Origin: an uncultured delta proteobacterium | GTDB taxonomy: Bacteria; Myxococcota_A; Polyangia; Polyangiales; Polyangiaceae | Assembly: GCA_963841435.1 (NCBI GenBank) | Contig: CAWJCS010000006.1 | Location: 1,216,001 to 1,280,000 of the forward strand | DNA length: 64,000 nucleotides | Direction: 5' to 3' | In this document: in pieces, positions 1 to 64,000 of the stretch | Layout: each line of letters opens with the position of its first letter | How positions within the stretch are numbered: position 1 is the first letter of the stretch | Program-made: the position numbers and the translations under genes | Notes under the pieces: model-generated | What the model was told of the DNA's origin: nothing | What the model saw: the letters and a program-made list of their open reading frames with translations, nothing else | Databases searched by the model: none

Positions 1-708
1 GCCGAGCGCGAGGATGCCGTAGCTTCGTGAGGTAGCCGACCCGCCCTCCACCTTGACGAGGGCGGTGCCGGGGCCGTGCTCGATACGAAAACCGTTCGAC
101 GGCGTCATGCCGGGCGCCGTCACACGCAAGAGCGCGCCCTGAACCACGATGGCGCGGTTGCACGGCGCGGCGCAGACACGCTCCCACCCGTGGTCCTCGA
201 GGGTGCTTCTCGCTTCGAGCCACGAGCCTGGTCGATCGGAGGCGACGTGGACGACCGAGCGCTCGAGCGCGAAGGTGGACGAGCTTGCGACGTCGGCGCC
301 TGCCGCCGTGCCGGCGGGGTTCGGCGCGCTCGCCGGAGCAGCGGGCACCGCCGTCGGCGCCGCGCTCGGTGCCGGGGTCTTAGTCGCCGGAGCGGATGCA
401 TCGGGAGCGAGCGGCGCCGCGGGCTCGCCCGCGGGCGCCGGGCTGTCGGCTGGTGCGACCGCGGGTGCCGGTGCGCTCGCGCTCGACGATGGGAGTGGTG
501 CGGGCGCGCCGGGCGACGCCTGCGGCGGAGGCGGGGCGCCACTCGGTCGAGCCGCCTCCGCGCGCGGCGCCCCGGCGGGGCTCGGCGCGCTCGGGCGGCC
601 GGGCGCATCGGCGCTTGCGTACGATGCGAAAGAGGTCGTCACGACGAGTGCCGATACCCACATCTGGAGGTGGGTGGCGACGAATGTGGTCTTGGCCAGG
701 CGCTGCAT
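1..708 (-). CDS. Secreted Pro/Ala-rich protein with a C-terminal beta domain (PEGA-like 'WERVCAAPC' type); runs off the left edge
   Basis: My translation from ATG at 708: MQRLAKTTFVATHLQMWVSALVVTTSFASYASADAPG (signal peptide), a Pro/Ala linker, then VVHVASDRPG...WERVCAAPCNRAIVVQG. Open to base 1, so absent from the ORF track. Confidence 0.7.
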   Translation of the reverse strand, partial: MQRLAKTTFVATHLQMWVSALVVTTSFASYASADAPGRPSAPSPAGAPRAEAARPSGAPPPPQASPGAPAPLPSSSASAPAPAVAPADSPAPAGEPAAPLAPDASAPATKTPAPSAAPTAVPAAPASAPNPAGTAAGADVASSSTFALERSVVHVASDRPGSWLEARSTLEDHGWERVCAAPCNRAIVVQGALLRVTAPGMTPSNGFRIEHGPGTALVKVEGGSATSRSYGILALG

Positions 709-844
709 GTGGGGCGCGATTATCCCAGAAATAGTCACCCGAGGCCGAGCGTGCCGTCGCGCTCGGCGAAGCAAGGCGAAAAGGGCGCCGCCGAGGCCGA
801 AGCGGAAGGATCTCGAGGTCGAAATTGCTGCACGAAGCCGAGAC

Positions 845-980
845 GACCCAGAAGACCCCCACAAACCTCGCGCGCTGCGCCCGGAAGAAGACAGCGCACG
901 AACCAGAAACGACCAAGCACGACCAGAACGACCAGAACGACCAGGAAACGAGAACAAAGAACGGGAAAGAACCAGAAGCG
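845..980 (+). repeat. Degenerate 9-11 nt tandem repeat ACCAGAA(A/C/G)CG in a T-free tract
   Basis: Copies at about 902, 912, 922, 931, 940 and 971, plus a variant at 847; no T between 877 and 980; intergenic between divergent genes. Confidence 0.7.
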
Positions 981-1143
981 TGTCGTGAAAAATGAGCGAG
1001 CGGCCCGTGTCGAGTCGAACGCTCCTTGCCTAGCAAGACTGCCGAAGTCGAGGCTCGCGCGGCGAGGATTTGACCGAGCCGATCGATGAGCGCTAATCTC
1101 GAAACGTAGCGTGGGCGAGCCGTGCGCCACCACGCGCCATCGC

Positions 1144-1996
1144 GTGGCCCGTTACCGCCTTCGATTCCTGCTCCAGGAGATTGACCTGGGTTCCGGCGTC
1201 ACCGTCATCGGACGCAGCGCCGCCTGCCAGATTACCATCGACGACCCGCTCGTTTCGCGCGAGCACGCTCGCATCGTCGTCGATGGAGACGACATCACGG
1301 TCGAGGATCTCGGCTCGAGAAACGGCGTCCAGGTCGGTGGCAAGCCCGCGAAGGGCGTCGTGGCGCTCACCGATCAGGATCGGGTTCGCATTGGGTCGCA
1401 GGAGCTCGTCGTGTGCGTGATCGGCGGGACCGGCACGCCGCCGCAAAAGCGCACCACCGGGTTCATGTGCCACTGTGCCGACTGCGGGATGCCCTATCCG
1501 GCGGAAAGCCCGTCGTGCCCGGCTTGCGGCTCGGTGGCCCGCTCCCAGGAGGAGACGCTCTCCGGAGCGCGCTCCGAGCGCGACTGGTCGCTCGAGCTCG
1601 CTGCCGAGGCGCTCACGAGGGCGCTCGCCAAGAAGAGCTGGCCCGACGTTCGAGCGGCTCCTCCTGCGTGCCCGACTCCACGTCGAGCAACGCCTCACCG
1701 AAGACGGCCGCATCGACCGGCGGCCGCTCGAAGGCGTCGGCGATGCCGCCGTGGGGCTTGCCCTGGCGACGGGGGAGGTCTCTTGGGTCCGATGGGCACT
1801 TTCGCTCTACGCCACGCTCGGTCAGGTGCCGCCGAGCGGGCTGCCCCGCAGCCTTTCGACGTTCCCGCTCGCGCTCAGAGGCGCGCTCGCGCCGGCGGTT
1901 CGCCGCGTCGTCGATGCCATCAACTCGAAGGGGGGGCCGAGCGAGGAGGAGCGTGAAAGCTTCAACGAGCTCGTGCTCCTCGCGGGCGGGCCCTGA
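1144..1996 (+). CDS. FHA-domain protein with CxxC-x10-CxxC zinc ribbon and helical C-terminal domain; apparent +1 frameshift at ~1650
   Basis: FHA motifs IGRS, VSREHA and DLGSRNG; CADC...CPAC. The protein continues in ORF 1475..1996 (ERLLLRARL...WVRWALSLYATLG) if one T of GACGTTCGAG is removed. Confidence 0.8.
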
Positions 1997-2018
1997 GCGA
2001 GCAGGCGAGGGAAGCAGC

Positions 2019-2753
2019 GTGCGTTACGTCCTTCGCCTCGGCCCCCGCGAGTTCGAGCTTCTCCGGGGCCGATTCGTGATCGGTCGCGCCGAGGGCTGCC
2101 AGCTCGCGCTCGACGACCCGCTCGTCTCGCGTACGCACGCAGCGCTCGTCGTGAGCGAAGAGGGCGTCGTGCTCGAGGACCTCGGGAGTCGGAATGGGGT
2201 TAGCGTCAACGGCGAGCGCGTGAGCGGTACGCGCCCGCTCGTGCCCAACGACGTGCTCACCGTGGGCAAGAGCGAACTGGTCCTGGCGCTCCGGCGCGAA
2301 TTTGCCGCCGAGACCCTGGCCCAGATGCCGACCCAGCGGCTGCCGCCCTTCGGGCTCATTGGCATGCTTGCCGAGAAGGCACTCGCGCTCGGTCGGGGCG
2401 ACGAGGCCGAGCGGCTCATGGGAGCCCAGATCGACCAGGTGGTCTCCGACGCGGAGAACGGGCGGCGCGTCGACCTGGCGAGCGCCGAGCGTGCCGCCGA
2501 GTATGCCCTGCGCATCGCCACCTCGACGGGCAACGCGGAACGCGCAAACTCGATGCTTCGCCTGTACGCTGCGCTGCGCCGCCCCTGCTCCACGAGCATG
2601 GTGGAGGAGCTCCACGCCGTGCTGCGCAAGGCAAGGCTGCCGCGGCTCGAGGCGCTCAGGAACTACGTCGCCGTCCTCAAAGAGCTCGAGCTGGGCCCGG
2701 CCGAACGCTTCGTGGCAAGCCGGCTGGAAGGCCTCGCGCGATCGCTCTCGTGA
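2019..2753 (+). CDS. FHA-domain protein (paralog 2)
   Basis: GTG start; IGRAEGC, VSRTHA, DLGSRNG; C-terminal domain similar to that of the next gene. Confidence 0.85.
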   Translation: MRYVLRLGPREFELLRGRFVIGRAEGCQLALDDPLVSRTHAALVVSEEGVVLEDLGSRNGVSVNGERVSGTRPLVPNDVLTVGKSELVLALRREFAAETLAQMPTQRLPPFGLIGMLAEKALALGRGDEAERLMGAQIDQVVSDAENGRRVDLASAERAAEYALRIATSTGNAERANSMLRLYAALRRPCSTSMVEELHAVLRKARLPRLEALRNYVAVLKELELGPAERFVASRLEGLARSLS

Positions 2754-2841
2754 ACGGGCTCACGCGGAGAGGAGGCAGGGCTAGGTCGCCGGGCCGCGCG
2801 ACGCTCGACGTTCCCCGCCCGGCCGGGGTACCTTGTTGCTG

Positions 2842-3696
2842 GTGACGAGCGAGCGTGACCCGAAAGGCCTCTCGGGGGCGCCCAACAGCGGGCCTCGGCG
2901 TTTCTGGCTCGAGCACGACGGACCGAGCATCGAGCTCCGGCGCGGGCAGATGCTGATCGGGCGCAGCTCCGGCTGTCACATCGTGCTCGAGGACAACATG
3001 GTGTCGCGACGGCACGCCGAGCTTCGCGTATCGGACGACGCCGTGACGGTTCAGGATCTCGGCAGCGTCAACGGGATCTACGTCAACGGCGAGCGCGTGC
3101 GCGAGCCTCGACGACTGCGCGACGGCGATCGCCTGCTCGTCGGGCAGCGCGAGCTCAAGTTGAAGAGCCTCGAGCGCGACTCGATGCCTGCCATGCACGA
3201 TCGGCTCACGGCCGAGACCCTGGGCGGCGAGCTGCGCGTCCCCGCGCCGACGAGCGAGGACACGACGCACATCGGAGACGTGTTCGACGTGCTCGGCAGC
3301 GTCGCCAACAAGGTGCTCGCGTTGGATCGTGGCGACGAGGCGGAGCGCATTCTGTCGGGCGTGCTCCAGAGCGTTCTGCGCGAGGTCGCCGAGGGGCGCC
3401 CCGTGTCGTCGGCAACGACCGAGCAGGCCGCCGGCTACGCGGTGCGCATCGCCGCCGCGACCGGTCGGGCGCACTGGCTCGACTACACCATCGAGCTTTA
3501 CGGGACGCTCGGGCGCGTGCTGCCCGGTCCGATCGTCGATCAGCTCTACGACGTCGTGCGCAAGGCGCGCGGCATGAACGTGCAGGCGCTCAGGGCTTAC
3601 GTCGCGACGTTGCAGGGCGGTGCCGCGAGTCTGCGGCCTGCGGAGCGCTTCGTATTGCAGCGGCTCGAGGGGCTCGAGCGCGTGCTGTTGAGCTAG
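2842..3696 (+). CDS. FHA-domain protein (paralog 3)
   Basis: IGRSSGC, VSRRHA, DLGSVNG; C-terminus ALDRGDEAERIL...PAERFVLQRLEGL matches paralog 2. Start may be 2833. Confidence 0.85.
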   Translation: MTSERDPKGLSGAPNSGPRRFWLEHDGPSIELRRGQMLIGRSSGCHIVLEDNMVSRRHAELRVSDDAVTVQDLGSVNGIYVNGERVREPRRLRDGDRLLVGQRELKLKSLERDSMPAMHDRLTAETLGGELRVPAPTSEDTTHIGDVFDVLGSVANKVLALDRGDEAERILSGVLQSVLREVAEGRPVSSATTEQAAGYAVRIAAATGRAHWLDYTIELYGTLGRVLPGPIVDQLYDVVRKARGMNVQALRAYVATLQGGAASLRPAERFVLQRLEGLERVLLS

Positions 3697-4147
3697 CGGG
3701 GGCGCGCGACAGGCCGAGCGCGGCGGCCTCCTCGATGGCTGCGCGCAGGGCCGGGTCCATCACCTTGGCGAGCTCCGCGCGCACGGTTTCGGGTAGCTCG
3801 GCGCGTGGCCGCGGCGGACGCGCTCCCGAGATCACCGGCGCCGCGGGCGCCATCGGGCGGACCCGGAAGCGCAAGGACCGCACGGGGATGCCGAGGTCCC
3901 TGAGGCGGCCGAGTAGCTCGCCCGTGAAGAAACTGAGCTCCTGCGCCCACGCCGCCGAGGCCACGTGCAGCGTGAGCACGCCGCCGCGCAGCTTACCCGG
4001 CTCGGTGCGCGCCGCGATGCGGGCACCCACGGCGCGGCGCCAGCCTTCACGGTCGAGCACGACGCCACCGGCCTTGGCCGTCGCGTCGCGCGCGCCCTCG
4101 AGGAGCACGCCGAGCGGCGACGGCGAGCGCACGCGCCGGGGCGTCAC
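3590..4147 (-). CDS. dciA: DUF721 / DciA family protein
   Basis: W..AVG.RIA.RTEP.KLRGGVLTLHVASAAWAQELSF pattern typical of DUF721. The 3' end overlaps FHA3 by 107 nt, so the true stop may be near 3693. Confidence 0.7.
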   Translation of the reverse strand: MTPRRVRSPSPLGVLLEGARDATAKAGGVVLDREGWRRAVGARIAARTEPGKLRGGVLTLHVASAAWAQELSFFTGELLGRLRDLGIPVRSLRFRVRPMAPAAPVISGARPPRPRAELPETVRAELAKVMDPALRAAIEEAAALGLSRAPASSTARARAPRAAAIRSAPQAADSRHRPATSRRKP

Positions 4148-4201
4148 GAGCCGTCCCGGCGGCAGCGGGATCCGTCTGTCACGGGGGTGTGCTCCCCGGC
4201 G

Positions 4202-5134
4202 TTAAGGATTGACCACGAACGTTCGCTCGCCGCGCTCGAAGAAGCCGATGATCTGCCGAGCGGCCGCGAGACCGGCGTTGACGTTGGCCTCTTCTGTCTG
4301 CGCGCCCATCTTGTTGGGCGTGACGTAAACGCGCGCGGCGTACTTTTCCTTGAGGGTCGCGTAGGTCGCATCGCTTGGCGCGATGTCGGAGAGGTAGCGG
4401 AAATCGGCTCGCTCCGCGAACACCTCGAGCAGCTCCGCCTCGTTGATGATCTCTTTGCGGGCCGTGTTGACGAGCGTGCCGCCCTTGGGGAGCAGCGAAA
4501 GGAGCTTCTTGCCGATCGAGCCCTTGGTCTCCCCGGTCGCCGGGACGTGAAGCGAAACGTATTGGGCGCGGCGATAGAGCTCCTCCGCCGAGCCGACTGG
4601 CTCCACGCCAGCGGCCTGGAACGCCTCGGGCTTCACGAAGGGGTCGTACGCGAAGACCTGCATGCCGAAACCGCCCGCGATGGTTGCGACAGCGCGCCCC
4701 ACGGCGCCGAAGGCGTGCAGACCGAGGCTCTTGCCGCGGATCTCGCGTCCCGTCTTACCGTCGAACTTGCCACGTGCAGCGTAGATCATCATGCCGAAGA
4801 CCAGCTCGGCGACGGCGTTGGCGTTCTGACCGGGGGTGTTCATGACTGCAACCCCCTTCTGTTTGGCGGCGGCCGTGTCGATATTGTCGTAGCCAGCGCC
4901 GGCGCGGACCACGAGCGCGAGCTTCTTCGCGGCTCCGAGCACCTCGGGGTCGATGATATCGCTGCGCACGATGGCGGCGTCGGCGTCGCCGATGGCTTCG
5001 AGCAGCGGCGCCTTGCCCTTGTAGCTCTCGAGCACGCGCGCGGTGTAGCCGGCCCCTTCGATGATGGACACGACTTCCTTGCGAGCGGCTTCTGAGAATG
5101 GCTTTTCGGTGGCGAGCAGGACTGTCTTTGACAC
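4202..5134 (-). CDS. serA: D-3-phosphoglycerate dehydrogenase, short Lys-type (type IIIK)
   Basis: ATEKPF N-terminus, VRAGAGYDNID, NTPGQNANAVAEL, NTARKE, TPNKMGAQTEEA; no ACT domain. Confidence 0.85.
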   Translation of the reverse strand: MSKTVLLATEKPFSEAARKEVVSIIEGAGYTARVLESYKGKAPLLEAIGDADAAIVRSDIIDPEVLGAAKKLALVVRAGAGYDNIDTAAAKQKGVAVMNTPGQNANAVAELVFGMMIYAARGKFDGKTGREIRGKSLGLHAFGAVGRAVATIAGGFGMQVFAYDPFVKPEAFQAAGVEPVGSAEELYRRAQYVSLHVPATGETKGSIGKKLLSLLPKGGTLVNTARKEIINEAELLEVFAERADFRYLSDIAPSDATYATLKEKYAARVYVTPNKMGAQTEEANVNAGLAAARQIIGFFERGERTFVVNP

Positions 5135-5494
5135 GGTGAACCTCGTCGGGCTGGCGCGGCGTTTCGCGCGGCTACGACGCCATGCCTAATGGGCCGAGGG
5201 GCTCGCCGCAAGGTCGACCCGCTTCTTGCGGTTCGAGCCAGGCGGCGCTACCCTCGAAGCGGGCAGTCTTGGAAGGCAGGATCTCGATCGGCGCGAGTGG
5301 CGACTTGCCACACGAGAGCGCCGGCGGGGCCGACGCCGTGCTCGGTTTCAGCATCGCGACAGACGCGCGACCTTTCCGAAAGGGCGTCGCTGGGCTGACT
5401 CTTCTGTCGCCCAGGCCCGGCACCTGACGTTGTCTTTGCGGCCCGCGCCGACTGCGATCCGTTCTTCCAAGATCACCCAGCTCGCGCCTAGCGG

Positions 5495-5523
5495 TTGACA
5501 TCCCGCGTCACCGCCGGGAGATT
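5495..5523 (+). promoter_or_regulatory. Putative sigma70 promoter of sodB (TTGACA-N17-GAGATT)
   Basis: Perfect -35 at 5495-5500, 17-nt spacer, weak -10 at 5518-5523; SD AGGAG before ATG 5594. Confidence 0.4.
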
Positions 5524-5593
5524 CCGGGGCAGCGCCGCGATCCCGGCCCGAGGGGCGCACGCACTGTCGCAAAAAAGTAAAAGGAGCGATCCC

Positions 5594-6181
5594 ATGAATT
5601 TCGAGGTTTCCCCGCTGCCGTACTCAAAGGACGCGCTCGCGCCCGTCATGAGCCAAGAAACGTTCGATTATCACTACGAGAAGCACCACAAATCCTACAT
5701 GACGAACCTCAAGGGCCTGCTCGAAGGCAAGCCCGAGGCTCAGAAGTCGCTGGTCGAGGTGATTCGCACGAGCTCGGCCGGTGTCTTCAACAATGCGGCG
5801 CAGGTCTACAACCACACGTTCTTCTGGGAGAGCATGAAGCCCGCTGGCGGCGGCGCGCCCCCGTCGGGCGACGTCGGCGACCTCATCGCCGGCATGGGCG
5901 GCTGGGACAAGGTGCGGGCCGACCTCGTGGCTGCGGGGATGGGGCGTTTCGGCTCCGGCTGGGCCTGGCTCGTGCTCGACGGCCAGAAGGGCGCCATCAT
6001 CAGCACCCCGAACGCGGAAACGCCGCTCACGACGAGCCAGGTGCCGCTGCTCACGGTCGACGTGTGGGAGCACGCCTACTACATCGACCACCGCAACAAC
6101 CGGAAGGCCTTCCTCGAGGCGTTTTGCGACAAGCTCATCAACTGGGACTTCGTCGCCAAGAATCTCAAGGCTGCCAAGTGA
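5594..6181 (+). CDS. sodB: Fe superoxide dismutase
   Basis: HYEKHH, NNAAQVYNHTFFW (the AAQ motif favours Fe-SOD), GSGWAWL, DVWEHAYY. Confidence 0.92.
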   Translation: MNFEVSPLPYSKDALAPVMSQETFDYHYEKHHKSYMTNLKGLLEGKPEAQKSLVEVIRTSSAGVFNNAAQVYNHTFFWESMKPAGGGAPPSGDVGDLIAGMGGWDKVRADLVAAGMGRFGSGWAWLVLDGQKGAIISTPNAETPLTTSQVPLLTVDVWEHAYYIDHRNNRKAFLEAFCDKLINWDFVAKNLKAAK

Positions 6182-6268
6182 GGCGCAGGGCAGGGGTCGC
6201 GACGCGGCCCCTGCAGCTACGCTTCGGCGACGCCGAAGAAGTTGACGCGGGGTTCGGGCCGAAGGGTC

Positions 6269-6739
6269 CTAGGTTACTTCGCCGTTCGTCGGCAGGATGG
6301 GCGCCCACAGGAGCCGCGAGAGCAGCCGGTCGTCGATGATCATGCCGCGCTGGCTGAAGTGCAGGGCGTTTTCGGTGCCGTCCTCGCGCCACTGACCGAC
6401 GAAAACGATGCCGCGCCCGCGCTCGTCGTAGCCGAGCTCGACGACGGCGTTCTTGAGCCAGCGGCCGCCGCCCTCGAACTCGAGCGCCTCGGGGAGGGTG
6501 TAGAAGCCTTCGGCGGGTAGCTGCTTGAGCGTGCGCGCCCACGTCGGCGAGCGAAGTGGCGTGGTGGGCTCGCCCCAGAACCACCGATTGCGGCGGTTGC
6601 TGCCCGGTCGCACGACGAACTTGCCGCCGCCGTTCTGCGACTGACCGACGAAGACGAGCACGTTCTGAGGGAACGCCTCCTCGTGCCCGGGCATGGGCTG
6701 GGTGGTTCGATAGAGACCGTTGTCCGGCAAGTCCAGCAT
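6269..6739 (-). CDS. Hypothetical protein
   Basis: Globular-looking composition (MLDLPDNGLYRT...NRWFWGEP) and strand-consistent codon bias. Confidence 0.7.
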   Translation of the reverse strand: MLDLPDNGLYRTTQPMPGHEEAFPQNVLVFVGQSQNGGGKFVVRPGSNRRNRWFWGEPTTPLRSPTWARTLKQLPAEGFYTLPEALEFEGGGRWLKNAVVELGYDERGRGIVFVGQWREDGTENALHFSQRGMIIDDRLLSRLLWAPILPTNGEVT

Positions 6740-6905
6740 GGTGCTCGATTCTCGTTCCGAGGAATCGAACCTTAGCATCCCGCCCGATCGCGTTGCCAGC
6801 GGGCGCGGTCCGCCGAGCCGGCCCCGTGACCGTAGGCCAAGCTCGCGTCTCGAGGCGACAAGACCCCGGATTTTTTATAGCCTCGGGCTCGAGCGAGGAC
6901 CAAAC

Positions 6906-7559
6906 ATGGCAAAGCCCAGAGGCTCGACCAGGACTACCCCGAAGCGGGCAACGAAACCGGTGAAAGCCGCGGCGAAGCGTGCAACGAAGACCACCAAGCG
7001 CGCGGCCGAGGCGAGCACGACCGCGAGGCCGACGAAGCCGAGCGCGAAGGCCAAGCCGAGCCCGAAGGCCAGACCGACGAGCACGACGGCCAAAGGCGGA
7101 ATCAACGTCGGGAAACGGGCGCCGCGCTTCCAGCTCAAGGACGAAAAAGGAAAGCTCGTGACCTCCGATGCCCTCGCCGGCGCCCCCTACGTCCTTTACT
7201 TCTACCCGAAGGATGACACCTCGGGTTGTACCAAAGAAGCTTGCGGGTTTCGTGACGCGTCACGCCATTTCGGCAAGCAGAAAGTGCGCGTCATCGGTGT
7301 GAGCCCGGATTCGGAAGCAAGTCACGCACGCTTCGCCCAGAAGTACGGGTTGCCGTTCACGCTGCTCGCCGATCCCGACAAGGTGCTCGCCAAGGCGTAC
7401 GGCGTGTGGGTGCTGAAGAAGAACTATGGTCGCGAGTACATGGGCATCAATCGCAGCACTTTCGTCGTGGATGCACAGGGTATCGTCCGCAAGGTTTTCC
7501 GCAGCGTGAAGGTGAACGGGCACGTCAACCAAGTGCTCGCCGTGGCGAGCACGCTCTGA
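6906..7559 (+). CDS. bcp: Peroxiredoxin Bcp/PrxQ with N-terminal Lys/Ala/Thr/Pro-rich extension
   Basis: YFYPKDDTSGCTKEACGFRD, GVSPD, RSTF; SD GAGGA upstream of ATG 6906. Confidence 0.9.
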   Translation: MAKPRGSTRTTPKRATKPVKAAAKRATKTTKRAAEASTTARPTKPSAKAKPSPKARPTSTTAKGGINVGKRAPRFQLKDEKGKLVTSDALAGAPYVLYFYPKDDTSGCTKEACGFRDASRHFGKQKVRVIGVSPDSEASHARFAQKYGLPFTLLADPDKVLAKAYGVWVLKKNYGREYMGINRSTFVVDAQGIVRKVFRSVKVNGHVNQVLAVASTL

Positions 7560-7592
7560 GCGACCGACGAGGACGCGCGCCGCGAGCGCGCG

Positions 7593-8312
7593 TCAGGGCT
7601 CGCGCGCCGACGGCGGCCAGGTGACGGCCGGCATCGGAAACATGGGCTTCGCGAACAGGAAGCCCTGCCCGTAGTCCACGCCGGTATCGCGCAGGGCCGC
7701 GAACTCGTCGTTCGTTTCGATGCCCTCGGCGACGACGGTAGCGCTGAGGTCGGCGCACAGACGCACGACGTTCCTCACGAGATCCTGCTGGCGTTTGCTC
7801 TTGTCGACACCGACGATGAGCTCGCGATCGAGCTTCACGACGCGCGGCTCGAGATCGATGATGCGCTTGAGGTTCGAGTACCCGGCCCCCAGATCGTCCA
7901 CGACGAGGTACACCCCTCCGCGCACGCGCACTTCGCGCAGCACGTGCCGGCAGAGCTCGAAGTGCGTGAGCGGGACCGACTCGGTGATCTCGAGGTAGAT
8001 ATCGCTGTCGTGCGCGTAGATGGGGTCATCCGGCCGAACGAGCCAGGGCTCCTGGAGCTCCTGCGGGTGAACGTTGAGGAAAAGGGGCAGGCCACCTGCC
8101 AGGGGGACGGCAATCTCCCTCACCATCCGACCGAGCCGCCCCACGCACCCCGCGCTCACCGCTCTCTCGAACAGCACCGGAGGGCTGCTGAGCTTCTTCT
8201 GCGCGCAGCGCGCCAGCGCCTCGTACGCGAAGATCCCTCCGTCGTCCATGCGCACGATGGGCTGAAAGACCACGCTCAGCTCGTCCGCGCTCACGAGCGA
8301 CTGGAGGGCCAT
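7593..8312 (-). CDS. Stand-alone EAL-domain c-di-GMP phosphodiesterase
   Basis: FQPIV, YEALAR, EITES, DDLGAGYS, KLDR, AEGIE and QGFL are all present. Alternative starts at 8372 and 8444. Confidence 0.88.
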   Translation of the reverse strand: MALQSLVSADELSVVFQPIVRMDDGGIFAYEALARCAQKKLSSPPVLFERAVSAGCVGRLGRMVREIAVPLAGGLPLFLNVHPQELQEPWLVRPDDPIYAHDSDIYLEITESVPLTHFELCRHVLREVRVRGGVYLVVDDLGAGYSNLKRIIDLEPRVVKLDRELIVGVDKSKRQQDLVRNVVRLCADLSATVVAEGIETNDEFAALRDTGVDYGQGFLFAKPMFPMPAVTWPPSAREP

Positions 8313-8876
8313 GTAGGAGTCGCGTCCTGCGGCCGCTGCGAGCGGCGACGCGAAAGGCAGCGCCTCACGCATGGCCGGTGGAAGGGAGCTTGGTGGGGTC
8401 AGTCTCAATCTCCCGGGAACTTCGATGACATCGCAGGTATCCAACGTTTACGCTTAACACGCCGCCCAGACCCCTTCAACCAACGCCCGCCAATCTTTCG
8501 ATTCTCCCGAGTCAATCGGGCATGTCTTTTTTTCTGAGCGGCGTTCGGTCGAGTGAGAAGTCAGTCGTCGCGTGGGAGAGTCTCGTCTTCTGGTCCTCTG
8601 TGGTTCGCTTTCAGGTCTAGTCTTCTGGTGTCTCGTCCCCTTCGCCGGCACTCACGTTTTACCTGGCCCCTCCCGGAGAGCCGCTCCACGACTCGGCCGA
8701 CTGGCCACCCTCGGTTCTCCGCCCCGCGCTGCGCGGCTCGATGCTCTCGGTTCGTTTCGCCTCCCGGTGTATGGTGCCCTCCCGCTCGGGCCCAGAGAAC
8801 GCGCCCCCGCGGGCACACCCGCTATCCAGTGGACTCTAACGCAAGAGTGGTTTCGGTGACATTTCCAAAACGATGC

Positions 8877-9759
8877 GTGCTCCTCCCGGAAGTCGGCGCC
8901 CCGCGTCTCGGTTCGTGGGCTAGCAAGGCGCTTTGCGTCATCGTGGCGATACTGCTCACCTTTGCCTGCACCCCCGCGGGTAAGAAGAGCAGTGCGGCCG
9001 CTCGCATCGAGGTCGTCGAGCTCGTCAAGGCAGCGTCCGAGGACGTGCGAGAGCTCCACGACGGCCTCCCCGTGGGTGCCGACGCCTTCGCCAAGCTCCT
9101 TCCCGACACTGGCCTCACCGGCCTCGAACCGAGTGAGGCACGCGAGGCGTTGCTCAAGGTGCGCAACCGAGTTCAGGACCTCCGCGTCGCCAAGTTCGAC
9201 CTTCTTCGCCCTCGTCGCGCCCACGGGTGTCGTCGTGCGTAGCGATGGTGAGCAGGACCGGCTCGCGGGCAAGGACCTCTTTGGCTCCTTTCCGGGGCTG
9301 CGCGGCGCCCTCTCCGGAGCCCCGGTCGTCGCGCTCGGCTCCATGCCCGAGGCGGCCGAGGTGCGGGGCCGCCCCGACGCAGAGCGCGTGGTCGGCGCGC
9401 GCCTCGAGCGCGACGGCAAGGTGATCGGGCTCTACGCGAGCGGCTGGTCCTGGTCGGCCTACGCCTATCGACTCGAGAACGCCGCTCGCAGCACGGCTCG
9501 CAGCGCGCTCGAAGAGGGCGCGAAGATGCCGCTCATTTATGTCTACGTGATCGTTGGACGCGAGGTGTACGGCGCGCCCGTTTCTCCGGACGTGAACGTC
9601 AAGGCGGTGCGCGACCTCGACGTCGTGACGAAGATCCACGGCGCCGAGCCGTTCGCGACCGAGCTCGAGATCACGGGCAGGGAGTTCGGCATCGCGGCCC
9701 TGCGCGCCCCCGCGCTCGGCGACGGTATCGCCGTGAGCGTGCTGCGCAGCGAAACCTGA
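8877..9759 (+). CDS. Putative lipoprotein (possible Cache-like periplasmic fold); apparent +1 frameshift at ~9195
   Basis: Lipobox-like LLTFAC in ORF 8553..9242 joins ORF 8962..9759 (RVAK|STFFALV) if one T of AAGTTCGAC is removed. Start uncertain. Confidence 0.65.
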
Positions 9760-9766
9760 GGCGACC

Positions 9767-9988
9767 TCAGCGCGACACGTGCCGGGCTGGACCGAGGCGC
9801 CCGAAGCGGTGCAGCGCCACGAACGAGACGACGATTCCTGCGACGGTGAGCCAGCGCGCGAGCTCGTCGTCGTTCAGTGCGAGCAGGATGCCGAAGAGCA
9901 TCGAGGCGGCGCCGATCACGATGAGGAGCCGCGCGCGGCGCTCGTCGCGCTCGATGCCCTGCTGGGCGCTTTTCTTGCTCACGGCCAT
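9767..9988 (-). CDS. Small two-TM membrane protein
   Basis: Two hydrophobic helices, C-terminal HRFGRLG; its start overlaps the upstream gene's end. Confidence 0.7.
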   Translation of the reverse strand: MAVSKKSAQQGIERDERRARLLIVIGAASMLFGILLALNDDELARWLTVAGIVVSFVALHRFGRLGPARHVSR

Positions 9989-10522
9989 TTCTCCGCGTGA
10001 GCGCGCACGAGAAAGTCGCGCACGTCTCGTCGCAGCTTGAGCTCGGCGGTCACCGTCGTCTCCTGGTGCTCCTCGCCGACATGGTCATCGTAGAGGTAGT
10101 CGGTGTCGTGCAGCACGAGCACGCGCGCGTCGCTGTCCTCGCCGAGACCGCTGACGAGTTGCAGCGCGTCGCCCATGCTCGGGTCCCGGGGTGGCAACGC
10201 GGGGCCGAGCGCGTTGCGCTCGTTCGAACGTCACGTAGGCGACGCCGTACTTTCGACCCTGCGCTGCGACGTCAACCTGCAGCTGCCTGCCGGGTGCCAG
10301 AGCCACCGGTTTGCCGTGCACGGGTAGGTCGTGCTCGTCCTGGAATGCCTGAAGCACGATCTCCATCGCGCGCCGCTCGTCGAGCGGGCGTGTCGGGTTC
10401 GCGGCACGCGGTGGCGGCGATCCGCAAGCTTGGACGATCATCGTCACGACCAGCCAAGCGAGGCTCGCTCGCGCGCCCCGAGGGCGCGAGAGCCTGCTCG
10501 CGAGCCGGGCTTCCGCTGTCAT
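9979..10522 (-). CDS. Putative lipoprotein; apparent frameshift at ~10225
   Basis: IVQAC lipobox. ORFs 10085..10531 and 9979..10197 join (GVAYVT...ERNALGPALPPRDPSMGDALQLV) if one base is removed at GTTCGAAC. Confidence 0.7.
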
Positions 10523-10572
10523 TGGACGCAAAAGGTAGCCAAGAGGGCGAGGTTTAGCTAGCTCTCGGCGAC

Positions 10573-11205
10573 ATGCCTCGTCCAGGTCCCTCGGCGGTCC
10601 CGACGCTGGCGCTCGCGGGGCTCCTTCTCGGCTGCGCGCCCAAATCGCTGCCGGATCCGCGCGACGCCGCCCGGACCTACGCGGAAGCAGCCGCCCGCGG
10701 GGACGCCGTCCGGATCCACGCCCTGCTGACCCACGAGGCCCAGCGCCGTTTCGGCGCCGAGGGGACGCGCCGCCGGGTGGCCGACGCCCGCCCCGAGATC
10801 GTCCGGAACGGCAGGGCGCTGCTCGCCCCCGGCGTGCGGGTCGAGGGCGAAGCGACCGTGCTTTTGGCGGACGGGGGTGAGGCGGCCCTGAGCCTCGAGG
10901 GGGACTCCTTCCGTGTCGACGCGGCGGCCACCCTGCCGAGCGCGGCGCGCACGCCGGCGCAGGCGCTCGACGGGCTCAGGCGGGCGCTGCAACAGCGAAG
11001 CTATGCGGCGCTCTTGCGCGTGCTCAGCGTGGACACGCGCGGCTCCGTCGAGGGCGACGTGCGCGCGCTCGTCGCCGGGCTCGAGGATGCGTCGTCGCTC
11101 GACGTGCGCGTGAACGGTGACCGCGCGGAGGTCGACGTGCCCGGGGGCCATGCGGTCTCGCTCAGGCGCGAGGGAGGTGTTTGGCGCGTGGAGGACGTGC
11201 GATGA
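10573..11205 (+). CDS. Lipoprotein (NTF2-like/DUF4878-like repeats)
   Basis: LLLGC lipobox; C-terminal LRREGGVWRV; ATGA overlap with the next gene. Confidence 0.7.
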   Translation: MPRPGPSAVPTLALAGLLLGCAPKSLPDPRDAARTYAEAAARGDAVRIHALLTHEAQRRFGAEGTRRRVADARPEIVRNGRALLAPGVRVEGEATVLLADGGEAALSLEGDSFRVDAAATLPSAARTPAQALDGLRRALQQRSYAALLRVLSVDTRGSVEGDVRALVAGLEDASSLDVRVNGDRAEVDVPGGHAVSLRREGGVWRVEDVR

Positions 11206-11960
11206 GCGGAGTCCCGCGCCGCGCGGCGCTCGGCGCTCTCGCGGCGGTCGTCCTTTCCGGGAGCCGGGCCGGCGCCTTCGGTGAGGCCGGCGCCTTCCGC
11301 GCGCGGCTGCTCGCGGCCGGTAAGACCACGCCGGCCGGCCCACGCGGCCTTGGCGCCGAGCGTTGGGGAGCCGAGCTCGTGAGGCGGACGAGCGCGCCCG
11401 CGGCGCTCGTGGGTGCGCCTGTCGCCGCCGACGCGCCGCGCCTGCTCGCCGAGCCGTTCGCCGTCTGGTCGGGACGCGACGACCCCGGGGCGCTCACCGC
11501 CGCGGAGGCGCGCGGTCTCGAGCGGTTCCTAAAGCTCGGTGGGACGCTCGTCGTCGACGATGCCGAGCCCGGCTCGGGCGCCTTCGATCGGGGTGCGCGC
11601 CGCGAGCTCGCGCGTGTCTTGCCGGAGTCGCCGCCCGTACACCTGCCCGAAGCGCACGTGGTCTACAAGACGTTCTACCTCGTGGAGCGCCCGGTCGGGC
11701 GCGTGCTCGGCCCACCCTACCTCGATGCCATCGTGCGCGGGCGCAACGCCCAGGTCCTGTTCCTTGCTCACGATTTGCTGGGCGCGCTCGCGCGCGCCGG
11801 CGAGGGATGGGCGTTTCCCGTCGAGCCAGGCGGCAGCGAGCAGCGCGAGCGCGCGATCCGCCTGGCCGTGAACATCGCCATGTACGTGCTCTGCTCCGAC
11901 TACAAGGACGACGTCGTGCATGCGCCGTTCTTGCTCCAGCGTCGGGGTCGGGCAAAGTAG
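11202..11960 (+). CDS. DUF4159-family protein
   Basis: L.RFL..GG.LVVDD, H.VYKTFYL, RLAVNIAMY.L..DYK.D pattern; RR-containing N-terminus. Confidence 0.75.
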   Translation: MSGVPRRAALGALAAVVLSGSRAGAFGEAGAFRARLLAAGKTTPAGPRGLGAERWGAELVRRTSAPAALVGAPVAADAPRLLAEPFAVWSGRDDPGALTAAEARGLERFLKLGGTLVVDDAEPGSGAFDRGARRELARVLPESPPVHLPEAHVVYKTFYLVERPVGRVLGPPYLDAIVRGRNAQVLFLAHDLLGALARAGEGWAFPVEPGGSEQRERAIRLAVNIAMYVLCSDYKDDVVHAPFLLQRRGRAK

Positions 11961-11987
11961 CCGGAAGCTCGGCTCGGAGCATTCACG

Positions 11988-14192
11988 TTGCAAGCTTGGT
12001 CGACTGCCGAGGGACTGTCGCCGCTCATGGCCTGGGTGGGCGTCGCCGTCGTGGCGGCGTGGCTCGCCTGGCTGTTCGTGGAGCTCCGCGGTGCACCCGA
12101 GCGGCGCGGCGTGCTCGCGCTGAGCGGCATCGCCGCGGCGGCCATCTGTCTGCTGGCTGTCTTGCGCCCGGTGCGCGTCACCTCGCGCGGCAGCCGCGTG
12201 GGACCGCGCGTCGTCGTGCTCGTCGATCAGGCGCGGCGGCTCCGGCTGCCCGAAGGGCGCGCCGATCGCCGGCAAGTGGCGATTTCGGCCGCGCGCGAGG
12301 TCGTCACTCGATTTGCCGACGCGCGCGTCGAGTTGCGCGGGTTCGGCGACGGCCGACTCGAACCGCTGTCGCTCGCAGACCGTCCGAGCACCGAGCGCTC
12401 GCTCGGCGAGGAGAGCGACCTCGGCGCCGCGTTGCGCGATCTGCTCGCGGAGCCCGGTGAGCGACCTGCGAGCGTCGTCGTCGTGAGTGACGGCCGGCTC
12501 GCTCGGCCCGCCGAGGGCATCGACGAGGCCGCTCTCGAGCGCATGATCGCGGCGCCCGGCGTCGTGCTCCACACGGTGCGCGTCACCGAAGACGCGCCAC
12601 GCGACGCGAGCGTGCGTCGCGTGGCCTTCGCGGGCGCCGCCGTCGCTCACCAGCCGTTCGTGCTGCACGTGACCGTCGGCTGTGCGGGCGGCCTCGCCTG
12701 CGACCGGGTCCCCGTGCGCGTCAGCGAGCTCAGGCGCGGGGGGCCCAAGGTGGAGCTTTCGCGTGGCGTCGCGAGCGCGACGAGTGGAGAGGCGACGCTC
12801 GATCTCGAGGTGACCATCGAGCGCGCCGGCCGGCGCGTGATCGAGATCGAGCTCGACGCCCCCGATGGCGACACGGTGAAGGAAAACGATCGGCGGATCC
12901 TCACGCTCGACGTGGCCCGGGAGCGGGTGAGGTTGCTGCACGTGGCGGGGCGTCCGACGTACGACGTGCGCCAGCTGCGCCGTTGGCTGAAGAACGACGA
13001 ATCGGTCGACCTCGTCGCATTCTTCATCTTGCGCACGAATGGCGACGACCCGAACGTTCTCGACGATACCGCCGAGCTGTCGCTGATTCCTTTTCCCGTG
13101 GACGCTTTGTTCACCGAGCACCTGCCGAGCTTCGACGCGGTCGTGCTGCAGGACATCGACGCCGTCGAATACAAGCTCGAGCCGTATTTGCCGGCGCTCT
13201 CGGCGTACGTGCGTGCGGGCGGCGGCCTGATCATGGTCGGCGGTCCTTCGGCGTTCGCGGGCGGCGGCTACGCCGGCTCGCCGCTCGAGGCGGTGCTGCC
13301 CGTCGAGCTTCCGAGGAGGGGCGAGCCCTACGATCTCAGGGGCTTCGAGCCCGTTCCCACGGCGGCCGGGCGCGTGGCTCCTATGCTGCGCGGGGCGTCC
13401 GAGCTGCTCGGCGACAAGCTGCCGCGCATGGAGGGGTCGAACACGCTCGGTCCCCCGCGCCCCTCGGCGATCGTGCTCTGGGAGCACCCGGGCCGGCGTA
13501 CCGACGCCGGCGGCGCGATGCCCGTGCTCGCACTATCGGAGACCGGTGACGGCCGTTCCATCGCGCTCGGCGTGGACGCGACCTATGAGCTCGGCTTCGG
13601 CGAGCTCGCCGAGCGGTCGAGCGGCCGCGCCTACGGCGCGCTCTGGGAGGGCCTGCTCGGCTGGCTCATGCGCGATCCGCGCTATGAGCTCGGGCGCGTG
13701 ACACTCCCTTCGCCGTGCATCGCGGGTGAGCCCACCGAGCTCGAGCTCGTGCCGCCTCCTGGCAGCGAGGGCGTGCTCACGCTCGTCATCGAAGCGCTGG
13801 GCCCGGACGTCTCGCCCGTCGTGGAGCGGCGCCTGCCGCCATCGGGTCGAACCGAGCACGTCGACATCGGACGCTTGCCGCCTGGCGGATACGGCGCTCG
13901 CCTGGCGGTCGGCGCGGCACCGCCCCTGCGCTTCGACTTCGCTTGCGAGGCGGGCGGCGCCGCGTTCGCGGACGTGCGCCCCGATCCAGCGCGGCTCGAG
14001 CGCCTGGCGCACGCGAGCGGCGGACGGAGCGTCGCGCCCGACGCCGTGGCCGATCTGCCCCGTCCCTCGAGCTCCGAGGTCACGGTCGAGCGCCGCACGA
14101 CGCCGCTTCTGCCCGCGTGGGCGTGGACCGCTGGCGCAGCCGCGGCGCTCGGTGCCCACTGGATCTTGCGGCGCAAGCACGGCCTCGCGTGA
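11988..14192 (+). CDS. Membrane protein with vWA-like and GATase1-like (DUF1355-type) domains
   Basis: N-terminal TMs, VVVVSDG, ENDRR, FFILR, LIPFP, YVRAGGGLIMVGGPSAF, C-terminal W.LRR TM. Confidence 0.8.
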   Translation: MQAWSTAEGLSPLMAWVGVAVVAAWLAWLFVELRGAPERRGVLALSGIAAAAICLLAVLRPVRVTSRGSRVGPRVVVLVDQARRLRLPEGRADRRQVAISAAREVVTRFADARVELRGFGDGRLEPLSLADRPSTERSLGEESDLGAALRDLLAEPGERPASVVVVSDGRLARPAEGIDEAALERMIAAPGVVLHTVRVTEDAPRDASVRRVAFAGAAVAHQPFVLHVTVGCAGGLACDRVPVRVSELRRGGPKVELSRGVASATSGEATLDLEVTIERAGRRVIEIELDAPDGDTVKENDRRILTLDVARERVRLLHVAGRPTYDVRQLRRWLKNDESVDLVAFFILRTNGDDPNVLDDTAELSLIPFPVDALFTEHLPSFDAVVLQDIDAVEYKLEPYLPALSAYVRAGGGLIMVGGPSAFAGGGYAGSPLEAVLPVELPRRGEPYDLRGFEPVPTAAGRVAPMLRGASELLGDKLPRMEGSNTLGPPRPSAIVLWEHPGRRTDAGGAMPVLALSETGDGRSIALGVDATYELGFGELAERSSGRAYGALWEGLLGWLMRDPRYELGRVTLPSPCIAGEPTELELVPPPGSEGVLTLVIEALGPDVSPVVERRLPPSGRTEHVDIGRLPPGGYGARLAVGAAPPLRFDFACEAGGAAFADVRPDPARLERLAHASGGRSVAPDAVADLPRPSSSEVTVERRTTPLLPAWAWTAGAAAALGAHWILRRKHGLA

Positions 14193-14238
14193 CCGCGCGG
14201 CGAGCGTGCCCGATTCGGATCTGGTAACCTGCGCGGCG

Positions 14239-16680
14239 ATGCTGCGGCTTCGCGCGCTGGCGCTCGTCGCTCCCTTGCTGCTCGTTGCCGGCAAGGCGCC
14301 CGCCTCGATATGGCCCACGGCGGCACGGCGCGTGGAGCGCGAGCTCGCCGCCGAGGACCCCGACGTGCGGCGTCGCGCCGCAGAGGCCATCGTCGACTTG
14401 CCGCGCGGCGCAGCGCGACGCCTGCTCGATCTTGCGCTCTCTGATCCCAGCCCCGACGTGCGCCTGGCCGCCGCGGAAGTCGCGACGCGCGTGCCGACGC
14501 CCGAGCTCGGCGCGCGGCTTTCGAGTTGGCTGTCCGACTCGGACAGCCGTATTCGCATCGCCGCTGCCGAGGCGCTCGCCGCCCATCCGGATCGCGCCGC
14601 GCTCGCTGCGCTCGGTCGCGCGTCGTCCGACGTCGACGCCGGGGTCCGCACCGCCGTCGCGCGCGCGCTCGGTGCGGCGGGCAGCCCCGAGGCGGTGTTG
14701 CCCCTGCTCGGTCGTCTCGACGACGCCGTGCCCGATGTGCGGCGCGAGGTCATCCTCGCTCTCGGCCGGTTGCGCGACCGGCGCAGCGTGATCCCGCTGC
14801 TCGCCAAGGTCGAAGACCCCGCGGCCGTCGTGCGCCGCGCCGCGGCGCTGGCGCTCGGCGCGCTCGGCGATGCACGTGCCGTGGGCGCGCTCGTGCTCGC
14901 GCTGCGCGACCAGGACGAAACCGTGCGCATGGCCGCGATCGAAGCCGTGGGGAGGCTCGGCGACCCCTCGGTGGTGGCGAGCCTGGTCGCGGTGCTCAGC
15001 GATGCCACAACCGCGGTTCGCGCTGAGGCCGTCAAAGCGCTCGGCCGGCTCGGCACGCCCGAAGCTACGACCGCCGTCGTGAGCGAGCTCGGGCGACGCG
15101 ACGCCGACATCGAGCCGTTGCTCGCCGCCATCCGTCTGGGCGGGAAGCGCGCCCTCGGACCCCTCCGCGTTTGCGTTGACGCACAGCGTGGTCTGCGCTC
15201 GGTCAACGGCTGCGTTCTTGCGCTCGGCGAGCTCGGCGACGAAAACAACGTCGAGCGTGTGCGGCGCGCCCTCGAGCGCGGCGACGCCTCGCCACGCGCC
15301 GCGATCCGCGCGCTCGGAACGCTCGGCCGGCCCGAGGCGTTGCCCACCGTGCTCGAACGCCTCTCCGACCCGGACGGCGCCGTGCGCCGCGAAGCGCTCT
15401 TGGCGCTCGCCAACTTGCTCGATCCCGCGCGGGCCGACGGGCGCGCCGTCGACCCGCTCGTGCGCGCCCTCAACGCTCGTGGACGCTCGTCGGAAGAACG
15501 CCTGGCCGTGCTGTCGCTGCTCGGTCGCAGCGGTGCGCGCCGCGCCGCCGTCGTGCTCGCCGACGTGGCTGCCCATTCGACGAGCGCCGACGTCGTCGCG
15601 GCGGCGCTCGAGGGGCTCGGGACGATCGGTCCGGCCGGCTACGACCGCGTTCTGCTCGAGGGGCTCGATCACGAGGACGGCGCCGTACGCACGGCGGCGG
15701 CGTTGGCCCTCAGGCGGGCCGGCTCCGCGCGCGTCGTCGGGCCGCTGCTCGACCGCTTCGAGGGCGCCGGCGGCCAGGATCGCGGTGCGCTCGGGATCGC
15801 CCTCGCCGGCGTCGCCGTGCACGGCGGCGGGCTGCCCGTCGTCGGGCGCCTGCTAGACGCCCTCGCCGTGAGCCGTGGCGCCGAGCGCGACGGGCTGATC
15901 GAGGCGCTCGGCGAGGTCGGTGCTCCGGCGCTCGCGGCACTCGGCACGCTATCTCGAAGCCGAGATCCCGCCGATCGGGCGAAGGTTGCCGAGGCGCTCG
16001 CCGGGCTGGACGGCGCGACGCCGCTGCTCGCGAAGCTCGGTGCCGACCGCGACCCGGGCACGCGCGCGGCCGCCGTCTGGGGGCTCGGATCGAGCGCGCG
16101 AGCGAGCGAGGCGTCGTGGCTCGCGCGAACGCTCGCCGACGAAAACGTCATGGTGGCCGCGAACGCGGCCGCGGCGCTCGGGCGCGTCGCAGCGAGAACG
16201 AAGGCCAACGTGTCGGCGGCGCTCTGCCGGGCGCTCGTTGACGAGCGTGCCGCCGTGCGAGCCAATGCGCTCGCCGGCCTCGTGCTCGCCTCCGCCGATT
16301 GCACCGACGCCGCCGTCACCGAGCTCTTGCTGCGCGACCGTTCCGAAAGCGTGCGGGCAGCGGCCGCGCGCCTGCTCCTGACGCGCGGCGGGCCGGAGGC
16401 GAGGGATGCCCTCTCGCGCTGCGCGGACGAGGACCAGAGCGCTCGCGTCGCCGCCGTGTGCAACGACGCCGTTCGCTCAGCGACGTCCCGCCGCGAGCCC
16501 GCTCTGGTGTTCGTCGTGCCCGTGGGGGAGCTGGACCCGGCGCCCGGCGCGCCGTTCGCGCTCGGTTTCGCCGATGGCACGGAGCGGCTGGGCTTGGCGG
16601 ATCGGCGAGGCGCCGTATTCGAGCGCAGCGCACCGTTCGGGTCGCTTTCGCTCGAGCTCTTTCCGAGCGGAGGCGATTGA
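14239..16680 (+). CDS. Exported HEAT/PBS-lyase repeat protein
   Basis: Signal peptide followed by many L.D.D..VR.AA..ALG repeats. Confidence 0.85.
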   Translation: MLRLRALALVAPLLLVAGKAPASIWPTAARRVERELAAEDPDVRRRAAEAIVDLPRGAARRLLDLALSDPSPDVRLAAAEVATRVPTPELGARLSSWLSDSDSRIRIAAAEALAAHPDRAALAALGRASSDVDAGVRTAVARALGAAGSPEAVLPLLGRLDDAVPDVRREVILALGRLRDRRSVIPLLAKVEDPAAVVRRAAALALGALGDARAVGALVLALRDQDETVRMAAIEAVGRLGDPSVVASLVAVLSDATTAVRAEAVKALGRLGTPEATTAVVSELGRRDADIEPLLAAIRLGGKRALGPLRVCVDAQRGLRSVNGCVLALGELGDENNVERVRRALERGDASPRAAIRALGTLGRPEALPTVLERLSDPDGAVRREALLALANLLDPARADGRAVDPLVRALNARGRSSEERLAVLSLLGRSGARRAAVVLADVAAHSTSADVVAAALEGLGTIGPAGYDRVLLEGLDHEDGAVRTAAALALRRAGSARVVGPLLDRFEGAGGQDRGALGIALAGVAVHGGGLPVVGRLLDALAVSRGAERDGLIEALGEVGAPALAALGTLSRSRDPADRAKVAEALAGLDGATPLLAKLGADRDPGTRAAAVWGLGSSARASEASWLARTLADENVMVAANAAAALGRVAARTKANVSAALCRALVDERAAVRANALAGLVLASADCTDAAVTELLLRDRSESVRAAAARLLLTRGGPEARDALSRCADEDQSARVAAVCNDAVRSATSRREPALVFVVPVGELDPAPGAPFALGFADGTERLGLADRRGAVFERSAPFGSLSLELFPSGGD

Positions 16681-16683
16681 ATC

Positions 16684-17616
16684 GTGGTCGCGCCGATCGT
16701 GATCGACCTCGGGATCGCCGATCCGCCGCAAGAGTCGGTGCAAGTGCTCGCGAACGCCTGCTCCCAGGCCGCAACCGACACGACCTGTTACCTCGTGCGG
16801 CAAGCTCCCGAGGGTCCGTATGCCGCGATCGCCATCGTGACGTGGGAGGCGGACGATCGCGTTCGCATCGAGGTCGGTCTGAGGCGGGCGGAAGGTGCCG
16901 AATGGCGCTCGCGCGATATCGCTTTCCAGGTCGCCGACGCCGAGATCGAGCGGTATCGTAGCGTCGGGTTCGTCATCGGGACGCTCGCGAGCGCGGACAA
17001 ATCCGAGCTCGCGCGGCGACGCGAAGTACCGAGGGCTGCCCCGGCGTCCGTCGGACCGCCGCCCACCGAACGTCGGCGACCGCCTGCGAAAACCGCGCCC
17101 CCTCCCGAGTCCGCCCAGCCGGCGCGCGGCTTCATCGTCGTTGCGGCCGCGGGCTCGCGCGCGACATCCGAAGGCGCGCCACGCCTCGGCGGGCAGCTGC
17201 GCGCCGGAGTGCTCGTCTATCCTCGCCTGCTGCTGCTGCTCTCGACGGGAGCTTCGGCGCGCGCGCGCGACGATCAGGGCTTGGTGCTGAGCTGGTTGGA
17301 TGCAGGCGGCGGGCTCGGTTGGTCGCTAGGCCCCGGCTCGGGCCTGCGCCTCGAGCTCAGGCTCGAAGCCGTCGTCGAGCGACTGGCGGCTGAAGCCCGG
17401 ACGCCACGGGGCGTCAACACGCGCAGCCGGACGCAGCTGGCGGCGCGGCTCGGCGCGGACGGTGTCGTGCCGCTCGGCGGCTTCGTGTCGCTCGTGCTCG
17501 GCGTCGAGGCGCTCGGCCGTGGCTCCAAGACCTACTTCAGCGTCGAGGGAGCGCCGGCGGGCGCCACCGAGCTCGTGCAGCTAGGCGGTGCCCTCGGCGT
17601 CCGCCTCGATCTCTGA
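16684..17616 (+). CDS. Hypothetical protein with Pro-rich linker and C-terminal beta-strand-rich (OM barrel-like) domain
   Basis: Alternating amphipathic strands ending LGVRLDL; starts 3 nt after the HEAT gene. Confidence 0.6.
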   Translation: MVAPIVIDLGIADPPQESVQVLANACSQAATDTTCYLVRQAPEGPYAAIAIVTWEADDRVRIEVGLRRAEGAEWRSRDIAFQVADAEIERYRSVGFVIGTLASADKSELARRREVPRAAPASVGPPPTERRRPPAKTAPPPESAQPARGFIVVAAAGSRATSEGAPRLGGQLRAGVLVYPRLLLLLSTGASARARDDQGLVLSWLDAGGGLGWSLGPGSGLRLELRLEAVVERLAAEARTPRGVNTRSRTQLAARLGADGVVPLGGFVSLVLGVEALGRGSKTYFSVEGAPAGATELVQLGGALGVRLDL

Positions 17617-17670
17617 CCGAAGGAGGCGCGCGTGGGGCTCGCTCGACCGCGCGCCCGGCCGGCGGGAAAA

Positions 17671-18411
17671 TCAAGGTGGGGGCAGCCCCTCGCAGCGGCC
17701 CGTGTTGAGGTCGCAGTAGCGGTAAGGTCCGCACTGGAACATGCCGGTGCAGGCTCGGCACTCGTACTGGGCGCAGATCGGCTTGTCGAGCGGGCAATCG
17801 AACGAATCGCGACAGTCCACGCACGTTCCACCCGGCTGCAGGCACCGATCCGGCGCACAGTGGAGGTCCACCGTGCACTCGACGCAGAAAAAGAAGAACT
17901 GGTCGCAGAAGGGTCGATCGAATGGACACTGGTCCGAGGTGCGGCAGCTCGGCGTGCATTCGTAGAGCCCCTGGTAGGTGTTGCAGGCCTTGCCCGGGCT
18001 GCAGTCGAAGTCGCTCAGGCAGGCGATGCAGCGACTCAAATTCGTAGTTCGATCACGGAAACAGATGGGGGTCCCCATCGGGCAGTCGGCGCTCGCGACG
18101 CACGCGATGGGTCCGGCGCCTCCTTGGTCGTCACCACCTTCCCCGGTGAGCGCACCGACGTTGCCAGTTCCACCTGCGGCCACGGCGCCCCCACGACCCG
18201 CGGCACCCCCGGCCGCTGCGGGCGGGTGGCCCCCGGAGCTCGTCCCCGAAGTTTGCGTTCCGGCCGCCGCGCCCGACCCACCGGCCGCACTCGAGCCACC
18301 CGCGCCGCCGGATCCCTTGCTCGCGCCGCTCGAGAGAAGATCGAAGTTTTCGCTCGCGCAGCCCCACGCCATGGCAAGCGCTACGGCGAGGATTCGGCTC
18401 GGGCGACTCAT
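17671..18411 (-). CDS. Lipoprotein with Gly-rich linker and Cys-rich repeats
   Basis: AMAWGC lipobox; repeated C.s..dC....p.C motifs. Start could be 18423 or 18474. Confidence 0.8.
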   Translation of the reverse strand: MSRPSRILAVALAMAWGCASENFDLLSSGASKGSGGAGGSSAAGGSGAAAGTQTSGTSSGGHPPAAAGGAAGRGGAVAAGGTGNVGALTGEGGDDQGGAGPIACVASADCPMGTPICFRDRTTNLSRCIACLSDFDCSPGKACNTYQGLYECTPSCRTSDQCPFDRPFCDQFFFFCVECTVDLHCAPDRCLQPGGTCVDCRDSFDCPLDKPICAQYECRACTGMFQCGPYRYCDLNTGRCEGLPPP

Positions 18412-18620
18412 CCGGAGCGCCATTCTAGCCTCGCCACCGGGCAGGCGCCGCGCGTTGTGCGCTTCCGTGGCCACGGGAGATTTTCGGAGCAGGTGTCATC
18501 GGGCAGGCGAGCTTTGGGGACGTGCAGAAAGCGGCTGGCGAGAAAAAGGCTCGCAAAACCGGGAACAAGGCCGGCGTCGGGGTGCCTGCTCGCTGGGACA
18601 ATGAGGTACACTACTATCTA

Positions 18621-19259
18621 GTGACACAAGCGGTCAGAACCCTGGCGGCTCGCCTACGAGTCATCGACGGCGGCGCTGACCCCCGTGCCTCCGGGCCTAC
18701 CGACGAGGAGCTCGTCGAAGCCGTTCAAAAGGGCGATGCCGCCGTTGCGAGCCTGCTCTACGACCGCCTGCTGAGCGCCGTCGATCACGCGCTGTATCGG
18801 GTGTTCGGCCGGCGCGAGCACGACCACGACGACCTCGTTCAGGCCGCGTTCGAGCAGATCGTGCTGACGCTCTCACGTCGCTCCTACGCTCGCGCCTGCA
18901 GCCTGCAGACCTGGGCTTCGACCATTGCGACGCACGTTGCCTTCAATGCCCTTCGAGCCCGGCGCCGCGAACGGCGCGTGTTCGACCGAGATCCCTCGAG
19001 CACGGCGGACGCCGAGCCCGTGTCGAGCGCCAATCTCGAGCGCGCGGCTGGCGCGCGGGCTGACCTCGCGCGCGTGCGGTCGTCGCTGGTGCAGATGAAG
19101 CCCGAACGCGCCGAGACGGTGTTCTTGCACGACGTGCTCGGTCACGACCTTGCCGAGATCGCGCTGATGACGCGCGTCTCCGTTTCCGCTGCGCAGTCGC
19201 GGCTCGTGCGCGGCCGACGAGAGCTCAGGCATCGCTTGTCGAAGGAGGCGTCTCCGTGA
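18621..19259 (+). CDS. ECF RNA polymerase sigma factor
   Basis: Region 2 (DDLVQAAF...W...IA.H) and region 4 (LHDVLGHDLAEIA...SRLVRGRREL). Confidence 0.9.
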   Translation: MTQAVRTLAARLRVIDGGADPRASGPTDEELVEAVQKGDAAVASLLYDRLLSAVDHALYRVFGRREHDHDDLVQAAFEQIVLTLSRRSYARACSLQTWASTIATHVAFNALRARRRERRVFDRDPSSTADAEPVSSANLERAAGARADLARVRSSLVQMKPERAETVFLHDVLGHDLAEIALMTRVSVSAAQSRLVRGRRELRHRLSKEASP

Positions 19260-20359
19260 ACGTGCGCGACAGCGATCCGGATCTGGTGCGCACGTTGCGG
19301 GAGCTCGGCTCGGGTGGTGTCCCCGTCGCGGATGCCGGGCGCGCGGAATACCAGCGCGAGCGCGTCATCCGTGTGATCGGACGTGCGCTCCAAAGCGTGC
19401 GGAGCGCGCACCGCCGCGGCCGGCGCACTTTCGGGATCGTCGCCGCCGCGGCCCTGCTCGCGCTCGCGGTGGGCGGTGCTCGGCTGGCGCTCGGGAGCGG
19501 CACGGAAACCGCCACCGGCGACGTCGCGACGGGCGCCGTGGCGGCGCGCAGCGTCTTCGGCACCGTCACCGTCACGGGAGTCGGCGTGCCCCACGCGGCG
19601 GTGGTGGGTGATCTGTTCCGCGGCGGCGAGGCCGTCACGACGGCCCTCGATTCGAAGATCGATCTCTCGGTCGAGTCCGGCGTCGCCGCTCTCGGCGCGT
19701 CGAGCCATCTCGAGTTCATGACGCCCAATCAGAAGGAGCGGCGCGTGCGGCTCTCGGCCGGGCGCGTCAACGTGGACCTGCCCGTGAAGCTGCGCGGTGG
19801 GCGCCATCTGGTCGTCGAAACCCCGGATGTAGACGTGCTCGTGGTCGGTACCGCGTTCAGCGTGGGTGTGGACCGGCAGGGGACGGAAACGACGACGCGC
19901 GTCAACGTCCAGCGCGGGACGGTCTGGGTCGTGAAGGGTGGCCGGCAAGAAGCGGTGCTGGTTGCTGGTCAGTCGTGGCGTTCCGGGGCGCCCGTTGCCG
20001 CCACGACCACCGCTCCTGCGGAGTCTTCCGCGACGGCGCCGAAAGCCTCCGTTCGGGCGTCGCGGTCGGGCGATTCGGGAACCCTCGCCGACGAAAACCG
20101 AATGTTTCAAGCGGGTCTCTCGGCGCGCAACGCGGGCGACGCCCAGGCTGCCGCCGACGCGTTCGGTGCGTTGCTCGCTCGCTACCCCCGCTCCGTTCTG
20201 GCCGAGCAAGCCCTCGCCGAGCGCTTCCGCGCGCTCGGGCGTGCTGGCAATACTTCGTCGGCCGCGGCCGCGGCACGCCGCTATCTCGCGAGCTACCCCA
20301 GGGGTTTTGCGCGCGTTGAGGCGGAACGGGTCACACGGGGGTCTCTCGGCGCGCGTTGA
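19256..20359 (+). CDS. FecR-domain anti-sigma factor with C-terminal TPR-like domain
   Basis: TM segment; VETPDVDVLVVGTAFSV...V.VQRGTV; C-terminal L..EN...LARYP.S...YLASYP.G; GTGA overlap with the sigma gene. Confidence 0.88.
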   Translation: MNVRDSDPDLVRTLRELGSGGVPVADAGRAEYQRERVIRVIGRALQSVRSAHRRGRRTFGIVAAAALLALAVGGARLALGSGTETATGDVATGAVAARSVFGTVTVTGVGVPHAAVVGDLFRGGEAVTTALDSKIDLSVESGVAALGASSHLEFMTPNQKERRVRLSAGRVNVDLPVKLRGGRHLVVETPDVDVLVVGTAFSVGVDRQGTETTTRVNVQRGTVWVVKGGRQEAVLVAGQSWRSGAPVAATTTAPAESSATAPKASVRASRSGDSGTLADENRMFQAGLSARNAGDAQAAADAFGALLARYPRSVLAEQALAERFRALGRAGNTSSAAAAARRYLASYPRGFARVEAERVTRGSLGAR

Positions 20360-20472
20360 TGAGCCGGGTGCGCGCGCATCGCACATCAGAGCCTGATTGC
20401 GAGAAGCCGAAGTTACTTAGGGGAGCGTGCGTCGGGTGATGACATCCACGTGCCGCCCTAGGAGGCTTCCCG

Positions 20473-21135
20473 ATGAGGTTTATCAACGTTGGTTTTGGTC
20501 TCGTGGTGTCCGGCGCCCTGGCTACGGCAGTCTCCGGATGCGGTGGTGGTGACGACGACGCGAACGCCCCAATCGTGCCGAGCACGGGCGGCAGCTCGGC
20601 CACGGGTGGCAGCTCCGGCACGGGCGGCACCTCCGGCACGAGCACGGGCGGCACGACGAGCACGGGCGGTACGGGTGGCACGCTGAGCACCGGCGGCACG
20701 AGCGGTACCGGTACTGGCGGTACGGGCGGCACATTGAGCACAGGCGGCACGAGCGGCACGGGCGGCACCGCTGGCATGGCGGGCGGCGGTGGTCGCTTCG
20801 GTGGCGACGCTGGCGGCGCCGGTATGGCGGGCGGCGGTGGTCGCTTCGGCGGCGACGCTGGCGGCGCCGGCATGGCTGGTGGCGGTGGTCGCTTCGGCGG
20901 CGACGCCGGTGGCGCCGGCATGGCTGGCGGCGGTGGCCGCATGGGTGGCAACGCTGGCGGCGGTGGCCGCATGGGTGGCAATGCCGGCAACGCTGGCGGC
21001 GGTGGCCGCATGGGTGGCAATGCCGGCAACGCTGGCGGCGGTGGCCGCATGGGTGGCAACGCTGGCGGCGGCGGCCGCATGGGCGGCAACGCTGGCGGCG
21101 CTGGCATGGCCGACGGCGGAACCGCCGGCGCCTGA
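20473..21135 (+). CDS. Gly-rich lipoprotein with eight GGGGR[F/M]GG[D/N]AG repeats and no globular domain
   Basis: SD GGAGG at 20461; AVSGC lipobox; Thr/Ser/Gly tract followed by the Arg-containing repeats. Confidence 0.85.
   Translation: MRFINVGFGLVVSGALATAVSGCGGGDDDANAPIVPSTGGSSATGGSSGTGGTSGTSTGGTTSTGGTGGTLSTGGTSGTGTGGTGGTLSTGGTSGTGGTAGMAGGGGRFGGDAGGAGMAGGGGRFGGDAGGAGMAGGGGRFGGDAGGAGMAGGGGRMGGNAGGGGRMGGNAGNAGGGGRMGGNAGNAGGGGRMGGNAGGGGRMGGNAGGAGMADGGTAGA
20776..21105 (+). repeat. Intragenic tandem repeats: three 48-nt units (MAGGGGRFGGDAGGAG), then five 30/39-nt units (GGGGRMGGNA[GNA])
   Basis: 48-nt periodic ATGs at 20776, 20824, 20872 and 20920. Confidence 0.9.
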
Positions 21136-21234
21136 GCGGTTCAGAGCTCGCGGCGAGCGCGGCGCCGGGGCGGCCCACGCCCCGGCGACGCGTGACGCGG
21201 CTCGAGCCCCCCGAGGGCGACTAAGCTCTTCCCG

Positions 21235-22752
21235 ATGCGGCTCCTGGGTCGCCTGAAGAGCGTTTATCTCGGCGCCGACGAGCGCAGTCTCGCCGCGGGG
21301 CGCATCGCGCTCGCGGTCGTTCTGCTGCTCGATCTCGCGCGCCGCGCGCGCGAGATCGACACCCTCTACTCCAACGATGGGCTCTTGCCGAACCACACGG
21401 TGCTGTGGCGGCCGTCGTCGAGCCACGTCTTCTCTTTCTTCTTCATGGCGTCGCACGGCTACGAGGCGGCGCTCGGCTTCGCGCTCTGTGCGCTCGTCTA
21501 CGCGGGCCTCCTCTTCGGCCATAAAACCCAGTTCTGCCAAGTCGCGAGCCTTCTGTGCGTGCTCAGCCTGCACGGCCGCACGCAATTCGCGCAGAACGGC
21601 GGCGACAACGTGCTCGGCGAGCTCTGCCTGTTCGCGGCGTTCTTGCCGCTGGGGCGTCGCTACGCGCTCGATGCCCGCGAACAGGCCGCCGGGCAGCGCG
21701 ATGTCCGGTCGCTCGCCATGCTCGCGCTACGTCTCCAGATTGCCACGATCTACGCGTTCAACGCGCTGCAGAAGACGGGACCGACCTGGCGCGACGGGAG
21801 CGTCGTCCACTACATGCTGCACCAGGACGGCATCGTCACGATGCTCGGGGCCTGGCTGCGCGACCGGCTCACGCTGGGCGAATCGGCCGTCATGACGCAT
21901 GCGGCGCACGCGATCGAGGCGGCGTTGCCGTTGTTGATCCTGTCTCCGGTCGCCGTGCCCCACGCGCGGCGCCTCGCAGCAGCGCTCATGCTCGCCTTGC
22001 ACGGTGGCTTTGCGCTGGCTCTGAACCTCGGGATCTTCTCCTTCGCGATGCTCGCGTTCGCCCCATTTTTACTGCCGGGGGAGGACATCGAGCGTTTCGT
22101 CGGCTGGCTCGATAGAACTTCGAAGCGCCACCTCGGCGACACGCGACGACGACTCGTCGCATGGCGCGATCGCTTGCCCCAGGTGACTTCGCGAGGGCGT
22201 CCGGCCCGAACGGAGCCGCACCGGCGCCGTGCGCTCGTGCGACTCGGCGAGGTGACGATCGTCGTCATCATGGGCGTGGCCGGTTGCCAGGAGCTGGTCG
22301 ACAACCCCGTCACGGGGGTCGACCTCTCGTGGCGTCCGCGCGCCGTGGGCGTCGCCGTCGATTACCTGCAGATGCTCGAGGCCTGGGCGATGTACGCGCC
22401 CGACGCGCCCACCACCGACACGAACCTCTGGGTCAACGCCGTGACGCGCGACGGCCGCCACGTCGATCCGTTCAACGAGCGGGCGAGCCCCGGCGCACCC
22501 CGCCCGGGCGGCGCGATTCCCGCGCATCTCGGCCAGAGCTGCCTGCTCTACGCCTACGCGCTCCGCATCCCCTACCAGCCGGCGTACCACCGAGCGCTCG
22601 GCGAATGGATCCTGCGTTACCCGGAGCGCACGGGGCACGCCGGGGACGAGATCCGCTCGTTTTCCGTCTACGCCGTCGAGGACGAGAGTCCCCCGCCGGG
22701 AGAGCGCGAGCCACGACGGGCGAAAGCGCGGTTCTTATTCGGCTATCCGTGA
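21235..22752 (+). CDS. HTTM-domain (vitamin K-dependent carboxylase-like) membrane protein
   Basis: D.RSLA..RI, LYSNDG.LP, NGGD, LPLGRRY.LD, LQIA.IY, K.G..W.DG, LH.G, W.MYAP. Confidence 0.8.
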   Translation: MRLLGRLKSVYLGADERSLAAGRIALAVVLLLDLARRAREIDTLYSNDGLLPNHTVLWRPSSSHVFSFFFMASHGYEAALGFALCALVYAGLLFGHKTQFCQVASLLCVLSLHGRTQFAQNGGDNVLGELCLFAAFLPLGRRYALDAREQAAGQRDVRSLAMLALRLQIATIYAFNALQKTGPTWRDGSVVHYMLHQDGIVTMLGAWLRDRLTLGESAVMTHAAHAIEAALPLLILSPVAVPHARRLAAALMLALHGGFALALNLGIFSFAMLAFAPFLLPGEDIERFVGWLDRTSKRHLGDTRRRLVAWRDRLPQVTSRGRPARTEPHRRRALVRLGEVTIVVIMGVAGCQELVDNPVTGVDLSWRPRAVGVAVDYLQMLEAWAMYAPDAPTTDTNLWVNAVTRDGRHVDPFNERASPGAPRPGGAIPAHLGQSCLLYAYALRIPYQPAYHRALGEWILRYPERTGHAGDEIRSFSVYAVEDESPPPGEREPRRAKARFLFGYP

Positions 22753-22762
22753 CGAGGCGACG

Positions 22763-23827
22763 CTAGTCGGTGTCCCACCAGAAGTAGCTGTGGATGCGAA
22801 ACTCCTGCTCGGGGAGCTTCTTTCCCTCGAGCTCGCCCGCGAAGTGAGCGTCGTAGCTCGACATGGGATTCGCGCGCATCACGAGGCGGCCGCGCAAGGT
22901 GTCCCCGATGTGAACCTCGAGGGGCTTCGCGAAAACGAAGCGCAGCTGCGCCCAGTGCGTGCGTGGCGCGTCGGGCGCCGTGCTCAAAACGACGCGCTCG
23001 GTCGTGCCCTCGAAGGTGACGTCGAACCAGCCGGCGAGCCCGTGAATCGTGCCGGGGTGTGTCGCGACGAACTCGAACGGAAGCACGATCTCGGCGAGGT
23101 CGTCGAGCGGTACCGTGCGAAAGTCGAAGCCGTGCACCACGGGGCTTGCCATGAGCAGGCGGGGAGGGACGAAGCCGAGCGCCGGCATCGCGGAGAGTTC
23201 CTCCGCCGCCACCGACCCGAGGCCCGACAGGTCAACGCCGAAGAAATCGGTCTGCTCCCAGAACTTCTTACGGGAGACGCGGCCCTCGAAAAGCTTCTGA
23301 TCGACGAAGGGGGCGAGCCAGAGCCGACCGGTCGTTGGAAAGAGCGTGCCGCCAGGGCGGAGGAAGCGATCACGCGCGATCAGGAACGCCTCGACCATCC
23401 GCTCGTGGAACAGGAAAAATCCCCACGGCTCCGAGATGATCACGTCGATCGGCTCGGGCATGGAGAGCTCGGCGAGCTGGCCCTTGACGATGACGACCCG
23501 GTCGCTCATGCCATTGTGCTCGAACAGGCGGCGCGCATGCTCGGCCGTTGCCGTTCCCTCGACGGCGTACACCTTGCGAGCGCCGGCGAGCGCCGCGAAC
23601 GCCGACAGGATCCCCGTGCCCGCGCCCACGTCGAGCACGACCTTACCCGCGAAGTCGGCGCGATTGCCGACGATGCCCTGCCGGTAGGCGCCGGTGCGCT
23701 CGCGATCCTCGAGCATCGCCTGTTGGTTCGCGAGGAAGTGGTAGTGGGCCGAATGGACGGCACCCCACTCCGGGAGCACGGGAACGAGCTTGCTCCCGGC
23801 GTCCGGTTTCGGGCTCGAAGACGCCAT
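22763..23827 (-). CDS. CARM1/PRMT4-like type I protein arginine N-methyltransferase
   Basis: QQAMLEDRERT, VLDVGAGTGILS, VYAVE, IDVIISEPWGFFLFHERM (double-E loop), FL.PGG.LFP, FW.Q..F.GVDLS, HGLA.WFDV.F, LSTAP..P.THW.Q. Confidence 0.9.
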   Translation of the reverse strand: MASSSPKPDAGSKLVPVLPEWGAVHSAHYHFLANQQAMLEDRERTGAYRQGIVGNRADFAGKVVLDVGAGTGILSAFAALAGARKVYAVEGTATAEHARRLFEHNGMSDRVVIVKGQLAELSMPEPIDVIISEPWGFFLFHERMVEAFLIARDRFLRPGGTLFPTTGRLWLAPFVDQKLFEGRVSRKKFWEQTDFFGVDLSGLGSVAAEELSAMPALGFVPPRLLMASPVVHGFDFRTVPLDDLAEIVLPFEFVATHPGTIHGLAGWFDVTFEGTTERVVLSTAPDAPRTHWAQLRFVFAKPLEVHIGDTLRGRLVMRANPMSSYDAHFAGELEGKKLPEQEFRIHSYFWWDTD

Positions 23828-23850
23828 CGTAGAGCTCTTGGATCGAGGGC

Positions 23851-25170
23851 TCAGCCGCCCTTTGCCGCACAGCGCATGGCGCACTGCAGGTCGCCGGAGG
23901 AACAGCCGCACTTGCTGCGCGGCTTGGCTGGCGCGGCCGCAGGCTCGCTGCCGCCGCTCGTGCTCGAACCCGAGCTCGACGACGACTTCTTCGTGGAGGT
24001 CACGCGGCGAGTCGTGGTCGTCCTCTTTTTCTCGGGCTTGTCGGGTCCCTCGTCGTCCGCCGACCCCGTGGGTGGTGGGGCCGCCGTGAGGGTCGGGGTG
24101 GGGGTCGGCGTTGGTGCTGCTGCCGGGGGAGGAGGCGGCAGTGGCGCCTCGACGACGGGCGGCGGCGGAGCCGGACGCAGGATGACGGCGAGCGCCACGA
24201 TCACGGCGGCGGCGACGATGGCGATGGCGATGAAGAGGCCCGTCTTGCTCTTCTGTGGCGACGCGAGATCCGCCGCCGTGAGCCCGCCGCCGAGCGGTGA
24301 GCCCAGGCCGAGCGGGGCCGAGACGCCGAGCGGCGCCGTGCCGAGCGGTGACATCGCCGGGGCCGCAGTGAGTGGCTGGGCCGCGGCGGCGCCCTCGGAC
24401 TTCACGGCGGCGGCCGTGAGTGCCTTCAGATCGATGAGACCCGAGTCGTCACGGCTCGCGGTCGTGGAGGAGCCGCGTGGAGCCGGCGCCGACCGCGACG
24501 GCGACGACGCCGACGCCAACGTCAGCGCGCTCAGCGAGAACAGCACCGACGACTCATTGCGCGCGCCGGTTGCTCCAGCCAACCCGCCGCCTCCCAATCC
24601 CCCGGGTTCGGGAGCGCTGGTCGCGACGTCCTCCTCGCTGCCGGCGCGGTCGATGCGTCCGAAGAGGTCGCTGCCCGCTGCCCGCGCGGGCCGAGCGGCC
24701 GCTCTCACGGGGCTTGGTTGGGGCGGCGGCGCTTCGGACTTGGCTTCCCAGGGCGATGCCGCGGGGGCCGGCGCCGCTTGCGCGTGGCCTGCCGCCGCGT
24801 GCAGCGCTTCCACGATCTCGTCAACCTCGGACAGCGCCTTCCAATCCTCGAAGCCGTCTGCCCAAACGTACGTTTCGCCCGTGATCTGGCCTGCATTGTA
24901 GGCTGCAACGATCTCGGCGACCGGCATCGTGCGCTGATCGCCGTCACCGAGGTCCACCGAATACTCAGGGCCTGTTTCCGCCTGTTCGCTCATGGGATGC
25001 TCTTCTGCCGGTTCCCCGCCCGTTGAAGCCGTGACGGACGGAGGGTTCACCTTACCGTCGATGACGATGGTCGCGCCGCACTTGCGGCAGCGGATCTTCG
25101 CCAGCCGAGACACCACCTTCTCGTCGGAGATGGAGTACTTCGCGGAGCAGGAGGGACAACTTATCTTCAC
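23851..25170 (-). CDS. Zinc-ribbon (MJ0042-type) + GYF_2 membrane protein, GltJ/AgmX-like N-terminus
   Basis: CPSC.AKY.I.D...RCRKC; GQITGETYVWADGFEDWK.LSEV; RNESSVLFSL and SGLIDL motifs; TM; Pro-rich tail; C-terminal CGC..GDLQCAMRC. Confidence 0.85.
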   Translation of the reverse strand: MKISCPSCSAKYSISDEKVVSRLAKIRCRKCGATIVIDGKVNPPSVTASTGGEPAEEHPMSEQAETGPEYSVDLGDGDQRTMPVAEIVAAYNAGQITGETYVWADGFEDWKALSEVDEIVEALHAAAGHAQAAPAPAASPWEAKSEAPPPQPSPVRAAARPARAAGSDLFGRIDRAGSEEDVATSAPEPGGLGGGGLAGATGARNESSVLFSLSALTLASASSPSRSAPAPRGSSTTASRDDSGLIDLKALTAAAVKSEGAAAAQPLTAAPAMSPLGTAPLGVSAPLGLGSPLGGGLTAADLASPQKSKTGLFIAIAIVAAAVIVALAVILRPAPPPPVVEAPLPPPPPAAAPTPTPTPTLTAAPPPTGSADDEGPDKPEKKRTTTTRRVTSTKKSSSSSGSSTSGGSEPAAAPAKPRSKCGCSSGDLQCAMRCAAKGG

Positions 25171-25482
25171 GCTTGGCCTCGTGAGGGACCCGGGCTGGGG
25201 TACAGGGATACTATCATCGGAAAGAGACCGCTCCGGTCCAGCGGTCGCATCATTAACCAAGCAATACGGAGCGCTCTGCGATTCGGTCTGGCCTGCCTAG
25301 CAGACGGTGAAACGGGCGCCGGAGCGCACCCTTTTAGCTAGATTCGCCCGTGAGCGCCAGCTTCAAGGGCGAGAGCCTGCCCGACCGAGTTCGACACCCC
25401 CTTCTTCCAAAGGCTTTGCTAGTTTTTGGGGGCTCGGGGCCGGGAGGGTCGGAAAACGCTGGGATTTGGAGGCCTTCCCGGG

Positions 25483-26146
25483 TCAAGGCTCGCCCTCCGG
25501 CCCCCGGCCCAGCCGGGAAAGGGCGGTCAGCGCGGCGATTCGCTCGGCGAGCTCCGGATTTTCGCCGTCCTCGGCACGCAATGCACGAAACAACTCGTGC
25601 GTCGCGGCCGCGAGATCGCCTTCGGTGATTCGCGCTTCCGCGCGCTTGGCGTAGAGCTTCGCCGCCTTCGAACGGCAGAGCTCGTCGAGTGAACGAGCTC
25701 CCGTGTCGGCCCGATCGGCCGTCGTGCCGTCGGAGTCAACATCGAGCCGGAGCTCGCCCTTCGCGAGGGCGAGATCGTAGGCCGCGCGACGCTCCGGCAC
25801 GATGAGCGCCTGGTACGCCTCGACGCCCCGCCGGAAGACTCGCAGGGCAATCCGACGCGCAGCGTCATCGCCGCGCGACTGGGCGTCGGGGTGGAACGCC
25901 AGGGAAAATTCGTGGAACGCGCTTCGGATCGCGTCGGCGTCCGCAATCTCGAGGACGCCGAGGATCTCGTAGTAGCTCGCGTCGTCGAGCACGCCGTCCC
26001 ACGCCATCAGGTGCGCGAGATTCGAGCGACGCCGCGTCCTCGGCGGGCTCGAGAGGATCGAAGCCGGCGTCGGGTGACGGCTCGATGGGCGGCCGGCTCG
26101 AGCCCGGACCAGCGCCGTCGTCGCCCGCATCGTTTGCTTCGCTCAT
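25483..26146 (-). CDS. J-domain (DnaJ-type) co-chaperone; possible frameshift at ~26021 (intact alternative start ATG 26007)
   Basis: SYYEILGV...FHPD...EAYQAL..PERRAAYD; C-terminal TPR-like helices. Confidence 0.85.
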
Positions 26147-26163
26147 GTAAAAACGAGCACCGC

Positions 26164-28420
26164 TCAACCGGTGCGCTGGGCGGCGTGACGCGCTGCGAGG
26201 CCGGCGACGTGTTCGGGCTCGGGAATGGCGACCATGTGGACCTTCGCCAACGTCTCTCGCCCGGTCTGCACGTCGCGTGCGCTCACCTCGAGCAGACCGT
26301 CCGTGTCGAGCGCGAAAGTCACCGCGACCTCCACCGTGCCGCGCGAGCCTGCGCGCAGACCCGTGAGCTCGAGCTCTCCGAGCAACGTGTTTTCAGCGAA
26401 CCGACTCGACTCGCCCTGACCGATGCGCACTCGTACAATCGTCTGGTTGTCGGATGCCGTGACGAAGTTTCGTCGCTTGCTGCAGGGCACGGGCGTGTTG
26501 CGAGCGATCAACGAGTCGGAGTAACCGCCGATGGTCTCGACGGAGAGCGTGAGCGGCGTCACGTCGATGAGCACGGGAGGTGGAGCCGCGAGCGGCATGG
26601 GGGCGGGCGCTGGGAGCGGAGCGGTGAGCGCTGCGGCCGCCGCCGCGGGAGCGGGCACCGAGGGCAGCGGGGGACCGGCGTCCGCGGGCGGCGGCATGGG
26701 CGGTGCGGGGCCGACCCGCGTGGGAGCGTCGTCGGGCACCTCGGGAAGCGGCAAGGACGCTTCGTCGAGATCCTCGAGCTCGGCGGGCTCGAGTAGCTCG
26801 ATGTCGTGGACGCTCGTCGAGGCCGGCGGAGGGGGTGGGGGCGGCGGAGGGGGCGGAGGTAGAGGTAGGGGCGGTAGCCGTGGCGCTGCGCGCCCAGGGG
26901 TGTCCGGTGGAGACAGCGGTGGCGCGAGCGCTGCCGTGCGGGCCGCGTCGCCGAGGCCGCTGCCGGTCTTCGTCCGCGCGCGGGCGCCGAGGCCGAGCAG
27001 CGTCGACCCTTCACGGTGCGTCGGGGTCTCGGGCGTGAGCGCCGCGGGCGGCTGCGCAACGCCCGGTCGCGTCACCATGCCGCGGCGTGGCTCGAACGGC
27101 TTGGTCTCGGGTGCGACCTCGCCCTCGGCCACCATGCTGCTCAGCCTGACGCGCCCGGGTTCGGCGGGGCCGCCGCTCGCGTCGCCGCTCGGTCGCGTCG
27201 TGCGCGCGACGCCGCGCTGCGTGTTCGCAAGGCGTGCAGGCACCGGCGGCGCGGGCACCGGGGCGCGTCGCCGCTCCGTTCCCGAAAGCGCGCTCGCCTG
27301 AATCGCGGCGCCCACCGCGACGACCTCGTCGGGGCTGACGTGGTGGTTTCCTTCGCGGCGGAAGAATTCCTCCACGCGCCGGCGAACGAGGGGAATTCGT
27401 GTCGACCCGCCGACCAGCAGCACCTGATCGAGGTCGGTCACGGAGAGCCGCGCCACGCCGAGCGCCTCGCGGCAAACGTCGAACGTCTGATCGACGATCG
27501 GCGCGATCGTGATCTCGAGCTCGCCCCGCGTCATCTCGAAGTTGAAATCGATCGAGCGCCCGTCGGGACCGTGCACGACGTCCTCCATCGAGACGCTCGC
27601 GGAGTCGTCCGTCGAACAGGCGCTGCTTCAGATCCTCGGCGGCAATCCGGAAGCGGTCGAACAGCACCGGGTCGGTGCGCACGTCGTAGCGGTGCTTGCG
27701 GAGGAAGAGCTCCGCCATGCGCTCGGCGATCGCGACGTCGATGTCGTCGCCGCCGAGGAACGTGTTGCCGGCCGTCGCGAGCACCTCGAAAACGTTGTTC
27801 GACAGATCGAGCAAGGTCACGTCGAACGTGCCGCCGCCGAAATCGTAGACGGCGATGCGCTCGGCGCTGTCCTTGCCGTAGCCGTACGCAAGCGCGGCGG
27901 CCGTGGGCTCGTTGAGGATGCGCAGCACCTCGAGTCCCGCGACGCGTCCGGCCACCTTCGTGGCGGCACGTTGCAGGTCGTTGAAATTTGCCGGCACGGT
28001 GATGACGGCCTGCTCGACGGGCACTCCGAGCGCGGCCTCGGCCACGGTCTTCGCCTTACGCAGCACGAACGCGCTGATCTCGGGCAGCGTGTAGGTTTCG
28101 CCGCGCGCGAACACGAGCGTGGACTGGCCGGGGCCCTCGCGCATCTCGAAGGGCAAGCGCGAACGCGCGCGCCGGACCTCCTCGGTGTCCCAGCTGCGTC
28201 CGATGAGCCGCTTGACCGAGTAGATCGTGCTCCCGGGGTCGATGATGCGGCGATCCTTGGCCGTGCGTCCGACGAGCACGCTGCCGTTCGGGTGGAAGGA
28301 CACCACCGAGGGAATCAGCGTGTTTTCCCGCTCGTCCGGCAGTGGCTGAGCTTCGCCGTCCCGAACGGCCGCGACGACGGTGTTGGTCGTCCCGAGGTCG
28401 ATGCCGACGACCTCGCTCAC
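26164..28420 (-). CDS. Hsp70 (DnaK-family paralog) with long Pro-rich insertion and no lid domain; apparent frameshift at ~27615
   Basis: GIDLGTTN, TVPANFND.QR, NEPTAAAL, DFGGGTFD, LVGGSTRIP, PDEVVA.GAA, LIDVTPL, T.SDNQ. The two ORFs join as KQRL|STDDSASV. Confidence 0.88.
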
Positions 28421-28968
28421 GACCGTACCCCCGCTTCGATCTCGATCTCGCGAAGCACGGCGTCGTACCAACGCGCGATCGTCCCTTCGAACGGCCACAT
28501 CCAGCCGTAGGCGCCGCCCGTGAAGCGTTCGACGATGGTCTTGCGAAGCGACGGCGAGCGCGCGCTCTCGAGCCCGCGCAGGTGTGCCGTCGCGCGCAGC
28601 GTCTCGCGATAGGCTTCCCACTCGAGCCGCGCGCGACCGTACGCGAGCCCGATGGGGAAGAACGGGACGAGGTAGACGAATGCCATCAAGGCAAGGCCGT
28701 AGCGTCGGCGCTGGCGGAGGTGGACGCGCTCGTGGTGGAGCACGATCGCGCGGTCGATGTCGGGTGTGTCGTCCCAGGCGAACGGCGTGTAGAGCGTGTA
28801 GCCGAGCACGGTGTGGTAGCGGGTGAGGTACTCGCGCTGTGCCCCGAGCGTGAGGACGCGCAACAACCAATCGATGGCGACCGAGAGTGGGTCGCCACGC
28901 TTGGGCACGAGTCGGAATGCGGGGAATTCCTCCGTGATTTCAGCGATCAAGCCCTCGGCGAGCGCCAC
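28417..28968 (-). CDS. Hypothetical protein with HExxH zincin-like motif
   Basis: LHHERVHLRQ, a hydrophobic segment, then LEWEAY; GTGA-coupled to the Hsp70 gene. Confidence 0.7.
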   Translation of the reverse strand: MALAEGLIAEITEEFPAFRLVPKRGDPLSVAIDWLLRVLTLGAQREYLTRYHTVLGYTLYTPFAWDDTPDIDRAIVLHHERVHLRQRRRYGLALMAFVYLVPFFPIGLAYGRARLEWEAYRETLRATAHLRGLESARSPSLRKTIVERFTGGAYGWMWPFEGTIARWYDAVLREIEIEAGVRS

Positions 28969-29004
28969 GGGCCCGAGGCTAGCACCCTGCGGCCCGAGTT
29001 GGGG

Positions 29005-29940
29005 TCAGATCTGTGGCGCACCGAGCCGCTCGCCGGGGCGGAGCACGCGGCCGTTGACGAGGTCGCGTCCGCTCACCTCGCGCCGTCCCTCGGCTGTGGC
29101 CCTCACGATCTCGATCGAGCCGCTTCCGGTCAACACCCAGGGCGAGCCGCCTTCCACCTGCACGGTACCCGGCGGGCCCGGCCGGTCGGCTTCGCTCGCG
29201 CGAACGGCGCCGAGGCGCAGCGTCTTCGGCCCGATCGTCGTGAACGCACTCGGGCGCGGCGCGAGCGCTCGCACCTGGTTCGTGATGCTCGACGCCGACG
29301 CCGAAAAGTCGACGCGCCCGTGCTCGCGCTCGAGCGGCGGCGCGAGCGTGGCGAGCGACGCGTCTTGCGGTTCGGGGCGGAGCTCGCCCCTGACGGCGCG
29401 AGCGAGGTCACGATCGACGACCGTGGCCGCAAGCTCCCCGAGGCGCACGGCGAGCTCACCCCCGGTTTCGTCGGCGCCAATCGCGATGGTGTGGCGGCTG
29501 AGCACGGCGCCCGTGTCGAGTCCCTCGTCCATCTGCATGAGCGAGATCCCCGTCTCGGTCTCGCCGTGTAAAATGGCCCACTGGATGGGCGCCGCACCCC
29601 GGTAACGCGGCAGGAGCGACGCGTGCAGGTTGAGCGCCCCCGCGGGCGCGACGCCGAGCACGTCGGGCGGCAGGATGCGGCCGTACGCGAGCACGAGCAG
29701 CACGTCCGGATGTCTGGCGTCGAGCCAGGCGCGAAGCGCGCCGTCGCGCACTTTGGGCGGCTGAAACACCTCGAGCCCGCGCTCGGCCGCTTCGAGCTTG
29801 ACGGCCGGAGGGCGCAGCTCGAGTCCCCGGCCTGCAGGCCGATCGGGCTGGGTCACGACTCCCACGACCTCCGCCACTTTCGTGAGAGCGGCGAGGGAGG
29901 GGACGGCGATCGCCGGTGTGCCGAAGAAGATCGCGCGCAT
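29005..29940 (-). CDS. fmt: Methionyl-tRNA formyltransferase
   Basis: FFGTP, VTQPDRPAGRG, AYGRIL, NLHASLLPRYRGAAPIQ, MDEGLDTG. Confidence 0.95.
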   Translation of the reverse strand: MRAIFFGTPAIAVPSLAALTKVAEVVGVVTQPDRPAGRGLELRPPAVKLEAAERGLEVFQPPKVRDGALRAWLDARHPDVLLVLAYGRILPPDVLGVAPAGALNLHASLLPRYRGAAPIQWAILHGETETGISLMQMDEGLDTGAVLSRHTIAIGADETGGELAVRLGELAATVVDRDLARAVRGELRPEPQDASLATLAPPLEREHGRVDFSASASSITNQVRALAPRPSAFTTIGPKTLRLGAVRASEADRPGPPGTVQVEGGSPWVLTGSGSIEIVRATAEGRREVSGRDLVNGRVLRPGERLGAPQI

Positions 29941-30173
29941 GGCCAGGTCGCAGGCGGGCAACGGCAGACTAACAGAGGGCGGGTCAACCCGCCGAAGCCA
30001 CCAAGCGGCTCACCGAGCCCCCGATGCGCCAGCCCGCTCGGGACCCGGCCGCGAGGCTAGGTCGCCCGAGGGCGCGAGCCCTCGGCAAAGCAGCCCCGGG
30101 GGAGCGTGGGAGCAAATCGGAACGGAGGGGGCTGGCTTTGTCGTCGGGGCTGATTACGTTGCGATTCTAGGCC

Positions 30174-32624
<2,451 letters not shown>

Positions 32625-32690
32625 CGCTGCCGACGGAGCGGCGCTCTGCCCGCTGATCTTCTTCGGTTCGTCGAGCTCGGGCTCGCGCGC

Positions 32691-33486
32691 TCAGAACGTC
32701 CGACCAGAGCTTGATGCCGCCGGTCATGCCGTCGACGTTGCCGAACGTTCGGACCACGCTCGGAACCTTGCCCTTGAGGAGCTGCGCGTTGCCGCCGCCC
32801 AGGTGCAAGATGCGCGGATTGAAGATCGGCAGCAGGGTTTCGAGCGCGTCGAGCACGCGCTTGCTCCACTCCTTCTTGCCAAGGCGTTTGAGCTCGGCGT
32901 CGGAGACGCGTTCCTCGTAGGTTTTCCCCTTCTTGAAGGGGTGATGGCCGAGCTCCAGGTTCGGCACGAGGCGGCCGTCGACGAAGAGCGCGGATCCGAG
33001 GCCCGTGCCGAGCGTGAGCACGAGCTCGACGCCGCGGCCTTCCACGACACCGTAGCCCTGTAGGTCCGCGTCGTTGATCACCCGCACGGGGCAACGGCAG
33101 AGCCGTTCGAGGTCGTGCTCCAGCGGGTGATCGCGCCAGATGTCGCCACCGAGGTTCACTGCCGTGCGGACGATGCCGTGATCGACGACGCCCGGAAAGC
33201 CGACCGAGACGCGGTCGAAGCGCGGCATGCCGCCGATCATGCGCCGGATGACATCCAGCACGGCCTGCGGCCTCGCGGGCTTGGGAGTGAGCATGCGCAC
33301 GCGCTCGGTCAGCGGGCGACCGTCCGCGTCGAGCAGGATCATCTTGATGCCCGTGCCGCCGATGTCGATCGAAAGGGTCGTTGCGCGCGACCGTTCGGTG
33401 GCGCCGCGTACGCGCCTGAGCGCGTGGTCGGCCGCCACGCGCTTGCCGCCGCTCCCGAGCCTGACGAGGCTATTCTTGACTTTCAT
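32691..33486 (-). CDS. ppgK: ROK-family (poly)phosphate glucokinase-like sugar kinase
   Basis: DIGGTGIK, GFPGVV, NDAD, TLGTGLGSALF.DG.LVPNLELGH. As assembled it reads through to 32428, into lon; removing one base gives GAC GTC TGA with the stop at 32691. Confidence 0.75.
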
Positions 33487-33628
33487 GGGCGCCGAACGGA
33501 CGCCCATCCTTATCGGAAGAAAGGCCCGATTCTCAAGACAAAAGCGCCGTCTTCCCACGCCCGATGATGGCCCCTCGCTGTCCGGCTCGCCTTGCCCGGC
33601 GGAAGCAGAGGAGAAAGAGTGTCATGAC

Positions 33629-35278
33629 GTGCGCCCGGTCGGCCTTTGCGTGCTCCTCCTGGCGATGCACTCCGATGGCAAGCGCGCGAGCGTGCCGTGG
33701 CCTCCGGGGCGCGTCGTGCAGACGACCGATCAGGCGGCTGCGCCGTCGCCGGAAGCGTCCGCGAACGCCGAGGCCGACGAGGAGCGGGCGTGCCGGAAGC
33801 GCATCGAGGCGTTTCGTCGCACTGCCGCGCCCGTCGAGCTCGAGCCCGCGCCCGTCGAGCGAGCGCGCCTGCTTGCCGAGGTGAAGGCGACGCCCGTCTG
33901 GTTTCCCGAGCCGCTCCGCTTTCGCTCGGACGATCCGGTGCGCCAGGGCCTGCGCCGGGAGCTCGAGCAAAGCGAGGTCCCCGGTCGGGTGGTTGCCCGC
34001 CTGCTCGCGCGCTACCGCCATTTCCCGCGCTTCTTGCGCGACGTGCTCCTCACCGACGGCTACGTCTACGCGACGACGCCCCAACTCGGGACGGCGCTTG
34101 CCGAGGGCTTGAGCCTCGACGACCTGTTTCGAGACGCCGAGATCGTCGTCCAGAGCGGCCGGACTCGCACGCGGGCACGGCTCGGCGAGGACGGACAGTA
34201 CCTGATCGCCGACGGGGCACACGCGGGCGAGCCGGCGCGCATGGTGCTCTTCGACCGCGTCTGGGCCTTGGGCACCGAGCCCGGACCCGCGCGGCACCTC
34301 GAGCTCGAATCGCTGCGCGACGAGCTCGGATTCGACGAGCTTCTGCTCGAGCGCGCGAGCGACGACCAGGTGCTGGCAAAGGCTCGCTACGGCTCGCGTC
34401 TGGTCCCGACGCTGATCGCCCGCCACGGTGCGTCGCTGTCGCTCGGTTGCGAGCTTCCGGGCTCCGGTCGTGGCGACGTGCTTGCGGCTCGGGCGAGGGC
34501 GCTGCGACAGCGTCGCGTGCACGACGCGCTCGTTGGCGTGATCGAAGGCGAGGTCGAAGAAGCGTTGCCCTTCGACGAGCCGCGTACCGAGCTCGGCCAG
34601 CAGGACGGCAAGCTCCGCCAGGAGTGGCGCCAGGCGTACGCCGAGGGGCGCGCTCGGTACGAGTTCAACGGCGATACCTACCGCGTCTTCGACCGCGAGG
34701 GGCGTCCGCGCGTGCCCCAGGTCTGCGTCGATTTCGTCTTCGACACGCTCGAGCGGCTGGGCGGGTCGTGGTATGCGCCGCACGGCTCCACGCGCGAGCG
34801 GCGGCCGGGTCGCGTCAACTTCGACTCGCTCGGCATGGAGAACCGCCGCAACGTCGAGCAGTTTCTCGCGCTCGCCGAGCGCCGCAGCGACCTCTTCGAG
34901 CTCCGCCGCGTTCCACCGGAGGAGCGTGTGCCCCTCGCGAGGCGGGACCGCTTCTTCGCCACGCTGTTCGAGCACCGGGACGAGTACCGGGAGGGTGACG
35001 TCGTCGTGATCCTCGGGCTCCGGGACGACGACAAGCTCCACTACCATTCCTTCTTCGTCGTCGAGAGCGACCCGCTCACGGGCATGCCCACCCTGGTCGC
35101 CGGCAACTCCGGACGCCCGCGCATCCGGGCCTGGGCCGTCGAAATGGCGCCGGCGCCCAAGCGGAGCCCGTTCGCGCGCGTTCGCCCGCGGCTCGAATGG
35201 CTCGAGGAGGTCGGTTTCGGTCGCGTCGGGCAGCCGGGCGGCCACGCGCCAGCCCCGCCCGGCCGCGCGGAGCCTTGA
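33629..35278 (+). CDS. Hypothetical exported protein with C-terminal NlpC/P60 (DUF1287-like) Cys-His domain
   Basis: PQVCVDF...RRNVEQF...YREGDVVVI...HYHSFFV...LVAGNSG; start uncertain. Confidence 0.65.
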   Translation: MRPVGLCVLLLAMHSDGKRASVPWPPGRVVQTTDQAAAPSPEASANAEADEERACRKRIEAFRRTAAPVELEPAPVERARLLAEVKATPVWFPEPLRFRSDDPVRQGLRRELEQSEVPGRVVARLLARYRHFPRFLRDVLLTDGYVYATTPQLGTALAEGLSLDDLFRDAEIVVQSGRTRTRARLGEDGQYLIADGAHAGEPARMVLFDRVWALGTEPGPARHLELESLRDELGFDELLLERASDDQVLAKARYGSRLVPTLIARHGASLSLGCELPGSGRGDVLAARARALRQRRVHDALVGVIEGEVEEALPFDEPRTELGQQDGKLRQEWRQAYAEGRARYEFNGDTYRVFDREGRPRVPQVCVDFVFDTLERLGGSWYAPHGSTRERRPGRVNFDSLGMENRRNVEQFLALAERRSDLFELRRVPPEERVPLARRDRFFATLFEHRDEYREGDVVVILGLRDDDKLHYHSFFVVESDPLTGMPTLVAGNSGRPRIRAWAVEMAPAPKRSPFARVRPRLEWLEEVGFGRVGQPGGHAPAPPGRAEP

Positions 35279-35319
35279 CCCCGGCACGCGAGCCACTACC
35301 TTCCGGGGTCCCCGCGCCC

Positions 35320-36633
35320 ATGAACGGAACCAAGAAATCCAGCGTCCGCGTTGCCCTGCTCGGTTGCGGCACGGTTGGCGGCGGCGTGCTGCGCCTGCTG
35401 CGTGAGAACTCGAGCTTCCTCGCATCACGCATCGGCGCGAGCATCGACGTGACGCACGTGCTCGTGCGCGACATCGACAAGCCGCGCGTGAGCGAGTGCA
35501 AGAGCGAGTGGCTCACGGTCAACCCCGAGATCATCTTCGCGGACCCGAACGTCAACGTCGTCGTCGAGGTGATGGGCGGCGAGGAGCCCGCCAAGCGCTA
35601 CCTTTCGCGCGCGCTCGCGGCAGGGCAGGCGGTCGTGAGCGCGAACAAGCTCCTGATCGCCCACCACGGCCCGGAGCTCGTGGCCGAGGCGATCTCGCGG
35701 CGCGTCAACTTCGCGTTCGAGGCGTCGGTGGGCGGCGGTATCCCCATCATCCGCACGCTGCGCGAGGCGCTCGCGAGCGACTCGGTGTCGAGCGTGCACG
35801 CTATCCTCAACGGCACGTCGAACTACATTCTCACGCGCATGCGCGAGGCGGGGCTCTCCTTCGCCGAGGCGCTCGCCGAGGCCCAGCGCCTCGGCTATGC
35901 CGAGGCCGAGCCCTCGCTCGACGTCGACGGCCACGACGCGGCCCAGAAGCTCATCGTGATGGCGATGCTCGCTTTCGGTGCGAAGGTGAACGCCAAGGAC
36001 ATGCTCGTCGAGGGCATCCGCGAGCTCGATGAGGTCGACTTCCGCTTCGCGGAGCGCTTCGGCTTCACGCTGAAGCACCTCGGCATCGGCCACGATCGCG
36101 GCGAGTTCGTGGAGCTTCGCGTGCACCCGGCGCTCGTGCGCAAGAACAGCGTGCTCGCGAACGTCGACGGAGTTCTCAACGGTATGTTCGTCATGGGGCG
36201 CGCGCTCGGGCCGTGCCTGCTCGTGGGGCGCGGCGCGGGCGACATGCCGACCGCCGTGAGCGTCGTCGCGGATCTCGTTGACGTCGCGAGGGCGCGCATG
36301 GGCGGCGAGCCCGGCCTGATGACGCGCGGCATTCAGCTCAAGGCCCGTCCGCTCCTGCCGCAGGGCAAGGTCGAGACGCGTTACTACCTGCGCTTCGACG
36401 TCGCGGATCACCCGGGCGTCGTCGGCAGCATCGCCTCGGCGCTCGGCGGCGAGAACGTGAGCATCGAGCAAATGGTGCAGGAAGGGCGCGCCGCGGGCGG
36501 TGAGCACGGCGTGCCGGTGTGCCTCATCACGCACGTCACGGAGGAGGGCGCGCTCCTGCGCGCGCTCGGTGAGCTTGCGGAAAAGCCGTTCTTGAGGCGC
36601 GCCCCGCGCCTGATCCGGATCGAGGAGGTGTGA
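35320..36633 (+). CDS. hom: Homoserine dehydrogenase (with ACT domain)
   Basis: GCGTVGGG, SANK, EASVGGGIP, NGTSNYIL, GYAEAEP, D..QK, GRGAG; C-terminal ACT. Confidence 0.95.
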   Translation: MNGTKKSSVRVALLGCGTVGGGVLRLLRENSSFLASRIGASIDVTHVLVRDIDKPRVSECKSEWLTVNPEIIFADPNVNVVVEVMGGEEPAKRYLSRALAAGQAVVSANKLLIAHHGPELVAEAISRRVNFAFEASVGGGIPIIRTLREALASDSVSSVHAILNGTSNYILTRMREAGLSFAEALAEAQRLGYAEAEPSLDVDGHDAAQKLIVMAMLAFGAKVNAKDMLVEGIRELDEVDFRFAERFGFTLKHLGIGHDRGEFVELRVHPALVRKNSVLANVDGVLNGMFVMGRALGPCLLVGRGAGDMPTAVSVVADLVDVARARMGGEPGLMTRGIQLKARPLLPQGKVETRYYLRFDVADHPGVVGSIASALGGENVSIEQMVQEGRAAGGEHGVPVCLITHVTEEGALLRALGELAEKPFLRRAPRLIRIEEV

Positions 36634-37487
36634 CCTCGTCCGCACCCTCGCCGCTCGGGGTATTCGACTCGGGGCTCGGGGGTCTCACGGTGGCGCGGGC
36701 GCTCACCCAGGCGCTGCCGAGCGAGAGCATTCTTTACCTCGGCGACACCGCGCGCGTGCCCTACGGGACGCGCTCGCCCGAGACCGTGTTGCGCTACGCG
36801 CGGAGCTGCGCGAAGGTGCTCACGGCGCGCGGTGTGAAGGCGATGGTCGTCGCGTGCAATACCGTGAGCGCCGTCGCGCTCGAGATGCTGCGCGCCGAGC
36901 TCGATCTGCCCGTGCTCGGCGTCGTCGAGCCGGGTGCGCGTGCCGCCGTGCGAGCGCTCGCGGCGCTGCCCAAGCGCGAGGGCCCGCCGCCGAAGATCGG
37001 CGTGCTCGGCACGGCGGGCACCGTTGCGTCGGGGGCGTACCCGCGTGCGATCGCCCGCGAAAGCACGCGAGTCGAGGTGCTGGCGCTCGCGGCGCCGCTG
37101 CTCGTGCCGCTCGTCGAGGAGGGCTGGCTCGAGGGCGATGTGCCGCGCCTCGCCGTGACGCGCTACGTCGAGCCGTTGATCCGAGGCGGCGCACGCGTGC
37201 TCGTGCTCGGTTGCACGCACTATCCTCTCCTGGCGCCGCTCATTGCCGAGGTGGCCTCCGAGCTCGCGGGCACGGAGATCGTGGTCGTCGACAGCGCGCG
37301 GGCCACGGCGGACGACCTCGTCCGTTATTTCGACGAGGGGCGCATCGACCGCGCGCCGCCTGGTGCCACGAGCCCCCGCCTCGAGATCCTCGTCACCGAC
37401 CGACCGGCGAGCTTTCGCGAGGTGTCGAGCCGGTTCCTCGGGGTGGACTCTCCCGATGTCACGCAGATCGATCTCGGGGAAGCATAA
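36630..37487 (+). CDS. murI: Glutamate racemase
   Basis: FDSGLGG, PYG, ACNT, LGCTHYP. Confidence 0.95.
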   Translation: MTSSAPSPLGVFDSGLGGLTVARALTQALPSESILYLGDTARVPYGTRSPETVLRYARSCAKVLTARGVKAMVVACNTVSAVALEMLRAELDLPVLGVVEPGARAAVRALAALPKREGPPPKIGVLGTAGTVASGAYPRAIARESTRVEVLALAAPLLVPLVEEGWLEGDVPRLAVTRYVEPLIRGGARVLVLGCTHYPLLAPLIAEVASELAGTEIVVVDSARATADDLVRYFDEGRIDRAPPGATSPRLEILVTDRPASFREVSSRFLGVDSPDVTQIDLGEA

Positions 37488-37529
37488 GCGAGTAGAGGGC
37501 GTAGCCTCGCTAGGGTAAAGGTAGCCGGC

Positions 37530-39386
37530 GTGGATTCGGACGCGGAGGTTGCGGCAGCCCGCATCGGTCGGGTGATTGGCGGCAGGTACCGCCTGCTCCG
37601 CGTGCTCGGGATCGGGGGCATGGCCGCCGTCTACGAGGCTCAGGATCCCTCGGGCCAGCGGGTTGCCATCAAGCTCTTGCACCCCGAAATGGCCGCCCGC
37701 CGCGAGGTGCGCGAGCGCTTCGTGCAAGAGGGCACCGTCGCTGCCACCATCGACCATCCGGGCGTCGTGCAGACCCTGCCCCCCGAAGCCGCGGGCGACG
37801 ACGGCTACCTCGTGATGGAGCTTCTCGAAGGAGAGACGCTCCGCGCCCGCGTTCAGCGCCACGGTTGCCTGCCGCTCGACGAGGTGCTCGACCATGCCGA
37901 GCAGATCCTCGGCGTGCTCGTCGCCGCCCACGACAAGGGCGTCGTGCACCGCGACCTCAAGCCCGACAATCTGTTCGTGACGCCCGACGGGCGTGTGAAG
38001 ATCCTCGACTTCGGTCTGGCGCGCGTGCTCGACGGCGTGCCCGGGGAGCGCCGGACGCGCACGGGCGTCGCCCTCGGCACGCTCGCGTACATGGCGCCCG
38101 AGCAAGCACTCGGCCGCCGCGCCGAGATCGACGGCCGAGTGGACGTGTTCGCGCTCGGAGCGACGATGTTCCGCGTGCTCTCGGGTCGGCGCGTGCACGA
38201 GGCGGAGAGCGAGGCCGAGCTGCTCATGGCGATGGCGTCTCGCCCGGCCCCGCCCCTCGCGTCCGTGGCGCCCGACACGCGGCCCGGCGCGTGCGCGGTG
38301 GTCAACCTCGCGCTCGCGTTTTCTCGTGAAGCGCGCTACCCGGACAGCCGCACCATGCTCGGCGACGTGCGGGCGCTCCGCGCGGGTGCGGAGCCGCCAT
38401 TCGCCACGAGCCGCCTCGCGTCGCGCGACGAGGCAACACGAGCCGATGGTCCGGCTCCCTCGGGGCGCACGCAGCCGCTCGGCGCGCGCGAGCCGGCGCC
38501 GTCCCAGCGCGGCGGTACCGTGCCGCTCGCCGCCTACGGGGGCGCGGGTGCGCAGGCGCCGCCACCGGGCGGTGCTGCGCCGCAAACGGTTCTCGCAGCC
38601 GGCATGGGCGCGGGCCCGGCGGGCGCCGCCGACACGGCGCCGATGTCCGCTCGGGCGGCTGGTAGGGGTCGCACCGAGCCGCTCGTGCAACATCCGCCCG
38701 CGGTGGCGCCCGGACCCGGCCTTTCGCCTTCGGGTGCGCCCCCCGCCGGGCCCGCCAGCGCGCCCCCCGTGGCCGGCCCCGGCGTACCGCTTGCAGCGAC
38801 CTCCGGTCCACCGCCCGCCGTGGTCGCGGGTGCGCCCCCCGCCGTGATGACACGTGCGCCCACGGCACGCCGGCGTGCACTCTTGCCGATCATCGCGGTG
38901 GGTGGGGTCTCGCTCGCGCTGGGTATCGGGATCACGGTGTGGGCTATGGTGGATGCGGGAAGCTCGGGCAACGCTTCGGACGCTGGCGCCGCAGACGGCG
39001 CGGGCAAGGCGCGTGCGGCAAGCGTCGCGCTGGCGCCCAGCGCGTCGAACGTGCCCGCGCCGCCGATCCTCGCCGACACGAGCGCGCAGTCGCGCGGCGC
39101 CACCGCGGAGCGCCCGGCGCCGACGCCCGCCGCGGCTGCGCCGGCGGTGCCGCCCGTGCCGGCCGGCAGCGTCGCGCCCCCCGCGCCCGCGAGCGCGCGC
39201 GAGGGGCTGGTCGCCGCTCCGGGTGCCGAGCCGTCCACGCCATCGTCGGCGCCCGCCCCGAGCCCCGCCGCGGTCGCGGCGCCGGGCACCGCTGCAACGG
39301 CGCCGGCCTCCGCCGCGACGACGCCGCCCGCGAAGCACTTCGGTCGCGGACGCGGTCGGCTCGGTCGCCCGGCGCCGACTCAGTGA
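37530..39386 (+). CDS. Membrane Ser/Thr protein kinase (Hanks type)
   Basis: LGIGGMAAVY, AIK, HRDLKPDN, DFG, YMAPEQ; Pro-rich linker, TM, Pro/Ala tail. Confidence 0.93.
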   Translation: MDSDAEVAAARIGRVIGGRYRLLRVLGIGGMAAVYEAQDPSGQRVAIKLLHPEMAARREVRERFVQEGTVAATIDHPGVVQTLPPEAAGDDGYLVMELLEGETLRARVQRHGCLPLDEVLDHAEQILGVLVAAHDKGVVHRDLKPDNLFVTPDGRVKILDFGLARVLDGVPGERRTRTGVALGTLAYMAPEQALGRRAEIDGRVDVFALGATMFRVLSGRRVHEAESEAELLMAMASRPAPPLASVAPDTRPGACAVVNLALAFSREARYPDSRTMLGDVRALRAGAEPPFATSRLASRDEATRADGPAPSGRTQPLGAREPAPSQRGGTVPLAAYGGAGAQAPPPGGAAPQTVLAAGMGAGPAGAADTAPMSARAAGRGRTEPLVQHPPAVAPGPGLSPSGAPPAGPASAPPVAGPGVPLAATSGPPPAVVAGAPPAVMTRAPTARRRALLPIIAVGGVSLALGIGITVWAMVDAGSSGNASDAGAADGAGKARAASVALAPSASNVPAPPILADTSAQSRGATAERPAPTPAAAAPAVPPVPAGSVAPPAPASAREGLVAAPGAEPSTPSSAPAPSPAAVAAPGTAATAPASAATTPPAKHFGRGRGRLGRPAPTQ

Positions 39387-39405
39387 GCGGCGGCGCCGGG
39401 ACTCC

Positions 39406-40335
39406 TCATGCCGTCGCGACGCAGGCGAGCAGCACGGCCATGCGCACGGCGACACCCGCCTCGACCTGGTCGAGGATCGCGCTTTCCGCGCCGTCGGCGA
39501 CGTCGTCGGCGACCTCGACGCCGCGATTGAGCGGACCCGGGTGCATCACGATGGCCGACGGGTTCGCGAGGCCGAGGCGCTCGCGACTCAATCCGAACAC
39601 GCGCGAGTACTCGCGCAGCGACGGGATGAGGGCGGCGCCGAGCCGCTCGCGCTGGATGCGGAGCATCATCACGACGTCGGCACCCTCGAGCGCGGGCTCG
39701 AGGCGATCGAAGCACTTGGCGCCGAGCCCCGCCGGATCGTGCGGCAGGAGCGTGCGCGGCCCGGCGAGGCGCACCTCGGCGCCGAGCAGCCGCAAAAGGA
39801 GCGTGTTGGAGCGTGCCACGCGGCTGTGCAGCACGTCGCCGCAGATGGCGACGACGACGCCGTCGAGGTCTCGCCCGAGGCGGCGCCGGATCGTGAGCGC
39901 GTCCAGCAGGGCCTGCGTCGGGTGCTCGTGCATGCCGTCTCCGGCGTTGATCACGGGCGCGCGGGAGCGGCTCGCGACGTAGGCGGGCGCTCCGGAGGCC
40001 GGATGGCGGATGACGATGGCATCGGCATGCATCGCGTCGACCGTCGCGACGGTATCTCGCAACGTCTCGCCCTTGCTGGTGCTCGACGAGGACCCCCCGA
40101 TGTTCAAGACGTCCGCGCTCAGTCGCTTGCCCGCGAGCTCGAAGCTCGCGCGCGTCCTCGTCGATGCTTCGAAGAAGAGATTGACGACGGTCTTGCCGGC
40201 GAGCGCCTGCCCCTTGCGGGTCGGGAGGCGGCCGAGCGCGTGAAACTCGTCCGCCTTGTCGAGCAGCATTAGCGCCGTCTCACGAGTGAGGCCCTCGATG
40301 CCGAGTAGGTGGCGGAGTCGTGGCAGCGCGGTCAC
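39406..40335 (-). CDS. pyrB: Aspartate carbamoyltransferase catalytic subunit
   Basis: [47 protein letters not shown]. Confidence 0.95.
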
Positions 40336-40467
40336 GAGCGGCCCGGTCCTAGCACTTTGCCGAGCGCGATTCTGCCCCCTCGCATTCCGTCGCGGCCGCA
40401 AGGCTCCCGACGGCCGCGCAGCGTCCCGTGGGCGGACGCCCCGGGCCTGCGGGGCCGGGACCCCTCG

Positions 40468-40510
40468 TGTCAATAAGATAGAATAGGAGTCATTATATTG
40501 TCAGCTTACG
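40468..40510 (-). promoter_or_regulatory. AT-rich putative promoter/operator upstream of pyrB
   Basis: Minus strand reads TGACAATATAATGACTCCTATTCTATCTTATTGACA, with a perfect TATAAT at 40492-40497 and CAATA/TATTG inverted ends. Confidence 0.45.
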
Positions 40511-40545
40511 TCGCGGCGTGCGGCACGGCCGGCGGAGGCGCGCCA

Positions 40546-41385
40546 TCAGTTCAGCCAGCCACCGTTCGGACCGCGGCGCCCGCTGTCCGGATCGGAGTCC
40601 CGCTTCTTCTTGCCGCCGCCTTCGAGCACTTGAAGGCCCGAGCTCTCGATGCGCTTCTTACGCACGCCGGCCTCGCGGCGCGCCTCGGCGTCGAGCTGCG
40701 CGAGCCGAAGCTTGAGCCAGGCGCGTCGCAACGGCGTGGGACTGCCGCTGCCGAGCAGCCAGCCCGCGAGCATGCCGCCGAAGGGCGCGACGAGCCCATG
40801 CGGGCCGCTCGCGTCCGCGATGAGGTACATGACGTTGAGCAGGGCGACGAAAATGATCAGGCCGCGCGAGCTCACGGGCAGGACGAACATCAGATTGATG
40901 GTGCGGCCCTTGAAAGAGAGCGCCCAGGCGACGGAAACCGCAGAAACCACGGGCACGGCGCCGAACCACACGCCGGGCACGAGCCGCGCCGCGAGCGAGG
41001 CTGGTACCAGGAGCTCGACGAGCATCTGCACGCCGTACGCGATGAGGGCCGAGCCCATGAGGAAACGCAGGAAGCGTCCCTTGCCCCAATGGCTCTCGAG
41101 CGAAGGCCCGAGAAAATAGAGGCCCATGAGTGACGTGAGGATGTGGCCGACGTCGTGCGACGGCGCGTGCAGAAACGGCGCCGTGAACAGGCGCCAGATC
41201 TCTCCGTGCAGGATGCGCTCCGTGTCGCCGCACAGAAGGAGGAACAGCGTGTCCGGGGCACCTCCCCAGTTGATCCCCACCGCGAACACGAGCCACACGG
41301 CGAGCAGCGTGATGAGCACGAGCCGGAGCCCGGGCCCGGGGCGGGGCAGGCCCATGGAGGGTGCGTCGTCGTAACGCCGCGGCAT
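40546..41385 (-). CDS. Rhomboid-family membrane protein, catalytically degenerate
   Basis: WRLFTAPFLH, HIL..LMGLYFLG..LE..WG; GxSG is replaced by GAVP and AHxGG by APFGG. Confidence 0.8.
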   Translation of the reverse strand: MPRRYDDAPSMGLPRPGPGLRLVLITLLAVWLVFAVGINWGGAPDTLFLLLCGDTERILHGEIWRLFTAPFLHAPSHDVGHILTSLMGLYFLGPSLESHWGKGRFLRFLMGSALIAYGVQMLVELLVPASLAARLVPGVWFGAVPVVSAVSVAWALSFKGRTINLMFVLPVSSRGLIIFVALLNVMYLIADASGPHGLVAPFGGMLAGWLLGSGSPTPLRRAWLKLRLAQLDAEARREAGVRKKRIESSGLQVLEGGGKKKRDSDPDSGRRGPNGGWLN

Positions 41386-42572
41386 CAGGGCTCCGCTCGA
41401 CAGCTCGCGAGCACCCGTTGTCCCGGGATGACGCTCCCGCTGCAGCGCGCCGTCGTGGCGCCGGATGTCGGAGCGGGGAAGGGCTTTGCCAGCACGTTCT
41501 GTTCGCCCCGCTCGAGGCCCCCGAATGCGACGAGCGCTCCACAGCTCCCGGGTCGGACGCTTTGGGTCGGGCCGCCCTCGAGCGAAAGGTCGAGCGCGCC
41601 GAGCTCGGTGCAGGAGACCCCGAGCGCCGCGCTCGCCGCGGCGGGGTCGACCTCGAGCGCGCCGCGGTCGGTGAGCGACTGGCAGCTTGCCATGATGGGC
41701 ACGCCCGGCGGGGGCTCCGCGAGGCAGGTCGTGCCCCAGGCCGGGGTGCTGTTGCCCGCCTCGAAGGCGGCCACGGCGAGCACGAGCGTGCGCCCGGGCG
41801 TGACGCCCATGAAGCGGACTTCGTCGTCGCACGCGGCGCTCACGGTGCCGCTCGGCCCCGTCACCTCGTAGTGCTCGATTTCACCCGGTCTCGAGCCGCA
41901 GGCGAGCGAGCCGCGCGCCGCGTCGAGCGATACGAAGACCTCGCCCAGCGCGTCGGGATCGCTGCCCGTGAGCGGGCTGCAGTTGCCAAGCTGTCGGATC
42001 ACCGCCTCGCGCGACGTGGCGGGTCCGCAGCTCGCACGCCAGCGTGCGGCGACGGGCTTGCGCGTGACGGCGTCGATCACCTCGGGTGTCGCGACCGGCG
42101 AGTCGGTGGTGGAAAGCTCGAGGCCGTCACGATCGAAGCCGAGGATCTCGGCACGGTAGCGGTGTCCGGGTGTCACCTTGCCGTAGCCTATCGCGGTCGT
42201 ACAGCTGGCGGGACCGGTGTTCGCGATCGGCGTGCCGCGCGCCGTCCCGAGCGCCCCGGCCGGGGCACCGCTCTCACCGCCGTCACCGCCCTGGCCGCCG
42301 GCGCCGGATGCGGCATCACCCGGCGCTCCGGCTCCGCCGTCGGTTGCGTCGTCCTCGACGCCGAGATCGAAGAACGTCGCCACGTACGAGCGCATGGCCC
42401 CGGTCGCATCGATGCACGCGACGCTGCCCAGAAAGTCCGTCGGAGACACCTCGACCAGTGTCGGGTGGACGATGTCCGGCACCGTGATGCTGTCCTGCGA
42501 GCAGCTGGCGGCGAGCGCCAACGGCCCGAGGACCGAGAAGGCGCGAGCGGCTCGAGAACGCGAGGCTTTCAT
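41385..42572 (-). CDS. Cys-containing lipoprotein
   Basis: LAASC lipobox; short Gly-rich insert; TGATG overlap with the rhomboid gene. Confidence 0.75.
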   Translation of the reverse strand: MKASRSRAARAFSVLGPLALAASCSQDSITVPDIVHPTLVEVSPTDFLGSVACIDATGAMRSYVATFFDLGVEDDATDGGAGAPGDAASGAGGQGGDGGESGAPAGALGTARGTPIANTGPASCTTAIGYGKVTPGHRYRAEILGFDRDGLELSTTDSPVATPEVIDAVTRKPVAARWRASCGPATSREAVIRQLGNCSPLTGSDPDALGEVFVSLDAARGSLACGSRPGEIEHYEVTGPSGTVSAACDDEVRFMGVTPGRTLVLAVAAFEAGNSTPAWGTTCLAEPPPGVPIMASCQSLTDRGALEVDPAAASAALGVSCTELGALDLSLEGGPTQSVRPGSCGALVAFGGLERGEQNVLAKPFPAPTSGATTARCSGSVIPGQRVLASCRAEP

Positions 42573-42756
42573 GTGCCCGGGGGCCATAGCACGAGCCACC
42601 GCGGGCGTTACAGCTCCTGAAGTGTCCCGCGAAACGGGCGCTGAGGCGGAGCGGAACGAGGAGCACGACCGGCGCTCGACGCGGGCTCGATGGCCCGGCA
42701 CGGCGGCCGAGAACGGGCTTGCGGCCATCGCGGGTTCGACCAAAGCTTCGCGGCCC

Positions 42757-44037
42757 ATGTCGCGCTCCGTCGTCGCCATCGTCCGTACCCGCCCCGAAAC
42801 GGTGCTCGAAGATTACCACCGCCTGATGAATCTCGCGGGGTACCAGAACGTCGTCGACAAGAGCGCGGACACGGCCCTCAAGGTCAACATTTCCTGGCAC
42901 TTCTTCTATCCGGGCTCCTCGACGACGCCCTGGCAGCTAGAAGGCGTGATCGGCGCCATGAAGCGCGACGGGTACTCGAGCGATCTCATTCATGCGTGCC
43001 ACAACCGCACCGTCGTGATCGACGCCCACCTCGGCGAGCGCGAAAACAAGCAGCTCAACGTCGTTCAGGCCCACGGGCTCCGCAACGTGCACCTCTACGA
43101 GGGCGAAGAGTGGATCGACGTGCGTGACGCCGTCGGGGACCTGACGAAGAAGTTCTTGTGTCTCAACGAGGTGTACCCCAAGGGCTTCAAGATCCCGAAG
43201 CGCTTCATCGGCGAAAACATCGTCCACTTGCCGACCATCAAGACGCACATCTTCACCACGACGACCGGCGCCATGAAAAACGCCTTCGGTGGGCTCCTGA
43301 ACGAGCACCGTCACTGGACCCACCCGGTCATTCACGAAACGCTCGTCAACCTCTTGATGATCCAGAAGAAGATCCACCGCGGGCTGTTCGCCGTGATGGA
43401 CGGCACCTTCGCGGGCGATGGCCCCGGGCCGCGTTGCATGGTGCCGCACGTCAAGAACGTCCTTTTGGCCTCCTCCGACCAGGTGGCGATCGACGCCGTG
43501 GCGGCAAAGCTCATGGGTTTCGATCCCATGCGCGATCTCAAGTTCGTGCGGCTCGCTCACGAGCAGGGCCTCGGTATCGGTGACCCGCGCGACATCGAGC
43601 TGGTCGGTGACATCGACGCGGGCAGCGAAAATTGGCACTTCGACGGCCCGTTCAAGGAAATGACGTTCGCCTCGCGCAACCAGCATCGCATCTACTGGGG
43701 GCCGCTGAAGAAGCCCGTCGAGTGGTCGCTGAAGACATGGCTCGCGCCGTGGGCCTACGTGGCCAGCGTCGCGTACCACGACCTTTTCTGGTACCCGTAC
43801 TACGGTAAGGCTCGCGTCGAGGCCGCGCTCAAGAGCGAGTGGGGGAGGCTCTTCGCGAACTGGGGCAAGGCGTTGCCCGGCGCCGACGGGCGCGGCTACC
43901 CCGACGTCGGGGTCGAGCACCCCGAGCTCGTGCGCACGGGGCTCAAGCATTTCGCCGAGGGCCTCCGGCTCGTCGGCATGGCCGTCGCCGAGAGCCCCGA
44001 GATGAAAAACAAGCGACGCAAGACCGTCGCCGTGTAG
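42757..44037 (+). CDS. DUF362 family protein
   Basis: LK.N, TT.WQLEG, LPT.KTH..T..TGAMKN.FG, MDG...G.GP, D.VAIDAV.A.LMG.DP. Confidence 0.85.
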   Translation: MSRSVVAIVRTRPETVLEDYHRLMNLAGYQNVVDKSADTALKVNISWHFFYPGSSTTPWQLEGVIGAMKRDGYSSDLIHACHNRTVVIDAHLGERENKQLNVVQAHGLRNVHLYEGEEWIDVRDAVGDLTKKFLCLNEVYPKGFKIPKRFIGENIVHLPTIKTHIFTTTTGAMKNAFGGLLNEHRHWTHPVIHETLVNLLMIQKKIHRGLFAVMDGTFAGDGPGPRCMVPHVKNVLLASSDQVAIDAVAAKLMGFDPMRDLKFVRLAHEQGLGIGDPRDIELVGDIDAGSENWHFDGPFKEMTFASRNQHRIYWGPLKKPVEWSLKTWLAPWAYVASVAYHDLFWYPYYGKARVEAALKSEWGRLFANWGKALPGADGRGYPDVGVEHPELVRTGLKHFAEGLRLVGMAVAESPEMKNKRRKTVAV

Positions 44038-44083
44038 CGCCCGCGGGCTCCGCTTCGGCGCACGCCGAGTCGGAGCGTCGGCC

Positions 44084-44572
44084 CTATTTGCTCGCGACGC
44101 CGCCGGCGCCCGCTTCGCCGACGCTCGAAGGCGGGGTCGCCGTGAGGAACCCGCAGGCGACCGTCCGCTCCGGGTAGAGCACGACGTCGCAGGCCGTGAG
44201 CGCGCTGCCGCCTCCGAGTAGATCGCCGTCGGCGCAGTCCGCGATGCCGGCTTCCTTGCCCTCGGTGCTCGCGCAGCTCCCCGCCCACTCGATCGCCTGG
44301 ATGCAGCGGTTGACGGCATCCGGGGCCGGGGGAGCGACCGCGAGCCCGTGCAGGCAGTGGTCGCGATAGAAACGCTGGCAGCCCTCGACGTCCGTCACGA
44401 CGCCGCAGGATGCCGCCGCGCTGCAGCGAGCCCGCTCGATGTCGCGGCAATCCTCGACGCCCCGCGCGTCGGTGCCGCAGCCCGGGCTCGAAGCCACGCC
44501 GAAGCCGGCGAGCGCCCCGAGCAGGCCGAGGACGACCGTGCGCAGCGAGCGGAGAACGGGGTGCGGAGACAC
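44084..44572 (-). CDS. Cys-rich lipoprotein
   Basis: Hydrophobic N-terminus ending SPGC; CRDIE.ARC...C.RFY.DHCLHG. Confidence 0.7.
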   Translation of the reverse strand: MSPHPVLRSLRTVVLGLLGALAGFGVASSPGCGTDARGVEDCRDIERARCSAAASCGVVTDVEGCQRFYRDHCLHGLAVAPPAPDAVNRCIQAIEWAGSCASTEGKEAGIADCADGDLLGGGSALTACDVVLYPERTVACGFLTATPPSSVGEAGAGGVASK

Positions 44573-44664
44573 GCCGCTCGTCGGTAGCACCTCCGCGCCC
44601 GATAGGAGAACTTTTCGGCTGGGGCTTTCGAGTGGAGCTTTCGAGCTGCTAGCTTCGGGGGCGG

Positions 44665-45540
44665 ATGGCAAGCGTCATGGTGCTCGCCGCCGGCTTCGGC
44701 ACGCGCCTGCGGCCCCTCACCGACGAGCGTCCGAAGCCCGTGGTGCCGCTCGGTGACCGCATGCTCGTCGAGCACGTGCTCGACCGCCTCGCGGCCCAGG
44801 GGCTCCTGCCGGTGGTCGTGAACGCGCACCACCTCGTTGCCGTCCTCGAGCGGCTCCTCGCCGGCGTCGCGGGCGTCGAGCGCGTGGTCGAGGAACGCGA
44901 GATCCTCGGTACGGCCGGTGGCGTCGCCGGTGCGCGCGCCGTGCTCGGCCCGGGCGCTGTGCTCGTCACGAACGCCGACGTGCTCGCTCGGGTCGACGGG
45001 CGGCGGGTGCTCGACCAGACGCCCGAGGACGGGCTCTGCCTGGCGGTGGCGTGGCGCGAGAGGGGAGAGGGGACGGTCGGGGTCGGTGCAACGGGTCGGG
45101 TCGTGCGCCTGCGCGGCCAGCGCTTCGGCGAGGAGGTTGCGGGCGGCGATTACGTCTGCACCATGGGCATCGGTGGCGCCCTGCTCGCGGGGCTGCCCGA
45201 GCGGGGCTGCTTGATTGGCGACGTGGCGCTGCCGCTCGCCCGTGCGGGCGGGCCGGTGATGGCGCTCGAAGCCGGCGCGGAGCTCACGGCGCCCGGCGAT
45301 TCGCTACCGGGTTACCTCGCGGCGAACCTCGCGTGGCTCGACGCGCGCGGCGGGGCCGCGTACGTCGGCCCGCGAGCCCGGGTCGCGCCGGGCGTCGCGC
45401 TCGCGCGCGCCGTCGTGGGGGCGGACGCCCGCATCGTCGGGCAGGGTGCGCTCGAACGCGTCGTCGTCTGGCCCGGCGCCGAGGCGAGGGCGCCGCTCGC
45501 GGACGCCGTGGTGACGCTCGGCGGCGTCGTTCGCGTCTGA
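44665..45540 (+). CDS. Sugar-phosphate nucleotidyltransferase (MurU/GMP-pyrophosphorylase-like)
   Basis: LAAGFGTRLRPLT.ERPKP, NAHHL, E.EILGTAGG. Confidence 0.85.
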   Translation: MASVMVLAAGFGTRLRPLTDERPKPVVPLGDRMLVEHVLDRLAAQGLLPVVVNAHHLVAVLERLLAGVAGVERVVEEREILGTAGGVAGARAVLGPGAVLVTNADVLARVDGRRVLDQTPEDGLCLAVAWRERGEGTVGVGATGRVVRLRGQRFGEEVAGGDYVCTMGIGGALLAGLPERGCLIGDVALPLARAGGPVMALEAGAELTAPGDSLPGYLAANLAWLDARGGAAYVGPRARVAPGVALARAVVGADARIVGQGALERVVVWPGAEARAPLADAVVTLGGVVRV

Positions 45541-45585
45541 GGGCTCCGTTCGCCCGCAACGCACCGTGCTAGACGGCCGGCACCC

Positions 45586-46851
45586 ATGGCCGATTCGCTC
45601 GCGCTGCCTGCCGACGCGCTCCTGCTCGGGCGAGCGCTCGCTGGCCGGCCGGGGCTTTCGCTGGTTCGCTCCGCAGACGGCCTCGCCACGTACCTCGGCT
45701 GCGATCCGGTTGACCGGCGCGAAGAGCCCGACCCCGAGCCGTCGCTTCCCATCGCGCCGCGCGCGGGAGGCGAGATCCCCCGTTGGATCGGCTACTTGCC
45801 CTACGAAGCTCAGCGATGGGTCGAACGCAGCCCCGAGCCGGACCTGCGACCCCCCAGCACGGCGTCGCGCCCGTGCTGGAAGCGGTACGCAGCGCTCGTA
45901 AAAATAACCAATCAAGTCGAGGTAGTTGGTGACGATTCTCAGGCCATTTATGAGCTTCGAGAACGGCTCGAGAGTGGCCTCCGGCAGCCGGCGTCGCCGG
46001 GCGAAGCGGGGCTTTTGCTGACGCGTGCCGAGCCGGGGGCGCTCCATGCTGCGCGCATCCGCGAGGCGCTGGCGCTCATTGCTCGCGGCGAGATCTACCA
46101 AGTGAATCTCGCGCGCCGCTTCGAGCTCGGCGTGCGCGGCCGGATCCTCGAGCTGCTCTTCGCGCTCTGCCCGGGGGGGCTCACGCGCAACGCCGTGGCG
46201 CTCGACTGGGAGCCGGTCGGCGTCGCAGCGGCGAGCCCGGAGCTCTTCCTCGAGCTCACGGGCAACGGGGAGCTTCGCACGACGCCCATCAAGGGCACGC
46301 GCCCGCGCTCGAACGATGTGGCGCAAGACGAGCTCGTCGCCCGCGCGCTCGATGCCGATCCCAAAGAGCGGGCGGAGCTTGCCATGGTGATCGACATCGA
46401 GCGAAACGATCTCGGCCGCATCGCACGACCCGGCAGCGTGCGCCTCAGCGAGCCGCCGCACGTCGAGCGGCTCGCGACCGTGCATCACCGCATGGCGACC
46501 GTGGCGGCCTCGCTGCGGCCCGGGATCGGGCGGCGGGAGGTGCTCGAGGCCATGCTGCCGAGCGGGAGTGTCACCGGGGCGCCCAAGGTACGCGCCATGG
46601 AGGTCATTCGCGCGCTCGAGCCCGTCCGCCGGGGTCTTTACACGGGTGCCGTCGGCTTCGTCCGCTCGGACGGCGGTCTCGAGCTCGGCATGGCGATCCG
46701 CACGCTCACGGTCGAGGACGGCCGGGGAACGTACTTTTCGGGTGGCGGCATCGTCGCGGACAGCGATCCGGAGCGAGAGGTCGAGGAGACGCTCTGGAAG
46801 GCTCGCCGGCTCATCGAGCTTTCGGGTGTCGGCATCGAAAACTGGGCCTGA
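45586..46851 (+). CDS. pabB: Aminodeoxychorismate synthase component I (chorismate-binding family)
   Basis: GEIYQVNLA, SPELFL, PIKGT (PabB-type Lys), KE.AEL.M.D..RNDL, PSGSVTGAPK, GGGIV.DS. Confidence 0.85.
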   Translation: MADSLALPADALLLGRALAGRPGLSLVRSADGLATYLGCDPVDRREEPDPEPSLPIAPRAGGEIPRWIGYLPYEAQRWVERSPEPDLRPPSTASRPCWKRYAALVKITNQVEVVGDDSQAIYELRERLESGLRQPASPGEAGLLLTRAEPGALHAARIREALALIARGEIYQVNLARRFELGVRGRILELLFALCPGGLTRNAVALDWEPVGVAAASPELFLELTGNGELRTTPIKGTRPRSNDVAQDELVARALDADPKERAELAMVIDIERNDLGRIARPGSVRLSEPPHVERLATVHHRMATVAASLRPGIGRREVLEAMLPSGSVTGAPKVRAMEVIRALEPVRRGLYTGAVGFVRSDGGLELGMAIRTLTVEDGRGTYFSGGGIVADSDPEREVEETLWKARRLIELSGVGIENWA

Positions 46852-46879
46852 ACGCACGCGGGGGCCTAGTGAGCAGGGG

Positions 46880-47701
46880 ATGCAGTCGGTGAACGTCCGT
46901 AATCTGGACGACATCCAGGAACAGGATCGGCCCCTCGGGTCCTCGCGTGCGGCGGCGCTGCTGCTTGCGTCGCTAGCGGGCGCCGCGATCGTGACGGCGG
47001 TCGTCGTCATGGCGCGACGCAGCGGTCCTCCCGCCACGGCGACTCGGGACCCGCTCGCCGAGCTCGTGCGTGAGGCGAAGAGCGAGCCGACCCCCGCGGA
47101 TAGGCTCGCAACGGGCGACGTGTCCTTCCCGCGCATCCTGAGTGACGACGAGTCGCCAACGACGGCGCTCGCCGCCGTGAGAGACGAGCGGGGGCGCCTC
47201 GTCGCGCAGGGGGACGCGCCGGCCGCGGCGACGCCGCCCGCGCCCGCCGACCGACTTCCGGTCGTGCCACTGCCCGTCGGCGATCTGCTGGGCGCGACCC
47301 CCGTCACGACCGAGCCCAAGGACGGCCTCACCACGCTGGCTGCCGATGTGGCGAAAGTCCCCGATCACGGGGAGGTCGCCCCGCCGGGGATGGACGGTGG
47401 CTTCCAGCTCCAGGTTGCAAGCTTCAAGGAGCCCGCCGACGCCGACAAGCTCGTCGAGAACCTGCGGCGCCGCGGTCATCGCGCCTACAGTCTGGCGGCG
47501 GAGGTGCCCAACCGCGGCAAGTGGTACCGGGTTCGCATCGGGCCGTTCAAGTCCAAGTTCGAGGCCGCAAAATACAAGGCCGAGTTCGAGCGCACGGAGC
47601 GGGCATCGCCGTTCGTCGTGGATCCCGACAAAGTCCGGCGTGCCGAGGAGGTCCGGGCCGCCCGGGTCGCGGCGCGAGAGCGCAAAGACAAAAAGCGCTA
47701 G
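46880..47701 (+). CDS. Membrane-anchored SPOR-domain protein
   Basis: Single TM; C-terminal FQLQVASF....A..L...L...G...WYRVRIGPF. Confidence 0.85.
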   Translation: MQSVNVRNLDDIQEQDRPLGSSRAAALLLASLAGAAIVTAVVVMARRSGPPATATRDPLAELVREAKSEPTPADRLATGDVSFPRILSDDESPTTALAAVRDERGRLVAQGDAPAAATPPAPADRLPVVPLPVGDLLGATPVTTEPKDGLTTLAADVAKVPDHGEVAPPGMDGGFQLQVASFKEPADADKLVENLRRRGHRAYSLAAEVPNRGKWYRVRIGPFKSKFEAAKYKAEFERTERASPFVVDPDKVRRAEEVRAARVAARERKDKKR

Positions 47702-47845
47702 CCAGGCCGCGCCGGGCCGGCGAGGCTTTCCGGCGCGGAAGGGTCAGGATGAGCGCGGGGGTGCAAGTTCGTGATTCCCAAGACCACGCTGGAGCGACTT
47801 GAACCGAGATCAGGCGCCCGAGCGGGCGGCGAGGAGCGAACGTCG

Positions 47846-49078
47846 ATGACATCGTGGTCGAAAACGGCAGGGCTGTGCTTCATCACCGGGCTCGGCGTCG
47901 CCACGCCAGGCTGCACCGGGTCGGACGGCAGCGGGTCACCGACGGGCGCGGGCGTGGGGGGTACCCTCGGCGGAACCGCCGGGACCGCCGGAACGGCGGG
48001 GATGGCGGGCGGGTCGAGCGGTGGCGCCGGGGTGGGGGGCCAGGGCGGCGGCACGGCTGGCGCGGCCGGGCTTGGCGGCGGAGCTGGTGCGGCGGGGACA
48101 GGCGGCGCAGGAGGTGCCGGAGTCGGCGGCCTCGCAGGTGACGGCGGCACGAGCGGCGGCGCCGGCACGAGCGGTGACGCCGGCACGAGCGGTGACGCCG
48201 GCACGAGCGGTGACGCTGGCACGAGCGGCGCCGGCGGCGTGGCGGGCAACGGCGGCGCTGGCGCGGCCGGTGCGGGCGCGGGTGGTGCCGGGGCAGGCGG
48301 CGCGGGCGCAGGCGGTGCCGGAACGGGCGGAGGGGGCGGAGCCGCCGACTGCAAGGGCAATGCGCTCTCGCTAAGCTCGAACGTTGCGGGCGGCTCCGAC
48401 CCGGCCAAGTCGCGCGTCATGGTCGACTTCGGCCAGAGCGCGGATCTACCGCTCGGCAATTCGAACCGCACCGTGGAATTCTGGGCGTACGTTCTTACGA
48501 CGAGCTGGGTCGGCGAGAACAACACGATGTTCGAGTACGGCGATCAGAGCACGCAAAACGCGGGCTTCGGGCTCGACTTCGGCGGCAACAACGCAACGAT
48601 GGATCCGTACACGAACGGCTCGTTCGACAACGACAACCAGCCGAGCGGGCTCATGGAATCACCCGACCAGTGGGTGCATTTCGCCATGACGTACGACGGC
48701 AGCGCCGTGCGCCTTTACGTGAACGCGATGATCAGCTCGACGAGGATGTCGTCCGGCAACATGCTGCAGACGGCGCGCACGCAGCTCACGATCGGCGGAA
48801 ATCCCCGCGGTAGCTACTTCAACGGCACGATCGAGGAGTTTCGCCTCTGGAACGTCGCCCGGACGCAGCAACAGATCCAGAGCACCATGAACGTCACGCT
48901 GGCCGGCGACGAGCCGGGCCTCGTGGGCTACTGGAAGTTCAACGAGACGAGCGGCACGACGGCCGCCGATTCAGTGACGAGCGCCGGCCACACGCCGCAC
49001 GACGGCGTCCTCATGGCGACGAACCAGAACCAGCTGCCGACGTTCATCGCGTCGACGGCCATGCTCGACTGCCCGTAG
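47846..49078 (+). CDS. Lipoprotein with Gly-rich linker and LamG/concanavalin-like domain
   Basis: SD GAGGAG; ATPGC lipobox; TVEFW, WVHFAMTYDG, LYVN, FNGTIEEFRLWN, GLVGYWKFNE. Confidence 0.85.
   Translation: MTSWSKTAGLCFITGLGVATPGCTGSDGSGSPTGAGVGGTLGGTAGTAGTAGMAGGSSGGAGVGGQGGGTAGAAGLGGGAGAAGTGGAGGAGVGGLAGDGGTSGGAGTSGDAGTSGDAGTSGDAGTSGAGGVAGNGGAGAAGAGAGGAGAGGAGAGGAGTGGGGGAADCKGNALSLSSNVAGGSDPAKSRVMVDFGQSADLPLGNSNRTVEFWAYVLTTSWVGENNTMFEYGDQSTQNAGFGLDFGGNNATMDPYTNGSFDNDNQPSGLMESPDQWVHFAMTYDGSAVRLYVNAMISSTRMSSGNMLQTARTQLTIGGNPRGSYFNGTIEEFRLWNVARTQQQIQSTMNVTLAGDEPGLVGYWKFNETSGTTAADSVTSAGHTPHDGVLMATNQNQLPTFIASTAMLDCP
48146..48230 (+). repeat. Intragenic 18-nt tandem repeat (GTSGDA)
   Basis: GGCACGAGCGG starts at 48146, 48164, 48182, 48200 and 48218. 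Confidence 0.85.
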
Positions 49079-49110
49079 CGCAACGCTTGCGGTCGCGGCG
49101 GGGCGGCGCG

Positions 49111-50239
49111 TTAGCCGGCGCGCTTGCGACTGAGCTGCTGCTGGACCATCTGCGCGACGGCCCCGCTCACGTTCTTGCTGCGGCTGAGCGAGCGCAGATC
49201 GCTCTCGCGAAGGTGCGACACGAGCCGGCTCGCGAAGGTGAGGGGTGTGCGCGGGTTCGTCACGAGGTTCAGCTTCACCTGATAGTTTCGGACGAGGTCG
49301 CGGTTCATGGCGACGATGCGCAGCACGTCGTCCGACATGGCGCGGCTCGCCGTGATTTGCACGGCCTCGGGCTCGCGCAACTGCGGGCTGCGCGCCGCGG
49401 CCGACGACACGAGCCGGTTGGGGTCGCGCACGAGCAGCAGGATCTCGGCGGGCTTGCCCATGGAGGCGAGCCGGATTTTCTCGCTGATGCTGCTGCCGGC
49501 GAGGCGTACGTGTAGCGGCAAGAACTTCTCTTTGACCCTCTCCTCGCCCTCGTCGTCAACCTCGTGCGTATCCTCCGTGGCCTCGTCGGGCAGCTCGTCG
49601 GCGATGGCGCGCACCTCCTTGAAGTGCACGTCGTCGAAGGTCGGTTCTTCCGCCGGCTCGGGGATGAGCTGCTCCATGATGGCGGCGGCAGCTTCCTTGA
49701 ACGCGGGGATGCCGAGCTCGATGTTGTTGCGCACGGCGAGCTCGACGAGCCGGTCCGCCGTTGAACATGCGGACGGCCCGGTTCATGTAGAGCTTCTCGA
49801 TCACGCTCGGGTGCTTGAGCATGAGCTCTTCGTTGGTGGCGATGATCTCGCCCGAGCGCTCGTCAGCCGAGCTGGCCAGCTTCTCGAGCGCCTCGCGCGT
49901 CGTGCGCGGCATGCGCAGAAGGGCGAGCACGAGATCGGGATCGCGGGGTTGGGCGTCCGCGAGCTCCTCGATCACCGTCGCCGCGAGGTCCTGCGTGAGC
50001 GCGCCCGCGAGCACCGGTCCGGGCAGCTTTGCGAGCGTGGCGCGGGCCGTGGACGCAACCTCGGGTGAGCCGGTTCGGGCGAGCACCGCCACCACGGTCA
50101 CGAGATCCCCGGGCTTGAGGCCCGGCAGCACGCCGCGCGCCGCCATGGTGCGTAGCGGTGCTGGCGCGTCTTGAGCGAGCGCCTTCTGCGCCGGAGGAGG
50201 CAACGCGCTCACGTCAACGTCGATCTCGGCCAAGGTCAT
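49111..50239 (-). CDS. Conserved helical-repeat hypothetical protein; apparent frameshift at ~49763
   Basis: ORFs 49556..50239 and 49111..49734 join as LYMNRAVRM|STADRLVELAVRNN; C-terminal EKIRLA..G...L.RDPN...LV.NP.TP. Confidence 0.75.
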
Positions 50240-50325
50240 GATTATTCCAGAGACCGAGGGACCCGTCGAGCGCGTGTTCTGCTACGCTCTTCTCGGGCGG
50301 TTCGACCCGAAACGCAGGAGAGCGC

Positions 50326-51633
50326 ATGGGTATCGTGGATTTCGTCAAGGGTGGCGTCCAGCGCATGATGATCGCGCGCCCGGACGCGGACAAAGACAAG
50401 GTCGTTTTCAAGCATCCGGACCAGACGTTTTCCTTCTGGAGTCAGCTCACCGTCGATGCCGACGAATGCGCGGTCTTCTTTCGCGATGGCAATCCCGTGG
50501 CGACGCTCGGCCCCGGGCGGCACACGCTGCAGACGCAGAATTACCCGTTCCTGAACACGCTCGTCAACAAGTTCACGGGCGGCAACGTGTTCATCAGCGA
50601 GATCTTCTTCGTGCTGACGCGCCCGCTCTACAACCAGGGTTTCGGCGACACGATCGGCTCGATGCGCGATCCCGAGCTCGAGATCCGCGTGACCCCGCGT
50701 GCGTTCGGCACGTTCTCGTACCGCGTCGTCAACCCCCTGCGCTTCATCGTGTGGTTCCGCGGTCAGGCGAGTGGCGATCCGAACGACTCGCCCCGCTGGA
50801 TTCAGGACATGCTTTTCATGGGTCTGCGCGCGACGCTCACGCGCATGCTGAAGGCCGGCGAGCTCAGCCTGCTCGATCTTGGCACGTGCGGTCCCGACGT
50901 GGCGCGCGCCATCGTGCAAAGCTGTCCGGATCTTGCCGCGATCGGCGTCCAGGTGCTCGAGGTCGCGAAGCTCAACGTGAACCTTTCGGAGGAGGACCAA
51001 GCACGCATCGACGGCATGCAGGATCAGATCGTGCAGGCCAACGTCGATGCCAAGGCGGCGCAGCGCCGCATCAAGCAAGCCGAGGCCGAGGCCGCGCAAC
51101 GGCAGTTCCAGCTCGATCAGGATTTCGCGAACCGGGCGCGCTACATGAATCAGCTCGACATGGCGCGCTACCAGCAGTTTGCGGGCGCCGAGGCGGCGCT
51201 GGGCCTCGGGCAGGGTCTCGCGCAGGGCGGCGACGGCGGCGGCGCGGCGGCTGCAGGCGCGGCGGGCGGTCTCGCGCTCGGCGTCGGCATGGCTGCGGGC
51301 GGCCGCTTCGGCATGCAGGGCTATCCGCCGCCCGGCTACCCACCGCCCGGCTACCCGCCGCCCGGTTATGGTCCGCCCCCTGGCTACGGCGCTCCTCCGG
51401 GCTACCCCCCGCCTGGCTACGGCGCTCCTCCGGGCTACCCCCCGCCCCAGCAGGGTGCGGCGCCCGCTTACGCGCCGCCGCCGGCCGCGCCCGCCCCGCC
51501 GCCCCAGGCGTCTCCGGGGCCGACCGCGGGCGCCCCGGGTGAGGAGGCGAGCGCGCGGTGTGGAGCGTGTGGATCGCAAAATCCCGCGCGGGCGCGCTTT
51601 TGCGCTGATTGCGGTGGCAAGCTCTCGACTTGA
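50326..51633 (+). CDS. SPFH (YdjI-like) domain protein with GYPPP repeats and C-terminal double zinc ribbon
   Basis: SQLTV...E.AVFF.DG, GPGRHTL.T.N.P, RAFG.F; CGAC...RFCADCG; SD AGGAG. Confidence 0.85.
   Translation: MGIVDFVKGGVQRMMIARPDADKDKVVFKHPDQTFSFWSQLTVDADECAVFFRDGNPVATLGPGRHTLQTQNYPFLNTLVNKFTGGNVFISEIFFVLTRPLYNQGFGDTIGSMRDPELEIRVTPRAFGTFSYRVVNPLRFIVWFRGQASGDPNDSPRWIQDMLFMGLRATLTRMLKAGELSLLDLGTCGPDVARAIVQSCPDLAAIGVQVLEVAKLNVNLSEEDQARIDGMQDQIVQANVDAKAAQRRIKQAEAEAAQRQFQLDQDFANRARYMNQLDMARYQQFAGAEAALGLGQGLAQGGDGGGAAAAGAAGGLALGVGMAAGGRFGMQGYPPPGYPPPGYPPPGYGPPPGYGAPPGYPPPGYGAPPGYPPPQQGAAPAYAPPPAAPAPPPQASPGPTAGAPGEEASARCGACGSQNPARARFCADCGGKLST
51319..51447 (+). repeat. Eight GY(G)(A/P)PP peptide repeats
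   Basis: GYPPP x3, GYGPPP, GYGAPP, GYPPP, GYGAPP, GYPPP. Confidence 0.85.
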
Positions 51634-51711
51634 CAGTCGTCGGCCGCGTCGCGACGCTTGACGTGGTAGGGCTAGGCGGCGCGAGAGATCTTCGGATCAG
51701 GGTTTCGGAAC

Positions 51712-54144
<2,433 letters not shown>

Positions 54145-54198
54145 GCCGCGCCGGACCTCCGGGCAGCTCGCTCGCCGGCCGCAACGCGAGGATGACCT

Positions 54199-54456
54199 CT
54201 AGCGGGACGCGAGCCCTTCGAGACCACTTTTCGTCACGCTCGCGGTGACGCTGCGCGCGGAGCGCCCCGCAGCGAACGGTGGCAGGAGACGGCCGACGAC
54301 ACCACGCCGCCGCTCGGCTCGGGCGACCGGCTGCGCCACGCGGGGCGCCGGGGAAGCGGCAGCGTCAGGGGCGGCAACGGTCGGGTGGGGGACGCCGGCT
54401 GCACAACCAGCGGCGGTCGAGACGGCGGCGAACGCGAAGAGCAAGGTCCTCGGCAT
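54199..54456 (-). CDS. Small putative lipoprotein
   Basis: MPRTLLFAFAAVSTAAGC lipobox. Confidence 0.45.
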   Translation of the reverse strand: MPRTLLFAFAAVSTAAGCAAGVPHPTVAAPDAAASPAPRVAQPVARAERRRGVVGRLLPPFAAGRSARSVTASVTKSGLEGLASR

Positions 54457-54510
54457 ACATCGACCCTACGGAACGCTGCGCCATTCGGCCCAACAATCGG
54501 CGTAGCGCGC

Positions 54511-55413
54511 TCAGTCCGAAAGGAAGCGCGAGAGGACGCTCGCGAGCTCGCCGGGGCGCTCCTCCTGCGGAGCGTGCCCAGCGGCGAGTAGCTCGAGCCG
54601 GGCCGCCGGGATTTCGCGAGCAAGGCGCCGGCCGGCGTTCACCGGCACCATGCGATCGTGCGTGCCCCAAACGACGAGCGTCGGGCAGCGCACGCCGGAA
54701 GTGCGCGCGACCAGCGGCCGGGGATCCTGCACGGTGCGCAGCGTTTCGAGCGCGCTCGCCCGTGCCGCGGGCTCGCTGAAGGCCGAATAGTAGTGGGAAA
54801 GCCGTTTCGACTCGGGTCCGAGCCCCGGCGCGATGCGCTCCCTCAGGAGTGCGCCGAACACTTGCTTGCCCCAGAGCTGCTTGAGCGCGAAGCCGCCCAC
54901 GAACGGCAAGAGTCCCACGCGCCCCGCGGCGCCCAGCCGCGGTGTCTCGGCGAGCGCGTCAACGAGAACGAGCTTCGACACGAGCTCGGGATGGCGTGCA
55001 GCGAGCGCGAGCGCCACGGCGCCGCCCAAGCAATGCCCGACCACGCTCGCCCGACCCAGATCGAGCGCGGCGTAGAGATCGGCGATGGCTTCGGCGAACG
55101 CCTCCACGTGGTACGAGAAGCGGCTCGGCGAAGGCTTCTCGCTTTCACCGAACCCCGGCAGGTCGGGCGCGATGATGCGTCGCGCCTCGCCCAGCGCGGG
55201 CGCCACGGTGTCCCAAGTGGTGTGATCCAGAAACAGTCCGTGGAGCAGGATGATGCTCGGACCGCTCCCGGCGTCGGCCACGCGTACCCGGACCCCGCTT
55301 GCGGTCACGTCGCGCTGCACGCCCGGCCACACGCGGGCGAGCCTAGCAGACTGGGCCGCGCGCGCGGTTTCGCCCCGCGGCCACCATGGACGGTCTTTCA
55401 GCTCCATGGACAT
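54511..55413 (-). CDS. Alpha/beta-fold hydrolase with GHCLGG nucleophile elbow
   Basis: LLHGL, PDLPGFGES, GHCLGG, VVWG.HD..VP, GHAPQEE; start uncertain. Confidence 0.88.
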   Translation of the reverse strand: MSMELKDRPWWPRGETARAAQSARLARVWPGVQRDVTASGVRVRVADAGSGPSIILLHGLFLDHTTWDTVAPALGEARRIIAPDLPGFGESEKPSPSRFSYHVEAFAEAIADLYAALDLGRASVVGHCLGGAVALALAARHPELVSKLVLVDALAETPRLGAAGRVGLLPFVGGFALKQLWGKQVFGALLRERIAPGLGPESKRLSHYYSAFSEPAARASALETLRTVQDPRPLVARTSGVRCPTLVVWGTHDRMVPVNAGRRLAREIPAARLELLAAGHAPQEERPGELASVLSRFLSD

Positions 55414-55583
55414 TCCAGCAGACATGACGATCAATGTCATAGCTGTGGTGCTCGCCTGCATCCATGGAGCTAGCGAATAAATAGTGCAAACTTTGGGCTG
55501 CACCCGCTTTGGTGGCTCCACTCAGTAGATTATAGTCGCGCTCGGTTGACGGTCGGGTAGCAACCCCGGCCGCCTATTCAGCG

Positions 55584-56099
55584 ATGGAACGGCTCAATGA
55601 CGCGGCCCTCGAGGCCATCGAGAAGCAGAACCCGGCCGGGCTCACCTCGGCGGAGATCCTCGACGTCTTTGCCCGCCACGGCATCCCCTTGAGTGAAGCC
55701 ACGCTGAGAAAGTACGTGCAGCTCGGCCTTCTGCCTCGCAGCGTTCGCGTCGGCAAGAAGGGCAAGCACCAGGGCTCGCAGGGCGTGTACCCCGTGAACG
55801 TGGTGCGACAGATCGTCACCATCAAGCGCATGATGGCCGAGGATCTCACCATCGAGCGCATCCAACGCGAGTTTCTATTCATCCGCAACGACCTCGAAGA
55901 GCTCAGCCGAACGCTGGGCGTGATCTTCGAAAAGCTCGACGGCGTGATCGCCGCGCAGCGTCCCGAGCGCGGAACGCACACGGTGGAGCGCGACGTTGCG
56001 GGGGCACGCGCGCAGAGCAAGGATCTGGTGGCCCGTCTCGAGGCCATCGAAGCGAAACTAGGAGCAAGGACCAAGATGGACAAGCTCGCGGCGTCCTAG
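55584..56099 (+). CDS. MerR-like HTH DNA-binding protein
   Basis: SEATLRKYVQLGLLP.S.RVG.KG...GS.G.Y...V.....IK.M. Confidence 0.75.
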   Translation: MERLNDAALEAIEKQNPAGLTSAEILDVFARHGIPLSEATLRKYVQLGLLPRSVRVGKKGKHQGSQGVYPVNVVRQIVTIKRMMAEDLTIERIQREFLFIRNDLEELSRTLGVIFEKLDGVIAAQRPERGTHTVERDVAGARAQSKDLVARLEAIEAKLGARTKMDKLAAS

Positions 56100-56329
56100 G
56101 GCATGACCCGGACGTTGGGGCCGCCGCCCGGAGCAGGCGGCCCGCCGAGCGCGCCGAATCTCGCAATACCGCACGAAAATAGCCGAAGAGTGACGACTGG
56201 CTCGTCGCTCCGAGGCGCGGTGAGAGACGGCGCAAACGGTCGAGTCGATACCCCGGTGGAGCGGTGGACTGTCCGCTTCTCACGGGGATCGTGCGGGCGG
56301 AATCCCAAACGGCAAGCGGAGGCAGTCCC

Positions 56330-57028
56330 ATGGATCACGACGATCGCGCAACGACGGAAGACGGGGAAAACGAGAACGAGGCACCGCGCAACGAGGGTGC
56401 GCTGGCGCTCGACGTAGAGCCCGCCATCACGCGCGAGCAGCGTCGCTCGCGACGCAAGCGCGACGTGCGCGCTCGCACGATCAGCGTGAAACGCATGACG
56501 AAGCGGGAGCTCGAGATCGGGCGACTGCTCTACCCGGAGACGGATTACGAGAAGCCGCTGACGCGCGCCGACTGCGCCGAGGGTCCGCGGCCCTGCCCGT
56601 ACGTCTCCTGCAAGTATCACCTGTACATCGACGTTTCGGCGCGCACCGGCGCCATCAAGCTGAATTTCCCCGATCTCGAGGCGTGGGACCTCGGTGAGTC
56701 GTGTGCGCTCGACGTCGCCGACCGCGGCGGCACGACGCTCGAGGACGTGGGTGCCATCATGAACCTCACGCGCGAGCGTATCCGCCAGGTCGAGGTCAAG
56801 GCGCTCGCCAAGCTCGAGGCGTTGCGCGACATGCTGGCGCTTCGCGACTACATCGACGAGGGACCGGTCGGCAAGCGCCGCCTGCCTCGGCTGTCGAAGC
56901 AGGACCTAGCGGGCCCCGCCTATCGCGAGGACGACGACGCCGACGAGGACGAGGACGCGCTCGATCACGCGACCCCGCTCGAAGACGACGGCGCCGCAGA
57001 ATCCTTCGCGCTCGGCCTCGATTCCTGA
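56330..57028 (+). CDS. Sigma70 region-4 HTH protein with N-terminal Cys cluster
   Basis: [52 protein letters not shown]. Confidence 0.8.
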
Positions 57029-57044
57029 GCTCGCGCCTCGCGCG

Positions 57045-58121
57045 TCAGCCGCGCAAATCGGCGAGGGCGCGCAGGAAATTCCGGCCGAGGATCCTCACGA
57101 TCGTGTCGACCGGCATGCGGCGCTCGAGCAGCGCCTCGACGAGGCGCGGCAGCTCGAGGCACGTCGGCATGTCGCGGGGGGTGACGATCGAGCCGTCCCA
57201 ATCGCTGCCGAGCGCAGCGATGTCGGAGCCGCCGACACGGACGAGGTGCTCGAGGTGGCGCGCCACGCTGGCGACGCGCCCGGCGAACAGCGGGTCACCG
57301 AGGAAGGGTGCGTGGAAGAGGATGCCGACGACGCCACCCGTGTGGGCGACGGCGCGTATCTGCTGGTCGTCGAGGTTGCGCCAGTGCCGATGCGCGCCGG
57401 TGACGCCCGTGTGACTCACCATGAGCGGCAGGCTCGCGTCGTGTGCGGCGACCGCGTCCCAGAAGGCCTTGGGGCTCGCATGGGCGAGGTCGACGAAGAT
57501 GCGGCGCGCGTCGAGCGCGTGGACGAGCTCGATACCGGTCGGGCCGAGGCCGCCTGGTGAGAGCAGGCCGAGCGGCGAGCTCGTGGTGCCGACGGGGGAG
57601 CTCGAGAGGTGCACGAGCGTGACGAGCAGGAGCGTGCCGGGCGCGAGCCGGTCGAGCACGCTCGGGTCGACATCGAGCGCGTTGCCGCCCTGCACGCCGA
57701 TGAAGGCGCCGTGCAGGCCGCGGGCGCGCGCGGCGCGATATTCGGCCGCCGTCGTCACGAGCGCCACCTCGTCCGGGTGGCCGGCGAAGAGGCGCGTGAT
57801 CTCGTCCACGTTCGCGAGGAACGTCGCGACCCGCTCGGCGCCGTCACGCAGCGGGTTCGTCGTGATGATCCAGGCGGCGCCGCCCACGGCCGCCTCGCGG
57901 AGCCGCGGCAGGTCGGCGTGACCGAGGAAGAAGCCGCGCAGCGGAAACCACGGGTCGTGGCGCGTCGTCGGATCGCGGCCGAGTAGGCGGTGCCAGATAA
58001 AGGAGTTGACGTGCAGGTCGATCACGTCGCTCGCGAGGTAGACATCGACCGCTTCGCGGGAAACGCCGAGCTCGTGCGCCCACGCGCCGGGATCGGCGCG
58101 GTGGTCGAGGCGGGCGCTCAT
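57045..58121 (-). CDS. Membrane dipeptidase (M19 family)
   Basis: DLH, D.PRL, VDLAH, VSHTG, RNL.D.Q, GG.VGI, LGSDWDG, ILG.NF.R. Confidence 0.85.
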   Translation of the reverse strand: MSARLDHRADPGAWAHELGVSREAVDVYLASDVIDLHVNSFIWHRLLGRDPTTRHDPWFPLRGFFLGHADLPRLREAAVGGAAWIITTNPLRDGAERVATFLANVDEITRLFAGHPDEVALVTTAAEYRAARARGLHGAFIGVQGGNALDVDPSVLDRLAPGTLLLVTLVHLSSSPVGTTSSPLGLLSPGGLGPTGIELVHALDARRIFVDLAHASPKAFWDAVAAHDASLPLMVSHTGVTGAHRHWRNLDDQQIRAVAHTGGVVGILFHAPFLGDPLFAGRVASVARHLEHLVRVGGSDIAALGSDWDGSIVTPRDMPTCLELPRLVEALLERRMPVDTIVRILGRNFLRALADLRG

Positions 58122-58296
58122 CGCGCGAACGTAGCGCCGCCGTCTTCGCCCCGCTAGAGCTCAGCCGGGGAGCTCTGGCCGCCGCGCTACTTTCCAGTTT
58201 CGCGCGGCAGTTTTCGCCGCATCCGTCGTTCGAGGAGCCAGCCGGTCCTGCGCGAAGGCGCCGCGTTCGTCGCTTGGCGACGCAAACGGCTCGGTT

Positions 58297-58593
58297 CTAG
58301 AGGCCCTTCGGCACTTCGTCGAGGTTCACGGCGGCGAGCGCGTGGCGGATGAGCGCGCTGCGATTGGCCTTGGTGAGGCCGCGCGTCTTGAGAGTTTGCA
58401 CCATCTCGTCGAGGCGCTCGAGGTCATCGGTGTACATGGAGATGCAGATCACCTTGTAGTGCTGCGGCCGCTCCTTGTGCTGCGCCGCGGGCGGCGGGCG
58501 CGGGGCGTAGAAGGTCTGGCCGAGCACGCCGTTGACGTCGTCGGGGTTGAGCACGCGGGCGGTGGCTTGTCTGAGGTCATCGCGGCTGTTCAT
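58297..58593 (-). CDS. Small ribbon-helix-helix (ParG/CopG-like) protein
   Basis: KVICISMY (beta strand), ERLDEMV..LK (helix), NRSALIRHAL (helix); ATGA overlap with parA. Confidence 0.7.
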   Translation of the reverse strand: MNSRDDLRQATARVLNPDDVNGVLGQTFYAPRPPPAAQHKERPQHYKVICISMYTDDLERLDEMVQTLKTRGLTKANRSALIRHALAAVNLDEVPKGL

Positions 58594-59804
58594 GCGGGTC
58601 CTCCAGCTGCGGTGGGCAGCGCTTCTTCTTGCATTCCGAGCACCCGATCGACCATCCGGGCATAGTCGGCGGCTGCCGGTGAGGTGGGGGCGTACTCGAA
58701 CAGGGTTTTGCCCTGCGCGGGGGCTTCCTTCGCGCGGATCGCGAAGTGGATCGGGTCGAGGCAGCTGTCGCCGAAGGTCTCCGTCAGGGTCCCGAGGGCC
58801 TCGCGGCAGATGCGCGCTCGGGCGTCGTAGAGCGTCGGCAGGACGCCGAGCAGCGAAAGCTGATGGCCGAGCAGCCGATTGACCTGCTTGATGGTGCGCA
58901 TGACCTGGCGCACGCCCAACAGCGACAAGAAATCGCACGCCACGGGGCAGAGCACGGCATCGGCGAACACGAGGGCGTTCTGGTTCATGAGCGAGAGGCT
59001 CGGCGAGCAGTCGACGACGACGAACTCGTACGCGGCGCGCGTGCCGCCGAGGCGCGTCGCGAGCACGCGATCGCGCTGGCGCTGTCCCGACAAGTAGAGC
59101 TCGGCGGCGGCGAGCGTCTCGTTCGCCGCGAGCAACGACAGGTTGTCGCGCACCTCGACCACGGCGTCCGAATACGGCAGGCCCATGACGAGCACGTGGT
59201 AAAGGGTGCGGTTGACCCGCGCCCCGAGTGACGCGCCGGCGTTGCCTTGCCCGTCGGTGTCGACGAGGAGCACGCGCCGGCCGCGGCGCGCGAGGCCCGC
59301 CGCGAGATGCACGGCCGTGGTCGTCTTGGCGGTACCGCCCTTCTGATTGAAGACGGCGATCACCTGTGGCGCCGGTCCCCGCGTCGGCGGGGCCAGGCCC
59401 TGGACGGTGCTCGTCGGCGGCGGCGTCGGCGTCGCCGTCGTGGTCGTCGTGCCCGGCGCAGGGGGCGTGACGAGGGTGTCGTCGGGCAGGTAGCGCGGAT
59501 CCGAGAGCTCGCCGAGCCGCACGGCGCGCACGCCGGTGAGCACGCGCGCGCGGCATTCGGGTGAGCAAGCGTAGTGACGCCGCCCACCCGTGTAGAGCAC
59601 CTGCGCCGCGAGCTCGACCTCGAACCGCTTCGCGCAAGCGTCGCAGCTCACGCGCCCGTCGACGCGCGCGCTGTGGCTCGCCTCGAGGCAGCGCTGGGAG
59701 CAGAAGCAGCGACGCTCGCCGGATGCGCTCTTTTCGATCTGGTAGCGGAAGCAGACCTCGAATTCGGTGGAGCAGACGCTGCAGTGCTCGCTCTGGGCCG
59801 CCAT
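58590..59804 (-). CDS. ParA/Soj-family ATPase with two N-terminal TRASH-like zinc fingers
   Basis: NQKGGTAKTT, VDTDGQGN, VDCSPSL, LPT.YD.R, EAP..GK...Y.P.S.AA.DY; N-terminal CSVC...FCSQRC and CDAC...YACSPEC. Confidence 0.9.
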   Translation of the reverse strand: MAAQSEHCSVCSTEFEVCFRYQIEKSASGERRCFCSQRCLEASHSARVDGRVSCDACAKRFEVELAAQVLYTGGRRHYACSPECRARVLTGVRAVRLGELSDPRYLPDDTLVTPPAPGTTTTTATPTPPPTSTVQGLAPPTRGPAPQVIAVFNQKGGTAKTTTAVHLAAGLARRGRRVLLVDTDGQGNAGASLGARVNRTLYHVLVMGLPYSDAVVEVRDNLSLLAANETLAAAELYLSGQRQRDRVLATRLGGTRAAYEFVVVDCSPSLSLMNQNALVFADAVLCPVACDFLSLLGVRQVMRTIKQVNRLLGHQLSLLGVLPTLYDARARICREALGTLTETFGDSCLDPIHFAIRAKEAPAQGKTLFEYAPTSPAAADYARMVDRVLGMQEEALPTAAGGPA

Positions 59805-59933
59805 GCACAACGGGTTATCGAAGCGCTTGCGCCCGGGCCAAGTTTCGACCGCGCCGCGGGGTGCCCGACGCCGGGGCGGCCGCCGAGATTCGACTCGAGG
59901 GATGCGGCGTAGGATGCCGAAAGGACGGGTGAA

Positions 59934-61499
59934 TCAGTGGCGGAAGTGCCGGACGCCCGTGAAGATCATCGAGACGCCTGCCTCGTCGGCGGCCGCGATC
60001 ACGTCCTCGTCCTTCTTGCTGCCGCCGGGTTGCGCGATCGCGGCGACACCCGCGCGGGCCGCAGCCTGCACGCCGTCCGGAAAGGGGAAGAAGGCGTCCG
60101 ACGCGAGGACGCTGCCCTTGGCGCGATCCCCCGCCTTCTCGCAGGCCACCTGAACGGCAGTGACGCGCGCCGTCTGGCCGCCGCCAATGCCGATCGTCTC
60201 GTAGACGCCCGGGCTGCGCCCCGGAGCGGCGAGCACGATGGCGTTCGATTTGACGTGCTTGCACACGACCCAGGCAAAGGCGAGCGCGGAGAGCTCGGCC
60301 TGCGACGGCACGCGCTTGGTCACGACGCGGCCGTCGTTGACCTCGCCGGGGCCGCTGCGGTCGCGATCCTGAACGACGAAGCCACCGCCGACGCGCTTGA
60401 ACTGGCGTGCGTTGTGCGTGGCGCCAAGCCATTCGCCGGTGGCGATGAGGCGCAACGCGGCCTTCGACCGCAGGCGGTCGAGCGCGCCGGGTGAGAAGCC
60501 CGGCGCGATGATGCACTCGAGGAAGGTTTCCGCAAGGATTTCAGCCGTGGTGTCGTCCACTTCTCGATTGAGCGCCACGATAGCCCCGAAAGCGCTCATG
60601 GCGTCTGCCTCGCGCGCCGAACGGTACGCGTCCGCGAGCATCGGCGCCGTGGCGACACCACAGGGGTTCGTGTGCTTGACGACGACGGCGGCAGGGTTCT
60701 CGAACTCGCGCACGGCGTCGAGCGCGGCGTCCACGTCGACGAGGTTGTTGAAGCTCAGCTCCTTCGCACCGCTGCCGAGGCTCTCGGCGCAGCCGAGGGA
60801 ACCGGGCGGCGCATTGCGTTCACGATAGAACGCCCCGCCCTGGTGCGGATTCTCGCCGTAGCGGAGCGGATACGCTTTCTCGAGCGTCAGCGTGAGAAAG
60901 CGGGGGTAGCCGTCGGCTTCCGTGCGCGCGCTGAGCCAACCGCTGATCGCCGCGTCGTAGGCGGCGGTATGAGCGAACGCCTTCGCGGCGAGTCGCTCGC
61001 GCGTCGCGCGGCTGAGCTCGCCGCCCCGGCCGAGCTCGTCGAGGATCAGGCCGTAGTCGCTCGGGTCGCACACCACGCTGACACGCTCGTGGTTCTTGGC
61101 CGCCGACCTCAGCATGCTCGGACCGCCGATGTCGATGTTCTCGATGAGGGTCTCGAAGCTCGTGCCCGGCTTGTCGAGCATTTGCTCGAAGGGATAGAGG
61201 TTGACGACGACGAGGTCGATGGCTCTGCCGCCGAGGCGCTCGAGATCCGCATCGTCGAGACCGGCGCGCGCGAGGATGCCGCCGTGCACGCGGGGGTGCA
61301 GGGTCTTGACCCGGCCGCTCATGACCTCCGGCGAGCCCGTGTAGCTTTCGACGCTCTCGACGGGCACGCCTCCTGCTTTCAGCGTGCTGTACGTGCCGCC
61401 GGTCGAGACGAGCGTGACCCCACGCTGGGCGAGAGCCGACGCGAACACCATGAGGCCGGTCTTGTCGGAGACTGAGAGGATCGCGCTGCGAAGCGGCAT
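59934..61499 (-). CDS. purH: Bifunctional AICAR transformylase/IMP cyclohydrolase
   Basis: SVSDKTG, GRVKTLHP, IDIGGP, LRYGENPHQ, KHTNPCG, SDAFFPF.D, QPGGS, RHFRH. Confidence 0.97.
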   Translation of the reverse strand: MPLRSAILSVSDKTGLMVFASALAQRGVTLVSTGGTYSTLKAGGVPVESVESYTGSPEVMSGRVKTLHPRVHGGILARAGLDDADLERLGGRAIDLVVVNLYPFEQMLDKPGTSFETLIENIDIGGPSMLRSAAKNHERVSVVCDPSDYGLILDELGRGGELSRATRERLAAKAFAHTAAYDAAISGWLSARTEADGYPRFLTLTLEKAYPLRYGENPHQGGAFYRERNAPPGSLGCAESLGSGAKELSFNNLVDVDAALDAVREFENPAAVVVKHTNPCGVATAPMLADAYRSAREADAMSAFGAIVALNREVDDTTAEILAETFLECIIAPGFSPGALDRLRSKAALRLIATGEWLGATHNARQFKRVGGGFVVQDRDRSGPGEVNDGRVVTKRVPSQAELSALAFAWVVCKHVKSNAIVLAAPGRSPGVYETIGIGGGQTARVTAVQVACEKAGDRAKGSVLASDAFFPFPDGVQAAARAGVAAIAQPGGSKKDEDVIAAADEAGVSMIFTGVRHFRH

Positions 61500-61708
61500 G
61501 AGGCGGCGAGCCTATCAAAAGCGGCCCGGCGCGATCAAAGCCCAGGACCGCGCGGCCCGGAAAGGCCGTAACCCTGCGGTCAGGTGACGGAGATCGGGCG
61601 GGCGTTGCCCGAGCGGGCGCGCTCGGCGGGCCTCGGGAGGGGCCCGGCGCGGTCTCGGTGCGGCCGCGGCGCGCCCATCGCCTACAGGCGGCGCTGGATG
61701 CCCGGGCG

Positions 61709-62149
61709 TCAATCGTCGCCACGGTCGCGGGGGTCGGCGTGGGGCTTCGGTCGCACGGTGGCGTTGCCGCCTCGCTCGGGAGGGAGGGGGACGCCCGCGG
61801 CGTCGCGCTCACCCGTGGATGTTCCCGGGTGCGCGCGACGTGCGGGCCTCGCAGGACGTGTGGGTCGCGCAGGACGTGTGGGTCGTGCGGTTCCGTGCCC
61901 GTCGTGCGGGAGGTTGGGAGCTTGTCGCACGCCGCCGAAGTCGAGCGGGTGACCGTGGCGCGGGTGCGGCTGGGGCAGCCCCGGCGCCAGGACCCAGCAG
62001 GTCGTCTGCCGGCGGACGCGCGCACGAAGGTGCACGGGTGGAGGGGCAGGCGCGACGTACACGACGTGCTCGACGACGCGCGGCCCGGGCGGCGGTGCCC
62101 CTGCGCAGCCCGCAAGCGTCAGCCCCAAGAGCATCCGAGACCACGACAT
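61709..62149 (-). CDS. Small putative lipoprotein, Pro/Arg-rich
   Basis: LTLAGC lipobox; contains an 18-nt duplication at 61850-61885. Confidence 0.5.
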   Translation of the reverse strand: MSWSRMLLGLTLAGCAGAPPPGPRVVEHVVYVAPAPPPVHLRARVRRQTTCWVLAPGLPQPHPRHGHPLDFGGVRQAPNLPHDGHGTARPTRPARPTRPARPARRAHPGTSTGERDAAGVPLPPERGGNATVRPKPHADPRDRGDD

Positions 62150-62306
62150 ACTCTTTAGTTACGCCGCCGCGCGCCGAGACCTTCCTTCACGGCTCCGCGG
62201 TCGGTGGCAACGTCCGCCCGGGACGCAATCCCGGGGCCGGCGATGCGTTTCGCGACGGGCGTCGTGATCGGTTTGACGTTTTCCGGCATCGCTCAGCCGG
62301 GAACCA

Positions 62307-63122
62307 ATGAAAAAGAGCTCCACTGCCACCAGGAACGCCGCGCTGCTCGGCGCGGCCTGCTTGCTCGCCGGTCTTCAAGGTTGCATGGCGACCGCCGCGA
62401 ACGGCGACGACGACACGCAGCTGCCCGCCGTCGGCGGTAGCGCCGGGACGGTCGCGGGGACCGGCGGTAGCGACGCGAGCGGAACCTCGGGGACAGGGCC
62501 GGGCGCTGGAACGGGCGCGGAGCCTGGCTCTGGAGCTGGAGGTGGAGGAGCCGGTACGCCCACCGGAGGCACCGGGGGCGTAGGGGCCTCCGGTGGCACA
62601 GCCGATCCCGGTGCGGGCACGGCAGGCGCGCCGCCGCCGGCCGGTGCCGGTGGCACGGATCCCGGAGCCGGCGGAGTCGCGGGCGCCGGCGGCACGGACG
62701 TGGGTGCCGGCGCCGGCGGCACGGCAGGTGACGGCGGCACGGGCGTCGGCGCCGGCGGCACGGCAGGCTCCGCCGCCGGGGCCGGAGGCGTGAACTCGGA
62801 CCCGCTCTGCAAGGGCATCAAGTCGAACATGGCGTGCACGAGCGAGGGCTTGAGCTGTCCGGTCCTCGCTTGCGGCCTCGCCGACTCAGGGCGCCGCGAT
62901 TGCGCGTGCGCGACGAACTGGACGTGCACCTCGTGCGACTTCACGGGCTCGCCGTACGCGACGGCGCCAGCGAGCCCGGCGACGTGCACGACGGAGAAGG
63001 ACAAGGATCCGTGCACGACCGAAGGCGCGGTTTGCATCGGTGCGCCCAACAGCGAGGTGTGCGCTTGCTACATGGACGGGAGCACGCTCATCTGGGATTG
63101 CGACAAGCAGCCCTGGCCGTGA
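62307..63122 (+). CDS. Lipoprotein with Gly-rich linker and two Cys-rich C-terminal repeats
   Basis: GLQGC lipobox; CT.EG..C...C.C...W.C occurs twice. Confidence 0.8.
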   Translation: MKKSSTATRNAALLGAACLLAGLQGCMATAANGDDDTQLPAVGGSAGTVAGTGGSDASGTSGTGPGAGTGAEPGSGAGGGGAGTPTGGTGGVGASGGTADPGAGTAGAPPPAGAGGTDPGAGGVAGAGGTDVGAGAGGTAGDGGTGVGAGGTAGSAAGAGGVNSDPLCKGIKSNMACTSEGLSCPVLACGLADSGRRDCACATNWTCTSCDFTGSPYATAPASPATCTTEKDKDPCTTEGAVCIGAPNSEVCACYMDGSTLIWDCDKQPWP

Positions 63123-63154
63123 AGAAGCTCGCAGCAGCCGGCTCGCTCTGAGTC

Positions 63155-64000
63155 TCAACGAGCTGGGAACAACGCTTCGGGCGGCGTGAGCGCCCGAAGC
63201 TCGTCGCGAAGTTTCGGCCGGAGCTCGTCGAGCCCCACGAGGAACGACGCGTTCATCCAGCCGAATCCTTCTTCGGCAATGTACGAAAAGTCGGTGTTCA
63301 CGTTGCCGTACTCCTGAAACACGGCGTGGCTCCTGCGCTCCACGTCGTACTTCTCCGGCACCGTGCCGTGGTAGTCGGCGGCGTTCTTCACGATCGTGTA
63401 GAGCCACCGATACGCGAGCCGCTCGGCGTCGTCGGCGAAGCCCGCTCTACGCAGGCCTTCCCACGCGAGCATCTGATGGGGGGCCCAGCCGTTCGGCGCC
63501 TCCCATTGCCGGCCGGGCGCGATGCGCTCGACGCCGCCTGCCGACGTGCGCCGCCACACCGCGGGCAGCTCGACGCGCGCGAGCGAGCTCGGAGCCGTTG
63601 CCTCGAGGCCGCCCGGTGCCTCGAGCTCGGCGAGCGCGCGGTCGCGAAGCGTGCGGGCCATGTCGCCGCTCACGAGGGAAGCGTCGCAGGCGCTCTTCGT
63701 CGAGGCAAAGAGCGGGTAGAGCGTCGTGGCCGCGACGTAGCCCGAGCGGCGCTTCGCCCTCGCGTCGTAGTCGAAAAAGAGCCCTCGCTCCGGATCCCAG
63801 AGGTACTTTTTTACGAGGCGCGCGCGCGCCTGGGCGCGGCGGCAGAGCGCCGCCGTCGTTTCCTGCTCGAAGCGGCCGCCGAATTCTTGGGCAACGAGCG
63901 TCGCGAGATCCGTCTCGATCTTGAAGAGCAGGGCGTTGAGGTCCACCGTCGCGTAGTCGGCGCAGTGCTCGCTGCCGCCTGAAAACCAGCGAAACGTCGT
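63155..64000 (-). CDS. Trehalase (GH37), 5' part beyond the right edge
   Basis: VDLNALL, LWD...G.FFDY, QW.APNGWAPHQ, EKYDV, EYG, EGFGWMNAS. Confidence 0.88.
   Translation of the reverse strand, partial: TTFRWFSGGSEHCADYATVDLNALLFKIETDLATLVAQEFGGRFEQETTAALCRRAQARARLVKKYLWDPERGLFFDYDARAKRRSGYVAATTLYPLFASTKSACDASLVSGDMARTLRDRALAELEAPGGLEATAPSSLARVELPAVWRRTSAGGVERIAPGRQWEAPNGWAPHQMLAWEGLRRAGFADDAERLAYRWLYTIVKNAADYHGTVPEKYDVERRSHAVFQEYGNVNTDFSYIAEEGFGWMNASFLVGLDELRPKLRDELRALTPPEALFPAR

Follow-up and report, generated by a model that had tools for sequence, protein, structure and literature searches.

Two convergent gene groups

The window (the whole 64,000-nucleotide stretch of soil-bacterium DNA that was analysed) carries the features below, each with its coordinates, strand and the basis for its naming. 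L001, the single close relative compared at the DNA level, covers 18.3 kb.

18522..19259, + strand: ECF-type sigma-70 factor (coordinates of the longest ORF; translation may start later)
19256..20359, + strand: anti-sigma factor with a FecR domain and, C-terminally, a TPR/YfiO-like region (Pfam)
20473..21135, + strand: Gly/Arg-repeat lipoprotein, 220 aa (signal peptide, lipobox, Shine-Dalgarno sequence, L001 positional orthologue)
20769..21119, + strand: tandem-repeat array coding for eight GGGGR[F/M]GG copies (TRF, motif positions)
21138..21208, + strand: GC-rich hairpin in the lipoprotein-HTTM gap (RNA fold)
21235..22752, + strand: HTTM / vitamin-K-dependent-carboxylase-like integral membrane protein, 505 aa (Pfam, AF2, Foldseek)
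22763..23827, − strand: CARM1-type PRMT, catalytic core only, 354 aa (Pfam, PDB comparison)
23851..25260, − strand: MJ0042-type zinc-ribbon and GYF_2 domain protein (Pfam Zn_ribbon_4 E 2.5e-10, GYF_2 E 6.2e-9)
25483..26130, − strand: J-domain protein, upstream in the PRMT-strand group (Pfam DnaJ E 1.4e-11)
26164..28870, − strand: Hsp70-like gene carrying a Pro-rich insert and split between two reading frames (each piece matches Pfam HSP70)

These genes form two convergent groups and not one three-gene module. Group A, on the + strand (18522-22752), reads ECF sigma, FecR/TPR anti-sigma, lipoprotein and HTTM; group B, on the − strand, reads Hsp70-like, DnaJ, Zn-ribbon/GYF and PRMT. An earlier sequence-only reading had united the lipoprotein, HTTM and PRMT genes in one module, a proposal that this arrangement does not support: the PRMT gene is the last of group B, 23 nt downstream of the GYF gene, and it converges with the HTTM gene, their stop codons being 10 nt apart.

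Within group A the sigma gene matches Sigma70_r2 (E 5.8e-10), Sigma70_r4_2 (E 5.2e-9) and Sigma70_ECF in Pfam and the NCBIfam sigma70-ECF family (56.1 bits against a cut-off of 42.9). It overlaps by 4 nt the anti-sigma gene, which matches FecR (E 7.4e-7), YfiO (E 2.7e-7) and TPR_6. Gaps of 113 nt (anti-sigma to lipoprotein) and 99 nt (lipoprotein to HTTM) follow. The hairpin in the latter has a perfect 10-bp core stem, lacks a U tract and folds at −64.4 kcal/mol against −54.6 ± 4.1 for shuffles (z = −2.4); no consensus terminator was found there, and a possible role is that of an attenuator or processing/stability element. A search for promoter and terminator consensus sequences yielded nothing informative for co-transcription or ECF control. 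In group B the Zn-ribbon/GYF protein has long Pro/Ala/Ser-rich disordered regions, one TM segment and a weak match to the GltJ N-terminus, and the Hsp70-like gene changes frame near 27615, frames −1 and −2 joining at ~27617 when set against a single 878-aa ORF in L001.

L001 is colinear with the window over its entire 18.3 kb, housekeeping genes such as Lon and Fmt included, and its synteny is therefore not specific to the PRMT, HTTM and lipoprotein genes. The order ECF, FecR, lipoprotein, HTTM recurs there (with a lipoprotein-HTTM gap of 53 nt), as does the order GYF then PRMT; the orthologues are 80% identical for the sigma factor, 49% for the anti-sigma factor with its domains unchanged, and 61% for the Zn-ribbon/GYF protein in its unchanged position, and the J-domain protein has an orthologue too. 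The intergenic regions gave no alignment. Since the two loci are colinear throughout, the pairing of lipoprotein and HTTM in 2/2 loci compared could be plain synteny.

The repeat lipoprotein

The lipoprotein begins with a signal peptide (20473-20538) and a lipobox VSG↓C whose lipidated Cys, residue 23, is encoded at 20539-20541; a Shine-Dalgarno sequence, TAGGAGG, lies 8 nt ahead of the ATG. A (T/S)GG-rich spacer follows the lipobox, and then come the repeats, exactly eight copies of GGGGR[F/M]GG (three RF and five RM, residues 104-205) which hold 8/8 of the Arg of the mature protein, the one other Arg being residue 2, in the signal peptide. This much the sequence-only reading had described, and it is confirmed on ORF 20473-21135. 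The mature protein is 45% Gly and has no Lys, Glu, Tyr or Trp. At the level of units the array comprises three 16-aa RF units and five 10/13-aa RM units, TRF reporting a 48-bp period (4.0 copies, 89% match) and also 30- and 69-bp periods. When the mature protein was shuffled 20,000 times with its composition preserved, GGGGR[F/M]GG occurred 0.007 times on average (maximum 2) and the looser GGRxGG 0.43 times (maximum 4), against 8 observed for each, a test limited by the copies being DNA tandem repeats and not independent events.

The (T/S)GG type of spacer is also used by other lipoproteins in the window. As the same reading had noted, Gly-rich linkers elsewhere are nearly free of Arg: 0/172 aa in ORF 47753-49075, 0/132 aa in 62277-63119 and 1/74 aa in 17671-18474, which gives 8/184 for the repeat lipoprotein against 1/378 (Fisher's test, p = 0.0008). 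Arg is thus specific to the repeat lipoprotein among the Gly-rich lipoprotein tethers of the window.

Might the ORF be no gene at all, and instead a GC-rich tandem DNA repeat that is open by chance in several frames? The array is covered, over both strands, by four overlapping ORFs, each 155 aa or longer, and the antisense ORF 20522-21178 has the higher GC3 (0.84 against 0.756). Pfam and NCBIfam name no family for the lipoprotein, none of 8 variants of the ORF is present in a collection of 15 billion proteins, and homologue searches detected spacer-only matches and nothing else. However, a canonical lipoprotein signal peptide with lipobox, a strong Shine-Dalgarno sequence, a spacer of the type found in other lipoproteins of the window and, at the same position in L001, an independent signal peptide and lipobox with CGGGDD and different repeats in an ORF of near-equal length make a chance opening highly improbable. 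The ORF is accepted as a gene on the strength of its signal peptide and lipobox, Shine-Dalgarno sequence, position and a positional orthologue of the same architecture.

That orthologue (L001:9942-10598, − strand) lies between FecR and HTTM and is 218 aa long as against 220. Signal peptide, lipobox, CGGGDD, (T/S)GG spacer and Gly/Arg repeats are common to the two, and yet phmmer does not pair them. The L001 repeat is GGRTGG, which holds 7/9 of its Arg; in overall composition the window and L001 proteins have 8 and 9 Arg, 0 and 0 Lys, 0 and 0 Tyr/Trp, and 3 and 6 Phe. The residue after the Arg is Met or Phe in the window and Thr in L001, and repeat Asp, of which the window has 3 and L001 none, is not conserved. 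Of the design previously emphasised, Arg set in Gly therefore recurs, while R[F/M] is not kept. Comparison of the two proteins shows a design retained despite turnover of sequence, in one orthologue. The lipoprotein is genuine, evolves fast and is intrinsically disordered, and its (T/S)GG spacer of ~75-95 aa followed by ~100 aa of GGRxGG repeats among Phe/Met reads as a ‘sticker and spacer’, a cationic non-folding tail. By analogy we take it to resemble FG-type sticker-spacer disordered proteins.

The HTTM protein and the PRMT

An HTTM/VKGC-like gene does lie between those for the lipoprotein and the PRMT, as had been noted. Its product matches Pfam HTTM (E 7.3e-10; 39.3 bits, the cut-off being 27.7), and its AF2 model (pLDDT 87.6, pTM 0.89) has a C-terminal beta-rich domain. 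With this model Foldseek returned 15 PDB matches at E <= 1e-3, all of them GGCX (as were the top 16/16), with TMq 0.41-0.51 over ~500-550 columns at 12-15% identity. K180, invariant in 40/40 homologues, aligns to the second of the two paired Lys of GGCX, and chains of the K217A/K218A mutant of GGCX score worse against the HTTM profile than GGCX does (E 0.0032 versus 5e-5). The model thus shows a full-length vitamin-K carboxylase fold, and the profile alignment an invariant equivalent of the catalytic Lys.

The HTTM protein also matches the NCBIfam SdpB family weakly (E 1.2e-9), and the portion of the literature consulted has SdpA and SdpB as needed for processing of secreted SdpC (PMC6818787). 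Together with near-identical tandem units and a strong hairpin 3′ of a ‘structural’ gene, this would suit a multi-core precursor whose repeats are cut out as secreted cationic peptides rich in Gly, RiPP-like or matured as SdpC is to SDP, with the HTTM protein as SdpB-like maturation factor. However, at 38 bits the SdpB match falls far short of the cut-off of 178; among the flanking ORFs Pfam/NCBIfam name neither an SdpA-like partner nor a protease, exporter or immunity gene; the lipobox points to membrane retention; and cleavage sites are not recognisable in the repeat units, which are completely different in L001. We regard such a precursor as improbable.

The PRMT was correctly identified at the outset (Pfam PRMT_C E 9.8e-23; E 1.3e-88 to CARM1 among PDB chains, other PRMTs being at 1e-54 or worse). 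It is ~48% identical to animal CARM1 over a catalytic core (query residues 27-333), and 24 homologues show no variation in its Motif I, double-E loop or THW; on sequence criteria it is a CARM1-type catalytic core. No signal peptide was found on it.

At least 13 further contigs, matched by their length, carry homologues of both PRMT and HTTM, against a mean of 0.79 and a maximum of 4 in an offset control; 6 of the 13 contigs are <=3.6 kb, and the two genes occupy 74-89% of each of these. Such contigs are confined to one HTTM clade (15/28 rows inside it, 0/93 outside) and are spread over at least two subclades of the PRMT tree. The neighbourhood is shown to be conserved, over a wider range than could be shown for any other feature here, and a functional link of PRMT with HTTM would also produce such conservation. 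The synteny that the sequence-only reading proposed to check holds for PRMT and HTTM in the close clade; of 27 more distant PRMT-like loci, 0/27 have an HTTM gene or a Gly/Arg-repeat ORF.

Does the PRMT then methylate the repeat Arg while the pre-lipoprotein is still in the cytoplasm, ahead of its export via Sec, with the HTTM protein perhaps modifying it further, as one system of post-translational modification? The three genes are adjacent, Gly-embedded Arg is the only repeat feature common to the window and L001, the PRMT-HTTM contigs belong to one HTTM clade and the catalytic motifs of the PRMT are all intact. Rickettsia OmpB, an exported protein, is reportedly modified by cytoplasmic methyltransferases. 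Even the preference of CARM1 leaves some room, ~6% of its mapped sites being without nearby Pro in the text available (PMC5458078).

Against this, the parts consulted of two papers (PMC4919620, PMC5458078) describe CARM1 as the PRMT that leaves Gly/Arg-rich (GAR) motifs unmethylated and favours Arg with Pro close by; a part for Gly and Met in its ‘PGM’ motif had been proposed but was not validated. Of the Pro/Gly/Met preference initially invoked only Pro is upheld, and the general rule that PRMTs methylate GAR motifs is reported not to extend to CARM1. Pro lies within ±5 of Arg in 0/8 cases in the lipoprotein repeats and 0/9 in the L001 lipoprotein, as against 11/21 in the Zn-ribbon/GYF protein and 23/41 in the C-part of the Hsp70-like protein. 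The EVH1 domain, which CARM1 needs for most substrates according to the same partial source (PMC5458078), is absent from the PRMT; the Met/Phe following the Arg is replaced by Thr in L001; PRMT and mature lipoprotein are in different compartments; the PRMT gene closes another gene group, which runs on the opposite strand; the synteny with L001 runs for 18 kb through unrelated housekeeping genes; and neither partner appears at the distant PRMT-like loci. With 48% identity to CARM1 and no EVH1, a bacterial enzyme need not share CARM1's specificity. The PRMT is nevertheless probably not the modifier of the lipoprotein, and a single methylation system seems distinctly unlikely. What the sequence-only reading observed is confirmed; its interpretation is partly supported.

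A candidate envelope module and its known counterparts

The reading we favour, at about even chances, is of an ECF-controlled envelope module in which a disordered lipoprotein is joined by an HTTM enzyme facing the periplasm, the PRMT being a conserved neighbour of unproven relevance. An envelope signal would act through the ECF/anti-sigma pair to switch on group A, the lipoprotein and HTTM genes presumably being co-transcribed. The lipoprotein would be exported via Sec and lipid-anchored in the envelope, where the HTTM protein, its active site facing the periplasm by homology to GGCX, may act on or mature it after export, in parallel with SdpB on SdpC and GGCX on its clients. Glu gamma-carboxylation is excluded as the chemistry, since the mature lipoprotein lacks Glu, and with the repeat Asp not conserved either, no known HTTM chemistry fits. 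The PRMT, a cytoplasmic enzyme, would more plausibly have as clients the Pro/Arg-rich disordered segments of group B proteins.

A rather unlikely alternative is that the lipoprotein, unmodified, is the sensing or tethering part of the ECF/anti-sigma pair, a disordered cationic probe presumably comparable in principle to stress-sensing lipoproteins, with the HTTM protein simply belonging to the regulon. In both loci the lipoprotein gene comes next after the ECF/FecR pair, and its product lacks a folded domain, Glu or a conserved Asp for carboxylase-type chemistry, and a conserved design with drifting sequence fits a physical tether or polycation and not a site of enzyme recognition. However, its interaction with the pair is purely putative, and the tight same-strand arrangement of lipoprotein and HTTM in both loci counts against this alternative.

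Among known systems the lipoprotein recalls the eukaryotic RGG/GAR low-complexity regions that are substrates of PRMT1/3/5/6/8, with tandem Gly-flanked Arg and interspersed Phe, but those regions are nuclear or cytoplasmic whereas the lipoprotein is exported and lipid-anchored, and the adjoining PRMT is of the one type that, in the sources as consulted, does not use GAR motifs. CARM1 (PRMT4), a eukaryotic type I enzyme, shares with the PRMT Motif I, the double-E loop, the THW loop and PRMT_C; the window enzyme lacks both the N-terminal EVH1/PH domain and the C-terminal tail, and its host is bacterial (Polyangiaceae-type). SdpB/YitO of B. subtilis, as far as the available account goes (PMC6818787), likewise pairs a polytopic HTTM-type protein with a neighbouring signal-peptide-bearing protein whose maturation needs it (the SdpC/YitM toxins), though that client is a hydrophobic toxin precursor and here it would be a Gly/Arg-repeat lipoprotein. 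GGCX, at about 758 aa against 505 aa, is likewise a membrane enzyme with an HTTM domain and a C-terminal extramembrane domain; the full-length predicted fold of the HTTM protein matches GGCX structures only, and its invariant Lys falls at the Lys pair that PDB entries 9l6r/9l6s carry in mutated form, but the candidate client beside it has neither Glu nor a recognisable propeptide. In malonomycin biosynthesis MloH, a bacterial orthologue of the vitamin-K-dependent carboxylase, acts on a polyketide/non-ribosomal peptide intermediate and not, as would be the case here, on a ribosomal lipoprotein; it carboxylates an aspartyl residue and, in the part consulted of the preprint reporting this (bioRxiv 10.64898/2026.08.19.745780, citing Law et al. 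2018), illustrates that bacterial HTTM enzymes can use a non-Glu substrate.

Two convergent gene groups

The locus is made up of two gene groups that converge tail to tail. With moderate confidence, the plus-strand group is taken to specify an ECF-controlled envelope module of two products, a carboxylase-like membrane protein (HTTM) and a disordered, cationic lipoprotein encoded next to it, on which HTTM would act, or which it would mature, at the periplasmic face.

Genes of the two convergent groups (window coordinates, strand, product, position)
18522-19259, +, ECF sigma factor
19256-20359, +, FecR/TPR anti-sigma factor; overlaps the sigma gene by 4 nt
20473-21135, +, Gly/Arg-repeat lipoprotein; 113-nt gap after the anti-sigma gene
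21235-22752, +, HTTM; 99-nt gap after the lipoprotein gene, carrying a strong GC hairpin
22763-23827, -, arginine methyltransferase (PRMT); 23 nt after the zinc-ribbon/GYF_2 gene, its stop codon 10 nt from the HTTM stop, tail to tail
23851-25260, -, zinc-ribbon/GYF_2 membrane protein (GYF protein); directly upstream of the PRMT gene
25483-26130, -, J-domain protein; between the Hsp70-like and zinc-ribbon/GYF_2 genes
26164-28870, -, Hsp70-like gene with Pro-rich insert; first in the PRMT-strand group

The G+C content of the window is about 70%, and its proteins have their nearest relatives among sequences annotated as Polyangiaceae or Polyangia. A PRMT-profile scan of genome contigs listed 80 loci, among which the only close relative is L001, a Polyangiaceae MAG contig sharing ten genes with the window in unchanged order. 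L001 is colinear with the window throughout its 18.3 kb, Lon protease and formyltransferase genes included, and its synteny is thus not specific to the PRMT, HTTM and lipoprotein genes. Evolutionary rates within this one colinear block are very uneven: the Lon protease (30174-32624, +; positions 1-1215 of L001) reaches 96% protein identity, HTTM is about 50% identical, and the lipoprotein repeats cannot be aligned.

The hairpin between the lipoprotein and HTTM genes (21138-21208, +) is GC-rich and very stable (z = -2.4) and has no U tract; in L001 that position holds no more than a short palindrome. Scanning for promoter and terminator consensus sequences was uninformative (0 promoters; 5 terminator-like sites against 3.6 expected), and aligning the intergenic regions of the window and L001 gave no conserved promoter motif. 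The Hsp70-like gene, a single 878-aa ORF in L001, lies in two frames in the window, with the change near 27615 and tblastn segments in frames -1 and -2 meeting at about 27617; the cause is either an error of sequencing or assembly that looks like a single-base indel, or real disruption of the gene.

Could the lipoprotein be just a sensing or tethering part of ECF signalling, without modification of any kind? The plus-strand layout accommodates this reading, which we consider unlikely.

An orphan Gly/Arg-repeat lipoprotein

The lipoprotein ORF encodes 220 aa, comprising a signal peptide with lipobox (Cys23), CGGGDDD, a (T/S)GG-rich spacer and the repeats, where eight copies of GGGGR[F/M]GG (3 RF, 5 RM; 0.007 copies in shuffles) account for every Arg of a mature protein devoid of Lys, Glu, Tyr and Trp. 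All eight Arg have at least two Gly within ±2, a GAR/RGG-type layout with Arg between Gly in the repeats. At the DNA level the array consists of tandem repeats with 48-bp and 30/69-bp units, and so the copies reflect a few recent duplications and not eight independent events. The lipobox of bacterial lipoproteins, which are signal peptidase II substrates, follows an n-region and an h-region and has the pattern [LVI][ASTVI][GAS]C; inspection of the translations found A-V-S-G-C in the window protein and L-T-A-C in its L001 counterpart.

The ORF is almost certainly a real gene. It has a TAGGAGG ribosome-binding site 8 nt 5' of its ATG, besides the canonical signal peptide and lipobox, and in the same gap between FecR and HTTM genes L001 has a positional orthologue (9942-10598, -) of 218 aa, with its own signal peptide, lipobox and CGGGDD, a (T/S)GG spacer and then Gly/Arg repeats over some 100 aa. 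The L001 repeat unit differs (GSGFGQGGRTGGQGG), the common design being 9 versus 8 Arg, all between Gly, with Phe present and Lys, Tyr and Trp absent. Those preferring to regard the ORF as no gene at all, a very improbable position given this orthologue, could point to its GC3 of 0.756, below the 0.84 of an antisense ORF (20522-21178, -), and to exact look-up of eight variants of the ORF, taken in both orientations from the window and from L001, which found none in a collection of 15 billion proteins. The ORF is truly absent from that collection, because a self-match would reach E 9e-96. Gly-repeat genes of this kind are probably mis-called or skipped by gene callers, and such lipoproteins may in consequence be systematically absent from protein databases. 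Counting synonymous against non-synonymous differences among repeat units was discarded as a frame test, being partly circular with units picked by peptide, and in the window one antisense frame scores equally well.

No known family was matched in Pfam, NCBIfam, sequence searches or the ESM Atlas, where the top score of 0.79 is under any useful level. A word-indexed search gave 2 matches at E <= 1e-3 among 8000 candidates, and 2 were likewise obtained when 1.84 billion representatives were searched exhaustively with HMMER. All of these matches (P0121, P0122 and P0245) were rejected as relatives, having matched in the (T/S)GG spacer only, without Arg repeats. Sequence search is blind for this protein, because it also missed the L001 positional orthologue. 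A literature search found no paper on Gly-rich disordered lipoproteins in Myxococcota.

The contrast drawn in the sequence-only reading between this protein and the other Gly-rich linkers of the window was sound, three such lipoprotein tethers having 0, 0 and 1 Arg (Fisher p = 0.0008). The proteins concerned (17671-18474, -; 47771-49078, +; 62307-63122, +) have long Gly/Ser/Thr/Ala tethers, followed by folded parts that include Cys-rich repeats and a Laminin_G_3 domain. Acidic residues come directly after the lipidated Cys (CGGGDD, CGGDDDD) in several lipoproteins, both in the window and among database matches.

The CARM1-type methyltransferase and its neighbourhood

The PRMT is a member of the CARM1 clade, a type I PRMT whose activity is predicted from its sequence. 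Its Rossmann domain (Pfam Methyltransf_25, E 2.9e-9) has a motif I (VLDVGxGxG) that aligns to that of CARM1, with D66, G68, G70 and G72 invariant in 24 homologues. Equally invariant are E133, E142 and T290-H291-W292, which align to SEPMG...ERM and THW of CARM1 and which we take to be the double-E and THW loops of the Arg-binding pocket. The beta-barrel/dimerisation subdomain matches PRMT_C (E 9.8e-23; 81.3 bits against a cut-off of 27). Structure chains of CARM1 match with E between 1.3e-88 and 4.6e-88 and those ranking behind them (plant PRMT4.2, PRMT6, PRMT2 and PRMT1) with 1e-54 to 1e-49; the protein shares about 48% identity with rotifer CARM1 and neighbours eukaryotic CARM1 in the tree. 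Unlike CARM1, it has no N-terminal EVH1/PH domain for substrate recognition: residues 27-333 of its 354 aa are the catalytic core only.

Among the matches listed (P0002-P0120), a 79-row bacterial clade, mostly Polyangiaceae where named, is up to 68% identical to the window PRMT. The tree suggests inter-domain transfer, with either direction possible. Some short PRMT sequences of bacterial length, one labelled Myxococcota, fall on its eukaryotic side. Literature searches found no study of bacterial or Myxococcota PRMTs, this family included, so that CARM1-type cores in Polyangia are a sizeable and seemingly unstudied family. The conserved place of the PRMT gene, beside one HTTM clade and behind the GYF gene, points to specific proteins that may be the first PRMT substrates in bacteria.

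Is the lipoprotein among those substrates? The sequence-only reading proposed that the PRMT may methylate the repeat Arg, with HTTM perhaps modifying the protein further, and treated the three genes as a candidate 'PRMT-substrate module'. What it had observed, an eight-copy repeat lipoprotein with HTTM and PRMT as neighbours, is upheld by the ORF, Pfam and shuffle data. The adjacency of the genes, the retention of Arg-in-Gly between the window and L001 and the conserved PRMT-HTTM neighbourhood all speak for methylation. The module is nevertheless not established, and methylation of the repeats appears improbable: the PRMT gene is on the other strand in a separate gene group, the enzyme has no export signal, Pro within ±5 of a repeat Arg is found for 0/8 in the window and 0/9 in L001, and the Phe/Met at +1 is not retained, L001 having Thr there. 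According to the excerpted text of one paper, CARM1 'does not methylate GAR motifs' and clearly prefers Pro near Arg, and the only PRMT with a reported +1 Met/Phe preference is PRMT9, not CARM1 (PMC4919620). A proteome-wide CARM1 study, as excerpted, confirmed Pro enrichment, did not validate the Gly and Met that the sequence-only reading had included in the CARM1 preference, and found the EVH1 domain to be required for most substrates (PMC5458078).

Pro lies within ±5 of 11 of the 21 Arg in the GYF protein, and of 23 of the 41 in the C-part of the Hsp70-like protein. GYF_2 domains bind Pro-rich peptides in eukaryotes, and the GYF protein could be either a partner or a substrate of the CARM1-type PRMT. 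It combines an MJ0042-type zinc ribbon and GYF_2 with long disordered stretches rich in Pro, Ala and Ser, a TM segment and a tail rich in Cys, and at its N-terminus it has a weak match to GltJ, a gliding-motility protein.

The co-occurrence that the sequence-only reading proposed to check across genomes holds for the PRMT-HTTM pair on 13 further contigs and fails at a distance. Homologues were paired by equal length of their 'longest contig' (118/120 PRMT rows and 119/120 HTTM rows listed); 14 lengths coincided, one of them that of the window's own contig, where an offset control gave 0.79 on average and never more than 4. The other 13 contigs measure 2618, 2859, 3121, 3164, 3392, 3536, 5146, 9869, 10838, 26150, 95457, 191128 and 207626 bp; nine are at most 10.8 kb long and six at most 3.6 kb, the two genes filling 74-89% of the latter. 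The 13 are a lower bound, because length matching missed L001's own HTTM. Among the other loci of the scan, L002-L028 and L036 have PRMT-like genes, 27-43% identical, and most of L029-L080 match the SAM-binding region only; an HTTM gene, a GYF gene and a Gly/Arg-repeat ORF were each found in 0 of 27 of these more distant PRMT-like loci (L002-L028, L036). A FastTree phylogeny of L001 and the 120 HTTM homologues listed places every one of the 15 PRMT-linked rows in a single 28-row clade (support 80; 24-row core, support 100), with no linked row among the 93 outside it, and in the PRMT tree the linked rows occupy at least two subclades of the 79-row bacterial clade. The PRMT-HTTM neighbourhood is, then, old and stable within one lineage, the cause being either selection or slow rearrangement of a housekeeping region.

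A carboxylase-like enzyme and its possible client

HTTM is a member of the HTTM/VKGC family (PF05090, 39.3 bits against a gathering threshold of 27.7, E 7.3e-10; 31.2 bits for the L001 orthologue), with 700 homologues detected. A phmmer search of the PDB gave no match at E <= 1, and the vitamin-K-dependent carboxylase, GGCX, was reached only by profile and fold search. The best 16 Foldseek matches in the PDB to the predicted model (pLDDT 87.6) are all GGCX, 15 of them at E <= 1e-3 with TMq 0.41-0.51 over some 500-550 columns and the sixteenth, 9bum, at E 0.035 and TMq 0.33, with subsequent matches at E > 0.3; in the model the GGCX-like fold spans membrane and extramembrane parts alike. K180 is invariant in 40/40 homologues and profile alignment puts it at the second Lys of the GGCX Lys pair, K218, which we take to be the catalytic base; GGCX chains with K217A/K218A, a mutant named in PDB titles, score lower against the HTTM profile. 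On the strength of GGCX-only fold matches and the invariant K180 aligned to the Lys pair, HTTM is plausibly an active vitamin-K-carboxylase-like enzyme. Its active site would, by homology to GGCX and the topology we assume for the latter, face the periplasm. In 7/120 listed HTTM homologues (P0139, P0209, P0215, P0223, P0225, P0232 and P0239) a DCC-family thiol-disulfide oxidoreductase (PF04134) is fused, and six of the seven come from parts of the tree away from its PRMT-linked side.

Assignment to the SdpB family (TIGR04033) was rejected at 38.2 bits against a cut-off of 178.4, and none of the flanking small ORFs, where SdpA- or SdpC-like partners were looked for, matched a Pfam or NCBIfam family. 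With its repeats and adjoining membrane enzyme the lipoprotein might also be a RiPP-like, multi-core peptide precursor, though a protease, ABC exporter or immunity gene is not named among the neighbours, and we give this reading little credence. Prediction of a complex between HTTM and mature lipoprotein residues 23-220 scored 0.00, run without controls, and weighs neither way.

Two things continue to be of interest: the pairing of a carboxylase-like enzyme with an orphan lipoprotein of Gly/Arg repeats, and the bacterial CARM1-type family with its conserved neighbourhood. A more elaborate version, in which the CARM1-type PRMT methylates the RGG-like lipoprotein before export and HTTM then acts on it in the periplasm, the two 'eukaryote-like' protein-modifying enzymes being kept together in a Polyangiaceae-type clade, seems quite improbable; if true, it would provide the first case in bacteria of an exported low-complexity protein with methylated Arg, and a client for HTTM that is not modified on Glu. 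HTTM proteins abound in bacteria and, to our knowledge, GGCX, SdpB and MloH are nearly the only members whose clients have been described. An HTTM in conserved pairing with a small, oddly simple lipoprotein under ECF control would be a tractable client/enzyme pair for bacterial carboxylase-like envelope chemistry.

That chemistry would differ from the familiar one. Clients of the GGCX type are Glu-rich, with a propeptide, and undergo gamma-carboxylation, whereas the mature window lipoprotein has 0 Glu, which excludes Glu carboxylation for this client; its L001 orthologue has 1, outside the repeats, and the repeats have no conserved Asp. HTTM proteins can serve other clients, to judge by two precedents: SdpB, needed together with SdpA to process secreted SdpC (PMC6818787), and MloH, which carboxylates an aspartyl residue (bioRxiv 10.64898/2026.08.19.745780).

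Follow-up and report, generated by a model that had tools for sequence, protein, structure and literature searches.

Can a bacterium encode a true CARM1? This enzyme, also known as PRMT4, is a much-studied eukaryotic regulator and drug target, and the way in which it finds its targets remains a matter of debate. In a 64,000-nucleotide stretch of DNA from an uncultured myxobacterium of the Polyangiaceae (the window, in what follows), an earlier note had recognized a gene for a CARM1-like arginine methyltransferase. The locus therefore raises the questions of whether the protein belongs to the CARM1 subfamily in particular, whether the gene is native to its host and what the enzyme could do there. 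We think it likely, from sequence and predicted structure, that this is a native Polyangiaceae-type gene for a member of the CARM1/PRMT4 subfamily that consists of the catalytic core only, a type I protein arginine methyltransferase that is cytoplasmic and competent for catalysis.

The gene and its catalytic core

The open reading frame extends over 22763..23911 on the reverse strand and yields a protein of 354 aa (translation P0001) when started at the ATG at 23827. We prefer this start because most close relatives have lengths of 344–357 aa and because it leaves a distance of 23 nt from the upstream stop; starting at the alternative GTG at 23911 would make the gene overlap its upstream neighbour. 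No intron was found in the gene. Its features, all on the reverse strand, are as follows.

22763..23827, reverse strand: coding sequence of the CARM1/PRMT4-subfamily protein arginine methyltransferase, stop included; 354 aa, catalytic core only (open reading frame, Pfam, PDB search, AF2/Foldseek, trees)
23828..23850, reverse strand: spacer of 23 nt from the upstream ZnR-GYF stop to the methyltransferase ATG, with AAGAG 8–12 nt before the ATG
23741..23755, reverse strand: HSAHY (residues 25–29), where PRMTs have the alpha-X motif YFxxY; the last Tyr (Y29) alone is retained
23333..23665, reverse strand: Rossmann-type SAM-binding domain (about residues 55–165), with motif I VLDVGAGTGILS at nt 23603–23638 and the post-I acidic residue E90
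23396..23437, reverse strand: double-E loop ISEPWGFFLFHERM (residues 131–144), with E133 and E142 as arginine-clamping glutamates and M144 as the Met retained in type I enzymes
23189..23299, reverse strand: predicted helix-turn-helix at the place of the PRMT dimerization arm (residues 177–213), including FWEQTDFFGVDLS and lying inside the PRMT_C match
22859..23326, reverse strand: PRMT beta-barrel and oligomerization subdomain (residues 168–323; Pfam PF22528), including the THW loop

The earlier note had described a protein of about 354 aa with the hallmarks of PRMTs in the expected order, and each string that it quoted was found, in that order, in the translation: HSAHY, QQAMLEDRERT at residues 35–45, VLDVGAGTGILS at 64–75, VYAVE at 86–90, ISEPWGFFLFHERM, FWEQTDFFGVDLS at 189–201, HGLAGWFDV at 262–270 and STAPDAPRTHWAQ at 282–294. 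We aligned the protein with its bacterial relatives, which fall into clade A (that of the window protein) and clade B, and with eukaryotic CARM1. Each of the catalytic residues Y29, R44 (the SAM-carboxylate Arg), D66, G68/70/72, E133, E142 and T290-H291-W292 is present in all 19 clade A rows. The glycines and D66 of motif I are invariant in all groups, and the position of E90 holds E or D (E in 18 of the 19 clade A rows). The Pfam family Methyltransf_25 covers residues 64–160, and strands and helices alternate in this domain of the AF2 model. The PRMT_C family (PF22528) matched with 81.6 bits against a cut-off of 27 (E 8.3e-23); in the model the arm segment forms helices at 177–189 and 200–213, and beta strands occupy 216–333. 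The THW loop (nt 22952–22960, within STAPDAPRTHWAQ) is invariant in every group examined.

In the PDB search alignment, E133, E142 and M144 lie opposite CARM1 E258, E267 and M269 (CARM1 residue numbers were derived as the 3b3f chain index plus 139). M144 is kept in 17/19 clade A rows. Together with M38, which lies opposite M163, it makes up what we take to be the pair of type I-determining methionines, both of them present.

Three positions depart from the familiar pattern. The YFxxY motif was called degenerate in the earlier note, and it does read HSAHY; the one Tyr that remains, Y29, is nevertheless invariant: all 11 clade B rows and all 30 named eukaryotic CARM1 rows have it too. H25 occurs in 18/19 clade A rows, at a position that is Y or F in all 30 of the named eukaryotic rows. 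Because H25 and H28 are both conserved in clade A, HxxHY is a trait of the clade and not a sign of decay. Within the double-E loop stands W135, where all other groups have M, I or L, so that the substrate pocket may differ. Finally, Ala119, which is not conserved within clade A, occupies the position of CARM1 E244, presumably an adenine contact; SAM binding is thus unlikely to be textbook at every contact.

A Pfam scan found neither the EVH1/PH-like N-terminal domain (PF11531) nor the C-terminal activation region, and the core begins at about residue 20 of 354. Residues 1–30, judged by eye, contain no hydrophobic signal sequence.

To judge by the conserved residues, the protein is most probably a functional arginine methyltransferase of type I. 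Its core would be composed of alpha-X/Y helices, the Rossmann SAM-binding domain, the dimerization arm, the beta-barrel and a short C-terminal tail of CARM1 type. By homology, the enzyme would bind SAM and clamp the substrate arginine between E133 and E142, beside the THW loop; two successive methyl transfers to the same terminal nitrogen would then give MMA and, from it, asymmetric dimethyl-arginine. The working form is putatively a head-to-tail dimer.

Membership of the CARM1 subfamily

Sequence, fold, two trees and signature residues show that the protein is a member of the CARM1/PRMT4 subfamily, beyond being a PRMT. In a phmmer search of the PDB, CARM1 matched residues 27–333 of the query with an E of 1.3e-88. 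The best 21 matches were all CARM1, at 299–301 bits; the next PRMT scored 189, and PRMT6/2/1/8/3 scored about 160–178 bits. The AF2 model (pLDDT 93.6, pTM 0.89) gave a matching picture in Foldseek, with CARM1 structures taking ranks 1–41 among the best 50 (TMq 0.88–0.93, rmsd 1.2–1.5 Å, 42–44% identity) and PRMT6/2/1 coming after them with an rmsd of 2.4–4.6 Å. In both of two maximum-likelihood trees, the protein was placed inside the CARM1 clade, with support of 100/94 (95 rows) and 100/99 (83 rows).

The alignment adds a set of residues that are specific to CARM1: Q35-Q36, P134 (SEP), R143 (ERM), R296, N320 and S324-Y325. These signatures, which were derived from our own alignment rather than from the literature, are all present in the window protein. 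Clades A and B share them with all 30 of the named CARM1 rows from eukaryotes; among the PRMT6-like and distant bacterial PRMTs they are seldom or never seen. The likeness to CARM1 in particular, which the earlier note had proposed, is thus borne out by scores of about 300 against at most 189 bits, by the fold, by both trees and by the signature residues. The CARM1 strings that it gave agree with the aligned CARM1 chains (qqqnmmqdyvrt, isepmgymlfnerm, fwyqpsfhgvdls and lstapteplthwyq), and two of the checks that it suggested had the same outcome: the model fits CARM1 crystal structures at a TM of 0.9 and an rmsd of 1.2 Å, and the phylogeny puts the protein within the CARM1 clade.

That note had named grouping with PrmA, the ribosomal protein L11 methyltransferase, or with another barrel-less class I methyltransferase as a result that would refute it. 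In the structure search the protein falls in with CARM1 instead, and none of the best 50 Foldseek rows is a PrmA structure. PrmA has the class I SAM-binding domain in common with the window protein but lacks the PRMT barrel, the double-E loop and the THW loop. PrmA models match residues 57–132 only, at 31–35 bits against cut-offs of 22 (Pfam) and 183 (NCBIfam, where prmA scores 34.6 bits). No NCBIfam model attains its cut-off for the window protein, and the NCBI name for these proteins is merely ‘class I SAM-dependent methyltransferase’, an annotation gap.

Compared with the mammalian CARM1 core (PDB 3b3f, 5dwq, 5k8v), the window protein has the same fold over about 337 aligned columns (TM 0.92/0.95, rmsd 1.2 Å, 42–44% identity) and an identical order of motifs. 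The two have in common the double-E and THW loops, the type I Met, the SAM-carboxylate Arg and the QQ, SEP, ERM, R296, N320 and SYD signatures, and the window protein also has the C-terminal tail past the barrel. It differs from mammalian CARM1 in lacking EVH1/PH and the C-terminal region (354 aa vs about 600), in having HxxHY in place of YFxxY, in the exchanges W135/M260, F137/Y262, H141/N266, A293/Y417 and A119/E244, and in belonging to a bacterial host and an operon-like setting. H141 is found as well in 21/30 named eukaryotic rows.

Core-only proteins of CARM1 type also exist in eukaryotes, namely in oomycetes and other stramenopiles, early-diverging fungi and Fonticula (for example P0280 from Aphanomyces, P0316 from Rozella and P0102 from Fonticula). 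They are of comparable length (about 350–440 aa) and, according to precomputed Pfam lists, likewise lack PF11531, and their branch depth in the CARM1 clade equals that of the bacterial clade. Apart from their eukaryotic hosts, they differ in being 39–40% identical to clade A and in retaining Y or F as the first residue of YFxxY. Since PF11531 is missing from many eukaryotic members (oomycetes, fungi, Fonticula), this domain defines animal-type CARM1 and not the whole subfamily.

The earlier note went too far in treating PRMTs as generally eukaryotic: Planctomycetota, Actinomycetota and other Myxococcota MAGs also encode full-length PRMT-fold proteins complete with the PRMT_C barrel. Bacterial PRMT-fold proteins were known before, and the window protein, of CARM1 type, joins them. 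Those that we compared (loci L002–L011, from Planctomycetota, Actinomycetota, Myxococcales and ‘Deltaproteobacteria’ MAGs) resemble it in their bacterial hosts, in a length of about 310–330 aa and in having the double-E and THW loops. They are, however, only 29–32% identical to the CARM1 groups, lack the CARM1 signatures and form the outgroup in both trees; the L004 protein is nearest to PRMT3/6/1, not to CARM1. At these distant loci PRMT_C was above its cut-off in 7/9 as scanned, the open reading frames of L004, L006 and L010 covering the gene imperfectly. The neighbourhood of the window gene recurs at 0/9 of them, with no Hsp70, DnaJ or GYF neighbours.

Searches of the literature outside subscription journals yielded no work on CARM1 from bacteria, myxobacteria included, and none that combines CARM1 with Myxococcota or ‘arginine methyltransferase’ with a myxobacterial name. 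The protein offers an entry to bacterial protein arginine methylation, a scarcely explored field, and, being a bacterial orthologue of 354 aa whose active site is intact, a minimal and easily expressed model of the CARM1 core.

Nativeness and ancestry of the lineage

The gene is native to a Polyangiaceae-type myxobacterium and has long been resident there, as its codon usage, its flanks, its contig and the gene order in a second genome establish. Its GC3 is 0.879 (window mean 0.851) and its codon-adaptation index 0.709 against a mean of 0.657, rank 28 of 32, with the other 31 window open reading frames as reference; both agree with the host, as the earlier note had judged by inspection. The contig is 1.86 Mb long and the flanking genes are housekeeping genes. 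A scan of genome contigs for relatives, dominated by the generic motif I pattern, matched at least 597 stretches and gave, among the matches listed, at least one clade A locus (L001), in an independent Polyangiaceae MAG. This locus has the same nine-gene order, running through fmt, Hsp70, J-domain, ZnR-GYF and PRMT and then the convergent HTTM, Gly-Arg lipoprotein and FecR genes, and a methyltransferase 65% identical to that of the window. Shared order together with this level of identity points to vertical descent.

An artefact could take the form of eukaryotic contamination, a chimeric assembly or a recent unintegrated transfer. The GC content of the region, 0.669, is slightly below that of the window (0.703), and otherwise nothing speaks for such an artefact. 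Against it stand the host-like GC3 and codon adaptation, the intron-free gene with its bacterial-style 23-nt spacer after the upstream gene, the long contig, the gene order of the independent MAG and the roughly 80 related clusters from many metagenomes. We regard an artefact as scarcely conceivable and this explanation as effectively refuted already; the view of the earlier note that contamination was unlikely is upheld on these broader grounds.

The bacterial clade comprises about 80 protein clusters; our set of relatives contained 77 clade A rows, four of them with an organism name, and 11 clade B rows, one of them with a name, and the label ‘Polyangiaceae’ rests on four named sequences. 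Identity between its sub-clades is 44–49%, compared with 42–47% between eukaryotic supergroups and 39–40% between clade A and eukaryotic CARM1. In the 83-row tree, clades A and B together form one of about six basal lineages of the CARM1 clade, without a resolved order among them. AU tests rejected neither nesting with fungi (p 0.292) nor a placement in which the bacterial clade is the sister group of eukaryotic CARM1 as a whole (p 0.335). The earlier note had named ancient presence and acquisition from a eukaryote as the two possible histories, and our trees and AU tests are compatible with either. FastTree made the bacterial clade sister to a fungi/Fonticula group with a support of 97, a position that neither site-heterogeneous maximum-likelihood tree reproduced. 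We have therefore dropped a fungus-like donor as a conclusion, although the AU test would allow it. Amino-acid make-up did not separate bacterial from eukaryotic proteins among the rows without a taxon label.

We conclude that the lineage entered or left bacteria by an ancient inter-domain transfer. Taxonomic breadth would make passage from eukaryote to bacterium the more probable course. The reverse, in which the bacterial lineage is as old as the eukaryotic one, a myxobacterium-like donor passed the gene to the eukaryotic stem and EVH1 later replaced a proline-rich reader that acted in trans, would be compatible with the basal position of clades A and B, with the AU result for the sister position and with sub-clades that diverge as deeply as supergroups do; we think it improbable. 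If it were true, the donor would have a surviving relative in the window gene, and ZnR-GYF may still play the reader role in Polyangiaceae. Whichever way it ran, this is a clear inter-domain transfer of a ‘chromatin-type’ enzyme that has long been retained in one bacterial family.

Conserved neighbours and possible substrates

The genes upstream of the methyltransferase, on the same strand, are the following.

23851..25260, reverse strand: gene for the ZnR-GYF membrane protein; zinc ribbon at the N terminus, GYF domain of bacterial type (Pfam Zn_ribbon_4, GYF_2)
25483..26130, reverse strand: gene for a J-domain (DnaJ-domain) protein of the conserved neighbourhood (Pfam DnaJ, E 1.4e-11); context
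26164..28870, reverse strand: Hsp70-like gene with a long Pro-rich insert, of the conserved neighbourhood (Pfam HSP70); context only

The ZnR-GYF gene probably has its true start at the GTG of codon 31. Its product matches two PDB entries of the ‘Adventurous gliding motility protein X’, the ZnR (7zok, E 2.9e-6) and the GYF domain (7z3c, E 0.077), and its architecture resembles the ZnR plus GYF of GltJ/AgmX. It is 68% identical to its L001 orthologue, the ZnR and GYF parts being nearly identical, and a spacer of much the same length, 23 nt in the window against 22 nt in L001, separates it from the methyltransferase gene. We infer that the two genes are most likely co-transcribed; this operon and the adaptor role considered below have two genomes as their base. 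The conserved pairing with a GltJ-like switch protein suggests a link between arginine methylation and signalling through proline-rich motifs in myxobacteria.

This pairing bears on the choice of substrate. A study of human CARM1 (PMC5458078) describes its substrates as proline-rich and not as GAR motifs, reports that the EVH1 domain is required to recognize them and states that, without EVH1, recombinant substrates were not methylated. An enzyme reduced to its core may accordingly depend on a partner or have other targets. The GYF domain of bacterial GltJ binds a proline-rich sequence, according to PMC11135422, and the co-encoded GYF module may supply recognition of such sequences, as EVH1 does in animal CARM1. 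Our preferred guess at the substrates, offered as no more than an inference, would be Pro-rich, Arg-containing segments of cytoplasmic proteins.

A PRMT fold might instead act on something other than protein arginine, as a methylase of peptides or natural products comparable with the PRMT-like domains of secondary-metabolite operons, or might serve for binding without catalysis. Natural-product pathways abound in myxobacteria, and the clade A changes near the active site (HxxHY, W135 and a position 119 without a conserved acid) would fit. The closest bacterial sisters of eukaryotic PRMTs, moreover, are described in a review (PMC3417536) as lying in antibiotic-like biosynthesis operons and NRPS proteins. 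The window protein, however, falls within the CARM1 subfamily and is not a sister of the PRMTs, and the conserved neighbourhood holds no NRPS, PKS, dioxygenase or amine-oxidase gene. Conservation of double-E, THW and the type I methionine throughout the clade suggests that arginine chemistry has been under selection, and we consider a different target unlikely.

Two further readings keep the arginine chemistry and change the substrate. Many myxobacteria are predators, and the enzyme could be an exported effector that methylates the proteins of a eukaryotic prey organism or host, in the manner of the eukaryote-like methyltransferases known from certain intracellular pathogens; the identity to eukaryotic CARM1, about as high as that between supergroups, would suit this. 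Such an enzyme would have to leave a cell in which it shows no N-terminal hydrophobic signal by eye, has no secretion-system genes in its neighbourhood and is tightly linked, in a second genome too, to a chaperone pair and a ZnR-GYF module that faces the cytoplasm. It also lacks the EVH1 on which human CARM1 depends for its substrates (PMC5458078), and we hold an effector role to be very unlikely. The other reading takes as substrate the neighbouring Gly-Arg repeat lipoprotein (20473–21135, forward strand), two genes away, whose RGG/GAR-like sequence has eight GGRxGG repeats (seven in its positional L001 counterpart), and it would make the enzyme PRMT1-like rather than CARM1-like. GAR motifs are indeed the classical substrates of PRMTs other than CARM1, but CARM1 does not methylate them, as the same study states. 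Both lipoproteins, furthermore, carry a lipobox and signal sequence (VSGC / LTAC) and are thus exported, whereas the methyltransferase has no signal, and the FecR-lipoprotein-HTTM string is separate, on the opposite strand and convergent on the methyltransferase gene. A PRMT1-like enzyme acting on this lipoprotein therefore seems highly improbable, and we favour a cytoplasmic enzyme of CARM1 type.

The chaperone pair is kept in the second genome as well. The J-domain protein is 63% identical to that encoded at L001 3888–4451. The Hsp70-like gene of the window is in two reading frames, split near 27,616 and represented by the overlapping open reading frames 27011–28870 and 26164–27588; the two parts match residues 31–385 and 385–878 of the L001 Hsp70.

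Gene model and family assignment

The methyltransferase gene was delimited as follows.

22763..23911, minus strand: methyltransferase ORF as listed; from the ATG at 23827 it encodes 354 aa (protein P0001)

We take 23827 as the start because beginning at the alternative GTG (23911) would create an overlap with the upstream gene, which encodes a protein with zinc-ribbon and GYF domains (ZnR-GYF). The ATG lies 23 nt past the TGA of that gene and is preceded by AAGAG at 8-12 nt; 354 aa fits the relatives, which are mostly 344-357 aa. All eight sequence strings that the earlier note had quoted for a CARM1/PRMT4-like arginine methyltransferase occur in the translation (residues 25-29, 35-45, 64-75, 86-90, 131-144, 189-201, 262-270 and 282-294). 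Upstream of the stop the frame is free of further stop codons for 562 codons (22763-24448, minus strand), which takes it across the 3' portion of the ZnR-GYF gene in a different frame, a common occurrence at 70% GC. Many long overlapping ORFs lie on both strands of this interval, as expected at such GC content, and ORF length alone is therefore a poor guide in the window.

Pfam detects the PRMT barrel/oligomerization subdomain (PF22528) at residues 168-323, with 81.6 bits against a cut-off of 27 (E 8.3e-23), together with generic class I methyltransferase domains. No NCBIfam model reached its cut-off, the best being prmA with 34.6 bits against 183, which is why relatives carry the generic NCBI name 'class I SAM-dependent methyltransferase'. 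A sequence search of the PDB returned 83 distinct sequences at E <= 0.001, with CARM1 filling the top 21 places (E 1.3e-88 to 4.6e-88, 299-301 bits, query residues 27-333), followed by Arabidopsis 'PRMT 4.2' (3r0q; 189 bits) and then PRMT6, 2, 1, 8 and 3 at ~160-178 bits. The AlphaFold2 model, made with 33 relatives as input, has a mean pLDDT of 93.6 and a pTM of 0.89. Among the best 50 rows of a Foldseek comparison with the PDB, ranks 1-41 are CARM1 chains (TMq 0.88-0.93, rmsd 1.2-1.5 Å, 42-44% identity) and ranks 42-50 are PRMT6, PRMT2 and PRMT1 (TMq 0.80-0.83, rmsd 2.4-4.6 Å); since AlphaFold was trained on the PDB, this agreement and the sequence match are not independent of each other. 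A grouping with PrmA or another methyltransferase lacking the barrel, which the earlier note had named as refuting its reading, is not what was observed: the barrel is found by Pfam and CARM1 heads both PDB comparisons.

We then compared individual residues in a 95-row alignment that included 19 rows of clade A (the bacterial clade holding the window protein), 11 of the adjoining clade B, 30 named eukaryotic CARM1, seven PRMT6-like and nine distant bacterial PRMT rows. CARM1 numbering, taken as the chain index in the PDB alignment plus 139, places the two double-E glutamates at 258 and 267, their known positions in CARM1. Window residues E133, E142, M144, M38, R44 and H291 align with CARM1 E258, E267, M269, M163, R169 and H415 respectively. 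All 19 clade A rows retain Y29, R44, D66, G68, G70, G72, E133, E142 and the T290-H291-W292 loop, with E90 in 18/19 and M144 in 17/19. Six signatures (Q35-Q36; P134, giving SEP rather than SEW; R143, giving ERM; R296; N320; S324-Y325) are common to clades A and B and eukaryotic CARM1, and set these rows apart from the PRMT6-like and distant bacterial ones. H141 is the usual state (19/19 in A, 11/11 in B, 21/30 in named eukaryotic CARM1), and N, as at CARM1 N266, occurs in only 9/30. The degenerate YFxxY motif noticed earlier is a trait of clade A, which reads HxxHY (H25 in 18/19 rows, H28 in 17/19); W135 replaces M/I/L in 18/19 rows, and the window protein has Ala119 where CARM1 has E244, a position that is not conserved within clade A. 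From this alignment we conclude that the arginine-methylation machinery is intact and under selection, with some cofactor and substrate contacts that differ; the window protein is predicted to be enzymatically active.

Relatives, phylogeny and direction of transfer

Of 8,000 candidates scored in a word-indexed protein search, 2,833 reached E <= 1e-10. When the 50%-identity representatives were scanned in full, 12,822 reached E <= 1e-3 and 1,040 reached E <= 1e-30. Some 80 clusters are 52-68% identical to the window protein; the three that are named are all 'Polyangiaceae bacterium' MAGs, and many carry the JGI pipeline label 'histone-arginine methyltransferase CARM1'. Below 50% identity, metagenome proteins, a 'Deltaproteobacteria bacterium' MAG protein (P0083) and eukaryotic CARM1 are mixed. 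Among homologues of 621-2000 aa, 145 matched at E <= 1e-40, none above 52% identity; those named are all eukaryotic CARM1/CARMER/PRMT4, and in this search the bacterial clade showed no long, fused version.

A FastTree was built from 326 full-length rows, with nine distant bacterial PRMT-like proteins as the root; locus L007 and any fragment that failed to span query residues 45-315 were left out. Clade A (77 rows) had support 100, A with the 11 rows of B had 99, and A+B was sister to a group containing fungi and Fonticula (97). Two IQ-TREE analyses placed the window protein inside the CARM1 clade. In the first (LG+C20+F+G4 PMSF; 95 of the 326 rows, 350 columns) this clade held 80 rows (100/94*), A and A+B each had 100/99*, and A+B was sister to a group with all named eukaryotic CARM1 rows, an arrangement not strongly supported (89/76 and 93/84). 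The second (83 rows, 364 columns) added named alveolates, land plants, green algae, Mesostigma, sponges and a cnidarian; the CARM1 clade (71 rows, 100/99*, stem 0.73) opened in an unresolved fork of six lineages: A+B (97/99*), Holomycota (92/88), stramenopiles (100/93*), animals with plants and alveolates (99/88*), and the pairs P0219/P0284 and P0335/P0109. The nearest outgroup rows are PRMT6-like, a label resting on the PDB matches of one member. The CARM1-type identity claimed at the outset is thus borne out by the PDB search, Foldseek, trees and signature residues alike, and subfamily membership is robust.

Mean identity over the kept columns was 44% between A and the B sub-clades, 39-40% between A and the eukaryotic groups, 42-47% among the eukaryotic groups, 33-35% between any CARM1 group and PRMT6-like rows, and 29-32% between any CARM1 group and distant bacterial PRMTs. 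The bacterial CARM1 lineage is old and internally deep. AU tests rejected neither placement of that lineage: forcing A+B together with 12 Holomycota-type rows cost 8.74 lnL (p 0.292), and forcing the other 48 CARM1-clade rows together, with A+B sister to the rest, cost 3.67 lnL (p 0.335). We lean, by a fair measure, towards transfer from eukaryote to bacterium, because the named eukaryotic members are broad (animals, fungi, Fonticula, stramenopiles, alveolates and green plants) whereas the named bacterial ones are few (four Polyangiaceae sequences and one 'Deltaproteobacteria' MAG).

The view in the earlier note that PRMTs are generally treated as eukaryotic needs revision. Among the matches listed, loci L002-L011 carry full-length PRMT-like genes (~310-330 aa, 32-37% identical to the window protein) in Planctomycetota, Acidimicrobiaceae, Solirubrobacterales, other Actinomycetes, Chloroflexia, Myxococcales, 'Deltaproteobacteria' and one further Polyangiaceae MAG, with PRMT_C above cut-off in the correctly delimited ORFs. 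The planctomycete protein (L004) is closest in the PDB to PRMT3/6/1 (~160-167 bits), not CARM1 (129 bits). No neighbourhood is shared among these loci or with the window gene, and none of the nine examined has Hsp70, J-domain or GYF neighbours. Together with a review (PMC3417536), they indicate that the architecture per se is not new in bacteria. What is unusual is a bacterial orthologue of one specific eukaryotic paralogue, CARM1, a label that automatic pipelines have already given to its relatives. No study of a bacterial CARM1 was found in the mostly open-access literature searched. Eukaryote-like proteins are a familiar theme in myxobacteria, and we expect a specialist to be moderately surprised; a CARM1 core that is intact, present across the family and part of a probable operon nevertheless offers something useful to test.

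Gene neighbourhood

The window is ordinary bacterial chromosome (70.3% GC), encoding superoxide dismutase, homoserine dehydrogenase, aspartate carbamoyltransferase, PurH, Lon, Fmt, a ParA-type ATPase and others, with no mobile-element domains among the scanned ORFs; the contig is 1,857,774 bp long. Host-like codon usage, noted earlier, holds on measurement: GC3 of the methyltransferase gene is 0.879 (window mean 0.851, sd 0.029) and its codon-adaptation index 0.709 (mean of other window ORFs 0.657, sd 0.046), each ranking 28/32. Elsewhere lie two signalling proteins of kinds common in myxobacteria, a response-regulator receiver fused to DUF4388 (51676-54144, plus strand, 822 codons) and an FHA-domain protein (2785-3696, plus strand).

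Codon usage, the flanking genes, the long contig and a matching gene order in a second genome mark the methyltransferase gene as native. In the sole close locus among the matches listed from the genome collection, L001 from a Polyangiaceae MAG (methyltransferase 65% identical), nine genes are arranged and oriented as in the window. The methyltransferase strand has Fmt, a small ORF that only the window annotation shows, Hsp70-like, J-domain, ZnR-GYF and methyltransferase, and the converging strand has genes for an HTTM membrane protein, a Gly-Arg repeat lipoprotein and a FecR/TPR protein.

20473-21135, plus strand: Gly-Arg repeat lipoprotein-like ORF, 220 aa; lipobox VSGC, 45% Gly, eight GGRxGG repeats
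L001 8681-9406, minus strand: its positional counterpart; seven GGRxGG repeats of a different unit (GFGQGGRTGGQGG)
21235-22752, plus strand: HTTM-domain membrane protein (vitamin K-dependent carboxylase family), converging on the methyltransferase gene with 10 nt between stop codons
23851-25260, minus strand: ZnR-GYF membrane protein, 469 codons; Pfam Zn_ribbon_4 and GYF_2
26164-28870, minus strand: Hsp70-like gene, broken near 27,616 into two overlapping frames, 27011-28870 and 26164-27588

Identity between window and L001 is 63% for the J-domain protein, 68% for the ZnR-GYF protein and 50% for the HTTM protein, whose gene follows the lipoprotein and FecR/TPR genes on its own strand in both. 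Because the spacer between ZnR-GYF stop and methyltransferase ATG is equally short in L001 (22 nt), these two genes are probably co-transcribed. The J-domain and ZnR-GYF genes are at least 222 nt apart, and a terminator-like hairpin (26157-26174, minus strand; six pairs, five G-C, then TCGTTTTT) lies exactly at the Hsp70-like stop, one of eight such sites in 22500-30200 where 3.2 are expected. This hairpin may set the Hsp70-like gene apart from the three genes that follow it (J-domain, ZnR-GYF and methyltransferase), and in view of gap and hairpin the chaperone pair may be a separate unit. The L001 Hsp70-like orthologue is a single 878-aa ORF, the window parts matching its residues 31-385 and 385-878; a frameshift, an error in sequencing or decay to a pseudogene may account for the split. 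It is striking to find RGG/GAR-like repeats (the lipoprotein has units such as GGGGRFGGDAGG and GGGGRMGGNAG) at a distance of two genes from an arginine methyltransferase, yet the lipoprotein looks exported and is encoded on the opposite strand.

The ZnR-GYF protein and proposed targeting

The ZnR-GYF protein resembles GltJ/AgmX in architecture; it has a hydrophobic helix (approximately residues 341-361), and its C-terminal part is rich in Pro. The PDB match to its ZnR is the ZnR structure from Myxococcus 'Adventurous gliding motility protein X' (GltJ/AgmX, 7zok; E 2.9e-6), and its GYF region weakly matches the solved GltJ GYF domain (7z3c; E 0.077). ZnR (residues 32-74) and GYF (99-154) are nearly identical between window and L001, while the adjoining methyltransferase is just 65% identical. 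As the L001 protein begins at the residue aligned with V31, the true start probably lies 30 codons downstream of the annotated TTG.

GltJ is described as ZnR-linker-GYF-membrane anchor, its GYF domain binding a proline-rich sequence of AglZ, and ZnR-GYF proteins are proposed as general switch modules (PMC11135422). Human CARM1 sites are reported to be proline-enriched rather than GAR motifs; substrate recognition needs the N-terminal EVH1 domain, whose fold binds proline-rich sequences, and CARM1 140-608 did not methylate recombinant substrates (PMC5458078). Combining these findings, we hypothesize that the co-encoded GYF module may aim the core-only bacterial methyltransferase at its targets. 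Candidates would be the ZnR-GYF linker and the Pro-rich insert (~230 aa) that both Hsp70-like orthologues carry between ATPase and substrate-binding parts, for example at KPFEPR and PTRVG, which are kept in both genomes; linker and insert each have conserved Arg adjoining Pro. HSP70 R469 is listed as a human CARM1 site in a review table (PMC11466993), and both bacterial Hsp70-like proteins appear to carry its counterpart, which is, however, an Arg that Hsp70 conserves in general.

Follow-up and report, generated by a model that had tools for sequence, protein, structure and literature searches.

The window, a stretch of 64,000 nucleotides (nt) from an uncultured delta proteobacterium, carries on its minus strand a gene (22763-23827) for an arginine methyltransferase (PRMT) of 354 aa which, judged from its sequence, is an intact type I enzyme of the CARM1 (PRMT4) kind, comprising the catalytic core only. 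The gene appears to have arrived in a three-gene insertion and not as the original partner of the neighbouring gene, which encodes a membrane protein with a zinc ribbon and a GYF domain (ZnR-GYF). The best explanation, offered tentatively, is that this CARM1-like PRMT acts most likely on the lipoprotein encoded within the inserted cassette itself.

The initial annotation had called the gene product a PRMT, and the protein proved to be a genuine one with a PRMT_C domain (8.3e-23), a match to the CARM1 core and intact catalytic loops. Comparison with CARM1 cores in the PDB yielded an alignment over residues 27-333 with a single one-residue gap (E 1.3e-88, 300 bits), whereas other, non-CARM1 PRMTs reached at most 189 bits. 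Identity to CARM1 of a rotifer, a fish and Fonticula amounted to 45-48%. In trees, the protein fell within a CARM1-like clade (support 100/99), with the other bacterial PRMT-like proteins found (30-39% identity) as the outgroup. In an alignment of 26 bacterial homologs with 44-68% identity, motif I (DVGxGxG), the double-E loop (SEPWG...HE) and the THW loop showed conservation of 90% or more, up to invariance.

The PRMT gene is rare and patchily distributed: it occurs in 6 of the 47 genus genomes and 2 of the 11 of a second genus, and a sample of 400 other genomes from the phylum contained none. Such a pattern might be explained by a functionless passenger of recent horizontal transfer, but this is hardly to be expected, as all 11 copies adjoining ZnR-GYF are open frames of 335-360 aa (one running off the contig end) with 57-66% identity to the window protein in tblastn, the catalytic motifs are essentially invariant in the 26 homologs down to 44% identity, and metagenomes hold approximately 90 PRMT clusters of bacterial length.

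As originally described, the PRMT gene is the last of six minus-strand genes in a row (22763-29961). The first, fmt (29005-29940/29961), encodes a methionyl-tRNA formyltransferase (Formyl_trans_N 1.4e-36, Formyl_trans_C 3.8e-16). It is followed by the gene for an HExxH protein (28417-28968; motif HHERVH) of no known family, with no match in Pfam or NCBIfam, which lies between fmt and Hsp70 in relatives as well (69-70% identity). The third gene, encoding an atypical Hsp70 (26164 to ~28420; HSP70 2.9e-88 and 8.3e-55) with a long Pro-rich insert separating NBD from SBD, is present in the run but not as a single open frame: compared to three intact orthologs, one extra base near 27611 causes a 1-nt frameshift, so that the NBD is read in ORF 27011-28870 and the rest in ORF 26164-27588. 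A terminator-like hairpin (26174..26157) was detected at the Hsp70 stop. In 27 of the 30 genus loci, ZnR-GYF has the J-domain protein gene (25483-26130; DnaJ 1.4e-11) upstream of it, and both the J-protein and Hsp70 genes precede ZnR-GYF whether PRMT is present or absent.

The gap of about 310 nt reported upstream of the ZnR-GYF gene (23851-25170, minus strand) measures 312 nt (25171-25482) with the start codon GTG at 25170, a start supported by a GTGAAG that is invariant, with GAGG ahead of it, in all 24 aligned loci. The gap between the J-protein gene and ZnR-GYF is conserved (234-312 nt across loci) and carries three blocks shared across 24 loci, CT[G/A]GCG...TAAAAG, AGACCGA...CGTA and GAGG-N8-GTG. 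The region gave no Rfam match; it is probably a promoter or 5' leader, and the conserved blocks fit a transcript beginning there. At the other end of the gene, the stop codon TGA (23853-23851) is followed after a spacer of 23 nt (23828-23850) by the PRMT start codon ATG (23827), again as first reported, and this distance is 14-30 nt in 11/11 PRMT-bearing loci. Given so short a spacer, PRMT transcripts most likely arise by read-through starting at the ZnR-GYF promoter region, a reading that we consider quite probable from the position of the genes. Neither a terminator-like nor a sigma-70-like (promoter-like) site was found in the spacer of the window; together with the tight spacing and the long conserved region upstream, this is consistent with the proposal that ZnR-GYF and PRMT form a transcript of their own.

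PRMT adjoins ZnR-GYF in all six PRMT-bearing genus genomes and in eight metagenome loci, counting L174, a duplicate of G240. Nevertheless, a built-in partnership of the two genes is not supported, as 41 of the 47 genus genomes carry a ZnR-GYF ortholog versus 6/47 for PRMT. PRMT orthologs of another genus and of one metagenome lineage were not located beside ZnR-GYF, J or Hsp70 genes, and ZnR-GYF is missing from the 5-10 kb around those of genus g97 and L188. Of the two observations named beforehand as counter-evidence, a promoter or terminator between the genes and a linkage that is not conserved, the second was thus made, with no such site in the spacer.

The neighbourhood as first described comprised the six-gene run and overlooked the inserted genes on its far side. 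On the plus strand, genes for an ECF sigma factor (18522-19259; Sigma70_r2 5.8e-10, Sigma70_r4_2 5.2e-09, Sigma70_ECF) and a FecR-type anti-sigma factor (19256-20359; FecR 7.4e-07, TPR_6) are followed by those for an RG-repeat lipoprotein of 220 aa (20473-21135; no Pfam family) and an HTTM-domain membrane protein of 505 aa (21235-22752; HTTM 7.3e-10, 39.3 bits with a cut-off of 27.7), which also shows a weak match to the SdpB family. The HTTM gene is convergent with PRMT, the stop codons being 10 nt apart. In PRMT-lacking loci, ZnR-GYF abuts the ECF sigma/anti-sigma pair: the next matched gene past the ZnR-GYF stop is a FecR homolog, at a distance of ~77 nt in L150 and L171 and ~450 nt in L165. 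Beyond the homolog of ORF 19064-20359, L150 and L171 carry one of ORF 18429-19259 (ECF sigma), and L153 and L168 showed the latter alone, close to where the 1.5-kb flank ends. Loci with PRMT have PRMT and HTTM between the sigma/anti-sigma genes and ZnR-GYF. Outside G000, the five best matches of the HTTM protein (51-54% identity) all belong to the other five genus genomes with PRMT, and the next one, at 51%, to the PRMT-lacking G006; the family as a whole has five matches in the window's genome and several in most genus genomes. A block of ~3.5 kb, consisting of the lipoprotein, the HTTM protein and the convergent PRMT, would thus have entered one sub-lineage of this Polyangiaceae-like genus and landed between two convergent units, the ZnR-GYF gene with the Hsp70/J genes ahead of it and the ECF sigma/anti-sigma pair. 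All cassette-bearing loci may descend from a single insertion event and therefore count as one observation.

The lipoprotein has a signal peptide with a lipobox (...AVSGC), and its mature part consists of 48% Gly, lacks Lys and carries all 8 Arg in GGGR[F/M]GG repeats. Gly-Arg motifs of this type are methylated by eukaryotic PRMTs. In 7/7 distinct PRMT-bearing loci having enough flank, HTTM has upstream of it a counterpart that shares this signal peptide and a C[GAT]GDDD start; a genus-wide sequence search was uninformative, as it missed even the syntenic copies in G240 and G336 and gave matches in G335, G005 and G014 on other contigs. At an unrelated locus of another genus (G320:C3, L132), which is devoid of ZnR-GYF and HTTM, a PRMT ortholog is followed after ~90 nt by a same-strand lipoprotein with GVGGRGQGG repeats. 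Among 42,309 ORF segments of at least 100 aa in the 7.8-Mb genome, only 5 were lipobox-bearing RG-repeat ORFs by criteria fixed after the window's gene had been seen, and by our rough, post-hoc estimate the chance of such a lipoprotein lying within 3 kb is ~0.4%. Adjacency was observed in only 2 of 5 independent PRMT contexts; the L130/L181-type context contains a Gly/Thr-rich lipoprotein devoid of Arg repeats, and in the L131 and L188 contexts no such lipoprotein is adjacent.

The PRMT would methylate the Arg residues of the GGGR[F/M]GG repeats. The precursor would be methylated in the cytoplasm, for which we see somewhat less than an even chance. It speaks against this reading that the lipoprotein is predicted to be exported and the PRMT has no signal peptide, so that methylation would have to precede export. 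Action of the HTTM protein on the lipoprotein at the membrane is a speculative addition to this reading. Alternatively, the PRMT might target cytoplasmic Gly-Arg-rich proteins encoded elsewhere (RRM-RGG, ribosomal or RNA-binding), its neighbours merely marking the insertion site. Eukaryotic PRMTs classically act on RGG-tailed RRM proteins, and one such protein (RRM_1, 3.1e-21), whose RGG tail is long and which is cytoplasmic like the PRMT, is encoded at G000:C3:522138-522581. The lack of an adjacent RG-repeat lipoprotein in three of the five contexts points in the same direction, but its presence beside PRMT in two unrelated ones does not, and we regard such distant substrates as rather unlikely, though worth considering.

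The strand opposite the lipoprotein repeat contains an open Pro-rich frame (ORF 20331-21107, PPMRPPPP repeats) co-oriented with ZnR-GYF and PRMT. Were it a real gene, its product could be both a GYF ligand and a CARM1-type substrate, as GYF domains bind Pro-rich sequences (PMC11135422), and the window and 5/5 orthologous loci examined keep this frame open. Nevertheless, a shadow frame is expected opposite a Gly-rich repeat, the start codon is not conserved, CCA makes up 31% of the Pro codons versus at most 18% in neighbouring genes, and in every locus the plus strand encodes a lipoprotein signal peptide that is both canonical and conserved. The ORF was thus rejected as a shadow, its being a gene seeming very improbable, and the lipoprotein frame was preferred.

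In the model put forward initially, Arg residues of the ZnR-GYF cytoplasmic linker (PVRAAARPARAAG) are methylated by the PRMT, which thereby regulates a GltJ-like motility or polarity scaffold. The ZnR-GYF protein (439 aa; Zn_ribbon_4 2.5e-10, GYF_2 6.2e-09, the genome having 12 GYF_2 matches in all) consists, from N- to C-terminus, of zinc ribbon, GYF_2, linker, a single transmembrane helix, then a Pro-rich stretch and finally a Cys tail. The linker contains an invariant motif, GxRNESSVLFSLSALT, in an alignment of 35 orthologs, and the C-terminal tail (CGCxxxDLxCxMxC) occurs in 12/12 full-length orthologs belonging to the family's other genera, as against 0/17 weaker matches. Besides the gene adjacency and the 23-nt spacer, the model could draw on the Arg/Pro/Ala-rich tract, which resembles the CARM1 sites in histone H3 and PABP1, and on the ZnR-Linker-GYF module of GltJ, described as a switch (PMC11135422). 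However, the tract is equally conserved in ZnR-GYF orthologs of PRMT-lacking genomes, its middle Arg is replaced by Lys in 4 PRMT-bearing loci, and a single insertion event explains the adjacency. With NCBIfam gliding_GltJ (cut-off 450) the protein scores only 54 bits; a TonB-C tail is missing, and the genome yielded no GltJ equivalog above the cut-off. With the differing distributions of the two genes, these data make methylation of the linker improbable and leave PRMT regulation of a motility scaffold unsupported; the RG-repeat lipoprotein is a likelier substrate than ZnR-GYF.

Compared to GltJ (AgmX) of Myxococcus xanthus, ZnR-GYF likewise combines an N-terminal zinc ribbon with GYF_2 via a flexible linker, and a single transmembrane helix with a subsequent Pro-rich periplasmic stretch. 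In contrast to GltJ, it ends in the Cys tail in place of a TonB-C/AgmX-PglI tail, and its gene adjoins those of Hsp70 and a J protein instead of Glt proteins. ZnR-GYF proteins are portrayed in the same source as widespread with variable ligands (PMC11135422), and as far as the sequences tell, these widespread domains are all that ZnR-GYF and GltJ have in common. The HTTM protein can be likened by its domain match to GGCX (vitamin K-dependent carboxylase), MloH and SdpB; members of this family are outlined in bioRxiv 10.64898/2026.08.19.745780 as modifying or maturing secreted proteins or peptides. The PRMT itself resembles CARM1 in its near-gapless core with SAM motif I, double-E loop, THW loop and PRMT_C, but is bacterial, lacks the CARM1 N-terminal domain and C-terminal extension, and is encoded in a membrane-protein/lipoprotein cassette rather than in a chromatin context. 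Its candidate substrate motif is Gly-Arg, whereas CARM1 prefers Pro-rich over Gly-Arg motifs, a point against the lipoprotein as substrate. The bacterial PRMT-like peptide methylases of secondary-metabolite operons, placed by Aravind and colleagues as sister of all eukaryotic PRMTs (as summarised in PMC3417536), offer a partial parallel: there too a PRMT-fold enzyme is encoded beside a further modifying enzyme and the peptide or protein presumed to be its substrate. Unlike that group, the window PRMT is specifically CARM1-like, and its surroundings showed no genes for an NRPS, a dioxygenase or an amine oxidase.

The gene at 22763-23827 (minus strand) encodes a protein of the PRMT family, in which Pfam recognized a PRMT_C domain (PF22528; 8.3e-23, 81.6 bits, cut-off 27). 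A search of the PDB yielded 21 distinct CARM1 sequences at ~1e-88 and 300 bits, aligned over residues 27-333 with one 1-residue gap, followed by plant PRMT 4.2 (3r0q) at 189 bits and by PRMT6, 2, 1, 8 and 3 at 163-178 bits. Motif I, VVLDVGAGTGIL, aligns with the corresponding CARM1 motif (VLDVGxGxG), and the double-E loop, SEPWGFFLFHERM, aligns with CARM1 SEPMGYMLFNERM (pattern SExxGxxLxxExM); the THW loop reads RTHWAQ, compared to LTHWYQ in CARM1. Across 26 bacterial homologs, D66, V67, G68, G70 and G72, the acidic residue after motif I (E90), S132, P134, G136, H141 and E142 of the double-E loop, and T290, H291 and W292 are invariant, and E133 is conserved in at least 90%. The N-terminal PH-like domain and the C-terminal extension of CARM1 are absent. 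As the protein has only 354 aa and matched only methyltransferase and PRMT_C families, it is CARM1-like in its core rather than a full CARM1. Judged by sequence, we assign it as an intact type I, CARM1 (PRMT4)-like enzyme consisting of the bare catalytic core, which is closer to CARM1 than to the other PRMT paralogs.

Genes of this kind are scarce. The PRMT was found in 6 of 47 genomes of the genus, that of the window included (the genus tallies also count G316, a genome flagged as unpublished), and the window's genome gave a single PRMT_C match. In a family sample of 301 genomes, again counting the window's own, other close orthologs were detected only in G240, which belongs to the same genus, in G267 and in G320 (two copies), and a separate PRMT clade with 32-39% identity occurred in 17 genomes. 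A second genus (g97) carries the PRMT in 2 of 11 genomes, and 400 other genomes sampled from the phylum gave no match at E-values up to 1e-60. Scanning genome contigs with the PRMT alignment returned, among the matches listed, distant relatives of 28-37% identity conforming to a generic methyltransferase pattern. A collection of 5.8 billion proteins contained ~90 clusters of bacterial length at 45-68% identity, some named as Polyangiaceae or Deltaproteobacteria MAG proteins and several with the JGI label CARM1; rotifer, fish and Fonticula CARM1 followed at 45-48%. The window's PRMT is thus a rare bacterial CARM1-type methyltransferase.

The PRMT is the last gene of a minus-strand run of six, which the initial annotation had described and which ORFs and Pfam confirmed. 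The run consists of fmt (29005-29940), a 183-aa HExxH protein without a Pfam or NCBIfam family (28417-28968), Hsp70 (26164 to ~28420), a J-domain protein (25483-26130), the ZnR-GYF protein (23851-25170) and the PRMT; lon (30174-32624, plus strand) is divergent from it, and the HTTM gene (21235-22752, plus strand) is convergent. In relatives, the HExxH protein is kept between fmt and Hsp70 with 65-70% identity. GTG 25170 is the most likely start of ZnR-GYF, as all 24 aligned loci share GAGG followed by GTGAAG; with this start the gap after the J gene is 312 nt, in agreement with the ~310 nt reported before. Likewise, the stop codon TGA (23853-23851) and the PRMT start ATG 23827 lie 23 nt apart as claimed, and this spacer measures 14-30 nt in 11 of 11 loci.

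The close spacing, together with the ~310-nt gap before ZnR-GYF, had been taken to mean that ZnR-GYF and PRMT probably share their own transcript. A consensus scan of the window found neither a promoter-like nor a terminator-like site in the spacer. Within the run, terminator-like sites on the minus strand came down to two overlapping calls, both for one hairpin at the Hsp70 stop (26174..26157); the third call on this strand (30205..30187) lies upstream of fmt. The PRMT would probably be transcribed by read-through from the ZnR-GYF unit. When the 100 nt behind ZnR-GYF were folded, loci with PRMT could not be told from those lacking it, hairpins of -18 to -49 kcal/mol being present in both; such energies are to be set against the GC-rich character of the DNA (the window has a G+C content of ~69%). 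Five loci lacking PRMT (L158, L163, L164, L166 and L167) show long clean stems after ZnR-GYF, most of them followed by T runs. Upstream of ZnR-GYF, the interval 25171-25482 contains blocks conserved across 24 loci, namely CT[G/A]GCG...TAAAAG, AGACCGA-N14-CGTA and a stem-loop preceding GAGG-N8-GTG. By eye, these blocks do not conform to a sigma-54 promoter; an ECF-like promoter would be no more than a guess. Folding of this upstream region gave no consistent structure, and an Rfam scan of 20000-31000 at E-values up to 0.1 returned no matches.

Comparison with loci lacking the PRMT indicates how it came to stand here. In three of these (L150, L165 and L171), ZnR-GYF is followed, as next matched gene, by a homolog of the FecR-type anti-sigma gene at 19256-20359, at a distance of ~77 nt in L150 and L171 and of ~450 nt in L165. 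The homolog of the ECF sigma gene (18522-19259) follows in L150 and L171, and in L153 and L168 it alone was seen, near the end of the 1.5-kb flank. In PRMT-bearing loci, a lipoprotein gene (20473-21135, plus strand), the HTTM gene (plus strand) and the PRMT (minus strand) sit in between. The PRMT thus arrived together with the RG-repeat lipoprotein and the HTTM protein as a three-gene insertion. The HTTM domain (PF05090) of 21235-22752 scored 39.3 bits against a gathering score of 27.7. Near the HTTM orthologs of G006 and G021, two genomes lacking the PRMT, no Gly-rich ORF was found; in the window's genome, an HTTM paralog on G000:C1 is convergent with a lipoprotein gene that is Gly-rich too but of another type.

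Conservation of the ZnR-GYF/PRMT linkage held in part. PRMT follows ZnR-GYF in all six PRMT-bearing genomes of the genus and in 8 of the 17 metagenome loci, including L174, which duplicates G240. L188, a metagenome locus with 5 kb of upstream sequence, is without ZnR-GYF, and the remaining eight have upstream flanks of <500 nt. Within 10 kb of the three g97 copies there is no ZnR-GYF, J, Hsp70 or HTTM gene; the genes around them encode response-regulator diguanylate cyclases, a hybrid histidine kinase and Gly-rich lipoproteins. The adjacency is therefore constant among the PRMT-bearing genomes of the genus but absent in g97 and L188, and the linkage is not built in.

ZnR-GYF itself is far more widespread, with an ortholog in 41 of 47 genus genomes. 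The J protein lies upstream of it in 27 of 30 loci, in nearly all together with Hsp70, and in other genera both are found ≤1.5 kb upstream in 4 of the 11 strongest orthologs. Compared to three intact orthologs, the window's Hsp70 gene contains one additional base near 27611 (27605-27620), which splits it into two frames. Both halves are still well conserved (NBD 83-86% similar), and a ZnR-GYF paralog (L194, G000:C4:508338-510290) seemingly loses its frame after ~330 residues, so that an assembly error is as likely as a recent mutation; to judge from L194, indel errors may not be uncommon in this assembly. Between NBD and SBD (26400-27300) the Hsp70 carries an insert of ~250 residues, Pro-rich and with one run of 13 Pro, and one may speculate that it is a candidate ligand of the neighbouring GYF domain. 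The trio Hsp70-J-ZnR-GYF was also compared with the stk locus of M. xanthus, which was ruled out; StkB is SCP2-like and StkC PhaE-like according to PMC4319316. The M. xanthus annotation lists 15 hsp70 genes (PMC8265645).

It had been proposed that arginine methylation may regulate a GltJ-like motility or polarity scaffold. ZnR-GYF combines Zn_ribbon_4 (2.5e-10), MJ0042_CXXC (9.7e-08) and, joined by a linker, GYF_2 (6.2e-09, Pfam). Behind these domains come, in order, a linker containing the invariant motif GxRNESSVLFSLSALT, a single transmembrane helix, a Pro-rich segment and the C-terminal CGCxxxDLxCxMxC tail (23854-23900). The tail is invariant in 35 genus orthologs, and in the other genera of the family all 12 full-length orthologs have it; its four Cys could bind metal or form a periplasmic disulfide knot. 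Identity with GltJ was not borne out. The gliding_GltJ model (NCBIfam NF033761) gave 54 bits against a cut-off of 450, from two short stretches, the better one over residues 1-51, and none of its 11 matches in the genome, which has 12 GYF_2 matches, came up to the cut-off. What ZnR-GYF shares with GltJ is the N-terminal ZnR and GYF pair joined by a linker. It differs in lacking a match to NF033768 or TonB, where GltJ has a periplasmic TonB-C (AgmX/PglI) domain, and ends in the four-Cys tail instead; whereas GltJ belongs to the Glt gliding-machinery cluster, the neighbours of ZnR-GYF are Hsp70, the J protein, PRMT, HTTM and ECF sigma genes. Three paralogs in the same genome share a C-terminal region that resembles the AgmX/PglI tail by eye, of which only L192 matched NF033768 (18.3 bits, below the cut-off of 40). 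One paralog with such a C-terminus is divergent beside two HTTM-like genes (L193 and G000:C4:668391-671470), which makes two cases of ZnR-GYF/HTTM adjacency in this genome. In the GltJ study (PMC11135422), ZnR-GYF modules are regarded as widespread switches with variable ligands. The Arg/Pro/Ala tract put forward as a possible target (P[A/E]RAAAR[P/T]A..R; peptide SPVRAAARPARAAG) is present in orthologs both with and without PRMT. A methylation-controlled motility scaffold is thus largely unsupported, and this appealing hypothesis rests on an adjacency made by a single insertion.

A different candidate substrate lies within the insertion. The lipoprotein has 220 aa; its mature part is 48% Gly, contains all eight Arg in GGGR[F/M]GG repeats and is devoid of Lys. 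The putative signal peptide and lipobox, canonical as judged by eye, read MRFINVGFGLVVSGALATAVSGC in the window and [AV][ILV]TAC followed by GDDD in six orthologs. All seven distinct PRMT-bearing loci with enough flank have a counterpart with the same signal peptide and CxGDDD start, whose repeats include GGGGRVGG, GQGGRVGG, GGRGGAS and GQGGRTGG. In L132 (G320:C3), a 217-aa lipoprotein with GVGGRGQGG repeats (11574-12224) comes next after a PRMT ortholog (10405-11484) and in the same orientation; neither HTTM nor ZnR-GYF is nearby. Among 42,309 ORF segments of at least 100 aa in the window's genome, only five are lipobox-bearing RG-repeat ORFs; by our rough, post-hoc estimate the chance of such an adjacency within 3 kb is ~0.4%. 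A paralog with 67% identity and GGGGRMGGNAG repeats (L233, G000:C5:442039-442710) has neither HTTM nor PRMT nearby. A HMMER search for the lipoprotein matched 6 of the 47 genus genomes; as it missed the syntenic copies of G240 and G336 and its matches in G335, G005 and G014 lay on other contigs, it was uninformative. Opposite the lipoprotein gene, the minus strand at 20331-21107 holds a long open Pro-rich frame with PPMRPPPP repeats, which if real would be a GYF ligand. Since its start is not conserved and CCA, rare in neighbouring genes, makes up 31% of its Pro codons, it was taken as a shadow ORF.

For the RG lipoprotein and HTTM genes, transcription would come from the ECF sigma/anti-sigma unit or begin directly behind it. 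We tentatively suggest that the PRMT may methylate the RG repeats of the lipoprotein precursor, although we lean somewhat against this. The enzyme is cytoplasmic but the lipoprotein is exported, and CARM1 is not known to favour Gly-Arg motifs. Furthermore, two PRMT contexts (L130 and L181) have a Gly/Thr-rich lipoprotein without Arg repeats and two others (L131 and L188) none at all. A plausible alternative substrate is a cytoplasmic RRM protein encoded in the same genome (L236, G000:C3:522138-522581), a small RRM_1 protein (3.1e-21) whose long C-terminal RGG tail resembles those of eukaryotic hnRNP-type PRMT substrates. Returning to the lipoprotein, it is speculative that HTTM acts on it as well; the HTTM family includes vitamin K-dependent carboxylases and MloH, according to a preprint (bioRxiv 10.64898/2026.08.19.745780). 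That the whole cassette is a eukaryotic-kind enzyme/substrate pair, in which the PRMT would methylate the Gly-Arg repeats before export and a GGCX-like HTTM would mature the same protein, we regard as unlikely. If true, a myxobacterium would possess a cell-envelope protein carrying methylated arginine. Methylation of envelope proteins has a precedent in surface adhesins modified on lysine, such as HBHA of mycobacteria. To our knowledge, the methylation of arginine in proteins by PRMTs is regarded as an essentially eukaryotic feature. The literature searched (PRMT with myxobacteria, bacterial homologs or horizontal transfer, and CARM1 with Myxococcota) yielded no description of a bacterial CARM1-type enzyme or of this clade, and nothing tying arginine methylation to a Gly-Arg-rich bacterial lipoprotein. 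A compact, core-only CARM1 relative beside a protein with Arg only in Gly-Arg repeats represents a testable candidate enzyme/substrate pair.

Phylogenetic analyses placed the enzyme among CARM1-like proteins. In a FastTree analysis of 178 cores, a bacterial clade of 31 was monophyletic (support 0.997) within the CARM1-like clade and sister (0.876) to Fonticula and fungi (Allomyces, Kappamyces, Mrakia, Coemansia and Smittium). Eukaryotic non-CARM1 PRMTs of Rhodelphis, Ceratiomyxa, Diaphanoeca and Protostelium fell outside the CARM1-like clade, as did other bacterial PRMT-like proteins. IQ-TREE with 59 rows (LG+G4) recovered the CARM1-like clade at 100/99, with two bacterial groups and the remaining eukaryotes in an unresolved trichotomy and a long-branched diplonemid basal. 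A tree holding all eukaryotic and unnamed rows together was not rejected by the AU test (p 0.132). Acquisition of the PRMT from a eukaryote is the most parsimonious reading of these trees, which do not settle the direction of transfer. In a less likely reading, compatible with the AU test, the bacterial clade would be sister to eukaryotic CARM1 rather than nested in it, and a bacterial source for CARM1 would be conceivable. The PRMT is also a clear-cut example of genes exchanged between eukaryotes and Myxococcota. According to PMC3417536, eukaryotic PRMTs derived from bacterial peptide methylases; compared to the methylases described there, the present clade is a different and much closer relative.
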